Source of the DNA: Myxococcales bacterium
GTDB lineage: Bacteria; Myxococcota_A; Polyangia; Polyangiales; Houyiibacteriaceae
Direction of reading: 5' to 3'
Length of the DNA stretch: 64,000 bases
NCBI GenBank assembly: GCA_029862185.1
Contig: JAOTXX010000013.1
Span: 408 to 64,407, forward strand
Part shown: positions 1-64,000 of the stretch, in pieces
Layout: each line of letters opens with the position of its first letter
Numbering within the stretch: the stretch's first letter is position 1
Notes under the pieces: generated by a model
What the model saw: the letters and a program-made list of their open reading frames with translations, nothing else
What the model was told of the DNA's origin: nothing
The model's database searches: none
Made by a program: the position numbers and the translations under genes

Positions 1-1106
1 ATCGGGAGATGGGCAGAGGAGCACGCAAGCTACGAATCGCGGTCGAGGTCTCCGTACCGGAGCGGTACTTCGAGCGGCTGCAAGAAGCTGGCGAGGTTGC
101 CGATGTATACTCGCGCCTACAACAGCAAGGCGCTTCCGTTTCGGACGTATACGCTTGGGTTTTTGGGGTTCTGGCGTTCTTCGTCATCCTCGTTGCGTTC
201 TTGATCGGTGCAATCGTGTCGCGTCGCGTAACTCGCCGTGTCACCGACTTGGCCGAAGCCTCTCGAAAGGTCGGCGCTGGTGATCTCACCGTTGCCCTAC
301 CAACCGGTGCCAGGGATGAGGTCGCCGAGCTCACGAAGGCTTTCAACGAGATGGTTCGCGACCTGCGCGATTCCCGCACGCGCATCGAGTACCTGCAGCG
401 TATCGGCGCCTGGCAGGATTTTGCTCGCCGTCTCGCCCACGAGATCAAGAATCCGCTCACGCCCATCCAACTTGCCGCTCAGGAGATGGCCGAAACTTAC
501 GCCGGCGAAGACGCGGTCTTTCAGAAGAAGCTGCATCAGGCGCGGGCGATCATCGAAGAGGAGGTCGCCACACTCCGCCGGCTCGTCGGCGAATTCAGCG
601 CTTTTGCCAAGCTTCCGAGGGCCGATCTATCCCCGTCCGATCTGTGCGACCTCATCCACGGTATCCGGGTTTCAATTCCAGCAATCCTCGAGGATCTGGG
701 CCATGGGGCTGCGGCGCCGGTCGAAGTGGGGCTGAGTTGTGCAACGGAACCCATCCGAGTGCGTATGGACCCCATGATGCTCAAGCGCGGGGTCGACAAC
801 ATCTTGCGGAATGCAATTCAGGCGGTCTACGAAGCCCATCCAACGGGCGGCGGCCGTGTATTCGTCCACGCTTACCAAAGCGGAGGGTCTGGATTCGTCG
901 AGATTCGCGACAACGGTCCCGGAATCGACGAGGAGAACTGGGAGCGTGTTTTTGATCCGTATTACACGACCAAGACCGAGGGCACGGGTCTTGGCCTAGC
1001 GATCGTAAAGAAAGTGGTGTTGGAGCACGGTGGCGAAGTGCGTCTCGACCGAGCGCCCGAAGGGGGAGCGCGGTTCAGCATCGAGCTTCCGCTCATGGAG
1101 ACATGA
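1..1106 (+). CDS. Sensor histidine kinase (TM-HAMP-HisKA-HATPase_c), 5' end cut by window edge
   Basis: The frame of ORF 9..1106 is open back to base 3, so the gene probably starts upstream of the window. It has a TM helix (VFGVLAFFVILVAFLIGAIV) and a HAMP-like linker. Kinase motifs are present: H-box HEIKNPLTPIQ, N-box NILRNAIQAV, and G-boxes DNGPGI and GTGLGLAIV. Confidence 0.9.
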   Translation, partial: REMGRGARKLRIAVEVSVPERYFERLQEAGEVADVYSRLQQQGASVSDVYAWVFGVLAFFVILVAFLIGAIVSRRVTRRVTDLAEASRKVGAGDLTVALPTGARDEVAELTKAFNEMVRDLRDSRTRIEYLQRIGAWQDFARRLAHEIKNPLTPIQLAAQEMAETYAGEDAVFQKKLHQARAIIEEEVATLRRLVGEFSAFAKLPRADLSPSDLCDLIHGIRVSIPAILEDLGHGAAAPVEVGLSCATEPIRVRMDPMMLKRGVDNILRNAIQAVYEAHPTGGGRVFVHAYQSGGSGFVEIRDNGPGIDEENWERVFDPYYTTKTEGTGLGLAIVKKVVLEHGGEVRLDRAPEGGARFSIELPLMET

Positions 1107-1651
1107 TGGATGACTTGCACAAGCCCGCGGCGCGACGGTGGATTCACTGGCTCGTGACCGCGATGGTCTTCGTCGCTCTCTATGCTTGGATGACTCGCGG
1201 CAATGCGTCCCCACTGATCGGGGAGCAAGCGCCTGACTTGAGCATGGCAGTGGCCGCCGGGGCCGAGCCGAACAGCCCTCGCAAGGTGACACTCTCCGAA
1301 ATGTCCGGCGGAGTCGTGGTTCTCGACTTTTGGGCCAGCTGGTGCGGTGCTTGCAAACGAACGACGCCGATTCTCAACGACCTTCGTGCAGAGTTCGCCG
1401 AGCGCGGCGTCGCGTTCTACGCGGTCAATGTCGAGCCGTTCGACCGCCAGAGCCTCCAGGCTGCCCATGCAGCGTTCGGGACCGAGTTCCCGAGCCTGCA
1501 CGACCGCAGCGGCGCGGTTCAAAAGCGATACGCCATCAGGATGCTTCCCACCGTGATCGTGGTGGGCCGCAATGGCACCGTGCGCTGGGCTTCCACCGGC
1601 GTTCCGAGCAAGATGCGGCTGCGCGGAGCGATTTCAGATGCTCTCAACTAG
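1103..1651 (+). CDS. Membrane-anchored TlpA/ResA-like thiol:disulfide oxidoreductase (thioredoxin fold)
   Basis: N-terminal TM helix WLVTAMVFVALYAW followed by a redoxin core with the CxxC site WASWCGACK. Its start overlaps the kinase gene stop as ATGA (1103..1106). Confidence 0.85.
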   Translation: MMDDLHKPAARRWIHWLVTAMVFVALYAWMTRGNASPLIGEQAPDLSMAVAAGAEPNSPRKVTLSEMSGGVVVLDFWASWCGACKRTTPILNDLRAEFAERGVAFYAVNVEPFDRQSLQAAHAAFGTEFPSLHDRSGAVQKRYAIRMLPTVIVVGRNGTVRWASTGVPSKMRLRGAISDALN

Positions 1652-1749
1652 CCGAATTCGGTCATGGTTGACGACCTGGGGCCCCGCTGATAGCTTCGCC
1701 GGCCGCACGGAGCCTACCTTGTAGGCTGCCCGCGAGTGGAGGGAATTCC

Positions 1750-2505
1750 TTGGTTCAAGCGCTTCAAGGTCCGAGCTTAGAAGAGCGAGTCGCCCAGCTT
1801 CAAGAGTTGCTCGATTCTGCCAACGCGCAGGTGCGGCAAGAGTATCAAGAGCGCTTCGACATCGCCTGGATCTACCACGACAGCGCGCTCGAAGGCGTCG
1901 TCTACTCCATGGACGAGCTCAGAGCGGCAATCTACGACGAGGCCATCACAGACCCAGCACTCATCCCCGTCTATGACGAGGTCCGAAACCACATGGGCGC
2001 GATCGAGATGATTCGCGAGATGTCCTCCCGCCGCCGCTTCACGGTGAACCTCGACGTCATCAAAAAGCTTTACGCTCAGCTGGCGCCCGAGGAGCTCGAG
2101 GGGAAGGGGCCGCCGAAGTACCGCAAGGACATGCCGCTTCATCGGCTCTACTTCCATGAGATCTCGCAGCCGGACAAGATCAGCTACCGTATGCGGCAAC
2201 TCGTTCAATGGCTTTCGGATCCGGACACCAAGAAGACGATGCACCCGGTTCGCATGGCCAGTAAGGCGCACTACCAGCTGCTTCACATTTATCCATTCCC
2301 GCGACATAGCGGCAAGGTCGCGCGACTCGTGATGAACCTGATTTTGATGCGAGGGGGTTTTCCCCCGGTCGTGATTCATGCAACCGAGCGGCAGCGATAC
2401 TACGAGGCCCTTCGCAGCGGTGAAGACGCGACCGCGACCCTGGTGAATCAGGCGCTCGGCGCGGCGATCGAAACTGCGATTCAGTATTTCGAAGAAATGA
2501 AGTGA
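1750..2505 (+). CDS. Fic-domain protein with degenerate active-site motif
   Basis: AHYQLLHIYPFPRHSGKVARLVMNLILMRGGFPPVVI aligns with the Fic core HxFx(D/E)GNGRxxR. Tyr replaces the catalytic His, and R-H-S replaces (D/E)-G-N. An N-terminal DSALEG resembles the inhibitory-helix motif. The start codon is TTG, as given in the ORF track. Confidence 0.75.
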   Translation: MVQALQGPSLEERVAQLQELLDSANAQVRQEYQERFDIAWIYHDSALEGVVYSMDELRAAIYDEAITDPALIPVYDEVRNHMGAIEMIREMSSRRRFTVNLDVIKKLYAQLAPEELEGKGPPKYRKDMPLHRLYFHEISQPDKISYRMRQLVQWLSDPDTKKTMHPVRMASKAHYQLLHIYPFPRHSGKVARLVMNLILMRGGFPPVVIHATERQRYYEALRSGEDATATLVNQALGAAIETAIQYFEEMK

Positions 2506-2509
2506 CCCG

Positions 2510-3077
2510 CTATCGCGCGTCGTCGAGAAAGCGCGAAAGGGCCGAAATCACCGCGAGATAACGCGCACCGGCTTGCAGCGTTTCCGCCGCGTTTTCCGGG
2601 GAAATTCCACCGATGGCGACCACCGGCCGAGACACGGACTCGCAGACCTTCGTGAGCTTTCCCAGGCCAACGATGGGCTCCGGGTTCTCCTTGGTTTTGG
2701 TTGGGTAGACCGGCCCGAATGCGATGAGATCTGCGCCCTCGGCCTCTGCCGTGATGGCCTGTTCGAGGCTGTGGGTCGAAACTCCGATTTGCATGTCGCC
2801 GACGACTTTCCGGGCATCGTCGATCGAGAGGTCGTCTTGCCCGAGATGCAGACCGTCCGCCTCGACCATGTGTGCGATGTCAGCGCGGTCGTTGATGACG
2901 AAAGGAACCCCGGCGTGCCCACACGCGGAACGGACCCGTGTTGCGATCTTGAGAAACGAGAGGTCATCGAGGCGCTTGGCGCGAAGCTGCACGATGGCGC
3001 AGTTCGCGTTCAACGCCTTGAAGGCCAGCTCGAGCGGGCGTTCTGCGTACTCTGCATCCACGATCGCGTAAAGCGAA

Positions 3078-3085
<8 letters not shown>
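2510..3085 (-). CDS. thiE: Thiamine-phosphate synthase
   Basis: 191 aa with ThiE/TMP-TENI motifs LHLGQDD, IGVSTHS, GPVYPTKTK and VVAIGGI. The TTG start overlaps the aguB stop by 8 nt. Confidence 0.9.
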
Positions 3086-3937
<852 letters not shown>

Positions 3938-3941
<4 letters not shown>

Positions 3942-4936
3942 GACGTGCTGGGTTGGGCTTGTGTGACGCAGTGAAACGCTCCGCCTCCCCATAGCAGATC
4001 TGTGGCGGGCAGGCCGACCACCTCCCGGCCCGGAAAGGCATCGGCGATCGCTCCGAGCGCGGCATCGTCTTCGGCGACGCCGTAAGTCGGAACGATCACG
4101 GCGGAGTTGGCGATGTAGAAGTTGCAGTAGCTAACGGGCAGCGGCGCGCCGTTGGGAGCCCGGAGCGCCGGCGGCGCGGGGACGCCCAGCACCTTCAGGC
4201 CGGCGGCGCGCAGCTTCTGTTCGATCGAATGAAGCAACTCGGCATTCGGCGCGCTTGGGTTCGACTTCATGCAGATGACGGTGTCGAGCGCGGCGAATCT
4301 AGCGATCATGTCGATATGACCGTCCGTGTGGTCGTGTTCCAAGCCCTCGTCGAGCCAAATCAACCGCTCCATGAACACCCGGTCCGCCAACGCATTTTCA
4401 AAAGCTCCGCGCGTCAAGCCCGGGTTTCGGTTGGGGTTCAACGCGCATGAGACTGTGGTCAGAAACGTCCCTTGGCCGTTCGTGTCGAGGGCGCCTCCCT
4501 CGAGGACGACTGGACACTCGAAGCGCCGGGCTCGCAGCCGCTCGGTCAACCAGCCGCTGACGCGTCCATCGAAAGGCATTTCGTACTTACCGCCCCAGCC
4601 GTTGAACTCGAAGCAGAGAGCACCCAGCTCGCCATTGTCCCGGTGCCCGATTAGCGGCGCCGTGTCGCGAAGCCAGCAATCGCCGTAGTCGGTGGTTACG
4701 TAGCGAACGTTGCGAACGTCGCCGATCAAAGACCGTGCGCGCGCTTCTATTTCTCCGTTTGTCACGAGCAGGCGTACAGTCTCGTCTCCTCGGTCTGCGA
4801 TTGCGCGGCACAAGGCCGCGATCGACGCCTGTGCTGCGCCAAGATTGAACGGCCATTCGTCCTGCAGATAGGGAAAGGCAAGCCAGCAGGCGGAATGCGG
4901 CTCCCACTCAGCCGGAAGCCGAAGTCGTTCCTTCAC
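3938..4936 (-). CDS. aguA: Agmatine deiminase
   Basis: N-terminus MKERLRLPAEWEPH, WLRDTAP, and the C-terminal catalytic-Cys motif GGGAFHCVTQ are typical of agmatine deiminases. It sits next to aguB. Confidence 0.9.
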
Positions 4937-4945
4937 CCTCGAAAC

Positions 4946-5947
4946 CTACCACGCGAACACGCGTGCCTCACCGAAGCGCGCGACCATGGCGTCCACATGT
5001 TCGAGGACCGCGCGACGGCGCTGTTCGAGGCCGTCTAGTTGCTTCTCATTCAGGACGGGAGCGAGCGGATCTTCACGCAATTTGGAAGAAAATCGCTCGA
5101 TATCCAGCGCTCGCACCGCGTCGATCGTCGACCGTCGGAAGCGCTGGAGAGCCTTCAAGCGAGCCTCCATCAAGCCAAGACGCTGCTCTCCGAGCCAGAA
5201 CCCAGCACCGTTGTCCAGGTAGATCAACGGCCCGCCCTTTCCCCGAGATCTCAGATTGGTGAAGTCACCACCCCAGCGGTCCACGTTTTGGGTGAGGTAG
5301 TCGAACACGATCAGATCGGAGAGCTCCGCCGGCCGCACCTCGATGTCCGGAGCCTGCGCGATCGGCCGGCTCGGGTCCGTCGCCTCCCGAATCCCAGGGC
5401 GGCGATTCAGGTCCGCGCGATAGTCTACGGGCCGTTGGTACGGCGTGATGGGAAGCGACTTCTGGACTCGTACCCAGCGTTCCCAGTTGCGGCCCATGCG
5501 GACTCGCTCGAGGGGCTCGGGGATCCACCAAACGAATGCGCCCTTGAGCGTGCCGTCCTCTTCAATACCAAGCTCGCTCACCCTCGAGTCCGTCCCTGCA
5601 GCGGCTCGAAGCTCGCTCCAGCGAAACCTGCGACCGGTCGTAGGGGGCACACGGCCCATGCCGAGCTCGCGATCCAAGTAGTAGGCAGCGATCTCGGAGT
5701 ACCAGTGTGCGGCCGAAAAGGTTTGCTTGGGCTTGAAGTAGCCTCGTGTGCCGTCGGTCAGCGTGACCTTGAACGCCAGGCTGCGACCGCCTTTGCCTTT
5801 CTTCACGTCGGTAACTTCAGCGGTCCGCAGGGCCTCAGTTCGCCGGGCGTCGGGATGTCCGAGGAAGGCAGCTCCGGCGTCCGCTGCGGCTCCCGGCGAC
5901 GGCGAAAGGAGCGCTACGAAGACGAGAATGGGGGCTAGCCGCACCAC
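4946..5947 (-). CDS. Secreted Fam20/four-jointed-like protein kinase homologue (signal peptide plus Fam20-type kinase core)
   Basis: Only the 3' two-thirds of ORF 4946..6430 looks coding; the upstream part overlaps the OCD gene and is Arg/Pro/Gly-rich. A GTG at 5947 (or 5944) gives the signal peptide VRLAPILVFVALLSPSPGAAADA. The motifs GYFKPKQ, EIAAYYLDRELGMGRVPPTTGR, VFDYLTQNVDRWGG and IYLDNGAGF are collinear with the FAM20C kinase core as I recall it. Confidence 0.7.
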   Translation of the reverse strand: MVRLAPILVFVALLSPSPGAAADAGAAFLGHPDARRTEALRTAEVTDVKKGKGGRSLAFKVTLTDGTRGYFKPKQTFSAAHWYSEIAAYYLDRELGMGRVPPTTGRRFRWSELRAAAGTDSRVSELGIEEDGTLKGAFVWWIPEPLERVRMGRNWERWVRVQKSLPITPYQRPVDYRADLNRRPGIREATDPSRPIAQAPDIEVRPAELSDLIVFDYLTQNVDRWGGDFTNLRSRGKGGPLIYLDNGAGFWLGEQRLGLMEARLKALQRFRRSTIDAVRALDIERFSSKLREDPLAPVLNEKQLDGLEQRRRAVLEHVDAMVARFGEARVFAW

Positions 5948-6018
5948 CCGCCGAAGCCTACTGCCGACCGTCGCAAACCGACATTTTTCGGTCGGAATTT
6001 GCCCGGCGACCCCGTCAG

Positions 6019-6996
6019 CTAATCGATCGATGGGGCGTCGAGGCCGAGGAGGTCGACCTCCTGGCCGATCGATTGACCCTGGGCAGCGTCGTAGATCGCG
6101 CGCGCGAGCGAAACGTCTTGGATGGCGAGGCCCGTGGAGTCGAACACGGTCGTCGTCGAGACGTCCGGCTTCGGCAACAGGCCCGCAACGACTTCGCCCA
6201 ACGTCCCCGCCAGTTGGCTGGCCGCGATGTCTCCGGCCGCGAGGGGGACGTTGATCTCCCCGCTCCCCGTCGCCTGATGGATGTCGTCGATGTAGACGGC
6301 CGAGCTCTGCAGCAGCTCGGTGGCGAGCTCCTGCTTGCCCGGCGCATCGGCACCCATGGCATTGATGTGGGCGCCGCGATGGATCCACTCCGCGTGCACG
6401 AAGGGCGTTCGTGACGGCGTCGCCGTGCATACGATGTCGGCACCAGCCGCTTCTTCCAATGTGACCACACGCGCGCCAACCCGATCGGCGAAGGCGGCTG
6501 CGGTCGCTTCATTGCGGTCGTACGCGAGACTTTCGAAGCCGTCGAAAACCACCTGGTGCGTGCCATGCAGGGTAGAAGCCTGCACTCCACAGCCGATGAA
6601 TCCGATCGTCTTCGGATTCTGCTGCGCGAGGTACTTGGATGCGACTGCGCCTGCGGCACCCGTGCGCAGCGCGGTGAGCAAGGTGCCGTCCATGATCGCG
6701 AGTGGAAACGCGTTTGCCGGATCGTTGAGCACGTAAACAGCCATGACGGTTGGCAGCCCGAATCGCTTGCGATTCTGGGCGTGCACATTCACCCACTTGA
6801 TGCCCGCAGAGTCGCCGAGGCGTGATGGCATCGCTCGGAAGTCGCCGTCGTGATCCGCGATCGGCAAATAGATTTTGGGGGGCATGGTCGCCTCGCCGCG
6901 CCCGATGGCGGCGAATGCGCGCTCCACGGCAGAGACCGCAACCTCCATCGTTGCAAGTCGTTCAACCTCGGGTCTCGTCAGCACCAGCGTTTTCAT
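6019..6996 (-). CDS. Ornithine cyclodeaminase / mu-crystallin family enzyme (possibly archaeal-type alanine dehydrogenase)
   Basis: 325 aa with the Rossmann motif IGFIGCGVQA and the overall OCD/mu-crystallin pattern (MPSRLG..GIKWV, INAMGAD.PGKQEL). Confidence 0.85.
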   Translation of the reverse strand: MKTLVLTRPEVERLATMEVAVSAVERAFAAIGRGEATMPPKIYLPIADHDGDFRAMPSRLGDSAGIKWVNVHAQNRKRFGLPTVMAVYVLNDPANAFPLAIMDGTLLTALRTGAAGAVASKYLAQQNPKTIGFIGCGVQASTLHGTHQVVFDGFESLAYDRNEATAAAFADRVGARVVTLEEAAGADIVCTATPSRTPFVHAEWIHRGAHINAMGADAPGKQELATELLQSSAVYIDDIHQATGSGEINVPLAAGDIAASQLAGTLGEVVAGLLPKPDVSTTTVFDSTGLAIQDVSLARAIYDAAQGQSIGQEVDLLGLDAPSID

Positions 6997-7074
6997 CAGC
7001 TCAGCCTCCCCGTAAACCCTTTTCGCCGCACGACGCCTTGGGTATAGTGCGCCCCGTTCACTTTAACTAGGAGA

Positions 7075-7497
7075 ATGACGATGTCCCCCTCTGCACTTGC
7101 GCTCGTCGGCTATGTCGCTTGGACGATCTTGTTGGCTGCGACGATCGTTTTCTATCGCACCTTGCTCGTGGTCAAAGAGAAACGCGCTGCAAACGACTTT
7201 CTCCCGAGTGGTGAAGACGTCTCTCCGTTCTCCAACCGGCTTTGCCGCGCGCAGGCCAATTGCTACGAGAATCTGCCAGCATTCGCGGCGCTCATTCTTC
7301 TCGCGCTGGTGACCGACAACGCAGGCATCACCGATTCGCTCGCGCGTTGGGTGCTCGTCGCGCGCGTGGCTCAGTCGACCGTGCATCTGATTTCGACGAG
7401 CGAAATGGCCGTTTCTCTTCGCGCCGTTCTTCTCCTCGTCCAACTGGGAATCGAGGCCTACTGGGTCGTTCAACTCGGCCTGCTGGGCTTTGGTTAG
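7075..7497 (+). CDS. MAPEG-family membrane protein (glutathione S-transferase-like)
   Basis: 140 aa with about 4 TM helices. The conserved loop RAQANCYENLPAFAALIL is typical of MAPEG proteins. Confidence 0.7.
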   Translation: MTMSPSALALVGYVAWTILLAATIVFYRTLLVVKEKRAANDFLPSGEDVSPFSNRLCRAQANCYENLPAFAALILLALVTDNAGITDSLARWVLVARVAQSTVHLISTSEMAVSLRAVLLLVQLGIEAYWVVQLGLLGFG

Positions 7498-7505
7498 CCG
7501 AAGGA

Positions 7506-10500
7506 TTAGTGGAAGTCTCGGGAGCGGTGGGTTTGCTCCGCGAGTGAAACATCCGGCGCCCATAAAGACTTCGCGATCAGGTGAATGACGCCGTCGGCCC
7601 TTTGAATCTCTCCGGTCACGCCGAGCAGGGCAGCGGTTTTGGCGAGCGCAGCATGGCGGTCAAAGACCTGCTTCCAGACGACCACATTGACGAAGCCGGT
7701 TTCGTCTTCGAGCGTGAAGAAGGTAACTCCGGACGCCGTGCCCGGACGCTGGCGGCAGATCACCATGCCGACATACTCGAGCTCATCCCCGTGTCCGCAG
7801 CCATGAATTCGGCTTGCTTCGGGGATGCCTCGTGAACGAAGCGCGTCGCGAAGCCCTCGCATGGGATGGCCGCGCGTGCTGTGATGACTCGAACGGTAGT
7901 CCCAGATCACCTCGTCCTCGCTTGCCAAGGAGGCAAATGAAATCTGACTCGACGCCGGCTCGAGCGGCAAGGAATCCTGCGCGAAACGCGAGAGGCTCCG
8001 CACCTGCCAAATCGCGTTGCGCCGGTTGAGCCCGAAGCACTCGAAGGCGCCTGCTTCGGCCAGCGCGTGCAGAGCCTTCTTATTGAGCCCGGTCTGCCGA
8101 ACGAAGGTCGCGAGGTTTGGCAGTGGCCGCTTCGTCGCCTCGACCCGGTCGCGCTCGAGTACTCCGAGCCCCTTCACGTATCGCAGCCCCATCCGTACCC
8201 CGTAAAGACGACGCTTTGCGGCGTCCACGGGGCTTTGCTCCTTCTCGTTTTCTATCGGGAATAGGGTGCAATCCCATTGGCTTTTGTTGATGTCGATCGG
8301 GTGAACCTCGACGCCGTGCCGCTTGGCGTCTTCGACCAGGGTCGCCGGGCTGTAGAAGCCCATCGGCTGGGCATTGAGGATCGCGCAGGTGAAAGCTTCG
8401 TGGTGATGACGCCGCAGCCAGGCGGTGACGTAGGCGAGCAAGGCAAACGACGCGGCATGGCTTTCGGGAAAGCCATACTCGCCAAAGCCGCGAATCTGCG
8501 AGAACACGCGCTCCGCAAACTCCTCGGGAATGCCTTCTTCGAGCATCCGTGGGACCATGCGTGCTCGATGCTTCTCGATTCGACCGGACTTGCGCCATGC
8601 GGCCATGTCACGGCGCAGCTGATCGGCTTCGCCCGCCGTATAACCTGCCGCATCGACGGCCAGCTTCATCACTTGCTCTTGAAAGATCGGAACGCCAAGG
8701 GTCTTCTTCAAAATGCGCTCCAACTTCGGGTGCGGATAGTCGACTTCTTCTTCGCCTTTCCGCCGACGCAAGTACGGATGCACCATGTCACCTTGGATGG
8801 GACCAGGGCGCACGAGCGCGACTTCGATCACCAAGTCGTAGAAGGTACGTGGTTGAAGCCGTGGCAACATCGCCATCTGCGCGCGGCTTTCGATTTGGAA
8901 GACGCCGACCGTGTCGCCTTTGGACACCATTTCGTATGTAGCTTTGTCTTCGGCAGGGACGGTTGCGATCTCGAGGTCTTGACCCTTGTGCTCGCGCAGC
9001 AGATCAAACGCACGGTGAATGCAGCTGAGCGCACCGAGGCCCAAGAGATCGACCTTAAACAGGGCCAGATTGTCGACGTCGTACTTGTCCCACTGGATGA
9101 CGGTGCGGGCCTCCATGCTGGCCGGCTCGATCGGGACGATCTCGTCGACCGGCCGGTGTCCGAGCAAGAAACCACCTGGGTGAATCGACAAATGCCGTGG
9201 AAAATCGAGCACTTGAGTTGCCAATGACCAGAGCTGCTGAGTGGCCGGCGCGTCCTTATCGAGGCCAGCTTCACGCAGGAGCTCAGTGTTGAAGGTGTCG
9301 TCGCGATGCCTCAGCAGTCGTGTCGCGGTTTCCAGATCCGTTCGGGCCAAGCCGAGCACCTTGCCGACATCACGGACCGCCGAACGAATCCGATAGCGAA
9401 TGATGTTTGCCACCATTGCTGCGCGGCGGCGTCCGTACTTTTCGTAAACGTGTTGAATGACTTCTTCACGGCGCTCGTGCTCGATGTCGAGATCGATGTC
9501 TGGAGGCTCAGCTCGCTCAACGCTCAAAAAACGTTCGAACAACAAATCCATGCGCACAGGATCGATTGCCGTGATGCCCAGACAAAAGCACACGGCGCTA
9601 TTGGCAGCACTGCCGCGTCCTTGGCACAAAATGTTTCGCTGACGGCAGTATTGGACGATCTCGTACATCGTGAGGAAGTAACCGCCATAGTCCAGCTTGC
9701 GAATGATTTGAAGCTCGCGCTCGATTTGTGCGCGAACGTCGGAAGGCAACTTGCCTTGATAGCGTTTGCGCGCGCCACGAAACGTGAGATCGCGTAGCCA
9801 GCCCTGTTCACTGTGCCCTGAAGGCAGATTCTCTTCGGGGTATCGATAACGAAGGTCATCGAGACTGAACGTGCACTGCTCGGCGATCTCGACCGTACGA
9901 CGAATACATGCCGGGTCGTCCGCAAAGAGACGTTCGAGCTCCTGAGCGGGTTTGAGGTCGTGCTCTGCGTTTGCGTAGATCGTGTGCCCGGCCTCGGAAA
10001 GCACTTTTCCCTCTCGAATACAGGCTAAAATGTCTTGCAGAGGGCGCCGTAGCTTGTCGTGATAGAGGACTTCGTTGACGCCTACCGTCTGCACGGAGAG
10101 CTCTTTTGCGACGGAGCGCATGGCTTTCTCTTTCGGCTTCTCGTGGTCGCTCAGATGACGTGCACAAAGAGCAAACACCGACGAAGGGCCATGACTCGCA
10201 TGTAAGGCACGCAAGGCTTCGGGGCTTGCAGCAAGAAAAAACAAATCGTGAAGTGGAGCGAGCTCTTCGCCGTGAATGAGAGAAGTGCCTTTCTCACAGC
10301 GGGCATGCCCGAGTGACAAGACTCTACAGAGATCAGCGTAGCCGCGTCGCGTCTTGGCGAGCGCCACGACATGCTGTGCATGCCCTTCGATCTCGACCAT
10401 GAGTTGGGCTCCAGTCACGATGCGAACTCCGAGCTCTTTGGCTCGCATCTGCGCGCGGACCAGGCCGTACACTCCGTCGCGGTCGGTGACTGCAACTGCG

Positions 10501-10604
10501 GGAAGACCAAGCGCATGTGCGCGTTCGACGAGCTCTTCGGGAAAGGATGCGCCTTCCAAAAAACTGTGGTTGCTCTTGACCCACAACGGAACGTAAGTGC
10601 TCAT
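7506..10604 (-). CDS. dnaE2: Error-prone DNA polymerase III alpha-like subunit DnaE2 (ImuC)
   Basis: 1032 aa with an N-terminal PHP domain (YVPLWVKSNHSFLEGAS..VAVTDRDGVYG), a Pol III alpha core and a C-terminal OB fold. It lies directly downstream of imuB with no gap. Confidence 0.95.
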   Translation of the reverse strand: MSTYVPLWVKSNHSFLEGASFPEELVERAHALGLPAVAVTDRDGVYGLVRAQMRAKELGVRIVTGAQLMVEIEGHAQHVVALAKTRRGYADLCRVLSLGHARCEKGTSLIHGEELAPLHDLFFLAASPEALRALHASHGPSSVFALCARHLSDHEKPKEKAMRSVAKELSVQTVGVNEVLYHDKLRRPLQDILACIREGKVLSEAGHTIYANAEHDLKPAQELERLFADDPACIRRTVEIAEQCTFSLDDLRYRYPEENLPSGHSEQGWLRDLTFRGARKRYQGKLPSDVRAQIERELQIIRKLDYGGYFLTMYEIVQYCRQRNILCQGRGSAANSAVCFCLGITAIDPVRMDLLFERFLSVERAEPPDIDLDIEHERREEVIQHVYEKYGRRRAAMVANIIRYRIRSAVRDVGKVLGLARTDLETATRLLRHRDDTFNTELLREAGLDKDAPATQQLWSLATQVLDFPRHLSIHPGGFLLGHRPVDEIVPIEPASMEARTVIQWDKYDVDNLALFKVDLLGLGALSCIHRAFDLLREHKGQDLEIATVPAEDKATYEMVSKGDTVGVFQIESRAQMAMLPRLQPRTFYDLVIEVALVRPGPIQGDMVHPYLRRRKGEEEVDYPHPKLERILKKTLGVPIFQEQVMKLAVDAAGYTAGEADQLRRDMAAWRKSGRIEKHRARMVPRMLEEGIPEEFAERVFSQIRGFGEYGFPESHAASFALLAYVTAWLRRHHHEAFTCAILNAQPMGFYSPATLVEDAKRHGVEVHPIDINKSQWDCTLFPIENEKEQSPVDAAKRRLYGVRMGLRYVKGLGVLERDRVEATKRPLPNLATFVRQTGLNKKALHALAEAGAFECFGLNRRNAIWQVRSLSRFAQDSLPLEPASSQISFASLASEDEVIWDYRSSHHSTRGHPMRGLRDALRSRGIPEASRIHGCGHGDELEYVGMVICRQRPGTASGVTFFTLEDETGFVNVVVWKQVFDRHAALAKTAALLGVTGEIQRADGVIHLIAKSLWAPDVSLAEQTHRSRDFH

Positions 10605-12086
10605 TCAATCGAGCACCCCATGCAAGAACCAGCGTCTCCTCGGACGGTCGTAGAAGAGCCAGAGCAAATCGCCGTGATCGGTTTCGGCGTAGTAGTAGTC
10701 GCGTTCGACGAGGCGCTTCCACCAGCCACCGCTCACGCGGTACGGCCCGTACAGGTGCTCGATCGCATGGTTTTTCGCGAGCGAAGGACCGGCCTGGGGC
10801 TCCTTTGGCACACGTGGAGGAAGCGGCTTGGGGCGAGCGTAAACCCGTCGAACCATGGATGAAATTGACGCTGACTCGGATTGCTCGCCGAGTCGTGCGT
10901 GCTGAATGGGCTCCCAGAGAAAAGAGGCCTCCGGCAAATGCGCTTCGCGAAGGCGTGCCTTGGTCACCGACTGTTCGCCGTACGTTGCACGGACCCGGTC
11001 GAGCGCCCGATGTGCAGTTCTCATGTCGCGACGGGGTTGATGACCGGGGAGCGCAACTTGCTCCGCCTGTGCGCGAACTGTCTTTGCAAAGACTTCCACT
11101 TCTTCGACGGCGCCTTGCAAGCTCCTCTCACCGAGTCGAAGACGAATGAGCTCGAGCAACAACATCAGATCCAAGGTCGGCGAGGCTGGCTCGATTTGTT
11201 CGTGATGCAGGGGTGCGCGTTCCAAATGGAGTGAAAGCTCGAGAGATTGGATGGATTCTCCGCGTGCGCGCACCTGATGCAGCAAGGAGTGCAAGGCGCC
11301 TTTGATTGCAAACAGCAGGCGGGTTTGATCTTTGTCGGGTGGATCGACTTGAAAAGAGATGCGGGCTGGCTCGTCGAAGACCTGTGGCTGAATCGGCAGC
11401 TGCATGTCGTCGGCAAACGAATCGTGAAATGCACTTGCACGAGCACCGAAACGGCTCAGCAGCTCTCCGGCAGGCACGGCGAGAAAATCGCCGAGCGTTT
11501 CGATACCCAACGTGCCAAGGCTTTCGCAGAGCTCCCCGGGCAAATCGAATTCACGCAGCACGGTTTTGTTCGAACGTTCGCGCTCTTCATCGGCGCTCTT
11601 CGAGATGCCGACCCCGACCTGCGCCATCGCGACCGCGAGCGCCCGCTGGCGATGAAAGCCTACCGTCACCGAGTTGCGCCAGTGCCGGGCCCGTAAATAT
11701 CGATGAATCGAGCTAGCCCAGTTGCGATAGCCGCCATAAAGTCGCCGGAGTCCTTCGGGATCGAGCTGAAACGCGCCGGCCTGATCGAACGCTTCGACCC
11801 GAGGCGAGAAGGTTTGAAGTGCTCCGATCAGCTCGCGGCAGACCTCCGAGACCTCTTCGGGCAAGACGACGGCGGTGTGCAGATTCGGCAGAAGATCACG
11901 CGCGACGGTTTGACGCATGCCGATGCGAAGGCGGCTCTTTTTTGCAAGCGCGTTGAGGTGTGTGATGCGGCCATTCGGGCCTTCGTCATCGACGACGACA
12001 ACAGGCGCAGCGCTCCAATTTGGCTTTTTACGCAACAGAATTTGCAATGGCAGCATCGGCAAAAGAACGCAGCTCACTCGTTTCAT
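10605..12086 (-). CDS. imuB: ImuB, Y-family polymerase-like mutagenesis protein
   Basis: Start taken at ATG 12086 (MKRVSCVLLPMLPLQILLRK), which forms an ATGA overlap with the imuA stop. The 235 codons upstream in the track ORF overlap imuA and are low-complexity. Position between imuA and dnaE2 supports the call. Confidence 0.85.
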   Translation of the reverse strand: MKRVSCVLLPMLPLQILLRKKPNWSAAPVVVVDDEGPNGRITHLNALAKKSRLRIGMRQTVARDLLPNLHTAVVLPEEVSEVCRELIGALQTFSPRVEAFDQAGAFQLDPEGLRRLYGGYRNWASSIHRYLRARHWRNSVTVGFHRQRALAVAMAQVGVGISKSADEERERSNKTVLREFDLPGELCESLGTLGIETLGDFLAVPAGELLSRFGARASAFHDSFADDMQLPIQPQVFDEPARISFQVDPPDKDQTRLLFAIKGALHSLLHQVRARGESIQSLELSLHLERAPLHHEQIEPASPTLDLMLLLELIRLRLGERSLQGAVEEVEVFAKTVRAQAEQVALPGHQPRRDMRTAHRALDRVRATYGEQSVTKARLREAHLPEASFLWEPIQHARLGEQSESASISSMVRRVYARPKPLPPRVPKEPQAGPSLAKNHAIEHLYGPYRVSGGWWKRLVERDYYYAETDHGDLLWLFYDRPRRRWFLHGVLD

Positions 12087-12715
12087 GACCTGCCTCGCAA
12101 ACCGGACGGAGCGACTGGGTTGATCGATGAAAGCTCGGAGGCGATTCCGACTTTGTCTTTGAGAACATGTGTGTGAACTTCGAAACGATCGGCGTGAAGA
12201 GGACCGCGTTGCGGCTCGACGCGTAAGCCAACCAAGGGACCCGAAGAAGGCTCTTCGCATGCGCTCGAAGTGAGCAAGAGAATGCGTCCGTCGTACTGAC
12301 GCAAGAGGCCTTGAAGACGACCTTGCCAGTTGACCGAAGAGCCTGGCGGGAGCGCATCGCTGAGGTCGATGACCGTCAAGCCAAACGCACCGGAACGCGC
12401 AAGCCACTCGGCCGCGCGAACCAGTGCAAACGGACCTGCATGACGCGGAACGTGAATTACGATGAACGAATCGAGTTCGACTCCCGCCGCGTCGAGGTCG
12501 GGAGGAAACAAGGCGCCGTCTTTGGGCTGTACCCAGGCGACCAACTCGGCCCGCGCCTGCGCTTGGATCACGCAGGATACGGCTGTCGTCGTTCGTGCAC
12601 AGGCATGCCGCCCCGAGACCTCGACCAGCCGCCCCTGCGGCAAGAGCTCCGAGAGCGGCAAAGCTTTGGCTCGAACATGCCGAGCCTCGAAATCGATGAC
12701 AGTCCCAAAAGCCAT
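12083..12715 (-). CDS. imuA: ImuA, RecA/SulA-like SOS mutagenesis protein
   Basis: Shows the RecA-fold-like pattern LLPQGRLVEVSG..TTTA..AWVQP..GLTVIDL. Start taken at ATG 12715 (MAFGTVIDFEAR). The track's TTG start at 12820 lies in an A/T-rich promoter and terminator region. Confidence 0.8.
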   Translation of the reverse strand: MAFGTVIDFEARHVRAKALPLSELLPQGRLVEVSGRHACARTTTAVSCVIQAQARAELVAWVQPKDGALFPPDLDAAGVELDSFIVIHVPRHAGPFALVRAAEWLARSGAFGLTVIDLSDALPPGSSVNWQGRLQGLLRQYDGRILLLTSSACEEPSSGPLVGLRVEPQRGPLHADRFEVHTHVLKDKVGIASELSSINPVAPSGLRGRS

Positions 12716-12725
12716 GGGACCACCC

Positions 12726-12753
12726 AGTATACTGAACAAAATACCAGTGACAA
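12726..12753 (-). promoter_or_regulatory. Candidate sigma70-type promoter of imuA with an embedded LexA-like (SOS) operator
   Basis: The minus strand reads TTGTCA-CTGGTATTTTGTTCAG-TATACT-GGGTGGTCCC-ATG. This gives a -35 TTGTCA, a 16-nt spacer and a -10 TATACT. The spacer is CTG-N10-CAG and contains the GTTCAG half-site of the myxobacterial LexA motif. Only 10 nt separate the -10 from the ATG. Confidence 0.5.
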
Positions 12754-12784
12754 GAGGGACACTCTCCTCCGTCGCAACCCCTTG

Positions 12785-12831
12785 AAAACAAAAGGAAAAC
12801 AAGAGAAAGATCGCAATCAATTGTTGCGATC
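12785..12831 (-). terminator. Candidate Rho-independent terminator downstream of the cNMP-domain gene
   Basis: The minus strand forms the hairpin GATCGCAA-CAATTGA-TTGCGATC (8-bp perfect stem, 12809..12831). It is followed by the T-rich tract TTTCTCTTGTTTTCCTTTTGTTTTC. The hairpin begins 32 nt after the stop at 12863. Confidence 0.5.
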
Positions 12832-12862
12832 CTTGCCTAGGGAGCGTTGTGATCTCGGGGGC

Positions 12863-13774
12863 TTAGGGGGGTAGAGAGTGTCCCTGGTCGTGGTCGTAGA
12901 GCTGGAGGATGCCGGTGGCGAGACCTCGGAGGAAGGACATGGCCATGGTGAAGTGGTCCTCCAAGACCTCGAGGAGGAGCTCCAAATCGATGCGAAAGGC
13001 GACCAGGTCTTCGGCGACTTCGGCTCGGAACCAGCGGCGCTCATCGGCCATGGCGTCGATGGCGCCTACGGAGCCGCCGGGACCCAATTGAAAGTGCTGG
13101 TCCGGATCTGTCGCGCGGCAGTCCACGATGCCGCGGAGCGGAAGCAGAAAATAGTTACTTCGATCGCCGACGTTCCAGAGAACCTCGCCTTTGGGAAGGT
13201 GAACCTCTTGCACGTCGCGGGCGAGGTCGGCGATTGCGTCGATTTCGCTGTCGCCGAATGAAAACGTCTTTCGCAGAAATGCCATTCGTTCGACGAGATC
13301 AAAAGGTCGATCTGGAAAAGCAAATGGCTCGGCCACGGGCCCGAAGCCCGCCGTCTTGCCGAGCTTGCGTCGCGACTCGAGCACCTCACGACTCGTTCCT
13401 CGAAGCACGCGCTTCAACAAGACGAAATGATCCTCGAAGATCTCCTGCGAATCTTCGACCGTAATGGCGAGGGTCACCATGTCCTCGAGTGCAATGCAAT
13501 CGTAACCAAGCTCATCACCCGCAAGTGCGCTCACGCCACCGACCACACTGCGCGAGCCCAAACGGCGTACCGTTCTTCCATTGCGGACGATCTCACACTC
13601 GCCACTCACCACGTATTGAATCTCCATCGCAGGGACGCCCGTTTGGTAGAGGTACTCCCCCTTCGCAAAGAAGCGCTCATGCGTGTTGGCCGCGACGACC
13701 TGTGCGACTTCCACCGGCACCTCTGCCAGCGCAGGCATCGTTCGAAGGAACAAATAGCGCTGAAAGCGGTCCAT
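12863..13774 (-). CDS. Protein with two tandem cyclic-nucleotide-binding-like (CAP_ED) domains and degenerate phosphate-binding cassettes
   Basis: Two beta-barrel CNB-like units are present (FFAKGEYLYQTG..VVSGECEI..; LPKGEVLWNVGD..LLPLRGIVDC..). Start taken at ATG 13774 (MDRFQRYLFLRT), preceded by AAGGAA. The track start at 13873 overlaps the upstream gene. Confidence 0.75.
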   Translation of the reverse strand: MDRFQRYLFLRTMPALAEVPVEVAQVVAANTHERFFAKGEYLYQTGVPAMEIQYVVSGECEIVRNGRTVRRLGSRSVVGGVSALAGDELGYDCIALEDMVTLAITVEDSQEIFEDHFVLLKRVLRGTSREVLESRRKLGKTAGFGPVAEPFAFPDRPFDLVERMAFLRKTFSFGDSEIDAIADLARDVQEVHLPKGEVLWNVGDRSNYFLLPLRGIVDCRATDPDQHFQLGPGGSVGAIDAMADERRWFRAEVAEDLVAFRIDLELLLEVLEDHFTMAMSFLRGLATGILQLYDHDQGHSLPP

Positions 13775-13796
13775 TTGCGGTTCCTTGCGCACTTCT

Positions 13797-16448
13797 TCAG
13801 ACAAGGTTCTGCGCCTCCTGAGCTGCGCCGGAAGCTTTGTGGCCGCCGAGCTCTGCGGCATGGTGGGTTGCAATCCCGCGAATGACTTCGCTCTCGTCCT
13901 TCATCATCTGCGCCACCGCCTCATCATGGGACATCTGGCGTTCGCTGGTCCCGAGCGCCGCTGCGGCGACCCGCGCTCGCCGTGCAACCGGCTCTCCATC
14001 GTCGACGATCACGAGCACTGCTTCACGAAACGCACCCGGCAACGTCGCCTCCAACACTTCGTGGCTCGCTGCCTGCAGCCTGTTGTTCTCGCTCGTGACC
14101 CCTCGCCAAACCAAGGCGAAGTTCTCTTCGGGATGCCTCAGGCCCATCAGCGAGAAGGCCCGCTCGAGCGTTGCCCGTTCTTTGTCTTGAAGGGCGACGC
14201 GGAGAAGCTCGGCGTCGGGCGTTTCCGCGATGCCATCAGTTTCGATTGCCGAGCGCCACTGAAGAAGCTGCACGACGCGCACCAAGCTCGCACGAAGCTG
14301 TTCCTCCAAGAGCGCGTCGTCGAGGACCGTCGACGGATTGCTTGCTTGCAGGCGGCCAAGGGCTCGAAGAATCCTCAAACGCACGCCTCCTTCGCGCTCC
14401 ATCGCCAACTGCCGAAGTAAAATGTCTGCCGCGGCCTGTGGATCGAAAAGAATGATCGTGTGCGGAATGCGACGGCGCACCTTTCGGGGGGTCGACGGGT
14501 CCGCAAGCGCCTCGTCGAGCGCGGCCAGGGCCTCGGGCCCAATCGCAAGGACCGCCTGACGCGCATGGGCGCGCAGATCCGAGCTCCCCAAGAGCGGCAA
14601 GAGGTGCGGCAGATATCTCGGGTCTGGGCTTCCCTCCATGGCGCGCAGCGTCTCGATACGCACCGAGTCGTCGTCACTCGCAATCAGCTTGATGAGGGTT
14701 TCGTGAAAGACCGACCCGCCCTCGTGTCGAATCGCCCGGGCGAGAGACGACTGAGTCTGTGGGTTTCCCGCACCGATCCATTCGTCCAACTTCGCCGCCG
14801 ACACTCCGCTGCCGTTTCTCCCATCATCATTCATGCCGAGCAGCCCCACCAAAGCGGTGGCTCGAACGATCGAGGCTTCGAGATCGAGCTTTTCTTCGAG
14901 CAGCTTTCGATTCGGATCGGCCGCCGTGAGCGCGCGGAGCGCTGCTGCGCGAATGTCTGGCTCCTCATCTGAAAGCATGCGTCGTGCGACCGGAATGAAA
15001 CGGAGATCCGAGGCTTCTGCGAACGCTTCGAGCGCACGGCTCCGCACTTCGACTGAGGGATGATAGAGTAGCAGCACCGGCATCGAGTCGGTTCGTCCGT
15101 GTCGATCGAAGATGTCGATGGCGGCGAGCACTTCGGTATCCTGATCGCTGTTCAAGGCGCTGAGCAGAACGTCCAGCGAATGCCGATCCAGCTCCTCGAG
15201 CTCGAGTCGCGTGTCGATGACGCCATGCCGGAGTCGCGCGCGAAACTGATCGACGTACTGACGACGCGTCGACATGATTGCAAGGAGCCAACCGATGACG
15301 AGGAACAGCAGCGAAAGAGCGAGTTGGCGAGTCGTTAGGCCTACGCCGACCGCCGCAATGATCAGCAAGGATGCCATCGCTTGCCCAACGCGATGCCCGA
15401 ACACCTCGATGAGCCCCTTGGCCCGCTCCCGCCGCCTGCTGCCGAGCGGCAGATAGAGCACTTCGACAGCGCTTCGATAGAGCGTGTGCCGTAAGCTTCC
15501 ATCGACGGCCTTCACGGCCACCGCAAACGGGAGAATTGGCCCGAGTGCGAGGCCCAGCGCACCGCCGAAGATCAGCACCGGCAGCAGCGCAGAGCTTCGG
15601 TGGGCGCCGAAAGCACGCAAAAGCCAGCCCGCGCCGATGAGCTGCACCAGCAGGGCCACGCTGTTTAGACCCAGGTAGAAGCGCGCGAAGAATGGACCGA
15701 GGCGATCCGGCGCGATCTGAGCGGCCACGGTACTCTTGAAAATGAAGTCGACGATGGTGAGCGCGATGGTCCCCACCAGGACGAACGTGAGGACGCGCGT
15801 GAGATAGCTGTCCCGAAGAAGCCAGCGTAGCGAAGGACCTGGCTCGGACCTCGGCGGTTCCGCATGGGCCCCGCTCGACATTTGCCAGAGAAACGGCGTC
15901 GCCGCGGCCAGCGCCCAGACCGCGGCGGCCGTGAAGACCAGCGCAATCGGTGGAGCGAGGCGGAGCACGCCTTCCGACAGCAGAGACCCCAGCGTAGCGC
16001 CGACCACGCCGCCTGCTGCAATCGCTGGAAAGATGCGTTTGGCCTGCGTGACGGTCACGGCGTCGTCGAGCAAGAGCCAGAACTCGATCAGCACGACGGT
16101 GATCAACAATCCGGTCCAAACGTACAAGCCAAACGGCGCCCAGGCGCCGAGCTGTTCGAGGAGTGCCCAGAAGCCAAGCGTCACGATCGCGCCAACGACG
16201 AGGGACGCCGACAAGAGCAACCTTCGATCCCGCACGTGGCGAAGAACCTGCTCGTGGATTTTCAGCTCGAGGATCGCGAGCACGGCAATGGCCAGGTAGG
16301 CGCGGGGCAGATGGTTCGCCGGCAAGCTCGTCAAGAAGAGCGTATCGCGCGCCGTCTCCATGACCGAATGCGCGGCCATGATCGCCAGCAGGCCGATGAA
16401 GCCCACAGCCAGGTTTCGGCGATCCTCTCGGCGAACGGAAAAGCGCAT
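13797..16448 (-). CDS. Polytopic MFS/nucleotide-transporter (TLC/NTT)-like membrane domain fused to a C-terminal HEAT-repeat domain
   Basis: 883 aa. The N-terminal ~420 aa has about 11-12 TM helices with TLC-like features (ETARDTLFLT, FWLLLDDAVTVTQAKRIFPAIAAGGVVGATLG). The C-terminal ~450 aa consists of repeated HEAT/PBS-lyase-like helices (EVRSRALEAF, DIRAAALRAL, SVRIETLRAM, LRAHARQAVLAIG). Confidence 0.7.
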   Translation of the reverse strand: MRFSVRREDRRNLAVGFIGLLAIMAAHSVMETARDTLFLTSLPANHLPRAYLAIAVLAILELKIHEQVLRHVRDRRLLLSASLVVGAIVTLGFWALLEQLGAWAPFGLYVWTGLLITVVLIEFWLLLDDAVTVTQAKRIFPAIAAGGVVGATLGSLLSEGVLRLAPPIALVFTAAAVWALAAATPFLWQMSSGAHAEPPRSEPGPSLRWLLRDSYLTRVLTFVLVGTIALTIVDFIFKSTVAAQIAPDRLGPFFARFYLGLNSVALLVQLIGAGWLLRAFGAHRSSALLPVLIFGGALGLALGPILPFAVAVKAVDGSLRHTLYRSAVEVLYLPLGSRRRERAKGLIEVFGHRVGQAMASLLIIAAVGVGLTTRQLALSLLFLVIGWLLAIMSTRRQYVDQFRARLRHGVIDTRLELEELDRHSLDVLLSALNSDQDTEVLAAIDIFDRHGRTDSMPVLLLYHPSVEVRSRALEAFAEASDLRFIPVARRMLSDEEPDIRAAALRALTAADPNRKLLEEKLDLEASIVRATALVGLLGMNDDGRNGSGVSAAKLDEWIGAGNPQTQSSLARAIRHEGGSVFHETLIKLIASDDDSVRIETLRAMEGSPDPRYLPHLLPLLGSSDLRAHARQAVLAIGPEALAALDEALADPSTPRKVRRRIPHTIILFDPQAAADILLRQLAMEREGGVRLRILRALGRLQASNPSTVLDDALLEEQLRASLVRVVQLLQWRSAIETDGIAETPDAELLRVALQDKERATLERAFSLMGLRHPEENFALVWRGVTSENNRLQAASHEVLEATLPGAFREAVLVIVDDGEPVARRARVAAAALGTSERQMSHDEAVAQMMKDESEVIRGIATHHAAELGGHKASGAAQEAQNLV

Positions 16449-16521
16449 CTTTCAGCCGCAACCTAACGTCAAAACAGGCCCAGGCACATTTCTACTGTGT
16501 TCAGCGCGCCGGACAAGTGAG

Positions 16522-17421
16522 CTAGCCACGACGCAGCGCTTCCAGCTCCTCCACCGAGCGCGGCCAGTCTCCCTTGAGGAGCCTCGATAGCGCGCGGTCG
16601 GCCAGAAGCTTCCCGCCGGTTTGGCATGTCGCACAGTAGTTGGTTTCGCGCTGTGCAAACACAATCCGCTGAATCGGGTCGCCGCAGGTCGGGCAGGGCT
16701 TGCCGTACTTGCCGTGAGCGGCCATCTTCGGGCGAAACGCGGTCACCTTCTCCGGAAACGCTTCGCCATGTTGCTCGATTAGGTGCGCCAACCACTCCGA
16801 GAGCACCTCCCGGGTCGCTGCGTGCAGGCGTGCGAGCTGCCCCTCCGTCATGCGCGTCGTCCAAACGAGCGGCGAGAGTCGGGCCCTGTGCAGGATTTCA
16901 TCCGAGTATGCATTGCCAATTCCACTGAAAATCCGCGGGTCGGTCAAGGCGCGCTTCACGGTGTGATTTCGCTCGCGCAACGCCGCACTGAAACTCGCGA
17001 AGTCGACCTCGAGCGGCTCGATTCCGCCAGGGTCATGCTCGCGCAGCGCTCCTTCACCGCGGCACAGGTGTAGGGCGGCCCGCTTCTTCTTGCTGGCCTC
17101 GGTCAGCAAGAGCGTCCCGTCTTCGAAGTCGAACGCGGCGAGTCCCAGGCGGGCGGCGATCTTGTGCCCAGGCGATTTCCAGCGGAACCGGCCGGCGATC
17201 ATCAGATGAATCACGATGTAAATCTCGTCCTCGAGACCAAGCACGATGCGTTTGCCGAGCCGGCGCAGCTCGCGCACCCGTTTCCCCGCCACCTCGTCGA
17301 CCGAAGGCTCGACCGTCCTCAGCAGGAATGGCGATGCGATCCGCACGCCCAGGAGTGTCTTGTCGAGCACACGCGGCCGCAACGCGTGAAGGTAGAGCTC
17401 GACGTCGGGCAACTCGGGCAT
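16522..17421 (-). CDS. Fpg/Nei-family DNA glycosylase / AP lyase
   Basis: N-terminal catalytic MPELPDVE, an H2TH region GIGNAYSDEILHRARLSP, and a C-terminal zinc finger CPTCGDPIQ..NYCATCQ. Confidence 0.9.
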   Translation of the reverse strand: MPELPDVELYLHALRPRVLDKTLLGVRIASPFLLRTVEPSVDEVAGKRVRELRRLGKRIVLGLEDEIYIVIHLMIAGRFRWKSPGHKIAARLGLAAFDFEDGTLLLTEASKKKRAALHLCRGEGALREHDPGGIEPLEVDFASFSAALRERNHTVKRALTDPRIFSGIGNAYSDEILHRARLSPLVWTTRMTEGQLARLHAATREVLSEWLAHLIEQHGEAFPEKVTAFRPKMAAHGKYGKPCPTCGDPIQRIVFAQRETNYCATCQTGGKLLADRALSRLLKGDWPRSVEELEALRRG

Positions 17422-17423
17422 GA

Positions 17424-18242
17424 TTATCGGAAACGAGGGTCGAGCCGGTCTCGCAACCAGTCACCGGTGAGATTGAAGCCCAGCACGCTGAGCGCGATCG
17501 CTCCGCCAGAGAAGAGGGCCACGTGCGGAAAGCGGAGCAGCACACTCGTCCCCTGGTCGAGCAATGCGCCCCAGGAAACGGCTTTCCCGGGCCCAAGGCC
17601 CAGAAACGAAAGCGTCGATTCAGCCAAGATCACCACCCCTAGACCAGTCGTCGCCTGAATGACGAGGGGGCCTAGCAGGTTTGGAATCACGTGCCGGCGC
17701 AGGACTTGGTGCGTTGGTATGCCGAGCGCTCGCGCCGCTTCGACGAACTCGCGCTCTCTCAGCGTGAGGGTTTCGGCACGCGCCAGTCGCGCATAGAGCA
17801 CCCAACCATTGACCGCGAGCGCGGCGATCAAGTGCATTAGGCCGGGCCGCGCGACCAGTGCAAGCACGGCGATGTTCAACACGATTGCGGGAAACGCTTG
17901 CACGAGGTCCGCGATCCCAGTGACGGCGTGGTCGGTCAGGCGCCCTGCATAGCCTGCCCAGGTCCCGAGCAAAGTGCCGATCAGCACCGACACCCCGACG
18001 ACGACCACGCCCACGATCGCAGCGAGCCGCGCGCCGTGAAGCAAGGCGCTCAGGATGTCGATCCCGTTGTCGCCGGTACCCAGCAGATGCGTCCAGGATG
18101 GAGGTTCGTACTCGTGCAGGAGGTCGATCGCGAGCGGGTCGTAGGGTGCGACCCAGGGGCCGATGAGCCCCAGCACGAAGAAGCCGATTACGATCGCCAA
18201 ACCGAGCGGCGTCTTTCGAAGGCGGGCGCGAACTTTGCTCAT
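17424..18242 (-). CDS. ABC transporter permease, DppC/OppC type
   Basis: Start taken at ATG 18242 (MSKVRARLRKTPLGLAIVIGFF), forming an ATGA overlap with the upstream permease gene. It has 6 TM helices and the EAA loop EFVEAARALGIPTHQVLRRHVIPN. Confidence 0.85.
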   Translation of the reverse strand: MSKVRARLRKTPLGLAIVIGFFVLGLIGPWVAPYDPLAIDLLHEYEPPSWTHLLGTGDNGIDILSALLHGARLAAIVGVVVVGVSVLIGTLLGTWAGYAGRLTDHAVTGIADLVQAFPAIVLNIAVLALVARPGLMHLIAALAVNGWVLYARLARAETLTLREREFVEAARALGIPTHQVLRRHVIPNLLGPLVIQATTGLGVVILAESTLSFLGLGPGKAVSWGALLDQGTSVLLRFPHVALFSGGAIALSVLGFNLTGDWLRDRLDPRFR

Positions 18243-19192
18243 GACAGCCTCACGCGCGGGTCGACCAGCCCATACGCCAGGTCGACGAACAAGTTCACGC
18301 CGACGTATATCACCGCGATGATCAGCACACAGCCCTGAACCACCGGAATGTCCCGCGCGAAAAACGCGTCGAGAAAGAGCGTCCCAAGTCCGGGTCTCTC
18401 GAAAATCTTCTCGGTCACCACCGTCCCAGAGAGGAGCGCACCGAGCTGAGCCGCACCGATGGTCATGACGGGGAGCAACGCGTTTCGAAGCGCATGCCGG
18501 AGTAACAACGGCACTGAAGGGACACCCCTGGCGCGGGCCGCGGTGATGTATTGCTGGGCGAGCACCTCGATCATCGCGGCGCGCGTCTGCCGCGTCAGCA
18601 CGGCGGCAAGCGCGGTTCCAATCGTGATCGCTGGCAAGATCAAGGCTTCGGGGCCGGCCAAGTCGTCCCCGGGCAGGGGCAGCCAACGAAGCTTGACGCC
18701 AAACGCGAGAATCAGAAGCGGCCCCAGCCAGATGTTCGGGATCGCCAGACCTGCGACCGCGACCGTCGAGGCGATCTTGTCCCAGCCCTTGCCCGCCTGG
18801 GCCGCCGCGATCGTGCCGAGGGGTATCGCAACGAACCAGGCCACGAGCAGCGCGGCGATCGCGAGCACGATCGTATACGGCAGAACGTCGCTCATCATCG
18901 ACCAGACCGAGCGATCGGGCTGCCTGAACGAAGTACCCATACTGCCGTCGGCCATGTTGCCTAGGAACGACAGGTACTGCTCCCCCACTGGCCGGTCGAG
19001 GTCGAGCGCGCGGCGAAGCTCAGCTTTCTCTTCCGGGCCGGCCTGGTCGCCCAGGATCGCTTCGACCGGGTCACCCGGGATCAAGCGCACCAGCAAGAAG
19101 ACAATCGTCACCAGGCCCACGACGGTCAGCAGCGCGCGCAGAAGGCGACCTGCCATATACCGCAAGAGGCCCGGAGACATCATCCGGACCAT
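18239..19192 (-). CDS. ABC transporter permease, DppB/OppB type
   Basis: The N-terminus LLRYMAGRLLRALLTVVGLVTIVFLL and EAA loop QYITAARARGVPSVPLLLRHALRNAL fit this type. Candidate ATG starts are at 19192, 19183 and 19180, so the start is uncertain by about 12 nt. Confidence 0.85.
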   Translation of the reverse strand: MVRMMSPGLLRYMAGRLLRALLTVVGLVTIVFLLVRLIPGDPVEAILGDQAGPEEKAELRRALDLDRPVGEQYLSFLGNMADGSMGTSFRQPDRSVWSMMSDVLPYTIVLAIAALLVAWFVAIPLGTIAAAQAGKGWDKIASTVAVAGLAIPNIWLGPLLILAFGVKLRWLPLPGDDLAGPEALILPAITIGTALAAVLTRQTRAAMIEVLAQQYITAARARGVPSVPLLLRHALRNALLPVMTIGAAQLGALLSGTVVTEKIFERPGLGTLFLDAFFARDIPVVQGCVLIIAVIYVGVNLFVDLAYGLVDPRVRLS

Positions 19193-19235
19193 AGTACGCC
19201 CAATCCGCGTCCGCGTCGGTTTCCTGTCGAGGAGG

Positions 19236-19703
19236 CTACATCCCGGCGTCGAGCCCTGGCTCCGATTGGAGGGAGTCCACCGTGACCCCCGGGGCCAGGG
19301 CGACGCAGATCTTTGCTTCGGCCTTGTAGACGTTGAGGTCGATGATTCGCGCCACCCGTTCCTCGACTGGAAGGCTCTCACTGATGTCGCCGCTTTGCGT
19401 GATTTTCTCCGGCAGCACGCAGCTGTACTCAGAGCGGCGGCAGTCGCGCGAGTTGTCGCAGGTCTTCATGCACCAGGTCTCCGCGGTGCGGCTCGGGATG
19501 AAACGCCACTCGACGCAGGCCCCTTCAGGACAGGTGTCCGCGTCACAGGCAAAGACTGTGCAGTAGCCGCCGGGCTGGGACAGATCGCACTGCAGCTCTC
19601 CGGTCGTCGAGCAATCGATCGAGCTCCCGCAACTGTCGCCGACGTGCATTTTGCAACCGGTTAGCGCGAGAATGGCAAGCAATGAGATCGTGGCGCGTCG
19701 CAT
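19236..19703 (-). CDS. Cysteine-rich lipoprotein, unknown function
   Basis: Start at ATG 19703 gives MRRATISLLAILALTGC, a lipobox (LTGC). The mature part has about 11 further Cys in C-x-D-x-C-like spacings (GDSCGSSIDC, GGYCTVFACDADTCPEGACV, WCMKTCDNSRDC). Confidence 0.6.
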   Translation of the reverse strand: MRRATISLLAILALTGCKMHVGDSCGSSIDCSTTGELQCDLSQPGGYCTVFACDADTCPEGACVEWRFIPSRTAETWCMKTCDNSRDCRRSEYSCVLPEKITQSGDISESLPVEERVARIIDLNVYKAEAKICVALAPGVTVDSLQSEPGLDAGM

Positions 19704-19732
19704 CGTCAGCGGCGGAGCATACGGGACCCTTC

Positions 19733-19751
19733 GAGCGATCGCCAATCGCTC
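19733..19751. promoter_or_regulatory. Inverted repeat in the divergent lipoprotein/slt intergenic region
   Basis: GAGCGAT-CGCCA-ATCGCTC, with 7-bp perfect arms, lies between the divergent starts at 19703 (-) and 19788 (+). Confidence 0.25.
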
Positions 19752-19787
19752 TGCGTCTGCGCAAATGAGTGTTAGATTCCCTCCGGA

Positions 19788-21902
19788 TTGCGACGTTTTT
19801 GGCTCGGGGTGGGATTCGCATTCTTGGTCGGCGCTGGGGCGCTGGCCGAGGACGGACTCGAGCGTGTTGCGTCCTTGGTCCGAACCGGAGACGAGCGCGG
19901 CGCGCTCAGAGAGATCGCGCTTCTACCCGAGCAGCAGAGCGACGAGGACGCCGTGCGCTATCTCGAGGGTCGTCTGCTCCTGGCTGTGGGCCGCTCATGC
20001 GATGCGATGGCCACTCTGGCGCGAACCCCGTCGACCCTTTCCCAGTCGCTTCGGGACGATTCGCTGCACCGATGGGCGACGGCCGCTGCCGAATGCGGAA
20101 ACTGTACCGAAGCCCGACCCCTGCTCCTTCGCGCCAGCTCGCCCAGCGTCGCGACCAGTCGGCGCAATCGCGCCATCGCTGCCACGTGTGCGGTGCAGCT
20201 CGGCGAGCTCGAGACGGCCGCTGAAGAGCTTCATAGCCTCACCAGATCGAAGCGGGGCGTCAGTAACCGAGTCGCTCTTCTTGCGATCTTGTCCGATGTC
20301 TACGTCGAGCTCCAGCGCCCAGACGACGCCCACGAGGCGGCGCTCGACGCTTGGATCTTCGCCGTTGAGCCCGGCCAACAAGCCGCAGCGCGCGAATTGG
20401 AGCAGCGCGCCTCGCCAAGCCTTGCCGACCGAATTGAGCGCGCGGAGGCAATGATCGCTGCGCTGCGCTTCGACAAAGCCGTCCAAGAGCTCGAAGCGAT
20501 CGAGCTCGAAGCAGACTCTGCGCTCGCGGCACGCTGGCACCATGTCTACGGGATGGCGCTATTTCGAACGCGCAACCGTTACCTCGACGCAGCGCGTACG
20601 CTTCACCGGTCGGCGTTGCTCGGCGGCGAGCACGAGATCGAGGATGCGTTCCATTCGGCGCGAGCCCTTTCACGGGCGGATCAAGACGCGCGTGCGATCC
20701 GAGCATACCGGCGTTTTGCCCGACGCTACCCCCGCCACAGGCGCGCGGCCGAGGCTCGCTTCCTCGCGGCGTGGCTCGAGATTAGGCTCGGCCGCGCAAA
20801 CGGGGAGAAGCAGATGGAGCGGCTGGTGCGCGGGACCTCCCAAGTACGCGGCCGATGGCGTCGCGCCGCGCTCTGGGAGCTTGGTTTTCGCGCCTTTGAA
20901 ACGCGACGATACGCTCGGGCCGCCCGATTTCTCAGCCAGTACACGCCGCTCGCGACCAACGCGATGGATGAGGCGCGCGGCTTCTATTGGCTCGGCCGAG
21001 CATACCGTCGTGGCCCGAAAGCGATCGATGCCTACCGAGAGGCGATCGCGGTGGAGCCCTTGCATTGGTATGCGGTCTTGGCCGCCGCGCGAATCAAGAA
21101 ACTCAAAGTCGAGCCCCCGAAGCCGTTTGAGAACGCGGTCTCTCCGGTCTCGGTCGAAGTTCCCAGCGAGCCGCTTCCGCTGCCTCAGACCTTCGAGGTC
21201 TATCGCAGCCTCGGCCTCGACCTCGACGGGATCGCCTGGCTGAAAGCGCACGAGAACGCGCTCGTGGCAGACCAGCCCAGGTCACAGCGCATTCCGTTGT
21301 TGACCGGGCTGTATCGCGATGCGGGTGCATATCGAGAGGCGCTCGTCGTCGCACGTCGGCGCATGGTCTATCTCCAAAGCGACCCGTCCGAGCATCGCTG
21401 GTGGTGGGATGCTGCATACCCCATGCCTTGGCGGTCTATCGTCGATGAGCATCGCGGAGAGCTGCCGCGCGCACTCATCTACGCGACGATGCGTCAGGAA
21501 AGCGGGTTCCGTCCGGAGGTCGTCAGCCGGGCTGGTGCCGTTGGGCTGATGCAGATGATGCCGGAGCTGGCAAGCAAGCTAATCGGCAAGGTGGTCACGC
21601 GGCCGATGCTTCGCGTTCCGGAGACGAACATCGCCCTCGGGCTCGAAGAGATGGCCGCGCTCGCGGCAGAATTCGATCAGGTGTATCCGCTGAGCATCGC
21701 GGCCTACAATGCAGGCAAGAGTCGAGTGAAACGCTGGCTCAAGGAAAGCCGAAGGATGGAGCTCGATCGATTCGTCGAGCGCATCCCTTTCAACGAAACG
21801 CGTAACTACGTACGTCGCGTCAGCACGCACTACGCCCGCTACGCGTACCTGGACGACCCGGAGTCAGGTTGGCCCGAGCTGCCCGCCTTCGTTAACCCCT
21901 GA
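19788..21902 (+). CDS. slt: Soluble lytic murein transglycosylase (Slt70-like: superhelical N-domain plus SLT domain)
   Basis: Has a signal peptide, a long Ala/Arg-rich helical repeat region, and a C-terminal SLT domain with the catalytic MRQESGF, GLMQMMPE and AAYNAG motifs. TTG start as given in the track. Confidence 0.85.
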   Translation: MRRFWLGVGFAFLVGAGALAEDGLERVASLVRTGDERGALREIALLPEQQSDEDAVRYLEGRLLLAVGRSCDAMATLARTPSTLSQSLRDDSLHRWATAAAECGNCTEARPLLLRASSPSVATSRRNRAIAATCAVQLGELETAAEELHSLTRSKRGVSNRVALLAILSDVYVELQRPDDAHEAALDAWIFAVEPGQQAAARELEQRASPSLADRIERAEAMIAALRFDKAVQELEAIELEADSALAARWHHVYGMALFRTRNRYLDAARTLHRSALLGGEHEIEDAFHSARALSRADQDARAIRAYRRFARRYPRHRRAAEARFLAAWLEIRLGRANGEKQMERLVRGTSQVRGRWRRAALWELGFRAFETRRYARAARFLSQYTPLATNAMDEARGFYWLGRAYRRGPKAIDAYREAIAVEPLHWYAVLAAARIKKLKVEPPKPFENAVSPVSVEVPSEPLPLPQTFEVYRSLGLDLDGIAWLKAHENALVADQPRSQRIPLLTGLYRDAGAYREALVVARRRMVYLQSDPSEHRWWWDAAYPMPWRSIVDEHRGELPRALIYATMRQESGFRPEVVSRAGAVGLMQMMPELASKLIGKVVTRPMLRVPETNIALGLEEMAALAAEFDQVYPLSIAAYNAGKSRVKRWLKESRRMELDRFVERIPFNETRNYVRRVSTHYARYAYLDDPESGWPELPAFVNP

Positions 21903-22012
21903 TTTGCGACGCTTCCCTCGTTCGATAGACTGTTTTCAACGATTTGGGTTGCCCGGGATGGGGTCGAAGGCCAATAGATGGTCGGACTTTCTCTCCGGGC
22001 CTGAGAACACGG

Positions 22013-22786
22013 ATGAACTTCACAGCTGCAGGGCTCTCTGACGTCGGACTTCAGCGAGAGCACAATGAAGATAGCTATTGCATCTTGTCGGAGCATCGCC
22101 TGTTCGTGGTTGCCGATGGCATGGGCGGCCACCGCGCCGGCGACGTCGCGAGCCGCATGGCGACCTCGGAGATGACCGCCTACTTCGACGCAGCCAACGC
22201 GGATGGTGCGGGCGTCGAATGGCCAAGCAAGAACGACCCAAGAATGACGCCCGACCAAAGCCGCCTCGTGTCGGCGGTGAAGCTCGCCAACGAGCGAATC
22301 TTTCAAACGTCGATTCGCAACCGTTCGGTCCAAGGCATGGGTACCACGGTCGTCGGTGCATTGTTCAACCGGGATGAGGGGAAGATCAACTTCGCCCACG
22401 TCGGGGACAGCAGGGCCTATCGTGTCCGTGCGGACGACATCACTCAGCTCACGCGCGATCATTCCCTCTTGAATGACTACCTGCTCGTCATGCCAAACCT
22501 GTCGGATGCGCAAAAAGAGCGACTGCCGAGCAATGTCATCACGCGCGCGCTCGGCATGCAGCAAGCGGTCGCGGTCGATGTGTCCGCGGCGGATGTCGAG
22601 CCAGGGGATGTGTACCTGCTCTGCTCCGATGGCCTCAACGGGATGGTGGGGGACCAGCGCATTCGCGAAATCATCCACGACGCCGGCCCGGACGTGGAAA
22701 CCGCTGCCAAAACCCTGGTCTCGCAAGCCAATCAAAACGGGGGCGAAGACAACATCACTGTCGTCGTCGTCCGAATATCCGAATAA
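22013..22786 (+). CDS. PP2C-family Ser/Thr protein phosphatase
   Basis: Start taken at ATG 22013 (MNFTAAGLSDVGLQREHNEDSY). Motifs VADGMGGH, LCSDGLNGMV and GGEDNITVVVV are present. Confidence 0.9.
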   Translation: MNFTAAGLSDVGLQREHNEDSYCILSEHRLFVVADGMGGHRAGDVASRMATSEMTAYFDAANADGAGVEWPSKNDPRMTPDQSRLVSAVKLANERIFQTSIRNRSVQGMGTTVVGALFNRDEGKINFAHVGDSRAYRVRADDITQLTRDHSLLNDYLLVMPNLSDAQKERLPSNVITRALGMQQAVAVDVSAADVEPGDVYLLCSDGLNGMVGDQRIREIIHDAGPDVETAAKTLVSQANQNGGEDNITVVVVRISE

Positions 22787-22788
22787 TC

Positions 22789-23283
22789 ATGCCCAAAAAT
22801 CTAGCGATTCGGCAATTGCTCGACTGCTCCGAACCGGAGTTCTGGGAGCGAATCTTCCGCTGCGAAAAGTTCAACCAGTACCTGTATGACCGGCTCGGCT
22901 TCGAGTACGAGCTCGAGGAATGGAATCCTCAGACCGGCTACCGGCGCGCCAAGGTCTGGCCGGCGCAGAAGATGCCACGCGCGGTCGAAAAAGTCCTGGG
23001 CGATCGCTTCAGCTACATCGAAGAGGGTGACTTCGATTCCTTGGCCGGGAACTACCGGTTCGTCGTCATTCCCTCGACCATCCCCGACCGAATTCGAGTC
23101 AAAGGGACGGTGAGCATCGAAGCAATCTCGGCGCATCAGTGCGAGCGCCGGGTGACGCTTGAAATCGGTGCGGACGTCCTCGGTTTGGGCCGTCTGATCG
23201 AAACGTATTTCGCGGCGACGACTCGTGCACAGTATGCGAGAAACGCGGCGCTCGTGAACGATTACTTAGCCAGCGTGCGCTAG
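22789..23283 (+). CDS. Hypothetical protein, possibly SRPBCC/DUF2505-like
   Basis: 164 aa with good coding character and no catalytic motif that I recognise. It starts 3 nt after the PP2C stop, and its stop shares the tetranucleotide CTAG with the convergent ggt stop. Confidence 0.5.
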   Translation: MPKNLAIRQLLDCSEPEFWERIFRCEKFNQYLYDRLGFEYELEEWNPQTGYRRAKVWPAQKMPRAVEKVLGDRFSYIEEGDFDSLAGNYRFVVIPSTIPDRIRVKGTVSIEAISAHQCERRVTLEIGADVLGLGRLIETYFAATTRAQYARNAALVNDYLASVR

Positions 23284-24989
23284 CGGCCGGCTGGGCGTCC
23301 ACCTTTGCGGGGATCGCTGGCGGCTTGGCGCTTACGCTCCGCGGACTGCTCGATGTAGATCAATTGCACGTTCGCGACGTTGTGAATCGGCTCGACCCGA
23401 TGACCGAGAGCGTCGAGGGCGTCTTGGAGCGACGAGTCCAGCGGAGCGACTTTTTCTACGCGAAGCGTTTCAGGCAGTCCCTGGTGGTGAATACGAGGCG
23501 CTGCCACGGCGTCTGCGGCGCTCATGCCGTGAAGCAAGACGTTCATCGCTACCTGCTGCGCTGCGGTCACGATGCGGCTTCCCCCGGACGCGCCCACGCA
23601 CAGGACGGGCTTTCCTTCGTCGAACACGATCGTCGGGGACATCGTCGATACCGGACGCTTCCAGGGCCCCGGTAGGTTTCGGGCGCCGCCTACGAGGCCA
23701 AAGGCATTGGTCTCGCCGATGCCGCTGGCAAAGTCGTCCATTTCGTCGTTCATGACGATGCCTCCGCCCGTGAAGCGGGCTCCAAAGGGAAGGTTCACCG
23801 TCGTCGTGACCGAGGCCACGTTTCCTTCGGCGTCGACGACGCAAAGGTGAGAGGTCCCCGCGTTGTCAGGTGTAGCGACCCGGGCCCCGGTCCATTCGAT
23901 CGGCAGGTCGTAGTCCGCACTCGGATGGGCCTTGCCGTCCGCGACGAGCTTGGCGCGCGCGTCGATCCGGGAAGCATCCATCATTTTGTCGAGTGGCAAG
24001 ATCACCTGGTCCGGGTCACCGAAATAGCGCTGCCGATCGAGAAAGGGCCCCTTCCAGGACTCGGCCATCGCATGCAGCAGCGGAGCGCCGTAGCTCGGTC
24101 TCGGTCCGACGGCCTGCTCGAGAATGGAGAGGCTTTGGATCATGGTGAATCCGCCGGCGCTCGGCGGAGGCGCCGTGACCCAGCGGTACCCGAAGGCGTT
24201 GGTCTCGAGCGGCTCCCGCGTCCGAACCCGGTAGGCGCGCAGATCCTGCAGCGTCATGATGCCGCCATGTTCTTGAACCGAAGCGGCGATCTCCTGACCG
24301 ATGACCCCGCCATAGATTACCGCCGCACCCTTTTCGGCAAAGGCGCGGAGCACACGGGCCAAGCTCGGACGGCGCAAGGTCGTGCCCGCTCGCAGATCCC
24401 ATGCCGCCATGACGGGGTCCTTGCTCAATTGAATCTCGAATGCGCTTCCCATCGCGGCGAGCGCCTTGCTCACCTCGAAGCCCTGCTCGGCAAGGCGAAG
24501 GGCGGGTGCGATGACCTCGCGCAGCGAGAGCTTCCCGAATTGTTGGACCAGGGCCTCGATGCCGGCCGGCTCTCCCGGAACCCCTGCGGCGAGGCCGCCC
24601 AGCTGTGACGGAGAGCTCGCAGGGCCTTCGGCATCTCCGTTTTCGACCTCGAACATCGTCCGGCTCGCGGCACGGGGCGCACGCTCGCGGAAGTCGAGGA
24701 AAGTCAGCGAATGGTCGCTTGCGCGGTAGTAAAGGGCGAACCCGCCACCGCCAAGGCCGCTGCTCGCGGGATTGACCGCACCGAGGGCGAGCATGGTCGC
24801 GGCGGCGGCGTCTGCGGCGTTTCCGCCCTCCAATAGGATCTCGGCGCCCGCCTTCGACGCTTCGGCATGATCGGCCGCAACCGCTTCACGGCTGAAAACA
24901 GCGGCGTGTTCGGTTGGGAAGCCGACGGTGAGGCCGGTGATCAGGAACGCCGAAACCCAGAAAAGCAACTTCGAAAGCCGACGTTTCAT
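23280..24989 (-). CDS. ggt: Gamma-glutamyltranspeptidase
   Basis: 569 aa with a signal or anchor sequence. The autoprocessing and nucleophile motif AGTSHLCVVD is present, along with GASGGSRI and the small-subunit region MNDEMDDF. Confidence 0.92.
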   Translation of the reverse strand: MKRRLSKLLFWVSAFLITGLTVGFPTEHAAVFSREAVAADHAEASKAGAEILLEGGNAADAAAATMLALGAVNPASSGLGGGGFALYYRASDHSLTFLDFRERAPRAASRTMFEVENGDAEGPASSPSQLGGLAAGVPGEPAGIEALVQQFGKLSLREVIAPALRLAEQGFEVSKALAAMGSAFEIQLSKDPVMAAWDLRAGTTLRRPSLARVLRAFAEKGAAVIYGGVIGQEIAASVQEHGGIMTLQDLRAYRVRTREPLETNAFGYRWVTAPPPSAGGFTMIQSLSILEQAVGPRPSYGAPLLHAMAESWKGPFLDRQRYFGDPDQVILPLDKMMDASRIDARAKLVADGKAHPSADYDLPIEWTGARVATPDNAGTSHLCVVDAEGNVASVTTTVNLPFGARFTGGGIVMNDEMDDFASGIGETNAFGLVGGARNLPGPWKRPVSTMSPTIVFDEGKPVLCVGASGGSRIVTAAQQVAMNVLLHGMSAADAVAAPRIHHQGLPETLRVEKVAPLDSSLQDALDALGHRVEPIHNVANVQLIYIEQSAERKRQAASDPRKGGRPAGR

Positions 24990-25037
24990 CGTTCCCAGCT
25001 TGCCTCCAAACCAGCGCAGATGCTACCGCAGACTCTC

Positions 25038-25991
25038 ATGCATTTCGTCTTCGTGATGGACCCGGTGTCGACGGTCATCGTCGATGAAGACACCAGCTTT
25101 GCCCTGATGCTCGAGGCGCAGGCGCGGGGCCATCGTGTCGATCACTGCTTGGCTCGCGACGTGGGGCTGCGGGGTCGTCGAGTCGTAGCTAGGGTTCGTC
25201 GGGCGACGATGGTGCTCGAGGCGGGTGAACCGATCCGCTTGGACCAACCAGACGACATCGACTTGGTGGATGTCGATGCTGTGTTCATCCGGAAAGATCC
25301 ACCGTTCACCGATGCCTACCTCTGGTTGACGCTGGTCCTCGATCACCTCGAGGGCACGACCCTGGTGGTCAACGATCCGCGAGGCCTTCGCGAAGCGAAC
25401 GAGAAGCTCTACGCGCACCACTTCCCGGAGATCGTCCCGGCGACGATCATGACGAGCCACAAAGACGAGATCCTTCGGTTCCTCAGTGACATCGGCGGTA
25501 AGGCCGTGATCAAACCGATCGACGGTCACGGCGGCGAAGGGGTGTTTCTGTTGAGCCAGGGAGACAGCAATCTCAACGGCCTGATCGAATCGGTGACCCA
25601 TTTAGGCTCGCGAAACGCGATCGTACAGGCCTTGATTCCAGAGGTGTACGACGAAGGGGACAAGCGAATTCTCCTCGTCGATGGCGAGCTGCTCGGTGTC
25701 GTCGGACGCGTTCCAAGCAAAGGGGACCTCCGGAGCAACGTGCACGTCGGAGGGTCGGCTGCACCCGCTGAGCTCAGTGACGCCGATCGAAAAATCATCG
25801 AAACGATCGCGCCGCGCCTGCTCGCCGATCGGCTCTTCTTCGTTGGCCTCGACGTGATCGGCGGCAAGCTAATCGAGGTGAACGTGACCAGCCCGACGCT
25901 GCTGCAACAGATGGCACGGCTCATCGAGGAGAACCTTTCCGCGGTCGTCATCGACCGACTCGAAGAGAAGGCCCGCTCGTACCCGAGCTGA
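25038..25991 (+). CDS. gshB: Glutathione synthetase (prokaryotic ATP-grasp type)
   Basis: Start taken at ATG 25038 (MHFVFVMDPVSTVIVDEDTSFALMLEAQARGH). ATP-grasp motifs VIKPIDGHGGEGVF and LIEVNVTSP are present. Length of 317 aa is typical. Confidence 0.9.
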   Translation: MHFVFVMDPVSTVIVDEDTSFALMLEAQARGHRVDHCLARDVGLRGRRVVARVRRATMVLEAGEPIRLDQPDDIDLVDVDAVFIRKDPPFTDAYLWLTLVLDHLEGTTLVVNDPRGLREANEKLYAHHFPEIVPATIMTSHKDEILRFLSDIGGKAVIKPIDGHGGEGVFLLSQGDSNLNGLIESVTHLGSRNAIVQALIPEVYDEGDKRILLVDGELLGVVGRVPSKGDLRSNVHVGGSAAPAELSDADRKIIETIAPRLLADRLFFVGLDVIGGKLIEVNVTSPTLLQQMARLIEENLSAVVIDRLEEKARSYPS

Positions 25992-26000
25992 GGTTCTGGC

Positions 26001-26354
26001 TCAGCTGGAGGCAATGCGCATCGCTGCCGAAGCTCCCGCGCCAGCGACTGCCCCGACCGCGACCGCCACGATGAGTGCGACCAAGGGGCTCATCAGGTCG
26101 AGCCCATCGAGAATGAGCCCGGTCATGCCGAAGAACGAAACGAAGAAGGTCCAGAACCTACGCGAACGCACGGTTCGCGCGAAGTAGTCGCCACCGGCCA
26201 CGCCGTCGAGCTGCCCGAACTGACTTGCACGCGTCGTGTCGTCATGGGCACGCGTCTGGTCGTCGGCATCGACGCGTTTCTCGCCGAGGAAGAGCGACGC
26301 GCCAAGCAGTACGGCTCCAAGCACGAGCGACAGGATATAGAGATTGATCAGCAT
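26001..26354 (-). CDS. Small membrane protein, unknown function
   Basis: 117 aa with an N-terminal TM (ILSLVLGAVLLGASLFL), an acidic loop, and two C-terminal TM helices. It lies 16 nt downstream of the phosphomevalonate kinase gene on the same strand. Confidence 0.5.
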   Translation of the reverse strand: MLINLYILSLVLGAVLLGASLFLGEKRVDADDQTRAHDDTTRASQFGQLDGVAGGDYFARTVRSRRFWTFFVSFFGMTGLILDGLDLMSPLVALIVAVAVGAVAGAGASAAMRIASS

Positions 26355-26370
26355 CTAGAGCTTCCTCCCG

Positions 26371-27303
26371 TCAACAGGCCCGCACGCCGCTTGCAGCCCA
26401 AGAGACGTCGATAGGATGCAACCCTTCGTCTTTGCAGGCTAGCTCAAAGCTCTTGGCCGCATCCAGCTCGATGAAGAATGCGACCGCGACGTCTCCGCCG
26501 CCTGCACCGCACGGCTTTGCGCTCCCAGAAAACCCTGCTGCAAGCGCCGCCGTGCGCTCGAGCCGCACTTCGAGGATCGGAGCCCCAGCTGCGTCGCCCA
26601 GCGCTTTCATGGCCTCGCAGTACGCCGCGGCCTCCGCGACGACGCTCGTCGCGTTTCCAGCCTCGAAGGCGGATGCGAAACGCGCAGAGAGCTCGACCAG
26701 CCGCTCCATGCAAGCTCGGTACCGACTGGCGTCGTTGCGCCGAAGTGCCTTCACCTGTTTCACGAGCTCACTGGTCCGCGCGGCCTGACCGGTCCAGATC
26801 AAGCGGATGTGCAGCTCCTTCGGGCGCTCGAGCGCGCGCGTGTCCACCCGATCGTCCTTGCGCTCGAAGCGCAGAAGACCTCCGAAGGTCGAGGCTGCAA
26901 CGTCGACGCCGCTGCCCTGCGGCGCGATGGACGCATGGCCTTCGAATGCACAGGCGAAAAGTCGCTCCAAGGTGCCCCGATCCGCGAGGTCTTGTCCGTG
27001 GGAGGCGAATACGGCGCCGGCTGCTGCGGTCGCGGCAGCAGCGGATGAGCCGAGGCCGAGCTTGATCCGATCCTGATGCAGCTCCCTCGCGTCCACATGG
27101 AGCGACCGACCGACCGGTCCGAGCTCGGCCTGAGCCCGGCGAAGCGTGGCCTCGACCTCCGGGGACATCGTTTCGTGCTCGTCCCTCCAATCGACCCTCA
27201 CGCGTCGATCGACTGCCGCAACGACCGCCGGCGCGCCTTCGAGCACCGCGTACTCACCACAAAGGAGCGCCTTACCAGGGGCGCTGGCGCCCGTCGGCGT
27301 CAC
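26371..27303 (-). CDS. Phosphomevalonate kinase (GHMP kinase family)
   Basis: APGKALLCGEYAVLEG and the GHMP motif KLGLGSSAAA are present. Start taken at GTG 27303, which forms a GTGA overlap with the mvaD stop. Confidence 0.8.
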   Translation of the reverse strand: MTPTGASAPGKALLCGEYAVLEGAPAVVAAVDRRVRVDWRDEHETMSPEVEATLRRAQAELGPVGRSLHVDARELHQDRIKLGLGSSAAAATAAAGAVFASHGQDLADRGTLERLFACAFEGHASIAPQGSGVDVAASTFGGLLRFERKDDRVDTRALERPKELHIRLIWTGQAARTSELVKQVKALRRNDASRYRACMERLVELSARFASAFEAGNATSVVAEAAAYCEAMKALGDAAGAPILEVRLERTAALAAGFSGSAKPCGAGGGDVAVAFFIELDAAKSFELACKDEGLHPIDVSWAASGVRAC

Positions 27304-28289
27304 CGATGCACCTCGATGTCGGGCCCTGGCTTGGCGACCCAAGTTCGTGTCACGCCCTGCGTTCGGTCGAGTGCCTGGCGAACACGGCTCGCATCACCGA
27401 CTCCGCAAAGCGCCTTCACATGCGGCCCGGCGTCCATCGTCGCCCAGACCGATACACCGCGTTCCCGAAGCCCACGCACCGTAGCGAGCGCAGCCAGGGT
27501 TGCGGGCACCCAATAGAAGATCGGCGGCGTGGACATGATGGCGCAGCAATGAAAGGCGAGCGTGCTCTGCTCCATCGCCTCGCCAAGGGTGTCGAGCTCG
27601 CGCTCCTTGATCGCGCGTTTGATTTTGCGTGACCATTTGGGCGCCTGGTCGAGCCAGGCCTCATAGTAAGGCGAGGTCTTTCGTGAGCGCTCCATCCCTT
27701 CGGTGGATCCGACCTTCTTCTTACCGGGATCGGTCAAGGCAACCACCAACCTGAGATTCCAATGCCCGGGAGGCGCGATCGGCCTGGCTGCGAGGTCGGC
27801 ATCGCCTCGGTGGCCTGCGGGAAGCTCGACGAAGCCGCCGTAGATCGAGCGAGCCGCCGACGCGCTCGATGCGCGCGCCAATGCGCTGAGCCGACGCGCG
27901 TTGAATCGGATCCCAGCGGCCGCCGAGGCCGAGGCGGCAAGGGCGGCGAAGCCGGAGGCGCTCGAGGCGAGCCCTGCGGCCGTCGGAAAGTGATTGTGGC
28001 TGCTGACCTGCGCCTTTGCCCGTAACCGCGCCTCCCGGCGAACGCGGTCGAGCATGGCTACGACCCGAGCGGCCTCGGCCTCGGTCGCGCGCCTTCCGTC
28101 GAGCCTCACCAGGTCCGACGAAAGCGAAGGATCGAAGCGAACGCGGGTTTCGGTCACGAGCTGGTCGAGCGTGAGCGAGATGCTCGGCACCGCCGGGATG
28201 TTTCGCTTCACGTCGGCCTTCCCCCAGTACTTGGCGAGCGCGATGTTCGCGCAGGCCCGGGCGCTTGCCTCCGAGCTCGGCCCGCTCAC
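27300..28289 (-). CDS. mvaD: Diphosphomevalonate decarboxylase
   Basis: NIALAKYWGK, PTAAGLASSASGFAALA and TMDAGPHV are present. Start taken at GTG 28289, which forms a GTGA overlap with the mvk stop. Confidence 0.9.
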   Translation of the reverse strand: MSGPSSEASARACANIALAKYWGKADVKRNIPAVPSISLTLDQLVTETRVRFDPSLSSDLVRLDGRRATEAEAARVVAMLDRVRREARLRAKAQVSSHNHFPTAAGLASSASGFAALAASASAAAGIRFNARRLSALARASSASAARSIYGGFVELPAGHRGDADLAARPIAPPGHWNLRLVVALTDPGKKKVGSTEGMERSRKTSPYYEAWLDQAPKWSRKIKRAIKERELDTLGEAMEQSTLAFHCCAIMSTPPIFYWVPATLAALATVRGLRERGVSVWATMDAGPHVKALCGVGDASRVRQALDRTQGVTRTWVAKPGPDIEVHR

Positions 28290-29182
28290 GCGCTCACCTC
28301 CGCCACGAACGCGTCTTGCCCGAGCACTTCGCAAAGGCGCAGCGCCTGGTCCTGCTTGGGCGCGAGCGCAATCATGCAGCCTCCGCCGCCTGCACCCGTC
28401 ATCTTCGCACCCAGGGCCCCCGCCGCCCTCGCGGCCTGACACATTTCATCGAGCTTACTCGTGCAGAGCATGAGGGAGCTGAGGATCGTGTGATTCAAAT
28501 CGAGCAGTTGCCCAAGCGCGATGTGATCACCGGCCTCGATCGCGAGCTTTGCGTTGCGCACCAACACCTCGATCGCCTCGAAGGCTTTGTTCACGCGCTT
28601 GGGGTCATCCTCGAGCTGCCGCGCTACCGATGCGACCATCTCTTTGGTGCTCGAGGATTCGCCGCTGTAGCCGATCACCAAATGAAGCGGCTTGTTCGAG
28701 CGCAGAGGCTGCAACGGTTCGCCTTTGCGATAGAGCGCGACGCCTCCGACCGCCGACATTGCGTTGTCGATCCCCGATGGGTTCCCGTGGAAGATCCTCT
28801 CCCAGACGAGTGCCGCCTCCGCCAGCTCCGTTCGAGAGCGCTGGATGCTCAGCGCTTCATCGATCGCGTCGAGCGCGGCCACGCCAATCGCCGCGGAACA
28901 GCCGAGCCCAGCTCCGGCCGGAAGCTCGACCTCCGCGCTCACCTCGAGTGCGGGACGCTCCGGATAGAGCGCGAGCGCAGCCGCAAAAGCGCGCTCCAGA
29001 GGCTCGCCTCCCGAGGGGTCCGGCTCGATTGCCAAGCCCCAGGGCGAGAGCCGCAGGATGTTGCGCTCGGCCGTGCTGGCCGAGGCGGTGACGCCCCGCT
29101 CGATACCGACCGCGATCGCCGGGCAGCCATGAACGACCGCATGCTCGCCGAGCAGGATGACCTTGCCTCTTCCGAAGCCCAT
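28286..29182 (-). CDS. mvk: Mevalonate kinase
   Basis: GKVILLGEHAVVHG, PAGAGLGCSAA and GAKMTGAGGGGC are present. The ATG at 29182 shares one base with the upstream TGA (TGATG). The track's first codon is a TTG at 29185. Confidence 0.9.
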   Translation of the reverse strand: MGFGRGKVILLGEHAVVHGCPAIAVGIERGVTASASTAERNILRLSPWGLAIEPDPSGGEPLERAFAAALALYPERPALEVSAEVELPAGAGLGCSAAIGVAALDAIDEALSIQRSRTELAEAALVWERIFHGNPSGIDNAMSAVGGVALYRKGEPLQPLRSNKPLHLVIGYSGESSSTKEMVASVARQLEDDPKRVNKAFEAIEVLVRNAKLAIEAGDHIALGQLLDLNHTILSSLMLCTSKLDEMCQAARAAGALGAKMTGAGGGGCMIALAPKQDQALRLCEVLGQDAFVAEVSA

Positions 29183-30204
29183 CAACTCCCCCGATCGGTG
29201 AGCTGCCGCGTGACTTCTCCCAGAATTTGCTTGCCTCGTTCGTCGAAGGGGCTCGCAGCCAGCGCGCTCCGGGCCTCGTCGGCAAGGAAGCCGAGTCGCG
29301 CCTCGACCTCGGCTTTTGCCTCGACGAGCACCTCCGTCGCCGATGCAATCTCTTCATTGCTTGCGTCGGCGCGTCCCCAAACACCATGCAGCAGGGCTTG
29401 CTCTGCCTGGCCAGGCTCGAGTCGACGAAACGCTGCGACGACTGCATTGTGCTTGCCGTGCCGAAGGTCGTCGCCCGGCTTTCCCGTCTGAATCACGCTT
29501 CCGAAGGTTCCGAGCAGGTCATCGCGAAGTTGAAACGCGACCCCGAGCGGCGTCGACCAGTCGCGGAGCGCACGCATGCGGGCGGCGTCGGCGTTGGCGA
29601 GGATGCCCCCGAGCTCAGCGGGCCCGCGCGTCGTGTAGCTCCCCGTCTTCAAGTCGTGCATGCGCTCGACGTCTCGGTCGGTCATCAGGTCGAGCTGTTG
29701 CCCCGCAAATACTTCCTTTTGGATTCTCACGAATAGCGCAAGGCCTTCCTCCTGCCGTCCCTCGGGAAAGCGACCCTCGAGCAAGAGCTCCCATCCGAAG
29801 GCCGACGCCAAGTCGCCTGCGAGGATTCCAAGGCTTGCACCGAGGTGGTCGTGCCCATGTTTCTTCTGGAACGCGTAGTGGACAGCGGGCCCACCGCGGC
29901 GTTCGCAGTCTTCGTCCATCCAGTCGTCGTGAATCAGCAGATAGGTCTGCAGTAGCTCGAGCGCCGCGCCGACCGCGAACGTGGGGCCGACGTCGCTTGC
30001 TCCGCTCGCTGCTCTGTAGGCAGCAGCCGTCACAATCGGCCTCAGCCGCTTTCCTCCGCGCATCGTGAGGTCGCGAACCTCAGAGACCAGCTCGATCGCC
30101 CTTGGGGAAAGCAGCCTCGCTTCGTCGCACTTCGCCTCGAAAAACCGTTCGAGGATGGCATCGACCTGCTGGCGAATGCCTCCCATCCAAGACTCGAGTT
30201 CCAT
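29182..30204 (-). CDS. Polyprenyl diphosphate synthase (FPP/GGPP synthase family)
   Basis: First Asp-rich motif LLIHDDWMDED. The second motif region reads FQLRDDLLGTFG, so the final Asp of DDxxD is replaced by Gly. Start taken at ATG 30204; 30186 and 30294 are alternatives. Confidence 0.85.
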   Translation of the reverse strand: MELESWMGGIRQQVDAILERFFEAKCDEARLLSPRAIELVSEVRDLTMRGGKRLRPIVTAAAYRAASGASDVGPTFAVGAALELLQTYLLIHDDWMDEDCERRGGPAVHYAFQKKHGHDHLGASLGILAGDLASAFGWELLLEGRFPEGRQEEGLALFVRIQKEVFAGQQLDLMTDRDVERMHDLKTGSYTTRGPAELGGILANADAARMRALRDWSTPLGVAFQLRDDLLGTFGSVIQTGKPGDDLRHGKHNAVVAAFRRLEPGQAEQALLHGVWGRADASNEEIASATEVLVEAKAEVEARLGFLADEARSALAASPFDERGKQILGEVTRQLTDRGS

Positions 30205-30280
30205 TTGCCCTTGCGCCACGGTGTCAGTGTCCTTATTCCGAGCTACGTACACGGCAGGACGCCGCCGAGCAAGCAATGCG

Positions 30281-31321
30281 ATGAGCGCAGACATTGAGCA
30301 GAGAAAGGCCGATCATCTCGATCTGTGCGCGACTGACGAGGTCGCGTTTCGGCAGCGCACGACTCTTCTCGAATGCGTTCGGCTCGTGCACCAGTCACTC
30401 CCCGAAACCAGCTTCGACGCGATCGACACAAGGGTCCGATTGCTTGGGAAGGAGCTCCGCGCCCCACTGTTGATCGCTGCGATGACCGGTGGCCATGCGC
30501 GCGCGGCCGAAATAAACCAGGCCTTGGCGTCGATCGCCGATGAGCTCGGTTATGCGTTCGGCTTGGGAAGTCAGCGCGCCATGCAGAAGAGGCCAGAGAC
30601 GAGTTGGACCTACCAGGTTCGCAAGCATGCGCCCGGTGCGCTGCTCTTTGGCAATGTCGGAGTGGTTCAGGCCCGCGATCTCTCGACCAATGCGATCGCC
30701 GAAATGCTGGCCGAGGTCGGCGCCGACGCGCTGTGCGTACACATGAACCCCGCCATGGAGCTCGTTCAACCCGAAGGCGATCGCGACTTCAGCAGGGGCC
30801 TCGAGACCTTCCAGCGCCTTTGGGCCGAGCTCGGCGTGCCCATCGTCGCCAAGGAAACCGGCAGCGGGATTAGCCGGGAAGTTGCGGCCCGATTACGAGC
30901 GATTGGCATTCGTCACGCGGATACCTCGGGAGCGGGCGGCACTTCCTGGGTCGGTGTCGAGACCTTGCGCGCGGACGACGACGGCCGGGCGCTTGGCGAG
31001 GCGCTCTGGGATTGGGGTGTTCCGACGGCGGCCTCGGTTCGATACTGCGTCGAGGCCGGAATGACGACGATCGCCACCGGCGGCATCCGAACCGGCATGG
31101 ACGTCGCGCGCGCCATCGCCCTCGGCGCAAGCTGCGCAGGAATCGCGCGTAACGTTTATCAAGCGTTTCTCGAAGGTGGCGTGAGCGGCGCTCGCTCGTT
31201 CTTGCAGCGCATCGAGCGCGAGCTGCGCTCGATCATGTTGCTCTGTGGCGCCAAGACGATCGAAGAGCTTCAGCAGGCTCCGCGGGTGGTCACCGGCGAG
31301 CTAAGCGATTGGATCGCTTGA
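30281..31321 (+). CDS. fni: Isopentenyl-diphosphate delta-isomerase, type 2 (FMN-dependent)
   Basis: Start taken at ATG 30281 (MSADIEQRKADHLDLC). Motifs AAMTGG, VAKETGSGIS, GAGGTSW and ATGGIRTG are present. It is divergent from the mevalonate operon with a 76-bp gap. Confidence 0.9.
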   Translation: MSADIEQRKADHLDLCATDEVAFRQRTTLLECVRLVHQSLPETSFDAIDTRVRLLGKELRAPLLIAAMTGGHARAAEINQALASIADELGYAFGLGSQRAMQKRPETSWTYQVRKHAPGALLFGNVGVVQARDLSTNAIAEMLAEVGADALCVHMNPAMELVQPEGDRDFSRGLETFQRLWAELGVPIVAKETGSGISREVAARLRAIGIRHADTSGAGGTSWVGVETLRADDDGRALGEALWDWGVPTAASVRYCVEAGMTTIATGGIRTGMDVARAIALGASCAGIARNVYQAFLEGGVSGARSFLQRIERELRSIMLLCGAKTIEELQQAPRVVTGELSDWIA

Positions 31322-31332
31322 TCCCGTCTCCA

Positions 31333-32349
31333 TCAATCTTCGCCTTCGATCTCGGCCAGGGCTTCGGGCTCGGCTAGGACCTGGGCGGTCTCGCCGTCGT
31401 CGGACAGGGGTTCGTAGCGTAGCAAGTCCTCGACGCGCTCGAGCAATTCACCTTCGAAGTGCACTGAAAAGCGAGGCTCCAGCAGCTTCGTTCGGACACG
31501 CCAGACGATCGGATCTGCAGGATCACGCAGAACCACCGGCGTGGCACCGGCGAGCACCCAGGGCGAGCTGAGAATCGCGTCGGTCAGAGCTATGCGCACC
31601 TTGCCAGCGTCGCGGTAGCCTTCGAGCCGCACCACCACCTCGTGCTCGGCATCTGCGCCAGCGTCGTACACCATCGGCGCGCCCACCATCGCGCGATTGG
31701 GCACGGTGATCCGGTGGCCCTGTCCGTCACGCAGCCAGGTCGCACGAAGCGACCGGCCTTCCACGGTCCCCTGAAAGCCGTCGCCGGAAACCCACATCCC
31801 TTTCTTCACACGACGCTCGGCGGCCAGGATTGCGCCCGCGACCAGGTCTGCGAACAGGTCGCGAACGGACCAGCCGACGACGAGCGCGAGGACCGCCAGC
31901 GTCCAGAGAATCCAATTTTGGCCGCTCGGGACCACGGCGAAAACGATCGCCACGAGCAAAGAGAAGGCCGCGATACGGAGAACGAATACCAACGCGCCGA
32001 GCGCACTCCGTAGCGGAATGTTCTTGGTAATCCAACTGCGAGCGCGCTCCGCGATGAACAGGAACAGGCCCACGGCGAGCAACCAGAGAAATAGGGGCAG
32101 CACAGGGCTGCGCCCGCCCGCTGGGAGCGCCCCCTCGCTTGCAAGCCCATCCCATGGACGCGTGGCAATCCCGCCGGGAGGATACTGTGAAGGCGGTTCG
32201 GTCGAGGCTTCGAGCGGCTGCGCCTCAGTGTGAGATTCCGACTGTTTGGTCGATTCGTTCCTGCGGTCGAGCTGCTGCGCCATGCCCGGCGCCACGATCA
32301 GAGCGACTAGCACAAACGACAAGCCGTAGAATTCGAGCTTTGAGATCAC
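31333..32349 (-). CDS. MscS-family mechanosensitive channel
   Basis: Several TM helices are followed by the MscS beta-domain pattern VSGDGFQGTVEGRSLRATWLRDGQGHRITVPNRAMVGAPMV. The GTG start overlaps the upstream stop as GTGA. Confidence 0.8.
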   Translation of the reverse strand: MISKLEFYGLSFVLVALIVAPGMAQQLDRRNESTKQSESHTEAQPLEASTEPPSQYPPGGIATRPWDGLASEGALPAGGRSPVLPLFLWLLAVGLFLFIAERARSWITKNIPLRSALGALVFVLRIAAFSLLVAIVFAVVPSGQNWILWTLAVLALVVGWSVRDLFADLVAGAILAAERRVKKGMWVSGDGFQGTVEGRSLRATWLRDGQGHRITVPNRAMVGAPMVYDAGADAEHEVVVRLEGYRDAGKVRIALTDAILSSPWVLAGATPVVLRDPADPIVWRVRTKLLEPRFSVHFEGELLERVEDLLRYEPLSDDGETAQVLAEPEALAEIEGED

Positions 32350-35300
32350 AGCACCCAGCCCCGTTCTGCGAATATGCGCCCGACGACGCCTCGCAAATGC
32401 ACGGCGATTACGAACGTCCCCTCGCTCTCGTCGAGCAAACCCAAGTGCGCCAGCCTGCTGAGCTGCGCCTGTGCAGTGTTCACGTCGAGCCTGAACAACC
32501 TCGCCTGACCAGCGGCGTCCATCCAGCCCTCACGGGCAATCTGGTAGAGGTTGACGACGATGTCGTCTGGGAGTCGCCTGATCCGCGTGTACGAAGAAGC
32601 CGGGATCGGCCCGACGTGCACGATGTCGTCCTGGATTTCTCGGATGGAAGCTAGCCAAAGCCGAAGCGCATCGCGAACGAGGCCGCCCGTCGCTAAGTGC
32701 AACTCGTGAAAGTACTGATCGTAGGGCCGTCGAATCCGAGTGGCGCTTCTGGCGAACAGGCCTTCGATCGGCGAGCCGTCCCCACGGTCGAAGGAATGTT
32801 GAAATCCGCTCAAGCGATGCCTGGCAATGACGGCGGCTTGCAGCTCGTCCTCGCTCAAGGGGTCGAGCCGGATTAGCTCCGGGAACGCGTCGCGAAGTGG
32901 CGCCACGGTCGAGGCGAAGTTCCAAAAGAGCACGGCTCCATGCGTGAGCCATCGCCGGCGGCCCCCTTCCTCGATGATCCCTTTGACGAAGCGTCGAAGG
33001 GGGTCGAAGCCTCCTGGAGCCATCGACAGCATCCAGTGGAGTCCGTCGACGACCACGAGCTGACCTTCAGGAGAATCGTGGAAGATCGCATCGACATCGG
33101 CGACCGTCACCGGCGCGGTGAAGACCACGCGCTTCACGTTTTTCCAACGACGACTTCGCACGATCGCGCTCGAAACCGCCACTTTTCCGACGCCATCGAC
33201 ACCGATCAGTGCAACGGAGCGCAGGCGCCCTTTGACCTCACTCGAGAGTATCGATTCTGCACGCCGAATTTCCTGGTCGCGGCCGGTGAGCACATCGCCG
33301 GCCTCCATGGTGTCCGCGGCGAAAAGGCGGCGGTAGACCAGCGGGAGGTCTGTCCCCACGTCGGGCGCCGCGAAGGTCCCTGCAGATAGCTCTTCGGTCG
33401 GCAAGGCGCGGGTCAGGCCGAGACGCTCACTCCAACGCTCGAGCCGTTCTTCACCGAACAAAGCGCGGAGGCCGCCCCGAAGCTGGGCCTTGAGCCGCTT
33501 CGTCCGGGGCAATCGCTCCGCCTTGCTCATGATTCGAAGTCCACTTGCGGCGCGGCGCATCGCTTCGAGGCGTGATTTGCTGAAGGACCCCTCGGCGAGC
33601 TCCCCACGAAGCGTTTCCAGCGTTCCGAGCGCCGCGTCACGCATCTCGCGTTCGATCATCGCGGGCCAGCCGGCCGCTTCGGCGCGAATCTCTTCGAGCG
33701 AGTTGTAATTGCGTTCGAGCTGCCCGTAGACCATGTCGCGAAGCAGCGTGTGCATCTCTTCGGGAATCGCTTCGTCGTGGACGATCTCGAGCTCTGCCGT
33801 CGCCAGCTCCACGTTGAACGCGACGACGCGCTCGAGCTCTTGCAGCACATTGGCCAATGGCTGAATTCGTTCAGCCAACTCTTGCCGGCTGGCGAGCAGC
33901 TTCGGGGCCACACGGCTATCGATGTACGTGAGCACGACTTCCCGGAACGGGACTTCGACCTCGGGGAGCGCGGCCGGCAGACGCCACTCGCCGGTTTGAC
34001 GTTGACCCACGGTTACTCGGTAGCGAGGGGTCAGTCCGCGGCAGGCGTCGACCAAAGCATCGAGGAGCGGGGCGATCTTCGTTTCATCGCTCAAGTCTTC
34101 GTAGAGCTCGGTCGTGACACGTGCGGCTTCGCCGGCGGCCTTGCTCGTCGGCTCGGTGGACGATCGCAGAGCGGCCGCAAGCTCTTCTCCGGAGTAATCG
34201 CTCTCGAGCTCCTTGTTCAGCAGGGTCAGCGCCTTTTGAAGCGTGTCGCTCACTCGCTCGACTTGAGAGGTCGCCCGACGTTTCACCGTATTGGTCAGCC
34301 TGAGAACGTAGTCGGTGACGCTATCTTTGATCCGCGCTTCCAGTCCGAGGAGCTCGAGCTCCATCGCGAGCGAAGAGTACTCGGCCGAGCTGGCCTTCCG
34401 AAGGTTGGACACGTCCTTGGTGAGCGTCTCCATGGCCCGCATACGGTTTGCAAATCGACGGCTCGTGCGTCGCTCCCCGTTGCGCAGGTCGAGCGTTCCG
34501 AACGTCGGCAGGTCTTCCTTCATGTCGACGAAACCGGCCGCGAGGGCGGTCGCGGCGCGATGGGTGCCGTCCCCCGTGATCCGGACGGTTTCGTCGAGCG
34601 CCAGAGCGAGCTCTTCTTCGACGTCGTGACGAAGGCGAACCAACTGACCTTCGAGGTCAGATTCGGGGTTGGCGGAAATCTCTACGATGTCGTCATATCC
34701 GGCGATCACACCATCGAAGAGACTTCGCGTGCGAGCGGCAAGGTGCCGATCGGCTTCGACGAATAGCGCCGCGAGGGCCTCGAGCCGAGCAGGCGCATCA
34801 TACGATAGATGGAAGCGTCCCAACGCGCGCAGTCGAACCTCGCGGGTCGGCTGGCTCTGCCCGAGCGTCTTGCGCCAACTTCGCCTCAGCCGCAGGAAAC
34901 CACGCTGGAGCCGCTTCCGGAGAGAATCGCCTCCCGTGGTTTCGTAGCTGACGTCTTCATAGGGCGCCGCGACGATCAGGGGAAGCTCGTCGACCAGGCT
35001 GTCGACATTCTCGAGCATCGTTTCGGGTGTCCAGGTGAGCTTGGCAAGCGTGACCGACCTGCCGAGGACGATACCGCGCCAGTGGGCCGCCAAATCGGAT
35101 TGGGCGGAGCGAAGCATCGTCACGAGCTCGTCCCGTTCGGCACCGTCTTCGGCGCGCGCTTGAACCGTCAAGCGCCGGTGATGGCGGAGGAACTCGCGTC
35201 GTAGGTCTCGCAAGTACTTCCCGGCGTCGAGTTGAAAATCTCGCAGTGGTCCGGTCGACACCTCGCGAACGATGCTCTGTAGATCTCCCCCCAGGTCCTG

Positions 35301-36860
35301 CACGCGAGTATTGATCTCGGCGCTCTTCAACTGCAGCGGATCGCCCCAAAGGTTCTTCGCACCGACGTGCTCCGGCCAGGGCTCGAGTTGCTTGGCCGCA
35401 CCATCCTCGCCTTCGGGTCGCATCGAAGGCGGCCTCACGGACAAGTGCCTCGCCGGGCTGATCGACTTGCGGCTCGTCCGAGTTTCGCCAGCGAGGCTCA
35501 AGCCGAGCTTGAACATCACTGGCCCGACGAGCTCGTTGATCGCAACCGCGCCGATGATCAAGGTCTCGAGGGAGCGACCAAGCGCACCGAACTCTTTGCC
35601 GATGATGGCGGCGAGCAGGATCGACACGCCAGCTTGAGAGACGAAACCCATCCAGCCGAAATCCCGGGTCGCCTCATCCGCCTTGCCGATGCGGGCACCG
35701 ATCTTGGTCCCCGAAAAGATGGCGAAGCCGCGAACGGCGACAAGCCCCATCGCGAACAGAGCGACCTGGCGTAGCTCGTCGAGGTGGAGCTTGGCACCGG
35801 CGAGCGTGAAGAAGACGACGTAGACCGGCAGCGACAGGCGCTCGACCGTTTCGATGAGCCGGTGTCCCGTCTTCGAGAAGTTCGAAACGCCAAAGCCGGC
35901 GGCGAGGAAGACGAGAACTGGATCCCAGCCGAGCTGATCGCAGATGAAGGCGACGAGGTACACCACGCCGACGACGAAGATCAGAAGCTCCTGATTGACG
36001 TAACGGATGTAGAGCGCCATCAGGCCGCCGACGACCACCGCTCCGAACAGGATCGAGATCACGATGTGCTGGAGTAGGTAAGACGCGATTCCGCCTTCCA
36101 GCTCGCCCATGCCAACCTGCTGGGCGACGATGACCTGGGAGACGGCGAACGCCACGACGACGATCACGTCCTTTAGAACGACGGCGGACAAGACGTTCTG
36201 CGTCATCGGGCCCTTGGCCCTCGACTCCATGATGACGGCGATCGTCGCGGCCGGAGATGTCGCCAAGGACACCGAGGCCACCATTGCCCCGGCGGCGAGG
36301 GCCGCGGCCATGGGCAGGCCAGCGACTCCTGGGAAGCCGATGTAGGGGACAGCGCCCGAAATCAGCCAGAAAAACGCCGTCACGAGGACGCCGATCGACA
36401 GGACCTGTGCAGCGAGGATCGAGCCGATCGCGCGGAGCCCCTTCTTGAGACCTTCGAGCTTGAGCTCGCCGCCTGCTGTGAGCGCGATCAGCGCTACGGC
36501 GAGAGTGTCGAACAGGCTGAGTTGCTCGATCACCTCGTCATTGAGAATGCCATGGTCGAACGGCGCCGGAAGGCCAAAACCGCCCAGGACCTTGGCCAAT
36601 GAAGGACCGAAGACCAGGCCTGCGATCAGGTAGCCGGTGATGTGCGGCAAGCGGATCTGACCTACGAGCCCGCCGATCGTGTAGCTCGCGAGGACCACGA
36701 ATCCGAACGCGAGCATCCCGCTCGGGTCGAAGGGACGCTGGGCGACCTGTTCGAACTGGTAGAGCGCGACCATTCCGAAGAGCAGCAGCACGATGACGGT
36801 GATCTGCCGTCGCGCGTGCGTCTCTTCATCCGGTGGAGGCAAGCTGTATGAGCCGGTCAT
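32346..36860 (-). CDS. Giant fusion protein: N-terminal cation:proton antiporter (CPA/Kef-like) membrane domain, ~750-aa helical region, C-terminal degenerate P-loop (AAA_16/STAND-like) NTPase and winged-helix domain
   Basis: Start taken at ATG 36860 (MTGSYSLPPPDEE), sharing one base with the trkH stop (TGATG). The upstream 141 codons of the track ORF overlap trkH. The Na+/H+-exchanger signature HITGYLIAGLVFGPSL sits within about 12 TM helices. The C-terminus has LTGRDQEIRRAESIL, IGVDGVGKV, QLVVVDGLHW and a wHTH-like AQAQLSRLAHLGLLDESEGTFVI. Confidence 0.8.
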   Translation of the reverse strand: MTGSYSLPPPDEETHARRQITVIVLLLFGMVALYQFEQVAQRPFDPSGMLAFGFVVLASYTIGGLVGQIRLPHITGYLIAGLVFGPSLAKVLGGFGLPAPFDHGILNDEVIEQLSLFDTLAVALIALTAGGELKLEGLKKGLRAIGSILAAQVLSIGVLVTAFFWLISGAVPYIGFPGVAGLPMAAALAAGAMVASVSLATSPAATIAVIMESRAKGPMTQNVLSAVVLKDVIVVVAFAVSQVIVAQQVGMGELEGGIASYLLQHIVISILFGAVVVGGLMALYIRYVNQELLIFVVGVVYLVAFICDQLGWDPVLVFLAAGFGVSNFSKTGHRLIETVERLSLPVYVVFFTLAGAKLHLDELRQVALFAMGLVAVRGFAIFSGTKIGARIGKADEATRDFGWMGFVSQAGVSILLAAIIGKEFGALGRSLETLIIGAVAINELVGPVMFKLGLSLAGETRTSRKSISPARHLSVRPPSMRPEGEDGAAKQLEPWPEHVGAKNLWGDPLQLKSAEINTRVQDLGGDLQSIVREVSTGPLRDFQLDAGKYLRDLRREFLRHHRRLTVQARAEDGAERDELVTMLRSAQSDLAAHWRGIVLGRSVTLAKLTWTPETMLENVDSLVDELPLIVAAPYEDVSYETTGGDSLRKRLQRGFLRLRRSWRKTLGQSQPTREVRLRALGRFHLSYDAPARLEALAALFVEADRHLAARTRSLFDGVIAGYDDIVEISANPESDLEGQLVRLRHDVEEELALALDETVRITGDGTHRAATALAAGFVDMKEDLPTFGTLDLRNGERRTSRRFANRMRAMETLTKDVSNLRKASSAEYSSLAMELELLGLEARIKDSVTDYVLRLTNTVKRRATSQVERVSDTLQKALTLLNKELESDYSGEELAAALRSSTEPTSKAAGEAARVTTELYEDLSDETKIAPLLDALVDACRGLTPRYRVTVGQRQTGEWRLPAALPEVEVPFREVVLTYIDSRVAPKLLASRQELAERIQPLANVLQELERVVAFNVELATAELEIVHDEAIPEEMHTLLRDMVYGQLERNYNSLEEIRAEAAGWPAMIEREMRDAALGTLETLRGELAEGSFSKSRLEAMRRAASGLRIMSKAERLPRTKRLKAQLRGGLRALFGEERLERWSERLGLTRALPTEELSAGTFAAPDVGTDLPLVYRRLFAADTMEAGDVLTGRDQEIRRAESILSSEVKGRLRSVALIGVDGVGKVAVSSAIVRSRRWKNVKRVVFTAPVTVADVDAIFHDSPEGQLVVVDGLHWMLSMAPGGFDPLRRFVKGIIEEGGRRRWLTHGAVLFWNFASTVAPLRDAFPELIRLDPLSEDELQAAVIARHRLSGFQHSFDRGDGSPIEGLFARSATRIRRPYDQYFHELHLATGGLVRDALRLWLASIREIQDDIVHVGPIPASSYTRIRRLPDDIVVNLYQIAREGWMDAAGQARLFRLDVNTAQAQLSRLAHLGLLDESEGTFVIAVHLRGVVGRIFAERGWVL

Positions 36861-38350
36861 CAACGCCTCCAGAACCCCGGCAAGATGAGCGCAAAGAGGG
36901 TGAAGAACTCGAGTCGTCCGAGCAGCATGGCCATCGAGAAGAACAATTTGCTGCCCGCCGAGTACGCGGCGAAGTTGTCCGGCCCCACGTGAAAGGGTGC
37001 AGGACCCATGTTGGACAAGCAAGTCAGCATCGCCCCAAACGCCGTAGGCACGGGCACGCCTTCGACCAGCGTCACGAAAAGCAGACCGAAGCCGATGCAT
37101 CCCATGTAAATCAGAAAGAACGAAGCGACGTCCGAGAGAACCTGGTTGCCAATCGCGGCCCTCCCCATCCGTACGAGCTGTACCGTGGCGGGCCGGAAGC
37201 TCTTCTGGATTTGCGCGACCGCCTGTTTGCCCATCAAGACGGCGCGCTCGATCTTGATGCCCCCCGCTGTCGAGCCCGAGCATCCCCCGACGAACATCAA
37301 GAGGATCACGATGGTGAGCGCAGTCGAGCTGTACACGCTGTAGTCGTCGGTGCCATAGCCGGTAGACGAGACCGTGGTGGCCACCATGAAGAACGAGTAG
37401 CGGAACGACGTTAGCAGGTCGTCGTGCACGCTGAGGTTCAAAATCGTCAATACGACGACTGCGGCGGAGACGATCGCGACGTACGACCGGAACTCGATGT
37501 TCCGCAGGAGCGACCGCCAGTTGCCCGTGCGCAAAAGGCCATAGTAGAGCCCGTAATTCACGGTGCCGATCAACATGAAGCTCGCGATCACGTACTCGAC
37601 GGCGGCGCTGTCAAAGCCGCCGACCGAGCTGTTGAGCGTCGAGAAACCACCCGTCGACATCGTCGTGAACGCGTGACAGACGGCGTCGAACAGGTCGAGG
37701 CCGAGGATCTTGAGAAGGGCAATCTCGATGATCGTGAGCGCGCCGTAAAGCTTCCACAATGCGAATGAAGTCTCGGCAATGCGAGGCCTCAGACCCTCGG
37801 CCGTGGTTCCTGGCACCTCTCCGCGAAAAAGATGCTTGCCGCCCGCACCGAGATTCGGAAAGACCGCGACGAACAGAACGACGATGCCCATGCCTCCGAG
37901 CCATTGGATCAGGGAGCGCCAGAGCAGAAGTGGACGGGACAGACGCCCCTCGATGTCTGCGATCACCGTTGCGCCGGTGGTGGTCAGGCCGCTGACCGAT
38001 TCGAAGAACGCATCGTCAACGGACATGCCCGCTCCGAGGATGAAGGGAACCGCGCCGCACGCGCCCGCGGCAATCCAGATCAAGCTCACGGCAAGGAGCG
38101 CCTCGCGACGCGAGATTCGCTCTGACACGAACCTACTTCCGTAGAGAAAGGCCACCAGGCCGACGATCGAGACGATGATCGCCGAAAGCGCCAGCTCCGC
38201 GGCGCCGCCTTGTGGCCGACTCGGGTCGGGCGCGAACTGGTCCCAGATCATGCCCACCCCGGCACAAAGTGCGATCATCACACCAATTCCGAGCACGACG
38301 GCTCCGACCGGTCGAATCACGCCACGGAGGTCTCGCGATGGCGTGCTCAC
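36860..38350 (-). CDS. trkH: Trk-type potassium uptake protein TrkH
   Basis: 496 aa and polytopic, with the TrkH/KtrB pattern (TTGATV, MSTGGFS, SSTGYGT and GGCSGSTAGGIK selectivity-filter-like loops). The GTG start forms a GTGA overlap with the trkA stop. Confidence 0.9.
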   Translation of the reverse strand: MSTPSRDLRGVIRPVGAVVLGIGVMIALCAGVGMIWDQFAPDPSRPQGGAAELALSAIIVSIVGLVAFLYGSRFVSERISRREALLAVSLIWIAAGACGAVPFILGAGMSVDDAFFESVSGLTTTGATVIADIEGRLSRPLLLWRSLIQWLGGMGIVVLFVAVFPNLGAGGKHLFRGEVPGTTAEGLRPRIAETSFALWKLYGALTIIEIALLKILGLDLFDAVCHAFTTMSTGGFSTLNSSVGGFDSAAVEYVIASFMLIGTVNYGLYYGLLRTGNWRSLLRNIEFRSYVAIVSAAVVVLTILNLSVHDDLLTSFRYSFFMVATTVSSTGYGTDDYSVYSSTALTIVILLMFVGGCSGSTAGGIKIERAVLMGKQAVAQIQKSFRPATVQLVRMGRAAIGNQVLSDVASFFLIYMGCIGFGLLFVTLVEGVPVPTAFGAMLTCLSNMGPAPFHVGPDNFAAYSAGSKLFFSMAMLLGRLEFFTLFALILPGFWRR

Positions 38351-39687
38351 TCACCCCTCGGTCGAAATAGCCGCTCGACGGTCGCCCGCGCTTCCTTCGT
38401 GGTCATCAGGATGACGCGGTCGCCCGGGTGCACGACGTCTTTGCCGTGCGGAATGATGACGTCGTCGCCGTGAACGATCGCCGCCAACAGCGAGCCTCGG
38501 GGCAGATTCATGCGGTGCAGAGGCTTATTCACGGCGCGGCACTTCGGGCTTGCGGTCAGCTCGACGACCTCCGCCTGGCCGTCTTCGAGCACGGTCAGGC
38601 TGTGAAGGCCACCGCCTCGCGAGAAGCGAAGGATCTGGTCGGAGGCCACGGTGCGAGGCGAAAGAACGATGTCGATGCCGAGTTGACGGTAGATCGATGC
38701 GTAGTCCGCTCGCTGCACGATCGTGGCGGTTCGCTTGCAGCCAGCGCGCTGAGCGAGGAGCGCCGCCATCAGGTTGATTTCGTCTTGCTTGGTGACTGCG
38801 GCGAACAAGTCGTAGGTGCCGACCTCCTCCTCCTCGAGAAGCGCCCCGTCGGTTCCGTCGCCGTGGACGACTTCGATGCCCTGAAACTCGGCGCTGATCT
38901 CTTCGGCTACTTCGAGATCGCTTTCGATCATCATGATCGTCGCCTCTTGCTGCAACAGCTCACGGGCGAGCGCCTTGCCGACCACGCCTCCACCGACGAT
39001 GCAGACTCGACGTGCTTTGCGTTCCTTGCTGAAGAGCCGCTCCGCGGCAAGCACGCCTTCCGGTCGACCGATCAAGTACACGCGGTCGCCTTTGACCAAC
39101 ACATCGGCGCCGCCTGGCACGAAGAGCTCACCGTCACGAACCACAGCGCTCACCAGCGTGTGCGGCGGAAGCTCGAGCGAGGAAAGCGGTTTGTTGAGGA
39201 CGCGCGATTCGTCGAGGTCGATCTGCACGAGCTCGACCCGATCCTGCGCGAGGTCGACGACGTCCGAGGCGCCGTAGGATCGGGCAATGCGGCTGAGCTC
39301 TTGCGCGACGAGAACACGCGGATTGATGACGACGTCGACGCCGAGCAAGCCGTAGCGGATGCCCTCCGTCCACTCGGACCAGGCCGTCCCTTGGACACGA
39401 GCGACGACGTGCTTTGCGCCCAGCTGCTTGGACGCCAGCGCGGCGATCAGGTTCATCTCATCGTGGTTGGTGACGGCAACCACGAGGTCAGCGCGCCCTA
39501 CGCCGGCGATCTTCAGCAAGGTTTCGCTGGCGCCATAGCCGATTATCGACGCTACGTCGTAGTGCTCCTCGGCGTATTGAACCGCCTTGGCGTTCGAATC
39601 GACGGCGATGATGTCGTGACCCTCTTTGTCGAGGACGCTCAACAAGTGACGACCGACTTCGCCCAAACCTATGACGACGATGTTCAT
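38347..39687 (-). CDS. trkA: Trk system NAD-binding regulatory protein TrkA (two RCK/KTN units)
   Basis: Two Rossmann motifs are present (MNIVVIGLGEVGRHL and VCIVGGGVVGKALAREL). Length is 446 aa. An ATGA overlap joins it to the upstream CPA gene stop. Confidence 0.92.
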   Translation of the reverse strand: MNIVVIGLGEVGRHLLSVLDKEGHDIIAVDSNAKAVQYAEEHYDVASIIGYGASETLLKIAGVGRADLVVAVTNHDEMNLIAALASKQLGAKHVVARVQGTAWSEWTEGIRYGLLGVDVVINPRVLVAQELSRIARSYGASDVVDLAQDRVELVQIDLDESRVLNKPLSSLELPPHTLVSAVVRDGELFVPGGADVLVKGDRVYLIGRPEGVLAAERLFSKERKARRVCIVGGGVVGKALARELLQQEATIMMIESDLEVAEEISAEFQGIEVVHGDGTDGALLEEEEVGTYDLFAAVTKQDEINLMAALLAQRAGCKRTATIVQRADYASIYRQLGIDIVLSPRTVASDQILRFSRGGGLHSLTVLEDGQAEVVELTASPKCRAVNKPLHRMNLPRGSLLAAIVHGDDVIIPHGKDVVHPGDRVILMTTKEARATVERLFRPRGE

Positions 39688-41024
39688 TTGGCACTCACCT
39701 CGATCGATGTTTGGGAATCGCTATCCTTGAGCTCGCGCTGGATTTCTCCCTCGTCTGCAAGCAAGCCCCGGAGCAGTCGCGGTGCGATCAAGTCGTTAAG
39801 GATGACCGAGCCGAGCACCACGGAGTACGCGAGGTTTGCCGCCTCTCCCACATAGACGAGGCGGAAGGAAACTGCCATCGCAAGTGTGACGTCACCGTGT
39901 GCCAAAAGGCCGCGGAACAGATCTTTTCTCAACGTCGTGCCCCAGCCCGCGATCAGGCTTGCGACCCACTTTGCCCCGGTGCGTGCGGCCAGGAAACCAG
40001 CGAGCGCGATCAAAGTCGGCACCAGTGGGGTTGGTTGCCAAAGCGCACCGGCAAAAATCAGGAGCACGATCGCCATCGGGCGCTCGGTCGATTCGAGCGT
40101 GGCGTGCAAGAGCTGGCCGCCGCGGGCGAAATTCACCAGTACGAAGCCCATCGAAAGATTCACTGCCAAAGGCGAGAGTTCTAGGAAATATGCACCGCCC
40201 GATGCAAAGGCGATGATTCCCACCAGCGCTAGGAAGCGGGAGTTGTCCGATTCGTCGCCTGCCAAGAAGAGCGAAAACAGGAAGCCGAGCGCGGCGCCGA
40301 GCAGGACGGTCACCCAGGCCCACAGGGCGGGCGAGTAGTCTTGCGCTTGGGGCGCGTTCTCGTGAAACACGCAAAAAATCAGGCCGAAGGCGAGGATGAC
40401 CGCGATGTCGCCGAGGCGCGTTCCGTTTCGGAGCAGCGAAGCGAGCCGCCCGCTGATCTCGTAGCGCCTCGCGAGGAGGTCGTACGGCTCGGTCGAATCC
40501 GCGGCCGCAAAGCAGGCCAGCGCGGCAGCGCTCAGTGCTGCGCCGCGCGCTGTGGTCTCCATCCAGCCACCGTCGGTGAAGAAGTAGTAGGCGCCAAAGC
40601 CGACGGCGAGGCCGGGAAGCAGGTGATGCAGGAAGACCACGCGCCAGGTTGCCGGGTCGAGCTTTTGAAGGCTTGCGAAGTCGAAGTCGGTGCCTCGCAG
40701 TAAGCCAACCCAACCGGCTGCGAGCGCGATGATCGGTAGCAGGCCAGTCACGTTGTCGAACGCGTGGATTGCAGGAAAGGCTGGACCGAGCAGGAATCCG
40801 AGCAGGAGATACTCGGCACCGCTCACGACGAGGAAGCGACGTTGCAAGCGCTCCACCACGTTGTGGGCGAGCACGTACGCCACACCGATCACGACGACGA
40901 GCAAGACGACCGTGCCGAGCTCGCCCGCGATCCCAGGCGCACCCGGCCCGCTCGCCGCATGTGCGACGCCAGGCAATGTTGCCCAGACGAGCGCCACTGC
41001 GGTCAAGATCAGCCTCCCCGCCAT
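39684..41024 (-). CDS. Cation:proton antiporter (Na+/H+ exchanger family)
   Basis: 446 aa with a signal-like N-terminus, about 12 TM helices and the motif GAEYLLLGFLLGPAF. Confidence 0.8.
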   Translation of the reverse strand: MAGRLILTAVALVWATLPGVAHAASGPGAPGIAGELGTVVLLVVVIGVAYVLAHNVVERLQRRFLVVSGAEYLLLGFLLGPAFPAIHAFDNVTGLLPIIALAAGWVGLLRGTDFDFASLQKLDPATWRVVFLHHLLPGLAVGFGAYYFFTDGGWMETTARGAALSAAALACFAAADSTEPYDLLARRYEISGRLASLLRNGTRLGDIAVILAFGLIFCVFHENAPQAQDYSPALWAWVTVLLGAALGFLFSLFLAGDESDNSRFLALVGIIAFASGGAYFLELSPLAVNLSMGFVLVNFARGGQLLHATLESTERPMAIVLLIFAGALWQPTPLVPTLIALAGFLAARTGAKWVASLIAGWGTTLRKDLFRGLLAHGDVTLAMAVSFRLVYVGEAANLAYSVVLGSVILNDLIAPRLLRGLLADEGEIQRELKDSDSQTSIEVSAK

Positions 41025-41100
41025 ATCCGCTCAATTGTGAAGAAGAAGCTCCCGGAACGGTAGTTTCGGGCTGGACAGTTGTTTAGCCGGCCCAGGGGGG

Positions 41101-41766
41101 CTAGTTTCGTAGCCCTTCGAGCACGATCGAGATCAGGCTCTTGGAGGTTTCGATCGGGTCCATCTTGACCTGCTTGCGCACCGAAGCCAAAGCGAGCGCC
41201 TCGACCGCGCCGAGGACCGCCAGTGCGCTTACACGCGGATCGGACACCGTCACAAAGCCCCGCTCGGCGGCCACCTGGCTCAGGGCCATCGCCCTCTGGT
41301 CGAGCTCGTTCGCCAGGTCGGAGATCGCTTGCCGCGCGATCGTTGCAGGGGCTCGCCGCTCCTGAAGGTAAAGGCACATCGCGTCAGGGTAGAGGGCGAG
41401 CGCACCGACCAAGCGATTGCCCAATTGCCCATATGTCGCGACCGCCTGGCTTCGATCGCTTGCTTGCCGAAGCTGCGAGTCGCACTCCTGTATCGCTTCG
41501 ACCGTGGTGCTGGCAATCGGCGAGATCACCGCCTCGACCAGATCGGCTTTGTCCCGAAAATAGCGGTAGAAATTGCCCTTCGCCATACCGGCCTCGCGGG
41601 CGACTTCGTCGATCGTCACCGCTTCGATGCCTCGCTGCAAAAAGAGCGAAAGACCGGCGTCGGTCAGGTCTTGGACGCGCTTGCGCCGGTTGAGATCTCG
41701 CTTGCCACCCAAAGCACCGGGCCGCTCCACTGGGCCGGCGCGCCTTGGCCTTCTTTCGTCGTCCAT
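41101..41766 (-). CDS. TetR-family transcriptional regulator
   Basis: Start taken at ATG 41766 (MDDERRPRR). The TetR HTH is IEAVTIDEVAREAGMAKGNFYRYFRDKADL. It lies 76 nt upstream of the ion-transport operon on the same strand. Confidence 0.85.
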   Translation of the reverse strand: MDDERRPRRAGPVERPGALGGKRDLNRRKRVQDLTDAGLSLFLQRGIEAVTIDEVAREAGMAKGNFYRYFRDKADLVEAVISPIASTTVEAIQECDSQLRQASDRSQAVATYGQLGNRLVGALALYPDAMCLYLQERRAPATIARQAISDLANELDQRAMALSQVAAERGFVTVSDPRVSALAVLGAVEALALASVRKQVKMDPIETSKSLISIVLEGLRN

Positions 41767-41849
41767 CGAGTTGCTCCTAACGGGTATCGAGCCGATTCGA
41801 TGCAGGATTATGGGGCACCCTCGACCCAGGTAAAGGGTCAAACACGAAA

Positions 41850-41888
41850 ATATTGCGCCTAACCGGCCGGGATATCGACATATTGCGC
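41850..41888. repeat. Two exact 9-bp direct repeats ATATTGCGC spaced exactly 30 bp apart in the tetR/lipA divergent intergenic region
   Basis: ATATTGCGC occurs at 41850..41858 and again at 41880..41888. A perfect TTGACA hexamer follows at 41930..41935, then G7TGCTGC5. Confidence 0.3.
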
Positions 41889-41986
41889 GAAGTCAAAGAA
41901 AGCCCCACAATTCGTGGTGTTAGACGCGATTGACAGGGGGGGTGCTGCCCCCTAAGAGCTTGCCTTAGGACTGATGGGAGCGTTGG

Positions 41987-42943
41987 ATGACCTTGCCTGC
42001 TCGCAAACCTGATTGGCTTCGCGTGAGGCTCCCGGCGGGGCCGCAGCAGGACCAATTCCACGGCCTGAAGTCCCGGTTCCGCGCTCGCGGGCTGCATACG
42101 GTGTGCGAGGAAGCCCGCTGTCCAAACATTTTCGAATGCTGGGGCCAGGGCACCGCAACCGTCATGATTCTCGGCGAGACCTGCACACGGGGCTGTCGGT
42201 TCTGTTCCGTTCAGACTGGGAAGCCCGGCGGCGCTGTGGATTCGAACGAGCCCGAGAACACGGCGATCTCGCTTGCCGAGATGGGGCTTGCCTACGTGGT
42301 GCTCACGATGGTCGACCGCGACGACCTTGCGGACGGCGGCGCCGCACACGTTGCGAAGACGGTTCGTCGCATCAAGCATCACAGCCCAGCGCTGCGCGTC
42401 GAGACCTTGGTTGGGGATTTTCAAGGCGATCACGACGACCTGCGCGTGGTCGTGCAAGAAGGGCGCCCGGATGTCTTTGCGCACAACGTGGAAGTCGTGC
42501 CGCGATTGCAACGCAGCATTCGAGATGTGCGCTGTTCGTGGGAGCGATCGGTCGATGCGCTCGTCACTGCGAAGGAGCTCGGCGCTTCGATCGTCAAGAC
42601 TTCGCTCATGGTTGGCCTCGGTGAAGAGCTCGATGAAGTGCTCCACGCCATGCGACTTCTGCGCGACGCGGACGTCGACGTGCTCACGATCGGCCAATAC
42701 CTGAGGCCGACCGGGCGTCACGCCTCAGTGCAACGCTACGTCGAGCCAGCTGAGTTCGCAGCCTACGAGAAACTGGGGCTCGAGATGGGGTTTCGCTTCG
42801 TCGCTTCGGGGCCGCTCGTTCGCTCGAGCTATCGGGCAGCGGAGGTCTTTCTCACGGGGGCGCTTGCCGCGGAGGCGCAGGACCAAGCGGCGCCCGCAAT
42901 GAATCGGTACGGGAAGAAACGAAAGCTGGACGTGCTCGGCTGA
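41987..42943 (+). CDS. lipA: Lipoyl synthase
   Basis: Has the auxiliary cluster motif CEEARCPNIFEC and the radical-SAM motif CTRGCRFCSV. Confidence 0.95.
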   Translation: MTLPARKPDWLRVRLPAGPQQDQFHGLKSRFRARGLHTVCEEARCPNIFECWGQGTATVMILGETCTRGCRFCSVQTGKPGGAVDSNEPENTAISLAEMGLAYVVLTMVDRDDLADGGAAHVAKTVRRIKHHSPALRVETLVGDFQGDHDDLRVVVQEGRPDVFAHNVEVVPRLQRSIRDVRCSWERSVDALVTAKELGASIVKTSLMVGLGEELDEVLHAMRLLRDADVDVLTIGQYLRPTGRHASVQRYVEPAEFAAYEKLGLEMGFRFVASGPLVRSSYRAAEVFLTGALAAEAQDQAAPAMNRYGKKRKLDVLG

Positions 42944-42950
42944 GAGGGAC

Positions 42951-44033
42951 ATGCAGGTCATTCGGGACGACGGAAGCCTCGATTCAAAGCTCGACCCGGG
43001 CCTGTCCGTCGATGAAGTCATCGCGCTGTACAAGGCGATGGTTCGCACTCGTATCGTCGATGACCGGCTCGAACGAATTCAGCGGCAAGGTCGCATCGCA
43101 TTTCACGTCGGCTCCCTCGGAGAAGAGGCGGCGATCGTCGGCGCCGCGGCTGCCCTTCGCGACCGGGATTGGATCGTTCCCTGCTATCGCGAAGTGGGCG
43201 CTCTGCTCTGGAGAGGCTACCCGTTGCAACGGTACGTCGACCACATGTACGGGAACGCCGATGACCCGGTACACGGCCGACAGATGCCGGACCACACCTT
43301 CAGCCGCCCGCACCGGTACCTCGCGGTGAGCGCACCGATCGGAACGCAGATCCCCCACGCCGTTGGTCTTGCGATGGCGGCAAAGAAGCGCGACCTCGAC
43401 GAGTGCGTCGGCGTCTTCTTCGGCGACGGGGCGACGAGCTCGAACGATTTTCACGCGGCGATGAACTTCGCCGGCGTCTTTCAGCCGCCGGTTCTCTTTC
43501 TCTGCCGCAACAATGGCTACGCGATCAGCTTGCCGGTCGAACGACAAACCGCAACGCGCACCATCGCTGAAAAAGCCGCTGCGTACCGGGTCCCGGCTGC
43601 ACGGGTCGATGGCAACGATGCGCTGGCAGTCTTTGGGGCCGTTCGAGAAGGCGTGCAGCGGGCGGCAAACGGCGGGGGCCCGACGTTCATCGAGCTCCTG
43701 ACCTATCGCGTCGGCGGCCATTCGACTTCGGACGACCCGAGGATCTATCGAAGTGAAGAGGAAGTCGATGCCTGGCGCGACGCCGATCCCATTCTCCGGC
43801 TCCGCAAGCACATCGAGCATCGCGACGTTTGGAACGACGATCTCGACAGTGACTGGCGCACGGTCTGCGATTTGGAGGTCAAGGCCTGCGTCCGGCGGGC
43901 GGAGCAGAAACCGGCGCCCGAGCTCGGCGAAATGTTCACCGACGTCTACGCCGAGCAACCCTGGCACCTTCGTGAGCAGCAAGCACGATCGCTTGGCGGG
44001 CCGCGGGCCGCGGCTGAAGAGGACGAGTCATGA
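42951..44033 (+). CDS. Branched-chain 2-oxoacid dehydrogenase E1 alpha subunit
   Basis: The TPP-binding region GDGATSSNDFHAAMNFAGV and LFLCRNNGYAISLP match the BCKDH-type FxCRNNxYAIS pattern. Confidence 0.88.
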   Translation: MQVIRDDGSLDSKLDPGLSVDEVIALYKAMVRTRIVDDRLERIQRQGRIAFHVGSLGEEAAIVGAAAALRDRDWIVPCYREVGALLWRGYPLQRYVDHMYGNADDPVHGRQMPDHTFSRPHRYLAVSAPIGTQIPHAVGLAMAAKKRDLDECVGVFFGDGATSSNDFHAAMNFAGVFQPPVLFLCRNNGYAISLPVERQTATRTIAEKAAAYRVPAARVDGNDALAVFGAVREGVQRAANGGGPTFIELLTYRVGGHSTSDDPRIYRSEEEVDAWRDADPILRLRKHIEHRDVWNDDLDSDWRTVCDLEVKACVRRAEQKPAPELGEMFTDVYAEQPWHLREQQARSLGGPRAAAEEDES

Positions 44034-45004
44034 CGGAGATGAATCTCGTTCAGGCGATCAACAGCGCGCTGCGAGGCGCGCTTCGAGAGGACGAGAACGT
44101 CCTGCTCATGGGCGAAGACATCGGCACTTTGGGTGGCGTTTTTCGGGTGACTCAGGGGCTGCGGGAAGAGTTTGGCCCTGATCGGGTGCTCGACACGCCG
44201 CTTTCGGAGACCGGGATTCTCGGGACAGCCATCGGTATGGCGCTTCACGGGCTTCGGCCCGTTTCCGAGATTCAGTTTGCGGATTTCATCTACCCGGGCT
44301 TCGACCAGCTCGTCAGCGAAGCAGCGAAGTATCGCTATCGAACAGCCGGCGAGTTTCACGTGCCGATGGTCGTCCGCACGCCCTATGGCGGGGGCATTCG
44401 GGGTGGTCAGTATCATTCACAGTCGCCCGAGGCCTTGTTCATTCACACGCCGGGATTGAAAGTCGTCTGCCCATCGAACCCGTACGACGCGAAGGGGCTC
44501 CTGCTCGAAGCGATCGAGGACGATGACCCGGTTATCTTCTTCGAGCCGAAGCGCGTGTATCGCGCGGTGAAAATGGACGTTCCAGACACGACTTACCGGG
44601 TGCCTCTTGGCGAAGGAAAGGTCGTTCGGGCTGGCGAGCAGGTCACGTGCCTGGCCTGGGGGGCCATGCTCTATGAAGCGTTCAGCGCCGCCGAAGAGGT
44701 GGCCAAGGAGGGGGTCGATGTCGAAGTGATCGATCTCAGAACGCTCTGGCCGCTCGACATCGAAACCATCACTTCGAGCGTGAAGAAGACCGGCCGCCTG
44801 GTTATCGTGCATGAGGCGCCTCGGACATGCGGTTTTGGAGGCGAGCTCGTCGCGCTGATCACCGAGCGTGCATTCTTGCACCTCGAGGCTCCCCCCGTTC
44901 GTGTCACCGGCTGGGACACGCCGTTCCCTTTGACCCACGAGCGCGAGTATCTTCCGCTCGTTCACCGGATCGCTCCGGTGCTCTTGGAAACGGCGAGGTA
45001 CTGA
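44030..45004 (+). CDS. Branched-chain 2-oxoacid dehydrogenase E1 beta subunit
   Basis: MGEDIGTLGGVFRVT, DTPLSETGI and a transketolase-like C-terminal domain are present. An ATGA overlap joins it to E1 alpha. Confidence 0.9.
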   Translation: MTEMNLVQAINSALRGALREDENVLLMGEDIGTLGGVFRVTQGLREEFGPDRVLDTPLSETGILGTAIGMALHGLRPVSEIQFADFIYPGFDQLVSEAAKYRYRTAGEFHVPMVVRTPYGGGIRGGQYHSQSPEALFIHTPGLKVVCPSNPYDAKGLLLEAIEDDDPVIFFEPKRVYRAVKMDVPDTTYRVPLGEGKVVRAGEQVTCLAWGAMLYEAFSAAEEVAKEGVDVEVIDLRTLWPLDIETITSSVKKTGRLVIVHEAPRTCGFGGELVALITERAFLHLEAPPVRVTGWDTPFPLTHEREYLPLVHRIAPVLLETARY

Positions 45005-45007
45005 ACG

Positions 45008-46234
45008 ATGGCACGGCTCGACTTCAAGCTTCCGGACGTTGGGGAAGGGGTGACCGAAGGCGAGATCGTCCAGTGGTTCGTGGCGGTGGGCGACACCGTG
45101 GCCGAGGACGAACCCATGGTGGAGGTCATGACCGACAAGGCGACCGTCACGATCGGCGCACCATGCGAAGCGCGAGTCGAACGGATTTGCTTCGAAGTGG
45201 GTGCCATCGCCCAAGTGGGGCAGGTGATCCTCACGCTCGAGTCCGAGCTGGCCTCGAACGTGGATGCCACTCCGCGATCTTCACGGCCGCCGGCCACTGC
45301 GGTGGGGGAGATCCGGGACCAGGTACCGGGGGCGGGTCTTTTTCAGGTCGAAGCCGGGGCCGGTACCGAGAACGCTCACTTGGACGCGAAGCCCTTGGCG
45401 ACGCCCGCGACACGACGCTTGGCCCACGCGCTGGGTGTGGACCTTCGGCAGGTACGTCCCAGCGGTGCGGAGGGGCGGGTGACCGAGAATGACGTTCGCG
45501 CGCTCGTCGCCGAGGGTCGGACCGATACAACGCTCGAAGAGCGTCACCCGATCCTCGGAATACGGCGTACGATCGCCGAACGGATGCACCGCTCGAAGAC
45601 GACGGCAGCGCACTTCACATTCGTCGAGGAGTGCGATGCTTCGGGGCTGGTGGAGCTGCGGCGGCGGCTCTTGCCCGAGGCGGAGCGCCGCGGGGTTCGG
45701 CTCACCTACTTGCCCTTCATCGTCAAAGCCGTGGCCGAGGCATTGCCCAGGCATCCAGTGCTCAACGCTGCAGTCGATGAGCGAAGCAACGAGCTGGTCT
45801 ACAAGAAATACTACAACATCGGCCTGGCCACGGCGACCGAGGCCGGACTGATGGTTCCGGTCGTGCACGACGCGGACCGGCTCCCGCTCTTTGAGCTGGC
45901 GAGCCAAATCGAAACCCTTGCACAATCGGCGAGGGACGGAACGATCGCGCCCAAAGATCTGCGGGGCTCCACGTTCACGGTGACATCCCTCGGCAAACGG
46001 AGCGGCCTTCTTGCGACGCCTATCCTCAATCATCCGGAGCTCGGCATCTTGGGGGTCCACCGAATCAAGGAGAAGCCCGTGGTTCGCGACGGAGCGATCG
46101 TCGTGGGCAAGGTCATGTTGCTTTCGCTCTCGCTCGATCATCGCGTCGTCGACGGACACGTTGGCGCTGCGTTTGCGTACGACGTCATCGAAACGCTCGA
46201 GAACCCGGAGCGCCTGTTCGACAGGGACCTCTGA
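45008..46234 (+). CDS. Dihydrolipoamide acyltransferase E2 (lipoyl domain, subunit-binding domain, catalytic domain)
   Basis: The lipoyl-Lys context VEVMTDKATVTI, the PSBD sequence ATPATRRLAHALGVDL, and the catalytic LSLDHRVVDG are present. Confidence 0.9.
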   Translation: MARLDFKLPDVGEGVTEGEIVQWFVAVGDTVAEDEPMVEVMTDKATVTIGAPCEARVERICFEVGAIAQVGQVILTLESELASNVDATPRSSRPPATAVGEIRDQVPGAGLFQVEAGAGTENAHLDAKPLATPATRRLAHALGVDLRQVRPSGAEGRVTENDVRALVAEGRTDTTLEERHPILGIRRTIAERMHRSKTTAAHFTFVEECDASGLVELRRRLLPEAERRGVRLTYLPFIVKAVAEALPRHPVLNAAVDERSNELVYKKYYNIGLATATEAGLMVPVVHDADRLPLFELASQIETLAQSARDGTIAPKDLRGSTFTVTSLGKRSGLLATPILNHPELGILGVHRIKEKPVVRDGAIVVGKVMLLSLSLDHRVVDGHVGAAFAYDVIETLENPERLFDRDL

Positions 46235-47280
46235 TGGTTTCGATTCGGCAGAAGCTGCTCGGCTGGTACGACGAGACGGCCCGCGATCTTCCTTGGCGGC
46301 AGACGCGCGACCCTTACGCAATTTGGGTGTCCGAAGTCATGCTTCAACAGACACGTGTCGACACGGTGATCCCCTATTATGAGCGCTTCCTGGCGAGCTT
46401 TCCTACTCCGAAAGACTTGGCGGACGCGGACGAAGACGCCGTGCTCTCGCACTGGAGCGGCCTCGGTTACTACCGACGTGCGCGTTTGCTCCACGCCGGC
46501 GTCCGGGAAGTCGTCGCGCAGTACGGCGGACAGGTCCCCGAGGATGCCGAAGCGCGGCGTGCTTTGCCGGGCGTGGGACGCTACACCGCGGGCGCCATCG
46601 GCAGCATAGCCTTCGATAAAGAAGAGCCCATCGTCGACGGAAATGTGACGCGCGTTCTCGCGCGCCTCTTTCGAATCAGCACGCCCGTCGGCTCCTCGGT
46701 GACCAGCAAACGCGTCTGGGAAGAGGCCGCGCGTTTGGTCCCGGGCGCAAGACCCGGGGTCTTCAATCAGGCCTTGATGGAGCTCGGCGCGACGGTCTGC
46801 ACGCCCAAGCAACCGAGCTGCGAGTCCTGCCCGGTTGCTGAACATTGCGACGCGCGCGCACAGGGCGAAGTCGACGCGCTCCCCGTTCCGCGCGTGCGAA
46901 AAGCGCCCGACCAGGTGAAGCTCGCCGCCGTGGTGGCGACGCAGGGCCGCGGGCCGGAGGCGCGCGTCTGGCTCCTTCGAAGCGAGCAGAGCTTGTTTGC
47001 GGGGCTCTGGGGCTTGCCGATGATCCCGAGAAGCGCGTTCGACCTGAGCGATGCGCGAGGAGCGCTTCGGGACGCAGGGATTTCGGCAAGCTTGGGCCGG
47101 GAACCAATTGGACAGCTGCACCACGTGCTGACGCACCGTCGAATGCAGATCGACGTCTTCCGGGCGACGGGAGCAAAGGCCGAGACCTCGGAGACGCGAC
47201 GGCTTTTCCGAACCGATGACCTAGTGAGCGTCGGCGTTTCCACATTGACCAAGAAGCTCTTGGCTTCGGCGCTTTCCTAG
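46234..47280 (+). CDS. mutY: A/G-specific adenine DNA glycosylase
   Basis: WYDETARDLPWRQTRDPYAIWVSEVMLQQT, an HhH-GPD region, the 4Fe-4S motif CTPKQPSCESCPVAEHC and a C-terminal NUDIX-like domain are present. The ATG shares one base with the E2 stop (TGATG). Confidence 0.92.
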   Translation: MVSIRQKLLGWYDETARDLPWRQTRDPYAIWVSEVMLQQTRVDTVIPYYERFLASFPTPKDLADADEDAVLSHWSGLGYYRRARLLHAGVREVVAQYGGQVPEDAEARRALPGVGRYTAGAIGSIAFDKEEPIVDGNVTRVLARLFRISTPVGSSVTSKRVWEEAARLVPGARPGVFNQALMELGATVCTPKQPSCESCPVAEHCDARAQGEVDALPVPRVRKAPDQVKLAAVVATQGRGPEARVWLLRSEQSLFAGLWGLPMIPRSAFDLSDARGALRDAGISASLGREPIGQLHHVLTHRRMQIDVFRATGAKAETSETRRLFRTDDLVSVGVSTLTKKLLASALS

Positions 47281-47359
47281 CGATCCAGCTCCACTGGGTC
47301 GCGTCCGTCAGCCTGCAGCGGATTAGCCCCCCGGGCCCTCCAGCCGATACACTTGCTCG

Positions 47360-48250
47360 GTGGGTGTTCTTGCGTATCAGGGCGTAACCAAGCGTTTTGG
47401 GCGGCACACAGCGCTCGACCGGGTGTCGCTCGAAGTGAGGAGCGGCGAGGTCTTTGGCCTCCTTGGACCGAACGGTGCCGGAAAGACGACCCTGATCCGA
47501 ATCGGGCTCGACATCCTTCGTGCCGATGAGGGCGAAGTGTCGCTCTTTGGTGCCCCGCCGACTCCGCGTAATCTCGATCGCACAGCCTATCTTCCCGAGG
47601 AACGCGGCGTGTATCGTCGCGCCAAGGTGCGCGAGCTTCTCGCCTACCTGGGGCGGCTCAAGGGCATGAAGCGCGCGGCCGCTCGTGACGCCGGGGACCA
47701 TTGGCTCGAGCGCGTCGGCCTCAGCGAGGTCGCGGACCAGCGCGTCGAAAGTCTTTCAAAAGGCATGACGCAGAAGGTTCAGATCGCTGCCTGCCTCATG
47801 ACCGATCCCGAGCTCTGCGTTCTGGACGAGCCATTTTCGGGCTTGGATCCCGTCAACGTCGCCCTCGTCACCGAGCTGATCGAAGAGCGCCGGCGAAGCG
47901 GTCGAACCACGCTCTTGTCGACCCACATGATGCACCAAGTCGAGGCGCTTTGTGATCGCGTCGCCCTCATCCATCGTGGAGCCCTGGTGGTGTACGGCCA
48001 GCTCGACGAGATTCGCCGGCGCTACTCACCTCACGAGGTGATGATCTGGACGACGATGGACCTCGTCTCACTCGGCCTGGAGGCCACGCAGCGCACGGCA
48101 GGGTGCTGGCGTGTGGAGTTGCCGGCGAGCGCCACTCCTGCGGGATACTTGAACGAGCTCGTCCGAAACGGCGTCTTGGTTGATCGCTACGAACCATTGG
48201 TGGCTCGCATGGATGAGATTTTCGTCCATCTGGTGAACGGAGGTAGCTGA
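47360..48250 (+). CDS. ABC transporter ATP-binding protein (NatA/ABC-2 type)
   Basis: Walker A GPNGAGKTT, signature LSKGMTQKV and Walker B LCVLDEPFSGLD are present. GTG start. Confidence 0.9.
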   Translation: MGVLAYQGVTKRFGRHTALDRVSLEVRSGEVFGLLGPNGAGKTTLIRIGLDILRADEGEVSLFGAPPTPRNLDRTAYLPEERGVYRRAKVRELLAYLGRLKGMKRAAARDAGDHWLERVGLSEVADQRVESLSKGMTQKVQIAACLMTDPELCVLDEPFSGLDPVNVALVTELIEERRRSGRTTLLSTHMMHQVEALCDRVALIHRGALVVYGQLDEIRRRYSPHEVMIWTTMDLVSLGLEATQRTAGCWRVELPASATPAGYLNELVRNGVLVDRYEPLVARMDEIFVHLVNGGS

Positions 48251-48253
48251 GGT

Positions 48254-49528
48254 ATGCGCGTCCACCGGATTGCCGCCGTCGCGCGATTCGAGTTTCTGTC
48301 GGTCGTCAAGCGCTGGTCGTACTTGCTGGCGACCTTTGGTCTACCTCTTTTCCTCGCTGCGGTTTCGGGCACCGTTCTCGGCGTGCAAACCTACTTTCTT
48401 TCGCAGCGCGCGGCGGAGAGCTCGCAGTTCGGTTTGGTCGATGAAGCCAAGGTCATCGATCGTTCGTCGTTCGTCGAGCAGAACGGCGAGCTGCGCTGGA
48501 AGGCGAACGAGAAGGCCGACGAGGTGCTGCTCTACGACAATCGCGACGCAGCCCGCAAGGATCTCGATTCGGGCGCCCTGCGTGCGCTGTACATCATCGA
48601 ACATGACTACCTCGCGACTGGGAAGGTGCGTGCCATCGAGTCGGAGAAGACCCCGCTCTTGAGCATGCGGGGGACCTCGATCGAGCCAGTGCTTCGAAAG
48701 CTCCTCCGAAAGTCGCTCATCGAAGGACGCCTCGAAGGCGACCTGCATCAGCGCGTGCTCTCGCCGGCCTACTTCGTGCGCAGCCGGCTCGGCCCTGGGG
48801 GCGAAGAGGTGGTTGACCTCGACGAGACCCTCGACCTCCTCGTCCGCACGACGATTCCCCTGTTCTTGGGAGTTCTCTTGCTCACGGCGCTGCTGAGTGC
48901 TTCGGGGTATCTCGTGCAGACCGTTTCGACTGACAAGGAGAGCAAGATCGTCGAAGTTCTGCTCTCTTCGGTGACGCCGGAGGAAATTCTGGCGGGTAAG
49001 CTCTTTGGTCTCGGCACGGCGGGTCTCATCCAATTCGCGGTCTGGTCGACGATGGTCGTCTTCGTAGCGATCACGGCGTCGGCTGCGCTTGCGGCGTTCG
49101 TGTCGATTCCCTGGGGAGCGTTGGCGGTCGCCCCGATCTTGTTCGTCTTGGGCTACCTCTTCCTCGGAAGCCTGATGCTTGCGACCGCTGCGCTCGGCGC
49201 GAACTCAGCCGAAAGTCAGAAGCTCACCCTGGGCTGGGCAATGCTCGCGATTCTTCCGCTGATGGTTCTCGTGATCCTTCTCGAGGATCCCCATGGCATC
49301 CTCGGCCAAGCGATGACTTGGATTCCGTTCACATCGCCGTTAACCGTAATCATCCGCCTTTCGGTCGACGCCTCGGGCATCGCCTGGTGGGAGGTGCTTG
49401 GCTCGATGCTGGTCTTGTTGATCTCGACGTGGCTGTCGATTCGCGTGGGGGCGCGGCTGTTTCGAGTCGGGTTCCTGCTGACCGGAACGATGCCGTCGCT
49501 GGCGGAGCTTTGGCGTCAAGCCCGCTAG
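48254..49528 (+). CDS. ABC-2 family transporter permease (NatB-like)
   Basis: 424 aa with an N-terminal TM, a large extracytoplasmic loop and a C-terminal 5-TM bundle. It starts 3 nt after the ATPase stop. Confidence 0.75.
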   Translation: MRVHRIAAVARFEFLSVVKRWSYLLATFGLPLFLAAVSGTVLGVQTYFLSQRAAESSQFGLVDEAKVIDRSSFVEQNGELRWKANEKADEVLLYDNRDAARKDLDSGALRALYIIEHDYLATGKVRAIESEKTPLLSMRGTSIEPVLRKLLRKSLIEGRLEGDLHQRVLSPAYFVRSRLGPGGEEVVDLDETLDLLVRTTIPLFLGVLLLTALLSASGYLVQTVSTDKESKIVEVLLSSVTPEEILAGKLFGLGTAGLIQFAVWSTMVVFVAITASAALAAFVSIPWGALAVAPILFVLGYLFLGSLMLATAALGANSAESQKLTLGWAMLAILPLMVLVILLEDPHGILGQAMTWIPFTSPLTVIIRLSVDASGIAWWEVLGSMLVLLISTWLSIRVGARLFRVGFLLTGTMPSLAELWRQAR

Positions 49529-49546
49529 GACCAGCGGGGCGCAGCT

Positions 49547-50215
49547 CTACTCAAAGGGTGCTGGTACGGGGAGCTCGAGCTCTTCGATGAGCTCACCGGT
49601 CGTCGCCACGGCCGCCGAATAGGCCGACATGCGCATCGCGGCGAAATCCAGAACCACGAACGACTGCTCATCCTTGCGGTGAATCGTTCCGGCATTGACC
49701 ACTGTGAGCCCGGGAAACACGCGGACCATTCTGTGGTGGGTGTGACCGCCGATCATGAACTGAATCTCGTCGTCCAGCATCAGCTCCCGAAGCGTTGGCA
49801 TGTCTTGGAGGGCGTAGCCGCGGGTATCGGGCAGAAGCCAGGCTTCATCGTCTTCGCCGACGCCGTGGCAGAGCAGCGCCTCTCCCGCCTGGGTAGAGTA
49901 TCGGCGCGTTCGCGGAAGCGCTTCGATGAACGCGCGTGATGCGTCGCTGATCACGAGGGTGGCGTTCTCGAGAGACCGCTGCTCGCCCGACAGAAGCCAG
50001 CGTTCGTGGTTGCCAGCGACGCATTGGACACCTCGCGCCTCCAGCAAGCCGAGGGTCGTATCCGCATCGCCGTGACCATCGACCAAATCACCGACGCAGA
50101 GAACCGCCTCGACGTTCATCGAGTCGAGGGCATCGAGCGCGCGCTCTAACGTTTCAGCCTCGCAGTGGACGTCGCCGATCACCCCCAACCGGCCGAGCTT
50201 GCCCGTCTCGCTCAC
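49547..50215 (-). CDS. Calcineurin-like metallophosphoesterase
   Basis: The motifs GDVHCE, GDLVDGHGD, GNHE and GGHTH appear in canonical order. Confidence 0.8.
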   Translation of the reverse strand: MSETGKLGRLGVIGDVHCEAETLERALDALDSMNVEAVLCVGDLVDGHGDADTTLGLLEARGVQCVAGNHERWLLSGEQRSLENATLVISDASRAFIEALPRTRRYSTQAGEALLCHGVGEDDEAWLLPDTRGYALQDMPTLRELMLDDEIQFMIGGHTHHRMVRVFPGLTVVNAGTIHRKDEQSFVVLDFAAMRMSAYSAAVATTGELIEELELPVPAPFE

Positions 50216-50298
50216 GGCTCAAACTTAGGTGCTTTTCCCCGCCTGGCCAAGAAGTACGCGACTGGTGCTCACGGGCCTCCTGTTGTAGACCCGCTTCC

Positions 50299-51621
50299 AT
50301 GCTCGACCTGCGCCATGTGAGCGAGAATCTGCCGGAGGTGAAGGCGGCCCTGACGCGCCGCGGTTTCGCCGACGCAGAGCTGCTGGATCGACTCGCGTCC
50401 CTCGCCGAAGAGCGGCGATCGGTCATCACCGAGGTCGAGGCGCTGCGACAAGAGCGAAACGAAGCAAGCCAGGCGATGGCAAAGGTCGCCGACAAGAAGT
50501 CCGACGAGTTTCAAACGAAGCGCGAGCAGCTCCGTAGCCTGGGTGACCAAATCAAGCGGCGCGAGTCGCGGCAAGGCGAAGTCGAGGCCGAGCTCGAATC
50601 GATCTTGCTCAACCTTCCGAACCTTCCTCATCCCAGCACTCCTGACGGCCTCATTGAAGACGAAAACGTCGAGCTCCGGGTTTGGGGTGACAGGCCGGCC
50701 TTCGACTTCGAAGTCGTGGATCACGTCGAGATCGGCACCAAGCTCGACATCCTAGACTTCGAGCGTGCCGCCAAGATCAGCGGCTCGCGTTTCGTCGTTC
50801 TCAAGGGTCTCGGCGCTCGCCTCAACCGAGCCTTGATGCAGTTCATGCTCGACGTTCACGGCACCGAACATGGATACGAAGAAGTCTGGCCGCCGGTGCT
50901 CGTCAAAGACAGCGCCATGCGCGGCACCGGCCAGCTACCAAAGTTCGCTAAAGACGCGTTCCGCATGGCAAAAGACGAAGAATGGGAAGCGCAGGCCGAG
51001 GCACAGGGGCACGACTTGTATCTCGTGCCGACCGCCGAAGTTCCAATCACCAATCTCCACGCAGGAGAGATTCTTCGTGGAGCTGACTTGCCGGTCGCTT
51101 ACACCGGATACACCGCCTGCTTTCGAAGCGAGGCGGGGAGCTACGGCAAAGACACGCGCGGCATGATTCGGGTTCATCAGTTCGACAAAGTCGAGCTCGT
51201 CCGGTTTTGTCATCCTGAACAAGGCGAGGCGGAGCTCGAAGCGCTCACCCATCACGCCGAATCGATCCTGCAGAAGCTCGGCCTGCACCATCGCGTCGTG
51301 CAGCTCTGCGCCGGAGACATGGGGTTTGCGGCGCAGAAGTCTTACGATCTGGAAGTCTGGCTGCCGGCGCAGAACAACTACCGAGAGATTTCGAGCTGTT
51401 CTTGGTTTGGAGACTTCCAGGCGCGGCGAATGCAGGCCCGATTCCGGCCGGAAGAAAAGGCCAAGCCGCGCTTCCTACACACACTGAACGGGTCGGGCCT
51501 TGCGATCGGCCGGACGCTCGTCGCGATTCTAGAGCAGAATCAACAAGCCGACGGCAGCGTGCTCATTCCTGAAGCGTTGCGCCCGTACATGGCTGGCCTG
51601 AAAAGAATCTCAGCGGCCTAG
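50299..51621 (+). CDS. serS: Seryl-tRNA synthetase
   Basis: N-terminal coiled-coil arm, class II motif 2 CFRSEAGSYGKDTRGMIRVHQFDKVE, and motif 3 TLNGSGLAIGRTLVAILE. Confidence 0.95.
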   Translation: MLDLRHVSENLPEVKAALTRRGFADAELLDRLASLAEERRSVITEVEALRQERNEASQAMAKVADKKSDEFQTKREQLRSLGDQIKRRESRQGEVEAELESILLNLPNLPHPSTPDGLIEDENVELRVWGDRPAFDFEVVDHVEIGTKLDILDFERAAKISGSRFVVLKGLGARLNRALMQFMLDVHGTEHGYEEVWPPVLVKDSAMRGTGQLPKFAKDAFRMAKDEEWEAQAEAQGHDLYLVPTAEVPITNLHAGEILRGADLPVAYTGYTACFRSEAGSYGKDTRGMIRVHQFDKVELVRFCHPEQGEAELEALTHHAESILQKLGLHHRVVQLCAGDMGFAAQKSYDLEVWLPAQNNYREISSCSWFGDFQARRMQARFRPEEKAKPRFLHTLNGSGLAIGRTLVAILEQNQQADGSVLIPEALRPYMAGLKRISAA

Positions 51622-51643
51622 AGAACGATTAGATGACGATTGG

Positions 51644-52690
51644 ATGACGACGCTCGAGATTGAACGCGACGTTTTGCTGGCTCCGCTCACCAGCTTGGAG
51701 CTCGGTGGGCCCGCGAAGTATTTCGTTCGCGTCACCCGTGAAACGACTCTCGTCGACGCGCTTCGTTGGGCGGCCAACAAACAAGTGCCGGCGGCGATCT
51801 TGGCTGGCGGTTCCAACCTCATCGTGCCCGATGAGGGCTACGAAGGGCTGGTCATTCAAATGGCGCTCGCCGAGCTCGATTTTCGTAGGGGCGGGACGGT
51901 GAGCGCCGGGGCCGGAGTCGCTTGGGAGAAGGTCGTGGATGGCGCGGTCGCCCGCGGCTGGGCAGGGCTCGAATGCCTCTCGGGGATACCCGGGTCCACC
52001 GGTGCGACGCCAATCCAGAATGTCGGAGCGTACGGTGTGGAAGTCGCCGAGGTGATTGCGCGGGTCCGTGTGCTGCGCCGCGACACCTTCGCGTTCGACG
52101 AGCTCGTCCCGGAAGACTGCGGCTTCGGGTATCGCGACAGCGTGTTCAAACGGGATCCAGATCGCTTCGTCGTATCTTCAGTCGACTTTGCCCTGCGCCC
52201 GAACGGCCCGGGAGCGGTTCGCTACGCCGAGCTCGAAAAGAACATCGTGCCCGACGCCACGCTTGCCGAGATCCGGAGTACCGTTCGGACCCTTCGCCGC
52301 CGGAAGTCGATGCTGATCGAACCCGACGATCCGAACCGCCGAAGCGCCGGTTCCTTTTTCCTCAATCCGGTCGTTGCCCCCGCGGATGCAGACCGCCTGG
52401 CCGAGCAGGCGGTCAACGAGAAGCTCGTGAGCGTTGCGAACGAAGTCCCGCGCTACCCGACCGAAGGTGCCCAGGTGAAGCTCGCGGCTGGATGGCTCAT
52501 CGAAAAAGCCGGGTTCGCGAAGGGCACCCGGCGCGGAGCGATCGGCGTGTCGAGCAAGCATGCCCTGGCGCTCGTCCACCATGGCGGTGGCACGACCGCC
52601 GAGCTGCTCGCCTTTGCCGACGAGATACGCGCACGTGTGCTCGATCGCTTCGGCGTGACACTCGAACGCGAGCCCCGACTGCTGATCTAG
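51644..52690 (+). CDS. murB: UDP-N-acetylenolpyruvoylglucosamine reductase
   Basis: FAD-binding domain (LGGPAKYFV, LAGGSNLIV) and C-terminal GSFFLNP are present. Confidence 0.92.
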   Translation: MTTLEIERDVLLAPLTSLELGGPAKYFVRVTRETTLVDALRWAANKQVPAAILAGGSNLIVPDEGYEGLVIQMALAELDFRRGGTVSAGAGVAWEKVVDGAVARGWAGLECLSGIPGSTGATPIQNVGAYGVEVAEVIARVRVLRRDTFAFDELVPEDCGFGYRDSVFKRDPDRFVVSSVDFALRPNGPGAVRYAELEKNIVPDATLAEIRSTVRTLRRRKSMLIEPDDPNRRSAGSFFLNPVVAPADADRLAEQAVNEKLVSVANEVPRYPTEGAQVKLAAGWLIEKAGFAKGTRRGAIGVSSKHALALVHHGGGTTAELLAFADEIRARVLDRFGVTLEREPRLLI

Positions 52691-52691
52691 A

Positions 52692-53840
52692 TCATTGCGC
52701 GAACGGGTCGCTGAGCGCCGGGTTGGTCAACAGGTCCTCGTCGGTCAGCGTGCGAAGGAAAGCAATGAGGTCTTGCTTTTCTTGTTCGGTAATCTCGAAA
52801 CCGTTCAGGAAGCTGCTCTTGTTGGGGTTGTCGAAGCCATCGCCGGCGTTGGGCCCGCTTTCGATCTCGCGGCCGCCGCGCGCGTAGTGATCAACCACCT
52901 CTTCGAGCGTGGCGATTGAGCCATCGTGCATGTAGGGGGCGGTAACCGCGATGTTGCGAAGGCTGGGCGGCTTGAATTTTCCCTTGTCGGCCGGGTCGTT
53001 CGTGATGTCGAAGAGCCCCTGATTGCCGTCCGGGTAGCTCCCGTCCGAGTCGAGCTTGTACAGGCCGTTGTTGATAAACGTCTGTTGATTGAATTCGCTG
53101 CCGTCGTGATCGACCGCCTGGGAGAGCAGGAAGCCCCCGTGACAGTGGAAGCATTCCAAGGCATCGGGCACGCCCGCCTCATTGGTGCCGCCGAAAAACA
53201 GTGCCTTGCCGCGTTGTTCGGACAAGGTCAGCGCGCTCGACCCTCGGTCGTGCTTCGAGTTGAAGCTGGTCAGCGCCCGCTGAAACGAAGCGATCGATTT
53301 GGTGATGCTGTCCAAGCTGATCGGGTCGGCCTCTTTCGGGAAAGCCTCGGCAAACATGTCTGGATATCGCTCGTCCTCGCGTATCCGGCGGAGAAGCTCA
53401 TCTTCCATGTTGGCCATCCCGAGCTCGACCGGGTCCTCACCGAACATCGGCACCAGCGCTTGCTCTTCGAGGCGAACGACGGCCGGGTTTGCCCAGGTCA
53501 GGGACGCCGCGTAACCGGAATTGGCCACGCTCATCGAGCTTCGGGGATGAATCTCACCCGTCGAGCCTTCGGCCTGGGCCAGCCCGTCAGTGAACGCCAG
53601 CTCTTGACGATGACAGCTTCCGCAGCTCTGGGTTTGGTTCGCGGAGAGCTTCGTGTCGTAGAACAGAAAGCGACCAAGCTCGACCTTTGCCTCAGACATC
53701 GGGTTGTCCTCGGGAACGCGCGGCGGAGGCACGGTGTCCGGAAGGTTCCAGACCCATGCCCCGGACGCGGTGTCGCTGTCACCGCATCCGGCCCCGAAGA
53801 GCAATGGCAACAAGATAAGGGTGTGAGGGAGGTGTTTCAT
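52692..53840 (-). CDS. mbnH: MbnH-like di-haem cytochrome c peroxidase / MauG-family enzyme
   Basis: Start taken at ATG 53840 (MKHLPHTLILLPLLFGAGC). Two haem c motifs are present, CGSCH and CFHCH. Overall it resembles the CCP/MauG family, and it lies downstream of an MbnP-like gene. Confidence 0.85.
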   Translation of the reverse strand: MKHLPHTLILLPLLFGAGCGDSDTASGAWVWNLPDTVPPPRVPEDNPMSEAKVELGRFLFYDTKLSANQTQSCGSCHRQELAFTDGLAQAEGSTGEIHPRSSMSVANSGYAASLTWANPAVVRLEEQALVPMFGEDPVELGMANMEDELLRRIREDERYPDMFAEAFPKEADPISLDSITKSIASFQRALTSFNSKHDRGSSALTLSEQRGKALFFGGTNEAGVPDALECFHCHGGFLLSQAVDHDGSEFNQQTFINNGLYKLDSDGSYPDGNQGLFDITNDPADKGKFKPPSLRNIAVTAPYMHDGSIATLEEVVDHYARGGREIESGPNAGDGFDNPNKSSFLNGFEITEQEKQDLIAFLRTLTDEDLLTNPALSDPFAQ

Positions 53841-53883
53841 GTTCGGGTGTGACGGAGTCGTACCGTGGGGCCGAGCAAGAAGC

Positions 53884-54711
53884 TCACTCGGCGGAGAAAA
53901 ATTGCTGTGTGCCGGCGGGGGTCCCACCAAAGGGCAGCCCTAGGTTGGCGAACAGGGGTCCGCAATCCGTGTCGGCAGGTTTCGCCATGCAGCCCGCATC
54001 GGCCGCTTCGTTTTGGTCTAGGGCTGCGCCTTCGACGAGGGCCTCGTAATCCGCAACGACCGTATTCACGCTTGGATCGAATGAAGCGAACTCGACCGTG
54101 ACACGGTTGCCATTAGCGCATTCTGTTACACCGCCAGCCATCGCGTCGCCTACACAGCCGGTGCTGCCGAGGTGCATGCGCCAGTCGGTTTCGCTGAACT
54201 GCCCCGAATCGATTCGGAGGAACTTGTAGCCACCCTGCCAGTTCCAGAAAAGTGAAGTGAGGTTCAATGGGCTCGGCGCGGTGGAATGGTTCACGTGGTT
54301 CATTTCGAAGGGCACCCCCATCGTGAAGCGAAGGCCGTCGTACTCCCCCGCCGGCAACGAACCCGTCACCAGGCCATTGAGGTCCTCATTGCCCATCGAG
54401 GCGCAGTCCTCAAAGTCGAGCAAAGCGACGCCCGTGGTCTGGAACTCGTTCTCATCGAGCTCCACGGGAATCCACGCACCGGCCGCGTTCTTCATGTCGA
54501 CGTTTTGCACGTAGAAGCGGAAGTCACTCAGTACAAGCGACGTGTCGTTCGCGCCGAGGTTGTCGTACCGATTGCCACAGACAAACGGTTGGTCGCCCAC
54601 GACGGCGGCATAGCTGATCTCGACCTGCTGCCTCGTGCTCGAGCTGTTCGAGTCGTCTCCGCATCCCAAACCCACGGCGCAAAGCGCCATCAGTGCCCCT
54701 AGTCTCTTCAT
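53884..54711 (-). CDS. mbnP: MbnP-like protein (the four-Cys partner of the 'metallo-mystery pair')
   Basis: Start taken at ATG 54711, preceded by AGGA (MKRLGALMALCAVGLGC lipobox). The pattern FVCGNRY..DFRFYVQNV..LLDFEDC..GLRFTMGVPFEMNH..LFWNWQGGYKFLRID..GSTGC..C matches the MbnP family as I recall it. Confidence 0.8.
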   Translation of the reverse strand: MKRLGALMALCAVGLGCGDDSNSSSTRQQVEISYAAVVGDQPFVCGNRYDNLGANDTSLVLSDFRFYVQNVDMKNAAGAWIPVELDENEFQTTGVALLDFEDCASMGNEDLNGLVTGSLPAGEYDGLRFTMGVPFEMNHVNHSTAPSPLNLTSLFWNWQGGYKFLRIDSGQFSETDWRMHLGSTGCVGDAMAGGVTECANGNRVTVEFASFDPSVNTVVADYEALVEGAALDQNEAADAGCMAKPADTDCGPLFANLGLPFGGTPAGTQQFFSAE

Positions 54712-54728
54712 TTCCTGCTCCGCGGCCT

Positions 54729-55457
54729 CTAGAGCCCGTCCTCCACATTCGGAAGGACAGCCTGCAACGACGACCGTACGTTCTCGATTATCCGTTGTTG
54801 CACTGCGGTTGAGTTCTGCAGCGCAAAATCGATGCCATCGAACCACTTCGTGTGGTCGATTCGGATGGAGACGCTCTCGACGACCGGTCCGTCGAACACC
54901 AGCGGGCGGTCGAACCGCATCTCGCAAGCAAGGATCTCCCAAATCTGGGCGAGGAGAGCCGTTTGGTCCTCGCCCGCCTCGTCCTCGACGCGTCCCGCGA
55001 CGACGACGCTGTTCCGCGTCATGTCCAGGTTTTCGTCGGTCAATCCCTCCGCATCCTGGTCAGCGGGCATCCCGATGACGCGAATCCCGCAGTAGCGCCC
55101 TGGAGGCGGGCGCAGGGTTCCGGCAAAGAGCGGAACTCCGGCGCTTTCCATGAGATCGATCACCAGCGGGACGCCTAGACTCGTCGGCGACGAAAACTCG
55201 TGGGCTTTCGCCCTCGCAGCCGTGACAAAATTCCAGAGATCCAGGACAAAATTGTCGCAACGGATCAGCTCGACCCTGCCAATCGCGATCATCGCCCGCT
55301 CGAGCCTTACCCGGTAGCCTAGGTCGGTGCGGACCGCAGCCGGCATCGCGGCAGGCTTGTAGGCCACGTCGACCTCGATGCCGTCGGACACCCGCATGCA
55401 GTTTGGCAGCAGTGCCATGCTGAGGAGCATGGCTGCGATCAGGAGACTAAATCTCAT
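54729..55457 (-). CDS. Lipoprotein of unknown function
   Basis: MRFSLLIAAMLLSMALLPNC gives a signal peptide with a lipobox-like Cys. I recognise no motif. Its start overlaps the upstream barrel gene stop by 11 nt. Confidence 0.55.
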   Translation of the reverse strand: MRFSLLIAAMLLSMALLPNCMRVSDGIEVDVAYKPAAMPAAVRTDLGYRVRLERAMIAIGRVELIRCDNFVLDLWNFVTAARAKAHEFSSPTSLGVPLVIDLMESAGVPLFAGTLRPPPGRYCGIRVIGMPADQDAEGLTDENLDMTRNSVVVAGRVEDEAGEDQTALLAQIWEILACEMRFDRPLVFDGPVVESVSIRIDHTKWFDGIDFALQNSTAVQQRIIENVRSSLQAVLPNVEDGL

Positions 55458-56337
55458 AGACCAGCCCTGCCGTGAGCGCGAGACCTTCTACGTGGCTTCC
55501 GTCCAGCCGCTGAATCATCGGCACGGCCGCGGTGAAATGCAGCAGAACCTTGTCGTGCGGCAATCCGACCAAGCCAAACGTTCCGTAGGTGATGTGTCCG
55601 CCGGTATTCGGGTCGCGAACGCCAGCGACGTAGCCCGGCTGATCGATTCGAAACTCGGCTCCCAGCTGAAAGGCGAGAAAGCGCCAGGGCTGAAACTGGC
55701 CAAGCACGGTTTGCCTCAAGCTCGTGCCGACCTTCGTATCCGCAGTCCCCTTGGTTGGAAAGATCCCGATTGACGAGACGTAGACCGACCAAGGGTCGGA
55801 AAACATCGTGTACGAAGCGCCCGCAATCGGATCCCAGGAGCCCGTGCCCGCCTGAAATTCCAACGGAAGCGGGACGCCTTCCGCGTCGCGCTCGATCGAG
55901 CTGGTCGGAAACTCGAGGCCGCCGATCAGGCTCACCAAATGCCGAGGCGCGAACTTGCGGTCGCGCCACACGACAGCCCGCGCCCGAAACTCCAAATCTC
56001 CCGGAGCCCAGATGTCGGCTTCCGCGAGATTGACCGCGCTCACCAGTCGGTGCACCAGCGGCATCATCAGAGACAGCGTCCATCGGTCGGTTGGCGAGTA
56101 TGCGCCTGCAAGCTCCATGCGCTGCTCCGCAAGCCGGAGCTCATCGACCTGGGCTTGCCCGATTCGATCGTTTCGATGGCGAACGGTCCCCGAGGCTCGC
56201 ACCCGCTGACTTTTCGGTTGCGCAAAGCCCACGATGGTCAGGGTCGGATCGCCGACGCCGCAGGTTCCGCACGCAGAAGCCCCCGCCGCAATTGAAAACG
56301 GCGCGAGCAGCGCCGCGATCACCCAACAAACCTTCAC
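55447..56337 (-). CDS. Putative outer-membrane beta-barrel protein (MetA/phenol-degradation-like transporter family?) with an N-terminal CxxC
   Basis: Signal peptide ending AAGASA is followed by CGTCGVGDP. Alternating amphipathic strands are present, along with GTGSWDP and APGDLEF motifs. GTG start. The family assignment is tentative. Confidence 0.5.
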   Translation of the reverse strand: MKVCWVIAALLAPFSIAAGASACGTCGVGDPTLTIVGFAQPKSQRVRASGTVRHRNDRIGQAQVDELRLAEQRMELAGAYSPTDRWTLSLMMPLVHRLVSAVNLAEADIWAPGDLEFRARAVVWRDRKFAPRHLVSLIGGLEFPTSSIERDAEGVPLPLEFQAGTGSWDPIAGASYTMFSDPWSVYVSSIGIFPTKGTADTKVGTSLRQTVLGQFQPWRFLAFQLGAEFRIDQPGYVAGVRDPNTGGHITYGTFGLVGLPHDKVLLHFTAAVPMIQRLDGSHVEGLALTAGLVYEI

Positions 56338-56395
56338 CGCCCGCAGCTTAGGGACGGAGGGACCTGGCTTGTATGCGGCAAATCGTCGCAGCCGC

Positions 56396-56971
56396 TCAGC
56401 GGGGCGTCGGGAATTTCGAAAGCTTCCGCTGAAGGGACCGCCGGTGAATGCCCAGTCTTTCCGAAGCCTTGGTGATGTTGCCCCCGCAGTCGGTCAGCAC
56501 TCGCTGGATGTGCTCCCACTCGACCCTCGCCAGGGACGGCGTTTCGGGGGCCTCGCTTTCGGCAGGCGTGGCTTCGTGGTCCGTCGGGGCGTCGCTCCGC
56601 CCAAACGCGGCGATCACCTCGTCGACATCGGCTGGTTTGGTCAGGTAGTGCGTCGCGCCGAGCCGAACCGCCTCGAGCGCAGTAGCGATGCTCCCGTAGC
56701 CGGTCAGCACTACGATTTTGGTAGCCCGATCGATCCGGTGAAGCTCGCGAACCAGCTCCAAGCCAGACTTCCCCGGCATTCGAAGATCGACGACGGCGTA
56801 CTCGGTGCTTTCCGACTCGGCGACTGCGACAGCGCCATCGTAGCCATCGGCTTGCTGTGCTTCGTAGCCGCGCTGCTCGAAGGCGCGAGCCATTCGCGAT
56901 CGGAGCCGCTCGTCGTCATCGACCAGAAGGACCGATGGTTTTGGGCTGGCGTCGTCTCGTGCGTCGGTCAT
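56396..56971 (-). CDS. regA: RegA/PrrA/ActR-type response regulator (REC plus Fis-type HTH)
   Basis: Start taken at ATG 56971 (MTDARDD..SVLLVDDDERL), forming an ATGA overlap with the regB stop. The C-terminal GGNITKASERLGIHRRSLQRKLSK is typical of RegA. The upstream 162 codons of the track ORF overlap regB. Confidence 0.85.
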   Translation of the reverse strand: MTDARDDASPKPSVLLVDDDERLRSRMARAFEQRGYEAQQADGYDGAVAVAESESTEYAVVDLRMPGKSGLELVRELHRIDRATKIVVLTGYGSIATALEAVRLGATHYLTKPADVDEVIAAFGRSDAPTDHEATPAESEAPETPSLARVEWEHIQRVLTDCGGNITKASERLGIHRRSLQRKLSKFPTPR

Positions 56972-58209
56972 GAGCCTTGAGGAAGTACGACGCGAATCGT
57001 CGTGCCCCGGTCGCTGGCCGACGCGATGGCAAGCCGGCCTCCGAGCGAGTCTACGAGCGTCCGCGCCAGGAACAAGCCCAGACCCATCCGGTCGGCCGTG
57101 TTCTTCGTGGTGAAGAAGGGCTCGGTGGCGCGTCTCATCGCTTGCTCGTCCATCCCGTGACCTTCGTCGACGAAGCAAAGCTCGACGGCCCGATCGATGT
57201 GGCGGACATGGAGCGCGACACGCCCCGCGTCGCAGGCATCGAAGCCATTGCGTGCGATGTTCTCGACCATCTGCACCAGCGCGGTCCCCGGCGCTTCGAT
57301 CGTTTCGACCTCGGTCGACGTGCCCCAGCGTTTCGCCTGCTCCGGGCTCAGTCGTGCGCGCACCTCGTCGAACATCGCCTCGACCGACACGGAGCTCAGC
57401 GCCTCGCCCACGTGCTCGCCGCCTGCCGCAGCCATTCGGTCGAGCACCAGGCGGCACCGCTCGAGCTCTTCGCGGATCAGCTCTGCATCCTCAATGAGCG
57501 CTTCCGCGCCTGGAATGGCCCGCGCCTGCCGCTCCATCTCTTTGGCGGCGACCGCGATGGTGCCGAGCGGGGTTCCAAGCTCGTGTGCCGCACCGGCGGC
57601 CAAAGTCGCGATCGAGGCCAGCTTTCCCCAGCGATGCGTCCGTTCTTCGGCCTCGGCAAGCGCGCGCTCGCGCCTTCGCAGCTCGACGGACAGCTGGCTC
57701 ACGAAGTACGTGATCAGCGCTACCGCGAGAACCAAGGCGATGAACATGCCGTACAGGTGCGTTTGGAACCCCTCGCCGTGCCCCGCATGGCCTAGGTGCT
57801 CGCTCGGCACGTGAACGACGAACAAGGTGGCGAACGACACAATCGAGAGTCCGGCGATCGTCCAGGTCCACTTTGGCGCAAGCATCACAGCAGACATCGC
57901 GATGTAGACGACATAGATGATGCTGAACGGGTTGGTCGGGCCTCCCGAGAGGTAGAGCAGACCGGAGAGAAGCGCGACGTCGAAAACGAGAAACGCAGCG
58001 AGGTGACCGGCATCCGCCTTGCGCGACGCCAACCAGAGGTTCGAAACGACGCCGACAGCAACAAGCGACCACATCGGAATGACCGGCAGCGTTACATCGA
58101 GACCCTCGGTGGCGATGAGTATTGCCGCCGCTTGAATCCCGAGCGCCCCCCAACGCATTCGCGCCAACCATTCGGCGCGAGTGGCCGACGCTCTATCCTC
58201 GGCGCTCAC
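56968..58209 (-). CDS. regB: RegB/PrrB/ActS-type redox-sensing histidine kinase
   Basis: Six TM helices carry the quinone-site heptapeptide GGPTNPF (GGxxNPF). The H-box is [16 protein letters not shown] Cys in the context [12 protein letters not shown] resembles the RegB redox box. A HATPase_c domain is present. The start is either GTG 58209 (GTGA overlap with the dnaK stop) or a later TTG or ATG (58158). Confidence 0.85.
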
Positions 58210-60047
58210 GAATCCGTCTGAGCATCGCCGGAGGAGCTCATATCGACACTGCCGTACATCGCTTCGGCGATCTTATAGGCGCTCAGCTCGAGCGTCTCGA
58301 GCCCGTCCTTGATGGCGATGGCGTCGCCCTCGTTGACGGAGAAGTGCAAGGCCTCGATATCGGCCTCCACCTGGGCGACGACGTCCTCGGGAACGAGCTC
58401 GCGGCACTCGGCGACAGCCCGCTCACTGGTGTACAGCAGAGCTTCGGCCGCATTGCGCAGCTCGGCGAGCTCACGGCGCTTTTGGTCGGTCGTCTTGTAG
58501 GCCTCGGCCTCTCCGATGATGCGCTCGATGTCTTGCTCGGTCAGTCCGCTCGATGCGACGACGCGGATGTTCTGCTCACGGCTGGTTCCGAGGTCCTTGG
58601 CGCTCACGTTGACCACGCCATCGGCGTCGATGTCGAAAGTCACCTCGATCTCCGGAACACCTCGTGGTGCGGGCACGATTGGCGCTAGCTCGAACTTGGC
58701 CAAGGATTTGTTGTCCCCGGCCATGTCGCGTTCGCCCTGCAGGACGTGAATCGGCACGAAGGACTGGTTGTCCACGCTGGTCGTGAACACCTCCTTGGCC
58801 CGCGTCGGGACGGTGGTGTTGCGTGGGATCAGCCTGTGGAACACGCCGCCGCCGGTTTCGACACCGAGGCTCAGGGGCGTGACGTCGAGAAGCAGCACCT
58901 CTTCGACTTCGCCGACCAGCGCGGCGCCCTGAAGCGCAGCGCCCAGCGCCACCACCTCGTCCGGATTCACCCCCTTGTAGGGCGGCTTCCCGAAGAAATC
59001 CTCGACCTTCGACTGAACCATCGGCATGCGCGTTTGACCGCCGACCAGGAGGATTTCGTCGATGTCTTCTGTTTTCACGCCGGCGTCTTCCAAGGCCTGT
59101 TTGCAGGGCCCGAGCGTCCGGTCGATGATCTCCGAGACCAGGATTTCGAGCTCGCTCCGCTTGAGCTTGGTTTCGAGATGCTTCGGGCCCGATTCATCGG
59201 ATGCGATGAACGGAAGGTTGATCTCGGTCTCGAGCGAAGACGAGAGCTCGTGCTTGGCCTTTTCGGCCTGCTCCTTCAGACGTTGGAGCGCGACACGGTC
59301 GTCGTGCAGATCGATCCCGCTGCTCTGTTTGAAACGCTGCGTGAGCTCTTCGACCAAGGCGTTGTCCAAGTCCTCGCCGCCGAGGTGGGTGTCGCCCGAG
59401 GTCGACTTCACGCTGAAGACACCATTGGCGATTTCGAGAATCGAGATATCGAACGTCCCACCGCCCAAATCGTACACGGCGACTCGCTTGCCTTCTTTCT
59501 GGTCGAAGCCGTATGCGAGCGCAGCTGCAGTGGGCTCGTTGATGATGCGTCGCACCTCGATTCCAGCGATCTTGCCTGCAGCAATCGTTGCCGACCGCTG
59601 CGCATCGTTGAAGTATGCGGGGACAGTCACGATCGCCTCTTCGACGTCCTCTCCGAGGAACGACTCTGCGACCTCCCGCATCTTTTCGAGCACCATGGCG
59701 GAGATTTCAGGTGGTGAATACCGATGGTCCTGTGCCTGGATCCAGGCATCCCCTCCTTCGCTCTCGACGACCTCGTACGGCACCGCTTGTTTGTGTCGCT
59801 GTGCCGGCTCGGAATCGAACGGCAATCCCATCAATCGCTTGATGGCAAAGACGGTGCTCTCCGGATTGGTCACGCCTTGGCGCTTCGCCACGCTACCGAC
59901 CCGGCGCTCGCCGTCTTTGGAAAAAGACACGACCGAAGGCGTGGTACGGCTGCCTTCGGCGTTTGGAATTACCTGCGGCTCCCCGTTGTCGACGAATGCA
60001 ACACAGGAGTTCGTCGTCCCCAGATCGATCCCGATGATCTTCCCCAT
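58206..60047 (-). CDS. dnaK: Molecular chaperone DnaK (Hsp70)
   Basis: [29 protein letters not shown] and the full Hsp70 architecture are present. AAGGAG lies 11 nt upstream of the ATG. Confidence 0.97.
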
Positions 60048-60103
60048 CTCGCCCTACTCTCCTTTATACCCCGAGATGGAGCCTCAACGCAGCAAAGGTG
60101 CGA

Positions 60104-60727
60104 CTATTCATCCGTGTCGGTGCCATCCTCGTCCGAGTCGCCTCTCTGGCCGTCGTCGCCCGATACCGGCCTTGCGACGACCACCATGGCTGGCCGCAAT
60201 AGTCGCTCCCCTAGGAAATAGCCCGGAACGACCTCCGAGACGATGGTGCCTGGCGCATGCTCGCTGGTTTCTTCTTGCTGCATGGCGTCGTGGCACGTCG
60301 GGTCGAACTGATTGCCGACGGTGGGAACTCGCTTGAGGCCGAGGCGGTTGGCGACTTCGTCGAAGCCGCGCAGGACCATGCGCACCCCGTCCGAAACTGC
60401 GGACACCTCGGTGGCACCGTCCACGGCGTCCGCCGCGCGCTCCAGATTGTCGACGATCGGCAAGACCTCGCGGAGCGTGTCCTCGATCGTTCGTCGGCGA
60501 ACCTCTTCAATTTCCTTGCGCGATCGCTTCCGGAAATTGTCGAAGTCGGCGGCAATGCGCAGGAGTTGATCGCGCATGCGATCGCGTTCGGCGTGAGCCT
60601 TTTCGAGATCGCTCGGCTCCGATTTGGCCTCGTCGCCATCCACGCCGTCTGGAAAGATGACCTCGTCGTCTTCACCTGCGCCGCTGGCCTGTTCGTCTTC
60701 CGGCTCGTCCCCCACGTGTTCACTCAT
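60104..60727 (-). CDS. grpE: Nucleotide exchange factor GrpE
   Basis: Acidic N-terminus, LLRIAADFDNFRKR and FDPTCHDAM are present. It lies between hrcA and dnaK. Confidence 0.92.
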   Translation of the reverse strand: MSEHVGDEPEDEQASGAGEDDEVIFPDGVDGDEAKSEPSDLEKAHAERDRMRDQLLRIAADFDNFRKRSRKEIEEVRRRTIEDTLREVLPIVDNLERAADAVDGATEVSAVSDGVRMVLRGFDEVANRLGLKRVPTVGNQFDPTCHDAMQQEETSEHAPGTIVSEVVPGYFLGERLLRPAMVVVARPVSGDDGQRGDSDEDGTDTDE

Positions 60728-60746
60728 TGTCCCTGACCGTCTTTCT

Positions 60747-61805
60747 CTAGGAACCCTTGGATCTGCCAGGCAGCCGTCCGTCGAGGACGTCGCTTAGCAC
60801 ATCGGCGGCAAAGCCTACCAAGGGTACGTACTTCTTGTAGTCCATGCGCGTCGGACCCACGATTCCAAAGGAGCCGACCCGGGCCCCATCCCGGCGATAT
60901 GGGCTCGAAATCACGCTGATGTCGTCCACGTCGTCGAGCGCCGCCTCTGAGCCGATGAAGACTTGAACACCATCGGTCAACAAGGTCTGCTCGAGCAGCT
61001 GCAGGAGCTTCTGCTTCTCTTCGAAAGCGTTGAGGTATCGGCGAATCTTCTCCACATCACCGAACTCGGGTCGATCGAAAAGGGCGCCCTGCCCTTCGAT
61101 GACGACGCGCGCTCGTTCCATCGGGCCGTCGACCGTGGCCTCGACCATCTGTTGGGCCTGATTTCGGAGGACGTGATACTGGCCTTCTTCGGTTGCCAGT
61201 CGAACTGCGAGCAGGTCTCGGACCGCCGCGAGCGTCCGGCCGCCGACCAGCTCCGCAAGGTAGTTGTTCACGCGTTCGAGGCTGTGGTCGTCCACCGCGA
61301 CCTCGGTGACGACCACTCGGTTTTCGACCACACCGCTTCGCGTAACCAAGACGGCGAGCGTCCGCCCTCCAGAGAGTCGCATGAACCGCAACTGATCGAG
61401 GGCCGCTTCCACGACCGTCGGCTGCGCGATGATCGTCGCGGTCCCGGTGAGCCGGCTCAGCAGTTGGCCCGTTTCCCGCACGGCGTCGGCGCCCGGCTCC
61501 AAGTCTTGAAGGCGCCGTAGCAACGCGGTCCGGTGGGCGTCCGAGATCTGTCCAGCCGTGGCTATCGCATCGACGAAGCATCGGAAACCCGCATCGGTCG
61601 GGACGCGGCCCGCACTCGTGTGCGGCTGATGCAGGAGCTCCGCGTCCTCCAGATCGGACAGAACGTTCCGAATGGTCGCCGGCGACAGCTTGATCGCGTA
61701 ACGCTTCGCGATGCACCTCGAGCCCACGGCCTTCCCCGAGGCGATGTGCTCGGTGACGACCGCGAACAGGATTCGACGATGCCGCTCGTCCAAGGTCACT
61801 GTCAC
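60747..61805 (-). CDS. hrcA: Heat-inducible transcription repressor HrcA
   Basis: LDERHRRILFAVVTEHIASGKAVGSR and SDLEDAELLHQPHTSAGRVPT are present. Length is 352 aa. Confidence 0.92.
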   Translation of the reverse strand: MTVTLDERHRRILFAVVTEHIASGKAVGSRCIAKRYAIKLSPATIRNVLSDLEDAELLHQPHTSAGRVPTDAGFRCFVDAIATAGQISDAHRTALLRRLQDLEPGADAVRETGQLLSRLTGTATIIAQPTVVEAALDQLRFMRLSGGRTLAVLVTRSGVVENRVVVTEVAVDDHSLERVNNYLAELVGGRTLAAVRDLLAVRLATEEGQYHVLRNQAQQMVEATVDGPMERARVVIEGQGALFDRPEFGDVEKIRRYLNAFEEKQKLLQLLEQTLLTDGVQVFIGSEAALDDVDDISVISSPYRRDGARVGSFGIVGPTRMDYKKYVPLVGFAADVLSDVLDGRLPGRSKGS

Positions 61806-61881
61806 GCTTTAATGAAAGTAGAAGCTGCACGGGTTCTGTCAAGCCCGCGAAAGTGGGCGGAAAATTGCCATCGGACCCGCA

Positions 61882-62184
61882 TTGCGGCAGTTTCAGGCCG
61901 TGAGACCGAGCGCAGCGCTTCTTCCGTTTGCCCTGATGGTCATGGCCGTGATGACCGTTCCCACGCTCGTCCTCGATGAGCAGGGCCTGCCCCGCTACCG
62001 GCACCTCAGCGCGGAGCTTCAGGAGCTTCGAGAGTCCAACGAGGAGCTGATCCGCGAGATCGCCACGCTCAAGGGCGAGATCGACGCCCTCCGCAGCGAC
62101 CCCAACTACGTCGAGCGCATTGCGAGGGACGAGTTGGGGATGGTCCGGGCAGAGGAGTTCGTCTTTCAGTTCCCGCGCCCCTAG
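61882..62184 (+). CDS. ftsB: Septum formation initiator FtsB/DivIC-family protein
   Basis: 100 aa with a single TM, a coiled coil LQELRESNEELIREIATLKGEIDAL, and the C-terminal YVERIARDELGMV motif. Confidence 0.8.
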   Translation: MRQFQAVRPSAALLPFALMVMAVMTVPTLVLDEQGLPRYRHLSAELQELRESNEELIREIATLKGEIDALRSDPNYVERIARDELGMVRAEEFVFQFPRP

Positions 62185-62201
62185 GTGGGCGCAAAGCCCA
62201 C
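62185..62201 (+). terminator. Weak hairpin immediately after the ftsB stop
   Basis: GTGGGC-GCAAA-GCCCAC (6-bp stem) starts 1 nt after the TAG. Only a weak, interrupted T tract (ATTTCTT) follows about 10 nt later. Confidence 0.3.
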
Positions 62202-62255
62202 ACTCCCGCGGATTTCTTGCTGAACGGATGGGTCGGAGCGTAACACCGCTCTGAT

Positions 62256-64000
62256 ATGACGGCCCTGGTTCAGGCAGCGCTTCGCGTCAGGCGCACGGCG
62301 CGGTCGACATGGGGATTGGCCGCTGCGTTCCTGCTCGCCGCCTTTTTGCTCGCGGGCTTCTTCGTTCCCGGAAGCCGAGACCTTGGGTGGGGGCACCTGG
62401 TCTGGCTCGCCTGCTGGGCGGCGCTCTTCGGTTCCCGCGCGCGCAACGCGCATCGGCTCGGTACCGACGCGAAGTCTGCATTCGAGCTCGGCGCCTTTCT
62501 GATCGTCGGCGTCCAGGCGCTGATTCAGCTTCGCGGTGGCGTCGGTAGCGACCTCTATCCGTTGATCTATGTCACCGTCGCGCTCGTCGCCTCGTTCGCA
62601 ACAGGCCGAGCCGGCATCGGCCTCGTTGCCTTCGCACTCTTGCTGGGATTCGCCGTCGCGTTCCTCGGCGAGCACGTTCGCGATCCGCTGCTCCTCGGTT
62701 TGAATGCGTTGTTCACCGCCGGTTTCGGCGCGCTCAGCTACCTGTTCACGCGTGCAGAGATCGTTCGCGTCCGCCGCCAGTCTACGCTCGAGCTCGAAGC
62801 CCAAAAGGCAAAGGTGCGCGACGATACTCGGCTCTTTCGTTTGGTTGCACCTTCGTCGGGTGGTGCGCGGGACGAGGACCGCCTCTACCAGACCAGCGTC
62901 CAGGAGGTTCGTCAGGCGCTCTACCACGCCCTTCAGCTGCTCCATCGAACACTCGACCTTCACACCTGTGTGCTTCTGATGCCCACCAACGAGCCCGAAC
63001 AGCTTCGAATCGTCGAGTTGGTCTCGAAGAGCGACGACCTTGCGGACGGCCCGTTCTCCCTCGGAGCGGGCGCGGTGGGCGCCGCTGTCCGACGCCAGCT
63101 GACCACCAACCTTCAGGAGATTCGGACGGGATATCGCGGGATTTGCTACTATCGGGGCCCCGCGGCCGTGCGATCCTTCATCGCGGTTCCGGTTCTCGAG
63201 CGGGGCCATCTCCGGGCCGTGCTCTGCGCCGACCGTGTCGTCGACCGCGGGTTTAGCCCCGAAGAGGAAGAGCTCCTCCGTGACAGCACCTCGCACATCC
63301 TCCGAGCGTTCGAAAACGAACGAGTATTCATGCAGCTCGAACGCTCCAAGGTCGAGCAGGAGATCCTCTACCGCGTCTCTCAAGACCTCAGCACTGCGCG
63401 AACGCAAGACGCAGTCATGGAAGTCGGTTTGACGGCAGCGAAGGAGATCTCGCCACACGATTTCGCGGCGATCACCGAATATCAGCCCGAGGGCCGGAAG
63501 CACACGGTGCGGCGCGCGTCAGGGGAGCGCGCACTCGATTTTCACGGTCTGCGGTTTCGCGACAACACTTCGCTCACCGCCATGGTGGTCAAGAACCGGC
63601 ACTACCTGCCGTACCGCGGCGAGTTCGATTCGAAGCAACAGGTGCTCTTCACCAAAAAGGCCAAGCTCAAGGGAATGGAGTCGCTCCTGGTCTTGCCCTT
63701 GGTCGTTCGAGAGGAACCGATCGGGACCTTGATCGTCGCGGCGAAGAGGCCGGGAGCGTTCGGCGCGCCGGTACGCGCCACACTCCAAGCGCTGTCCAAC
63801 CATCTCGCGGTGGCGATGGCGAATGCGCGTCTCGTCCGCCAGCTCGAAGAGCTGGCGACGACCGACGGGCTCACCGGTTGCTTGAACAAGCGTGCGTTTC
63901 TCGACCAGATGGAACAGAAGCTCCTCGCGGCGCAGCGATTCGGACGAAAGCTCTCGGTGATCGTGACCGACCTCGACCATTTCAAGGCGGTCAACGACAC
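62256..64000 (+). CDS. Membrane-anchored GAF-GAF-GGDEF protein (diguanylate cyclase), 3' end cut by window edge; absent from the supplied ORF track
   Basis: My own translation of the frame with codon starts at multiples of 3. The ATG at 62256 is the first start after an in-frame TAA at 62241, and the frame stays open to base 64000. About 5 TM helices (LAAAFLLAAFLLAGFFV..) are followed by two GAF-like regions (SFIAVPVLERGHLRAVLCADRV; LLVLPLVVREEPIGTLIVAAKR). The GGDEF domain then begins: TDGLTGCLNKRAF..LSVIVTDLDHFKAVND. Confidence 0.85.
   Translation, partial: MTALVQAALRVRRTARSTWGLAAAFLLAAFLLAGFFVPGSRDLGWGHLVWLACWAALFGSRARNAHRLGTDAKSAFELGAFLIVGVQALIQLRGGVGSDLYPLIYVTVALVASFATGRAGIGLVAFALLLGFAVAFLGEHVRDPLLLGLNALFTAGFGALSYLFTRAEIVRVRRQSTLELEAQKAKVRDDTRLFRLVAPSSGGARDEDRLYQTSVQEVRQALYHALQLLHRTLDLHTCVLLMPTNEPEQLRIVELVSKSDDLADGPFSLGAGAVGAAVRRQLTTNLQEIRTGYRGICYYRGPAAVRSFIAVPVLERGHLRAVLCADRVVDRGFSPEEEELLRDSTSHILRAFENERVFMQLERSKVEQEILYRVSQDLSTARTQDAVMEVGLTAAKEISPHDFAAITEYQPEGRKHTVRRASGERALDFHGLRFRDNTSLTAMVVKNRHYLPYRGEFDSKQQVLFTKKAKLKGMESLLVLPLVVREEPIGTLIVAAKRPGAFGAPVRATLQALSNHLAVAMANARLVRQLEELATTDGLTGCLNKRAFLDQMEQKLLAAQRFGRKLSVIVTDLDHFKAVND

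What the first reader, a model, noticed from the sequence alone, without database searches (positions are those of the whole stretch)
4946..5947. Bacterial signal-peptide-bearing homologue of metazoan Fam20-type secretory-pathway kinases
**Seen in sequence.**
- After the signal peptide VRLAPILVFVALLSPSPGAAADA, the protein is collinear with the FAM20C kinase core as I remember it.
- GYFKPKQ corresponds to AVFKPMR (ATP-binding Lys).
- EIAAYYLDRELGMGRVPPTTGR corresponds to [22 protein letters not shown].
- LIVFDYLTQNVDRWGG corresponds to MAIFDFLIGNMDRHHYE (catalytic Asp).
- IYLDNGAGF corresponds to IHLDNARGF (metal-binding Asp).
- REDPLAPVLNEKQLDGLEQRRRAVLEHV corresponds to [28 protein letters not shown].
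- All catalytic positions appear intact, and the mature protein contains no cysteine at all.

**Established knowledge.** Fam20/Fjx-type kinases are Golgi-lumenal or secreted kinases of animals that phosphorylate secreted proteins or proteoglycans.

**Inference.** This is a periplasmic or secreted bacterial kinase of that fold with unknown substrate. It sits head-to-tail with aguA-aguB-thiE (its stop at 4946 is 10 nt from the aguA start).
Basis: partly seen in the sequence, partly recalled or inferred. Interest (0 to 1): 0.7.

Follow-up and report, generated by a model that had tools for sequence, protein, structure and literature searches.

The report
Bacterial exported Fam20-type kinase homologue
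A myxobacterial gene encodes a small, cysteine-free protein with a signal peptide that is a true relative of the animal Fam20 secretory-pathway kinases; it belongs to a large uncharacterised bacterial family that may be where the animal enzymes came from.

Summary
Window 4946-5947 (- strand) encodes a 333-aa protein with a signal-peptide-like N-terminus and no cysteine.

- **Homology:** it passes Pfam's Fam20C threshold. A profile of its family matches human FAM20C across both kinase lobes (E 1e-41).
- **Fold:** a confident AlphaFold model (pLDDT 93.6) has Fam20 structures as its 28 best PDB matches. There is no CotH match and only marginal HipA_2 matches.
- **Catalytic residues:** Lys72, Glu85, Asp223 and Asp245 are kept in 99-104 of 104 divergent bacterial relatives.
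- **What is missing:** the metazoan insertions, all four disulfides, the Fam20-specific ion-pair acid, and all three regions that set Fam20B or Fam20C substrate choice. It is a minimal third type, and its substrate cannot be read from homology.
- **Family:** 856 clusters at 50% identity. Every member that carries an organism name is from Myxococcota. Most have signal peptides, lipoboxes or N-terminal anchors.
- **Context:** the aguA-aguB linkage is real but limited to this lineage.
- **Evolution:** animal Fam20s group beside one bacterial clade that alone shares one metazoan disulfide (15/15 against 0/89).

Most likely it is an exported ATP-dependent kinase acting outside the cytoplasm. Activity, export and substrate are untested. 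It is uncharacterised apart from one passing mention in a preprint.

The parts
4946..5947 (-). CDS of the Fam20-like protein (333 aa, GTG start, TAG stop)
   Evidence: ORF and translation. Pfam PF06702 above the gathering cut-off. Family profile against FAM20C, E 9.8e-42. AF2 model pLDDT 93.6 with its top 28 Foldseek PDB hits all Fam20.
5882..5947 (-). Predicted Sec signal peptide, residues 1-22 (MVRLAPILVFVALLSPSPGAAA | DA). The cleavage site is approximate (after Ala21 or Ala22).
   Evidence: Read from the sequence: short n-region with Arg3, a 13-residue hydrophobic core, then a small-residue A-A-A site. Unstructured and low pLDDT (58-61) in the model. A hydrophobic N-terminus is present in 109/109 close homologues. 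No dedicated signal-peptide predictor was available.
5723..5740 (-). beta3 motif Y-F-K-P-K-Q carrying the ATP-binding Lys72 (codon 5732-5734)
   Evidence: Aligns with the F-K-P motif of all Fam20 proteins (hmFam20 Lys133). Lys is present in 100/104 bacterial and 12/12 metazoan sequences. It lies in predicted strand 68-73.
5660..5698 (-). alphaC-equivalent helix S-E-I-A-A-Y-Y-L-D-R-E-L-G with Glu85 (codon 5693-5695). Ala80, five residues upstream, replaces the Fam20-specific ion-pair acid.
   Evidence: Aligns with [11 protein letters not shown] of Fam20 (ceFam20 Glu218). Glu is present in 99/104 bacterial sequences. Predicted helix 82-95. The ion-pair column is A/S/T in most bacterial members and D/E in 12/12 metazoan sequences.
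5255..5305 (-). Catalytic loop F-D-Y-L-T-Q-N-V-D-R-W-G-G-D-F-T-N (residues 215-231). Asp216, Asn221 and Arg224 are conserved; Asp223 (codon 5279-5281) is the catalytic base.
   Evidence: Aligns with F-D-F-L-x-G-N-x-D-R-H-H-Y-E of Fam20 (hmFam20 Asp299). Counts of 104: D216 104, N221 103, D223 101, R224 104.
5198..5218 (-). Metal-binding, DFG-equivalent motif L-D-N-G-A-G-F with Asp245 (codon 5213-5215) and Asn246. Ala248 replaces the Lys or Arg that sets Fam20B or Fam20C specificity.
   Evidence: D245 in 104/104 and N246 in 93/104 bacterial sequences, both in 12/12 metazoan sequences. Column 248 is A/L/M/G in bacteria against K/R in metazoa (PMC5865150 sections 9-10).
5339..5455 (-). Insertion specific to this lineage, about residues 165-203 (LPITPYQRPVDYRADLNRRPGIREATDPSRPIAQAPDIE), between the two lobes
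   Evidence: Present in the window's clade and absent from the other bacterial clades. Conserved among orthologues. Block-mean pLDDT 85-98 in the model. Its role is unknown.
3938..4936 (-). Downstream gene: agmatine deiminase family protein (aguA-like), starting 9 nt after the Fam20-like stop codon
   Evidence: Pfam PAD_porph E 1e-98. Below the NCBIfam aguA equivalog cut-off, 220 against 381.8. It directly follows the Fam20-like gene in 40 of 44 assessable related loci and in the contig of P0136.
3078..3992 (-). N-carbamoylputrescine amidase (aguB)
   Evidence: NCBIfam TIGR03381 scores 422.6 bits, above the 410.25 cut-off. Synteny is conserved.
6019..6996 (-). Upstream gene on the same strand: ornithine cyclodeaminase / mu-crystallin family, 71 nt upstream of the Fam20-like start
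   Evidence: Pfam PF02423 E 1e-90. The best NCBIfam match is archaeal-type alanine dehydrogenase, below its cut-off. This neighbour is not constant across loci.

Best explanation
The gene encodes an exported, catalytically competent kinase of the Fam20 fold, in a minimal bacterial form.

**Proposed mechanism.**
- After Sec export and signal-peptide cleavage near Ala21/Ala22, the roughly 35-kDa, very basic (pI about 9.8), cysteine-free mature protein sits in the periplasm or outside the cell.
- Lys72 (beta3), held by Glu85 (alphaC), positions the phosphates of ATP.
- Asp245 and Asn246 of the L-D-N motif bind the divalent cation or cations.
- Asp223 of the N-x-D-R loop acts as the base that activates a substrate hydroxyl for phosphotransfer.

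**Substrate.**
- I take it to be an extracytoplasmic macromolecule.
- I slightly favour a cell-envelope or secreted glycan (about 40%) over Ser/Thr of a secreted or envelope protein (about 35%).
- It is neither the Gal-Xyl linker of Fam20B nor demonstrably the S-x-E motif of Fam20C.

**Shown.** Homology, predicted fold, residue conservation, the conserved N-terminal export-type signals, and the operon structure.

**Inferred.** Export, ATP use, activity, and substrate class.
For: **Homology.**
- Pfam Fam20C above its curated threshold.
- PDB hits only to Fam20A, B and C and to ceFam20.
- The family profile aligns to FAM20C chain residues 107-430, covering both lobes, at E 9.8e-42. The next family, PI4K2A, is at E 0.013.

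**Fold.**
- AF2 model pLDDT 93.6, pTM 0.90.
- The 28 best Foldseek PDB matches are all Fam20 (E 6e-16 to 1e-10, TM 0.54-0.68). PI4KIIalpha follows at 4e-5.
- Secondary structure places Lys72 in a strand, Glu85 in a helix, and the Gly-rich segment (residues 50-56) between two strands, as in kinases.

**Active site.** Counts of 104 bacterial sequences down to 26% identity: K72 100, E85 99, D216 104, N221 103, D223 101, R224 104, D245 104, N246 93. All are present in 12/12 metazoan Fam20s.

**Selection.**
- Orthologues at 48-93% identity keep all of these residues.
- The protein is often more conserved than the adjacent aguA.

**Export.**
- Hydrophobic signal-like N-terminus in 109/109 close homologues.
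- Among 103 divergent representatives: 30 with a lipobox, 55 with a hydrophobic N-terminus, 18 with neither, several of which look N-terminally truncated.
- One bacterial clade conserves a Cys pair that matches a metazoan disulfide, as expected for an oxidising compartment.

**Native gene.** GC and GC3 equal those of its neighbours. Synteny holds across 45 Myxococcota genomes.

**Precedent.** Lig E is an ATP-dependent enzyme targeted to the periplasm (PMC10799422; bioRxiv 10.64898/2026.03.22.713542).

**Weak hints for a glycan substrate.**
- The earliest animal Fam20s are sugar kinases (PMC5865150).
- Distant family members sit next to a polysaccharide deacetylase, a NAGPA phosphodiester glycosidase and a C-type-lectin protein.
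Against: - No activity, export or expression data exist.
- The periplasm is generally considered poor in ATP (general knowledge), so the phosphate donor is an open problem.
- The Fam20-specific acid that pairs with the ATP lysine (ceFam20 Glu213, hmFam20 Asp152) is Ala80 here and A/S/T in most bacterial members. Replacement of this acid by Gln helps make Fam20A a pseudokinase (PMC5865150).
- All three regions that define Fam20B or Fam20C substrate choice are missing (PMC5865150 section 10), so the substrate class cannot be inferred from homology.
- Gene neighbourhoods are inconsistent across the family.
- The only conserved neighbours here, aguA and aguB, are cytoplasmic polyamine enzymes and suggest no extracytoplasmic substrate.
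- The signal-peptide call rests on reading and simple hydrophobicity rules, not on a trained predictor.
Confidence: 0.6

Rival explanations
1. The protein is exported and has the Fam20 fold but is not a conventional kinase. It could be a pseudokinase that binds or scaffolds a partner, or it could use the kinase fold for other nucleotide chemistry such as AMPylation or glutamylation, as SelO and SidJ do.
For: - The Fam20-specific ion-pair acid is absent (Ala80), and this change contributes to the inactivity of Fam20A (PMC5865150).
- ATP is scarce outside the cytoplasm (general knowledge).
- Atypical kinase folds repeatedly turn out to catalyse other reactions (references listed in PMC7948968).
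Against: - The canonical Lys-Glu pair, the catalytic Asp and the metal-binding Asp-Asn are nearly invariant across 104 sequences that share as little as 26% identity. Pseudokinases usually lose at least one of these.
- The canonical alphaC Glu85 is available to pair with Lys72, as in ordinary kinases.
Confidence: 0.15
2. The protein is a small-molecule kinase functionally tied to the agmatine-to-putrescine pathway encoded immediately downstream. It might phosphorylate or sense a guanidino or polyamine compound.
For: - The Fam20-like gene and aguA are 9 nt apart, and no terminator-like site was found on that strand.
- The order Fam20L-aguA-aguB is kept in 40 of 44 assessable loci, down to 48% identity (L045).
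- It is also kept in an unrelated context, with a 7-nt overlap and pyruvate kinase downstream in place of thiE (P0136).
Against: - Family members at similar divergence (P0128, P0146, P0153) and all other clades lack any aguA or aguB neighbour.
- AguA and AguB have no signal peptide by reading, whereas the kinase homologue does, so the products would be in different compartments.
- No Fam20-family member is known to act on such small molecules (general knowledge).
Confidence: 0.08
3. The protein is a cytoplasmic kinase whose hydrophobic N-terminus is an artefact of start-codon choice or a membrane anchor that faces inward. In that case ATP supply is not a problem.
For: - No trained signal-peptide predictor was run.
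- The n-region is short (a single Arg), and several close homologues have no basic residue before the hydrophobic stretch.
Against: - No alternative in-frame start lies downstream of the upstream gene's stop.
- The hydrophobic segment followed by small residues is conserved in 109/109 close homologues.
- Thirty divergent relatives carry lipoboxes followed by Pro/Ala-rich linkers.
- One clade conserves a Cys pair that matches a metazoan disulfide.
Confidence: 0.1
4. The gene is eukaryotic contamination of the assembly, or a very recent transfer from an animal into this bacterium.
For: Fam20 is otherwise known only from animals, according to the papers read (PMC5865150, PMC9758233).
Against: - The gene lies in conserved synteny in 45 Myxococcota genomes, including closed chromosomes.
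- Its GC and GC3 match its neighbours.
- It lacks every metazoan insertion and every cysteine.
- The bacterial family comprises 856 clusters at 50% identity.
Confidence: 0.01

Closest known systems
Fam20C (Golgi casein kinase; PDB 5yh3, 5yh0; ceFam20 4kqa)
   Same: - It is the best sequence match: phmmer E 2.6e-12 and family profile E 9.8e-42 over both lobes.
- Fam20C chains fill most of the best structural matches.
- It shares the F-K-P lysine, the E-I-A-A-x-x-L-D-R helix, the F-D-x-L-x-x-N-x-D-R catalytic loop, the L-D-N-G-x-G-F metal motif and the C-terminal D-P-L-x-P-x-L...R helix.
- Both are targeted out of the cytoplasm.
   Different: - It has no D/N-F/H-F-Y-F-S/T-D motif, no C-D/S-Y-Y-C loop and no Arg after D-N-G, which are the three Fam20C specificity and dimerisation regions (PMC5865150).
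- It has no disulfides.
- The ion-pair Glu is replaced by Ala80.
- The core is roughly 15 residues shorter than the aligned FAM20C core.
- It carries a cleavable signal peptide. My recollection is that animal Fam20s use a type II membrane anchor instead.
- S-x-E specificity is untested.
Fam20B / Hydra Fam20 (glycosaminoglycan xylosylkinase; PDB 5xom, 5xoo)
   Same: - Same fold and catalytic residues: profile E 2.9e-31 and Foldseek E 1.4e-14.
- Like Fam20B, it lacks the Fam20C dimerisation motifs, so it is probably a monomer (inference).
- A sugar substrate is plausible, because the earliest animal Fam20s are sugar kinases (PMC5865150).
   Different: The Gal-Xyl pocket is not conserved:
- His301 corresponds to Trp225.
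- Lys321 corresponds to Ala248.
- The Tyr148-Tyr151 loop falls in a segment that is deleted in bacteria.
- Thr114 and Gln115 correspond to Arg55 and Ser56 (PMC5865150 section 9).

Bacteria are not known to make the proteoglycan linker (general knowledge).
Fam20A (pseudokinase activator of Fam20C; PDB 5wrr)
   Same:
- Both lack the acidic ion-pair residue of active metazoan Fam20s (Gln in Fam20A, Ala80 here).
   Different: - The bacterial protein keeps the canonical Lys, Glu, Asp and Asp-Asn set under strong conservation.
- It lacks the loop that contains that position in animals, so the absence of the acid need not mean inactivity.
FAM198 / GASK1 (Pfam PF15051) and four-jointed: other secretory-pathway kinase-like proteins related to Fam20
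   Same: PF15051 gives weak hits: the window protein at E 0.0014, below threshold, and 38 of 104 family members at E <= 0.01.
   Different: These hits are always weaker than the Fam20C hits. Four-jointed could not be tested because no model or sequence was at hand.
CotH (Bacillus spore-coat kinase) and HipA: the bacterial kinase folds usually cited as relatives of Fam20
   Same: They are atypical kinase folds of the same broad superfamily. CotH is described as similar in sequence to Fam20C (PMC12189002).
   Different: - No member of the family hits Pfam CotH.
- Only 8 of 104 give marginal HipA_2 hits (best E 2e-4), and the window protein gives none.
- Neither appears among the 50 best Foldseek PDB matches listed.
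- CotH acts in the mother-cell cytoplasm and is not Sec-exported (general knowledge).

Membership tests
Fam20 kinase family (Pfam PF06702; Fam20 fold) | Significant match to the family profile above the curated threshold | tested here: met
   PF06702 scores 40.8 bits against a cut-off of 26.8, E 2.6e-10. 81 of 104 family members match.
Fam20 kinase family (Pfam PF06702; Fam20 fold) | Homology across both kinase lobes to solved Fam20 structures | tested here: met
   The family profile aligns to FAM20C chain residues 107-430 at E 9.8e-42. It also matches drFam20C, FAM20A, hmFam20 and ceFam20.
Fam20 kinase family (Pfam PF06702; Fam20 fold) | Three-dimensional fold closest to Fam20 among solved structures | tested here: met
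   The AF2 model has pLDDT 93.6. Foldseek ranks 1-28 are all Fam20, with TM 0.54-0.68. The next hit, PI4KIIalpha, has TM 0.37.
Fam20 kinase family (Pfam PF06702; Fam20 fold) | Catalytic set: beta3 Lys, alphaC Glu, catalytic Asp in N-x-D-R, metal-binding Asp in L-D-N | tested here: met
   K72, E85, D223 and D245 are present here, in 99-104 of 104 bacterial relatives, and in 12/12 metazoan Fam20s.
Fam20 kinase family (Pfam PF06702; Fam20 fold) | Fam20-specific acidic residue that pairs with the ATP lysine (ceFam20 Glu213, hmFam20 Asp152) | tested here: not met
   The position is Ala80 here. Of the 104 bacterial sequences, 87 have A/S/T at this column and 8 have D/E. Metazoan sequences have D/E in 12/12. 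The loop that carries it is shortened by about 16 residues.
Fam20 kinase family (Pfam PF06702; Fam20 fold) | Four conserved disulfide bonds (hmFam20 C207-C222, C212-C215, C267-C340, C341-C400) | tested here: not met
   The window protein has no cysteine. One other bacterial clade keeps only the equivalent of C341-C400.
Fam20 kinase family (Pfam PF06702; Fam20 fold) | Targeting to a compartment outside the cytosol | tested here: met
   The N-terminus looks like a signal peptide, and this is conserved in 109/109 close homologues. Relatives carry lipoboxes or anchors. The test is heuristic only and not experimental.
Fam20 kinase family (Pfam PF06702; Fam20 fold) | ATP-dependent phosphotransfer activity | not testable with these tools
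   Needs a biochemical assay of the purified protein.
Fam20B-type glycosaminoglycan xylosylkinase | Gal-Xyl pocket residues (hmFam20 T114, Q115, Y148-Y151, H301, K321) | tested here: not met
   The equivalents are R55, S56, a deleted loop, W225 and A248 (residues taken from PMC5865150 section 9).
Fam20C-type S-x-E protein kinase | D/N-F/H-F-Y-F-S/T-D motif, C-D/S-Y-Y-C loop, and Arg after D-N-G | tested here: not met
   Both loops are absent, and the Arg position is Ala248 (PMC5865150 section 10).
Fam20A-type pseudokinase | Loss of the ion-pair acid together with a non-catalytic, inverted nucleotide site | tested here: inconclusive
   The ion-pair acid is lost (Ala80), but all canonical catalytic residues are strongly conserved. 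Nucleotide-binding geometry cannot be assessed here.
CotH kinase family (Pfam CotH) | Match to the CotH profile or fold | tested here: not met
   0 of 104 members match at E <= 0.01. CotH is absent from the top Foldseek matches.
HipA kinase family | Match to the HipA profiles or fold | tested here: not met
   The window protein has no hit. 8 of 104 relatives give marginal HipA_2 hits, best E 2e-4. HipA is not among the top structural matches.

The most novel reading that the evidence does not exclude
The animal Fam20 secretory-pathway kinases include the Fam20B xylosylkinase that gates proteoglycan synthesis and the Fam20C kinase that phosphorylates most of the secreted phosphoproteome. In this reading they descend from a Myxococcota exported kinase acquired by horizontal transfer at the base of the animals.

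The family would then also be a bacterial system for ATP-dependent phosphorylation outside the cytoplasmic membrane, carried out by Sec-exported and lipoprotein-anchored kinases. I know of no described example of such a system.
Probability: 0.4. Interest if true: 0.85.

Novelty: new variant of a known kind. Interest (0 to 1): 0.62.

Why it matters
**What is new.** Fam20 kinases are treated in the literature I could read as animal enzymes of the Golgi lumen (PMC5865150, PMC7948968, PMC9758233).

**1. A candidate origin for the animal enzymes.**
- There is a large, deeply diverged family in Myxococcota (856 clusters at 50% identity).
- One clade groups beside the animal enzymes and shares one of their disulfides (15/15 against 0/89).
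- This points to horizontal transfer as a possible origin of the machinery that phosphorylates secreted proteins and proteoglycan linkers.
- A 2026 preprint lists FAM20B among possible Myxococcota contributions to eukaryotes but does not examine it (bioRxiv 10.64898/2026.05.08.723234).

**2. A testable question about bacteria.**
- It asks whether bacteria phosphorylate substrates with ATP in the periplasm or outside the cell, and where the ATP would come from.

**3. A tractable minimal Fam20 core.**
- The core is 311 residues and has no cysteine. Having no disulfides, it should be easy to produce in E. coli.
- That makes it useful for studying the catalytic mechanism without the metazoan insertions.

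Tried and rejected
- **CotH or HipA identity.** Rejected. There are no CotH hits, only marginal HipA_2 hits in 8 of 104 relatives, and neither appears among the top structural matches.
- **Fam20B-like or Fam20C-like specificity.** Rejected by residue mapping (PMC5865150).
- **Using gene neighbourhood to infer the substrate.** Ten contexts from across the family were inspected. No neighbour is shared. The glycan-related neighbours (polysaccharide deacetylase, NAGPA, lectin) are anecdotal. The aguA-aguB link is limited to this lineage.
- **NCBIfam.** It has no model for this protein.
- **Paralogues in the window.** None found.
- **Viral counterparts.** BFVD holds only distant PI3K/PI4K-like matches.
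- **Taxonomic range beyond Myxococcota.** Not settled. The only genome-collection scan used patterns from the window protein and so found close relatives only. The one that does is from Kofleriaceae, also Myxococcota.
- **Rooted or maximum-likelihood phylogeny.** Not possible. No ML program and no outgroup sequences were available. Only neighbour-joining with bootstrap was run.
- **Promoter and terminator scan.** No promoter-like site on either strand and no terminator-like site on the - strand.
- **Literature.** Searches found no dedicated description of bacterial Fam20 homologues.
Full report
**1. The observation**

The - strand carries an ORF from a GTG at 5947 to a TAG at 4948-4946, encoding 333 aa.
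- The longer 494-aa ORF in the mechanical list overlaps the upstream gene in another frame.
- No in-frame start lies between that gene's stop (6019) and 5947.
- Orthologue N-termini align with the 5947 start.
- aguA starts 9 nt after the stop codon, followed by aguB and thiE on the same strand.
- No terminator-like site lies on that strand between the OCD-family gene and thiE.
- GC and GC3 match the neighbouring genes.

**2. Is it a Fam20 homologue?**

Yes, by three independent tests.
- *Profile.* Pfam PF06702 scores 40.8 bits against a gathering cut-off of 26.8.
- *Sequence against solved structures.*
  - The single sequence hits only Fam20 proteins. Human FAM20C is at E 2.6e-12, and the list also holds zebrafish Fam20C, FAM20A, Hydra Fam20B and the C. 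elegans Fam20.
  - A profile of 104 family members aligns to FAM20C over both lobes (chain residues 107-430) at E 9.8e-42. The next family, PI4K type II, is at E 0.013.
- *Fold.*
  - An AlphaFold2 model built on that alignment has mean pLDDT 93.6 and pTM 0.90. Only the first ~26 residues are of low confidence.
  - Its 28 best Foldseek matches in the PDB are all Fam20 structures (E 6e-16 to 1e-10, TM 0.54-0.68), followed by PI4KIIalpha at 4e-5.
- *Other kinase folds.* No family member hits CotH. HipA_2 appears only marginally in 8 of 104 relatives.
This does not change the conclusion.

**3. Anatomy**

Mapped on the model and on an alignment with 12 metazoan Fam20s:

| Residues | Feature |
|---|---|
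| 1-22 | Signal-peptide-like segment |
| 50-56 (KGKGGRS) | Gly-rich turn between two strands |
| Lys72 (Y-F-K-P) | In a strand; equivalent to hmFam20 Lys133 |
| Glu85 | In helix 82-95; equivalent to ceFam20 Glu218, the canonical alphaC Glu |
| 215-231 (F-D-Y-L-T-Q-N-V-D-R-W-G-G-D-F-T-N) | Catalytic loop; Asp223 is equivalent to hmFam20 Asp299, which contacts the acceptor hydroxyl (PMC5865150) |
| L-D-N-G-A-G-F | Metal-binding motif with Asp245 |
| D-P-L-A-P-V-L...Arg310 | C-terminal helix |

Across 104 bacterial sequences that share as little as 26% identity with the window protein, these positions are almost invariant: K72 100, E85 99, D216 104, N221 103, D223 101, R224 104, D245 104, N246 93, R310 102. 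They are identical in all 12 metazoan sequences.

**4. What it lacks**

Relative to the animal enzymes, the bacterial proteins lack:
- the Kbeta3-Kalpha3 loop insertion, and with it the Fam20-specific acid that pairs with the ATP lysine (ceFam20 Glu213, hmFam20 Asp152; Ala80 here);
- the Cys-rich Kbeta6-Kbeta7 insertion;
- all four disulfides.

The Lys or Arg that follows D-N-G/A is Ala248. These three sites are exactly the ones that PMC5865150 (sections 9-10) identifies as deciding between xylose (Fam20B) and protein (Fam20C) substrates and as mediating Fam20C dimerisation.

The window protein is therefore a member of the Fam20 superfamily but of neither functional subtype, and its substrate cannot be transferred by homology. 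Loss of the ion-pair acid is a caveat, because Gln at this site contributes to the inactivity of Fam20A. However, the loop that holds it does not exist in bacteria, and the canonical Glu85 is conserved.

**5. Location**

- The N-terminus has one Arg, a 13-residue hydrophobic core and an A-A-A site.
- The same design occurs in 109/109 close homologues.
- Among 103 divergent representatives: 30 have a lipobox followed by a Pro/Ala-rich linker, 55 have a hydrophobic N-terminus (signal peptide or anchor), and 18 have neither. Several of those 18 look truncated.
- One clade conserves a Cys pair at the positions of a metazoan disulfide.
- Together this supports an extracytoplasmic family, but no trained predictor or experiment backs it.
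- The mature protein is strongly basic (pI 9.8, 40 Arg).

**6. The family**

- The exhaustive search of representatives at 50% identity found 856 clusters with E <= 1e-3, 411 with E <= 1e-10 and 86 with E <= 1e-30.
- All 45 loci recovered from the species-representative genome collection are Myxococcota MAGs or chromosomes: Polyangiales, Sandaracinaceae, 'Myxococcales'.
- The few named proteins are labelled Deltaproteobacteria, Myxococcota, Polyangiales or Kofleriaceae. Other phyla are not excluded.
- All are annotated 'hypothetical protein', although precomputed Pfam annotation already tags many as PF06702.

**7. Context**

- The block imuB-dnaE2 / MAPEG / OCD-family / Fam20-like / aguA / aguB / thiE / Fic / thioredoxin-like / histidine kinase is conserved in this lineage.
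- The Fam20-like gene is directly followed by aguA in 40 of 44 assessable loci, down to 48% identity (L045).
- The trio Fam20-like, aguA, aguB recurs with different flanks and a 7-nt overlap on the contig of P0136.
- Other members at similar divergence (P0128, P0146, P0153) and the other clades have unrelated neighbours.
- I therefore read the aguA-aguB link as an operon limited to this lineage, not as a clue to the family's function.
- aguB passes the NCBIfam equivalog cut-off. The aguA-like protein does not.

**8. Relationship to animal Fam20**

- A profile of 12 animal Fam20B and Fam20C sequences hits 103 of the 104 bacterial sequences searched (the window protein plus 103 representatives). 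The best scores (up to 112 bits) go to a clade other than the window's. The window protein scores 69 bits and ranks 15th.
- In a neighbour-joining tree, animals are monophyletic (100/100 bootstraps).
- They sit beside that 15-member bacterial clade, but support for this grouping is only 50/100.
- Independently, all 15 members of that clade, and none of the other 89 bacterial sequences, carry both cysteines that form the C341-C400 disulfide of hmFam20 (disulfide list from PMC5865150).
- The breadth of the bacterial family and the simpler bacterial architecture favour transfer from bacteria to the animal stem. Without an outgroup, the root and therefore the direction remain open.

**9. Literature**

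- The Fam20 reviews and the structural and evolutionary paper discuss only animals.
- A survey of Legionella, human and amoeba kinases calls the FAM20 cluster Metazoa-specific.
- A 2026 preprint lists FAM20B among five possible Myxococcota contributions to eukaryotic endomembrane functions and adds that the signal is not always unequivocal.
- No paper in the searchable library describes or tests bacterial Fam20 homologues.

**10. Mechanism and verdict**

- The best-supported reading is an exported, active Fam20-fold kinase that uses ATP and a divalent cation to phosphorylate a hydroxyl on an extracytoplasmic macromolecule.
- I favour a glycan slightly over a protein. The reasons are that the earliest animal Fam20s are sugar kinases and that a few distant members have glycan-related neighbours. 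This is weak evidence.
- The main difficulty is the supply of ATP outside the cytoplasm. Lig E, the ATP-dependent ligase targeted to the periplasm, shows the problem can be solved.
- Rivals: pseudokinase or alternative chemistry; a small-molecule kinase linked to polyamine metabolism; a cytoplasmic location; contamination, which is refuted.
- Classification: a new variant of a known kind. It is a real and interesting lead, but its function is untested.

Noticed in passing
Protein ids P0181, P0183, P0191, P0193, P0195, P0196, P0199, P0206, P0207, P0211, P0212, P0219, P0223, P0229, P0243 (loci L046, L047-L049): A distinct bacterial clade of Fam20-like lipoproteins, not the window's clade, scores highest against an animal Fam20 profile. 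It groups beside animals in a neighbour-joining tree. It alone carries the Cys pair that matches the hmFam20 C341-C400 disulfide (15/15 against 0/89). This clade is probably the better candidate for the source of animal Fam20.
   Followed up: partly
L051 6672-7880 (- strand), next to the Fam20-like gene at 8001-9164; L047 6769-7920 (- strand), next to the gene at 8001-9251: Two distant family members are transcribed divergently from glycan-modifying genes. One is a PF09992 NAGPA phosphodiester glycosidase, whose animal namesake is a Golgi enzyme of the mannose-6-phosphate pathway (recalled). The other is a polysaccharide deacetylase. This hints at a glycan substrate, but it rests on only two cases.
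   Followed up: no
window 1750-2505 (+): The Fic/DOC-domain protein is the most conserved gene of the neighbourhood in most related genomes: 79-100% identity in the syntenic loci, against 52-87% for aguA and 54-92% for thiE. This is unusually strong constraint for a Fic protein.
   Followed up: no
window 7506-12791 (-): An imuB-dnaE2 damage-inducible mutagenesis cassette lies just upstream: a DnaE2-type Pol III alpha (1032 aa) and an IMS-family ImuB. It is syntenic in relatives. The mechanical ORF for imuB runs about 200 codons upstream of the conserved part, so its true start is probably internal.
   Followed up: partly
L017 (CP070713.1, 3.54 Mb) and L024 (CP070650.1, 2.78 Mb): Two records titled as whole chromosomes of 'Myxococcales bacterium' MAGs in this lineage are only 2.8-3.5 Mb. 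From general knowledge, that is very small for Myxococcota.
   Followed up: no
window 3938-3992 (-): The listed aguB ORF overlaps aguA by 55 nt. The aguB profile match begins at residue 25, and a Met lies at residue 18. The real start is probably at about 3941, which would give a 4-nt overlap typical of translational coupling.
   Followed up: no
window 6019-6996 (-): The ornithine cyclodeaminase / mu-crystallin family gene upstream resembles archaeal-type alanine dehydrogenase most closely (TIGR02371, 342 bits, below the 409 cut-off), and ornithine cyclodeaminase less so. Its substrate is unclear.
   Followed up: no
L054 2814-3812 (- strand), convergent with the Fam20-like gene at 1739-2842: A bacterial protein that combines a MopE copper-binding domain with a C-type lectin domain lies next to a cysteine-rich Fam20-like paralogue (P0173, 7 Cys). 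C. elegans Fam20 is reported to phosphorylate lectins (PMC6829671 abstract). This may be coincidence.
   Followed up: no

Follow-up and report, generated by a model that had tools for sequence, protein, structure and literature searches.

In antiporters of the KefC/KefB type (CPA2), which act in a K+ homeostasis setting, a CPA-fold membrane domain is joined to a large C-terminal cytoplasmic control domain of the KTN/RCK kind. SOS1/NHX7, a eukaryotic CPA1 protein from plants, also has a very long (about 700 aa) cytosolic regulatory tail, which contains a CNBD-like domain under phosphorylation control. The RCK rings of TrkA/KtrA, which are of Rossmann fold, are cytoplasmic nucleotide-binding proteins encoded with, and controlling, the ion-conducting partners TrkH/KtrB, and in MscK and bCNG an MscS-type pore is accompanied by an extra sensing element within the channel polypeptide, again in an osmotic or K+ context. 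In ORC1/Cdc6 and the STAND NTPases (AAA_16, NB-ARC and MalT-like) a nucleotide-binding domain (NBD) is followed by a helical lid and a winged helix. In this study, we analysed a 64,000-nucleotide stretch of DNA from a Myxococcales bacterium (GCA_029862185.1 JAOTXX010000013.1:408-64407; the window), in which one gene, X, has features of each of these systems. Its product has a CPA-fold membrane domain, as in Kef, and a long tail, as in SOS1, and is likewise set among K+ homeostasis genes; however, it has no KTN/RCK domain, and the control region is instead a novel helical region followed by an AAA+-winged-helix (AAA+-WH) module. No description of this architecture was found in the literature, in keeping with the original prediction, which knew of no characterised example. 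X is the 1504-aa product of the minus-strand ORF 32346-36860, and window coordinates are used throughout. The cluster consists of the following genes:

31333..32349, minus strand: MscS-family channel gene (338 aa; Pfam MS_channel_2nd), the GTG start overlapping the X stop
32346..36860, minus strand: gene X (1504 aa plus stop), encoding CPA domain, linker, helical region, AAA+ domain and winged helix
36860..38350, minus strand: trkH (496 aa), also placed by synteny
38347..39687, minus strand: trkA (446 aa; two TrkA_N plus TrkA_C), with 4-nt overlaps with both neighbours
39684..41024, minus strand: first operon gene, a 446-aa polytopic membrane protein with no Pfam match, a divergent paralogue of the X CPA domain
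41101..41841, minus strand: TetR-family regulator gene (Pfam TetR_N), 76 nt upstream of the operon

The reading frame of X opens with the ATG at 36860 and closes at 32346-32348. The trkH TGA and the X ATG have one base in common (junction CGTTGATGACC), and the X TGA sits within the GTG start of the next ORF (CTGTGATCT); all four junctions of the operon overlap by 1-4 nt. Both junctions are thus as originally described, and with TrkH and TrkA recognized by Pfam the claim that X is translationally embedded in a Trk operon holds. The same is true of the single frame joining four parts, since the ORF ends and all quoted motifs lie where they had been placed (HITGYLIAGLVFGPSL at aa 73, LTGRDQEIRRAESIL at 1191, IGVDGVGKV at 1219, QLVVVDGLHW at 1267 and AQAQLSRLAHLGLLDESEGTFVI at 1463). 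A tightly overlapping operon of CPA-like paralogue, trkA, trkH, X and mscS-like gene is usual in Myxococcota. The first-gene product shows 25% identity with the X CPA domain (E 3e-7, BLASTP), and the gene is conserved upstream in most loci and in the distant locus L071. As in the Trk and Ktr systems, a cytoplasmic nucleotide-type protein would here be encoded with the ion-conducting partner it is proposed to control; however, X is an AAA+ protein and hence a second, unrelated module of this type in a TrkA/TrkH operon.

The membrane domain and its presumed ion site are as follows:

35496..36815, minus strand: CPA-fold membrane domain (aa 16-455), about 12-13 TM, from Pfam Na_H_Exchanger, hydropathy and the SOS1/NHX7 profile match
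36252..36263, minus strand: ATSP (aa 200-203), aligning with ATDP of the unwound TM4 of SOS1, with Ser for the usual Asp
36168..36173, minus strand: K230-D231, at the ND/DD motif position of TM5, LKD against MND in the SOS1 alignment

The Pfam family Na_H_Exchanger (PF00999) matches aa 59-450 with 81 bits (E 1e-22, cut-off 26.2), and nothing else reached its cut-off in a Pfam scan of full-length X. TrkA_N and TrkA_C were absent from X when isolated regions were scanned to E<=10; the neighbouring TrkA scored 159 bits in the Pfam scan. Hydropathy gives about 12-13 hydrophobic segments in aa 16-450. In a profile search with the membrane domain the best solved-structure relative was SOS1/NHX7 (3e-8), and no solved Kef or NapA structure matched at E<=0.1. 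The domain had been described as about 420 aa of CPA/Kef type with about 12 TM helices; the CPA fold and the helix number stand, but the Kef assignment does not, given the closer match to SOS1/NHX7 and an atypical ion site. Among orthologues S202, P203 and D231 are invariant, D231 aligning with the Asp of the SOS1 ND motif; K230 occurs in 90% or more of the sequences. Also invariant is R377, which was assigned to CPA-motif position 8 (TM10, basic) from helix order and not from a solved-structure alignment. In the CPA motif framework an Asp at position 7 in TM5 is conserved, position 3 is Asp in most Na+ clades and position 6 is Asn, Asp or Gln (PMC6181914). X has the position 7 Asp (D231) and lacks the usual residues at positions 3 and 6, where S202 and K230 are found instead. 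A Ser at position 3 also occurs in Kef-like clades, as LSST (PMC6181914), and in this X resembles them; at TM5, K-D of X contrasts with Q/N-D of Kef. No description was found of a Lys at position 6. LKD recurs in the distant homologue P0275, and both S202 and K230 are conserved across the family, P0275 included. Because K230 and R377 adjoin a single Asp and the TM4 Asp is missing, the domain may depart from the standard cation/H+ exchanger. X thus differs from SOS1 in its ATSP and KD motifs, and also in its AAA+-WH tail and its MscS-like partner.

The rest of the protein, of which the helical region and the AAA+-WH module are referred to as the soluble unit, contains the following features:

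35364..35495, minus strand: variable linker (aa 456-499), probably disordered, with a consensus of mostly 'x'
33366..35363, minus strand: all-helical region (aa 500-1165) in the AlphaFold2 model, longest helices 87 residues
35154-35216, minus strand: invariant basic helix YLRDLRREFLRHHRRL inside the all-helical region
32649..33365, minus strand: AAA+/STAND-like NBD plus helical lid (aa 1166-1404), from AlphaFold2, Foldseek and profiles
33180..33206, minus strand: Walker A-like IGVDGVGKV (aa 1219-1227), DGVGK invariant in the clade
33033..33062, minus strand: Walker B-like QLVVVDGLHW (aa 1267-1276), the Asp position being D, N, S or E even in close relatives
32643..32687, minus strand: sensor-2-like lid motif GGLVRDALRLWLASI (aa 1392-1406), an invariant block, better conserved than any other stretch of the module
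32349..32648, minus strand: C-terminal winged helix (aa ~1405-1504), helix-helix-helix-strand-strand in the model

The linker marks the fusion boundary, as stand-alone homologues start just ahead of the WGxP motif that follows it. The helical region of about 670 aa is predicted to be wholly helical (AlphaFold2, pLDDT 87.3), which agrees with the charged, helix-rich middle region without KTN/RCK noted at the outset; it gave no fold match in the PDB or BFVD, belongs to no Pfam or NCBIfam family and contains no internal repeat that we could find. The C-terminal module was modelled as NBD, helical lid and winged helix (pLDDT 81, pTM 0.80), and Foldseek matched this model over essentially its full length to ORC1/Cdc6 (9e-9), RuvB and the NB-ARC domains of the NLRs Roq1, RPP1 and MLA13; Hda was also among the matches. 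The structure prediction therefore recovers both the AAA_16/STAND-like module and the terminal winged helix that had been read from the sequence. On the profile level the likeness is faint: AAA_16 scores 20.6 bits (cut-off 32.6), ClpC1 D1 matches around the P-loop with E 5e-4, and TIGR02928 gives 13-15 bits against a cut-off of 181, so that the likeness to ORC1/Cdc6 is one of fold and not of family membership. The homologue P0283 passes the cut-offs of AAA_16 (35.4) and nSTAND1 (28.1 against 27.1), whereas X does not, and X is accordingly tied to AAA_16/STAND by transitive homology only. A GRExE motif is the defining mark of the AAA_16/STAND family, and X has the like of it in VLTGRDQEI upstream of the P-loop, with R1194 invariant and G1193 conserved in 90% or more. 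The lid motif GGLVRDALRLW resembles the ORC/Cdc6 sensor-2 box, the GDAR motif. X differs from the STAND proteins in lacking a sensor repeat domain, as it ends four residues past the last predicted helix of the winged helix, and in being joined to transporters and having a channel as its partner; a replication or defence context, as known for ORC1/Cdc6 and STAND, is absent.

Both P-loop signatures had been called off-consensus, and they are, with further decay across the family. G1220, the first Gly of Walker A, is kept in at least 90%, but the residue after the Lys is Val, Ala, Gly or Ser among orthologues; X itself has GVDGVGKV in place of a canonical GxxxxGK[ST], and its Walker B reads VVVDG and not hhhhD[DE]. 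In the clade of the window the Walker A Lys and the sensor-2 Arg (R1396, invariant in 33 orthologues and present in only 71 of 166 modules family-wide) are invariant, but neither the Ser/Thr that ligates Mg nor the catalytic acid has been retained. Here the module most likely binds nucleotide, or merely holds a conformation, without hydrolysis, and because the Walker motifs decay across the family 'pseudo-NTPase switch' would seem a good description of it. Since about half of the representatives have lost the Walker A Lys, nucleotide may be irrelevant in many lineages. In a distant branch of six members Walker A is still canonical, reading GSGKT or GSGKS, and four of them (P0261, P0264, P0277 and P0278) also have an acidic residue in Walker B, where P0275 has Ile and P0276 Asn; this retention suggests that in its ancestral form the module was probably a switch with ATPase activity.

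The partner gene encodes a protein in which an N-terminal signal-like segment and three TM segments precede a beta domain (MS_channel_2nd, 42.3 bits against a cut-off of 20.2), in the MscS-family order of pore helix and beta domain. We inspected the best 150 of 2096 homologues and read the context of about 70 loci, mostly from one phylum. An MscS-like gene lies directly downstream of the soluble unit in 54 of the 57 scorable loci by tblastn and in L068 by Pfam, hence in at least 55 of 57, and also in L069, L071 and L073; the X stop falls within the open frame of this gene in 53 of the 54 loci positive by tblastn. L020 and L055 carry X with no MscS-like gene downstream. As read from the DNA, translation of the soluble-unit gene is, in nearly all genomes, coupled to that of a gene for a small MscS-family channel. 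Other architectures are found as well. The soluble unit is encoded as a stand-alone protein, of about 1000 aa between trkH and mscS, and elsewhere beside an MscS-like gene where Trk and CPA genes are missing; in Bacteroidota it is fused to an AA_permease/SLC12-type transporter; and a relative of about 21% identity, from an organism of 38% GC, has the same gene set in another order. In every architecture examined an MscS-family gene comes directly after the soluble unit, and in P0245 (1641 aa) the winged helix runs into a TM segment and the MscS TM3, beta and alpha-beta domains, an apparent fusion. These arrangements show the soluble unit, at the level of gene architecture, to be an independent, evolutionarily mobile and conserved core. 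Of the suggestion that an ion transporter is gated by a (pseudo)NTPase, the pseudo-NTPase part agrees with the Walker decay, but the module is not an antiporter-specific appendage, as stand-alone and SLC12-fused forms exist. In contrast to MscK and bCNG, where the sensor is part of the channel, X is a separate, much larger upstream protein of another fold, joined to the channel in the one apparent case of P0245.

The near-constant adjacency to an MscS-type gene suggests a regulator, so far undescribed, of the ionic and osmotic balance. We tentatively propose, with a little less than even confidence, that X is a stalk-borne switch, operated by nucleotide or conformation without hydrolysis, which couples the MscS-like channel, the fused transporter and TrkAH. 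The soluble unit would act in the cytoplasm, regulating ion and osmolyte flux or serving as a scaffold for it; it would bind to, or form an assembly with, the MscS-like channel translated from the shared mRNA, and in the fused forms it would control the attached transporter as well. Uptake of K+ by TrkAH, cation/proton exchange and the emergency release of solutes might thereby be co-ordinated. The case for a physical link of X to the MscS-like channel, TrkH or TrkA consists of gene order, overlaps and one apparent fusion.

An active AAA+ machine, driving assembly, insertion or quality control of the MscS-like channel or the transporters with ATP, would agree with the canonical motifs of the distant branch, with the scores of P0283 and with the ClpC-like surroundings of the P-loop; nevertheless, we consider it unlikely. 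The clade of the window has no Ser/Thr after the Lys and its Walker B acid differs between orthologues, and no conserved Arg was found at the presumed Box VII position (consensus VAPLxDAFPE, tentatively mapped). Family-wide, the Walker A Lys is kept in 82 and an acidic Walker B in 73 of 166 modules while other motifs are conserved, and hydrolysis therefore cannot be the conserved function. Similarly unlikely is that the tail is a non-regulatory anchor or spacer that localizes or clusters the transporter, the MscS-like linkage reflecting a shared osmotic-stress regulon. The long, rod-like helical region without catalytic signature and the widely decayed P-loop would fit this idea. However, AAA+-WH is the best conserved segment of X (67% mean column identity against 54-56% in full-length alignments A1 and A4), the MscS-like pairing outlasts changes of fusion partner, gene order and phylum, and the X and MscS-like genes overlap.

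A weaker option, also raised in the original prediction and given a small probability here, is that the tail, helical region and AAA+ together, acts as a transcription factor, tethered to the membrane in X and free when stand-alone, with a winged helix that binds DNA and reports transporter or ion status in the manner of CadC/ToxR-type proteins or ORC/Cdc6. The module does match DNA-bound ORC1/Cdc6 structures, and the predicted terminal winged helix gives sub-threshold matches to regulator wHTHs (EutK, MarR and Csa3; TFIIE_alpha in P0275). However, the winged helix of STAND and RuvB-type modules is structural and does not read DNA sequence, and in X this segment is near neutral (net charge about +1, with no lysines by residue count). 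A 12-TM tether with a stalk of about 130 Å would be an odd route to DNA, and untethered versions exist; moreover, the near-constant genomic partner is a channel gene and not a regulated target set, and a dedicated TetR regulator lies just upstream of the operon.

An anti-phage or conflict system, in which a STAND-type sensor acts through membrane-perforating transporter and channel effectors, appears very improbable. Abortive infection commonly works through membrane effectors, the NBD-lid-WH core resembles that of STAND proteins, and relatives show weak nSTAND1 and nSTAND3 matches. However, PADLOC gave nothing for full-length X and a weak Csa3 wHTH match (E 0.011) for the C-terminal module alone, there is no sensor repeat domain, and the neighbours are housekeeping genes and not a defence island, with the synteny of trkA/trkH and core metabolic genes stable from 95% to about 21% identity.

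The possibility that two genes were joined into the 1504-aa frame by an assembly error or a frameshift is for practical purposes already refuted, with a negligible chance left to it: such joins do happen in the family, as in P0144 of L060, and the soluble part also exists stand-alone, but GC content is even along the ORF, about 100 of the 120 relatives listed are fusions of about 1500 aa from separate assemblies, 47-95% identical to the query of 1034 aa (aa 471-1504), and upwards of 40 GTDB genome loci likewise have CPA, helical region and AAA+ in one frame of 1494-1557 aa, across varied projects and sequencing technologies. X is a genuine single protein and no assembly join, since more than 100 independent Myxococcota assemblies retain a protein of about 1500 aa; both the fusion and, usually, the trkA-trkH neighbourhood are thus kept in orthologues, the check that the original prediction had called for. 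P0144, considered as a second X-MscS fusion, was rejected as a frameshift artefact. A riboswitch search found none, and the TetR-family gene is a candidate transcriptional regulator of the cluster. A TetR gene is also found upstream in L002.

X, the 1504-residue protein of the Trk potassium operon, had been described in the original prediction as an antiporter/STAND-like fusion, and translation from position 36860 gives the predicted length, with all quoted motifs found where stated. The longest minus-strand frame containing X runs from 32346 to 37283; the stretch upstream of 36860 is taken by trkH. Both predicted overlaps are present: the stop of trkH (TGA) and the start of X (ATG) have one base in common (junction ...GGAGGCGTTGATGACC...), and the TGA at the 3' end of X (...GGCTGGGTGCTGTGATCTCAAAG...) lies within the GTG of the MscS-like reading frame. 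A Pfam scan of X gave Na_H_Exchanger (aa 59-450, 81 bits) and no second family above E 0.01; the same scan identified TrkH, TrkA (two TrkA_N and a TrkA_C) and an MscS-family protein as neighbours, which bears out the Trk operon setting.

39684-41024, minus strand: first operon gene, 446-aa polytopic membrane protein, divergent paralogue of the CPA domain of X
36860-38350, minus strand: trkH, directly 5' of X
32346-36860, minus strand: X
31333-32349, minus strand: MscS-like gene, directly after X

It had been asked whether the fusion is kept in orthologues or created by an assembly join. A search with the 1034 non-membrane residues of X returned 161 relatives, and among the best 120 of these about 100 are proteins of 1494-1557 aa with Na_H_Exchanger. 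The listed relatives, 95% down to 47% identical to the query, belong to Polyangiales, Sandaracinaceae and other Myxococcota, whose assemblies were taken from NCBI, ENA, JGI and Logan. When each GTDB species was scanned by one genome, 62 X loci were returned, all in Myxococcota MAGs, and where there was enough flank the CPA domain, helical region and AAA+ module stand in a single frame. Because a one-frame protein of about 1500 aa recurs across many independent assemblies, the fusion is a conserved gene, and an artefact joining two genes is ruled out. The GC content is even along the gene (0.60-0.66). The family bears no database names beyond 'cation:proton antiporter', 'KefB' or 'hypothetical protein', which leaves some 1000 conserved residues per gene unexplained.

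aa ~16-455: membrane domain, ~12-13 hydrophobic segments
aa 456-499: linker, variable in the alignment
aa 500-1165: helical region, 97 Arg+Lys and 107 Asp+Glu
aa 1166-1504: C-terminal module, AAA+-like plus winged helix

The membrane domain had been predicted to be of the CPA/Kef type with about 12 transmembrane helices. The CPA fold with its 12-13 segments stands, whereas the assignment to Kef-type CPA2 failed, as X has no RCK domain. Against solved structures, a profile of this domain matched only plant SOS1/NHX7 (3e-8), which was reached by profile search only, phmmer against the PDB giving no match. In the SOS1 alignment, ATSP of X lies opposite ATDP and LKD opposite MND. Placed in the CPA motif with eight positions described by Masrati et al. 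(PMC6181914), A-T-S-P of X occupies positions 1-4, Lys position 6 and Asp position 7, position 5 is without Glu, and we infer that the invariant R377 is position 8. S202, D231 and R377 are invariant in the aligned X orthologues and at least 90% of the sequences have K230, so that the CPA site would contain one acid and two bases; TS and LKD are both present also in a relative of ~21% identity. Judged from its residues, such a site is atypical for a cation/proton exchanger. The ND/DD motif is central to present models of CPA electrogenicity, and the Lys-Asp ion site of X is a natural variant of it. Pfam and NCBIfam gave no family for the first operon gene, whose product matches the CPA domain of X with 25% identity (E 3e-7) and shows GD in place of KD. 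Most loci, the distant locus L071 among them, retain this gene upstream of trkA or X.

The C-terminal module is recognized poorly by sequence models: AAA_16 scores 20.6 bits, below its cut-off of 32.6, the NCBIfam models orc1/cdc6 and ClpB score 13-15 bits each, and a profile of 13 sequences matched the Walker A region of ClpC1 D1 at E 5e-4. Its AlphaFold2 model (pLDDT 81, pTM 0.80) resembles Drosophila and archaeal ORC1/Cdc6 (9e-9 to 2e-7), many RuvB structures and Hda in a structure search, as well as the NB-ARC cores of Roq1, RPP1 and MLA13, and the ORC1/Cdc6, RuvB and NB-ARC alignments cover essentially the entire model. These matches uphold the predicted STAND-like P-loop module with a terminal winged helix. 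Membership in AAA_16 and TIGR02928 failed, with scores below cut-off and non-canonical Walker motifs, and so did membership in STAND proper, there being no sensor repeats.

One rival reading is that the module works as an active AAA+ assembly machine, and the state of the P-loop bears on it. The off-consensus Walker motifs noted in X are a feature of its 33 orthologues: all of them have DGVGK and at least 90% the first Gly (G1220), the residue after the Lys is A, V, S or G, and the Walker B Asp position holds D, N, S or E. Also invariant in these orthologues are R1194 (in a GRExE-like motif), R1396 and the block GGLVRDALRLWLAS. Among 166 modules from 50%-identity representatives, the Walker A Lys is kept in 82, with Ser/Thr following it in 37, Walker B is acidic in 73 and the sensor-2 Arg is found in 71, where the sensor-2 and Box VII positions are putative assignments; LPxVYRRLF, ARHxxSG and GGxxxDALxLWxAS persist despite the decay. 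Thus the catalytic motifs have decayed while other surfaces are conserved. On the side of an active enzyme, canonical Walker A motifs (GSGKT, GTGKT, GSGKS or NSGKT) occur throughout a distant low-GC branch (P0261, P0264, P0275-P0278), in which four of the six proteins (P0261, P0264, P0277 and P0278) also have an acidic Walker B, and one relative scores above the AAA_16 and nSTAND1 cut-offs. The simplest reading of these sequences is that an ancestral ATPase switch became a pseudo-ATPase in most Myxococcota, the clade of the window being intermediate.

A second rival makes X a DNA-binding regulator. The last ~100 residues show the helix-helix-helix-hairpin pattern of a winged helix; the wHTH matches on this stretch (EutK, MarR, Csa3 and TFIIE_alpha) are all sub-threshold. 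A third holds that the tail is purely structural. The helical region is indeed charged and helix-rich without RCK, as predicted: its AlphaFold2 model (pLDDT 87.3, pTM 0.76) has long helices, one of 87 residues, and a few short strands, and neither RCK/KTN nor any other known domain was found in aa 500-1165 with Pfam or NCBIfam, even at E<=10. Foldseek gave no significant fold relatives (best E 0.23 in the PDB and 0.02 in BFVD), the matches being generic long-helix proteins. The region begins with a basic helix, YLRDLRREFLRHHRRL, that is invariant in the orthologue alignment. A duplication inside the region is unsupported (hhalign probability 15%; no repeat found). A role in defence is unlikely, since the sole PADLOC match is a weak one to the Csa3 wHTH (E 0.011).

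We show here that the soluble part of X, that is the helical region with the AAA+-winged-helix module, is a conserved unit independent of its fusion partner. An exhaustive profile search returned 2096 homologues at E<=1e-3, of which 275 reached E<=1e-30, and the best 150 of the 2096 include about fifteen stand-alone proteins (X') of ~1000 aa. These have their own Met and a short leader and start just before WGxP, the motif that follows the linker in X. A profile word-index search for further members of the distant branch gave just seven matches, mainly fragments. Gene context was read in ~70 loci, mainly of one phylum, where the usual Myxococcota order is CPA-like paralogue, TrkA, TrkH, X and MscS-like; other arrangements are as follows.

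L004: trkH (C-terminus LLGRLEFF...WRR), X', MscS-like
contig of P0148, and L005: TrkA, TrkH, X', MscS-like
L068 and L070: X', MscS-like, without Trk or CPA gene, in housekeeping surroundings; GC 50% and 39%
P0277 and P0278; loci L069 2129-7312 and L073 265-5448: Bacteroidota proteins of 1727 aa, N-terminal AA_permease with weak SLC12, C-terminal AAA+-WH with canonical GKT and ED; directly next, an MscS-like protein of 256-259 aa
P0275: CPA-fused; CPA-like paralogue, X, MscS-like, TrkH, TrkA, PALP; 38% GC, ~21% identity

The P0275 locus thus has the same genes as the Myxococcota cluster in a different order. P0277 comes from a 'Bacteroidetes bacterium' MAG, and L070 contains a T9SS-tail gene, which we take to be typical of Bacteroidota. 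A few loci (L048, L056 and L061) have no Trk gene. Of the fetched loci, 57 extend 1.5 kb or more downstream. In 54 of these the MscS-like protein of the window gave a tblastn match just after X, with L068 as a 55th by Pfam; the two exceptions are L020 and L055. At the point where X stops, the MscS frame is already open in 53 of the 54 loci with a tblastn match. The soluble unit is therefore tightly, translationally coupled to an MscS-family gene with various fusion partners and gene orders in at least two phyla, and it is usually housed in a K+ transport operon.

Two proteins appeared to join X and MscS in one chain. P0144 (2083 aa) was called as CPA through MS_channel_2nd, and at its locus (L060 8567-14866, called ORF 2099 aa) the reading frame of the AAA+ half changes at ~12610, from frame 2 to 3, and the called ORF, staying in frame 2, runs into the MscS-like gene. 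This candidate Rosetta-stone fusion is a frameshift artefact, in a MAG presumably assembled from long reads, and a caution for automated domain-architecture surveys. P0245 (1641 aa; JGI 3300048101, contig of 18087 nt) has a winged helix ending in ...LVERGWI, then a Pro-rich linker, one hydrophobic/TM segment and the MscS TM3, beta and alpha-beta parts, 39% identical to the MscS-like protein of the window, and no separate MscS-like gene downstream. From its sequence it may be a genuine fusion of feasible topology, a lead only.

We class X as a transporter with a cytoplasmic control domain, a known kind of system in a new form. KefC and SOS1 are likewise transporters with large cytoplasmic control domains, X resembles channel-regulator pairs such as TrkA-TrkH, and its switch module has its fold in common with ORC1/Cdc6 and STAND NTPases; Kef-type CPA2 proteins, in contrast to X, have RCK. 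Cytoplasmic control of CPA exchangers is known to be exerted by RCK/KTN, CNBD-like or calmodulin-type domains, and gating of MscS-type channels is thought to depend mainly on membrane tension. In the full-text literature we found no description of an AAA+/STAND module tied to CPA, SLC12 or MscS proteins, and neither antiporters nor mechanosensitive channels are mentioned in a systematic survey of STAND NTPases in bacteria from 2026.

Every functional statement made here is based on sequence, predicted structure and gene context. We suggest, at a little below even confidence, that the soluble unit serves in the cytoplasm as a regulator or scaffold, engaging the MscS-like channel and, in fused forms, the transporter to which it is joined. 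As a conformational switch, nucleotide-bound at most, it would co-ordinate K+ uptake, cation/proton exchange and solute release. More tentatively, stalk, NBD-WH and MscS partner might form a two-gene module for ion and osmotic homeostasis across phyla, in which a nucleotide-type switch directly gates or assembles the channel and, when fused, also gates a secondary transporter, which would be CPA in Myxococcota and SLC12-type in Bacteroidota. Should the module really gate an MscS-type channel, which we consider less likely than not, it would rank as a new kind of system and a new principle for controlling channels and transporters. Turgor and K+ homeostasis would then follow a different control logic, with a stalked AAA+/STAND-type switch, an MscS-like partner and two unrelated transporter families, and STAND/ORC-like switches would reach past replication, transcription and immunity into a housekeeping use, with a natural series from active ATPase to pseudo-ATPase. 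The matched active and decayed P-loop versions in the family offer test material for what such a switch requires.

As for control of the cluster, Rfam gave no family at gathering score over the whole 64-kb window, and control by RNA, for example by a c-di-AMP riboswitch ahead of the K+ genes, was discarded; promoter and terminator scans gave counts not above chance. A TetR-family protein, encoded 76 nt upstream of the operon, may repress it; a gene of this kind also precedes the cluster in L002 and L003, with none in L001.

41101-41841, minus strand: TetR-family regulator
41987-47280, plus strand: lipoyl synthase; 2-oxoacid dehydrogenase E1 alpha, E1 beta and E2; MutY-like glycosylase
30065-31321, plus strand: FMN-dependent dehydrogenase-type protein, downstream of the operon
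29182-30294, minus strand: polyprenyl synthetase, downstream of the operon
27300-28442, minus strand: diphosphomevalonate decarboxylase, downstream of the operon

The 41987-47280 stretch is core-metabolism surroundings, neither a mobile nor a defence island, and isoprenoid genes (27300-31321) follow the operon. Here the longest ORFs of the polyprenyl synthetase and the FMN-dependent dehydrogenase have ~230 nt in common on opposite strands, which makes it probable that one start lies further in. A gene for a pyridoxal-phosphate enzyme (PALP), absent in the window, follows the cluster in several distant members, at L001 (14095-15147), L002 (14146-15213) and L071 (12808-13758). The MAG HK-STAS-MYXO-29 (L055, L066) has two copies of X; one is inside a full Trk/MscS-like cluster, and within 10 kb of the other there is neither a CPA-like nor a Trk or MscS-like gene.
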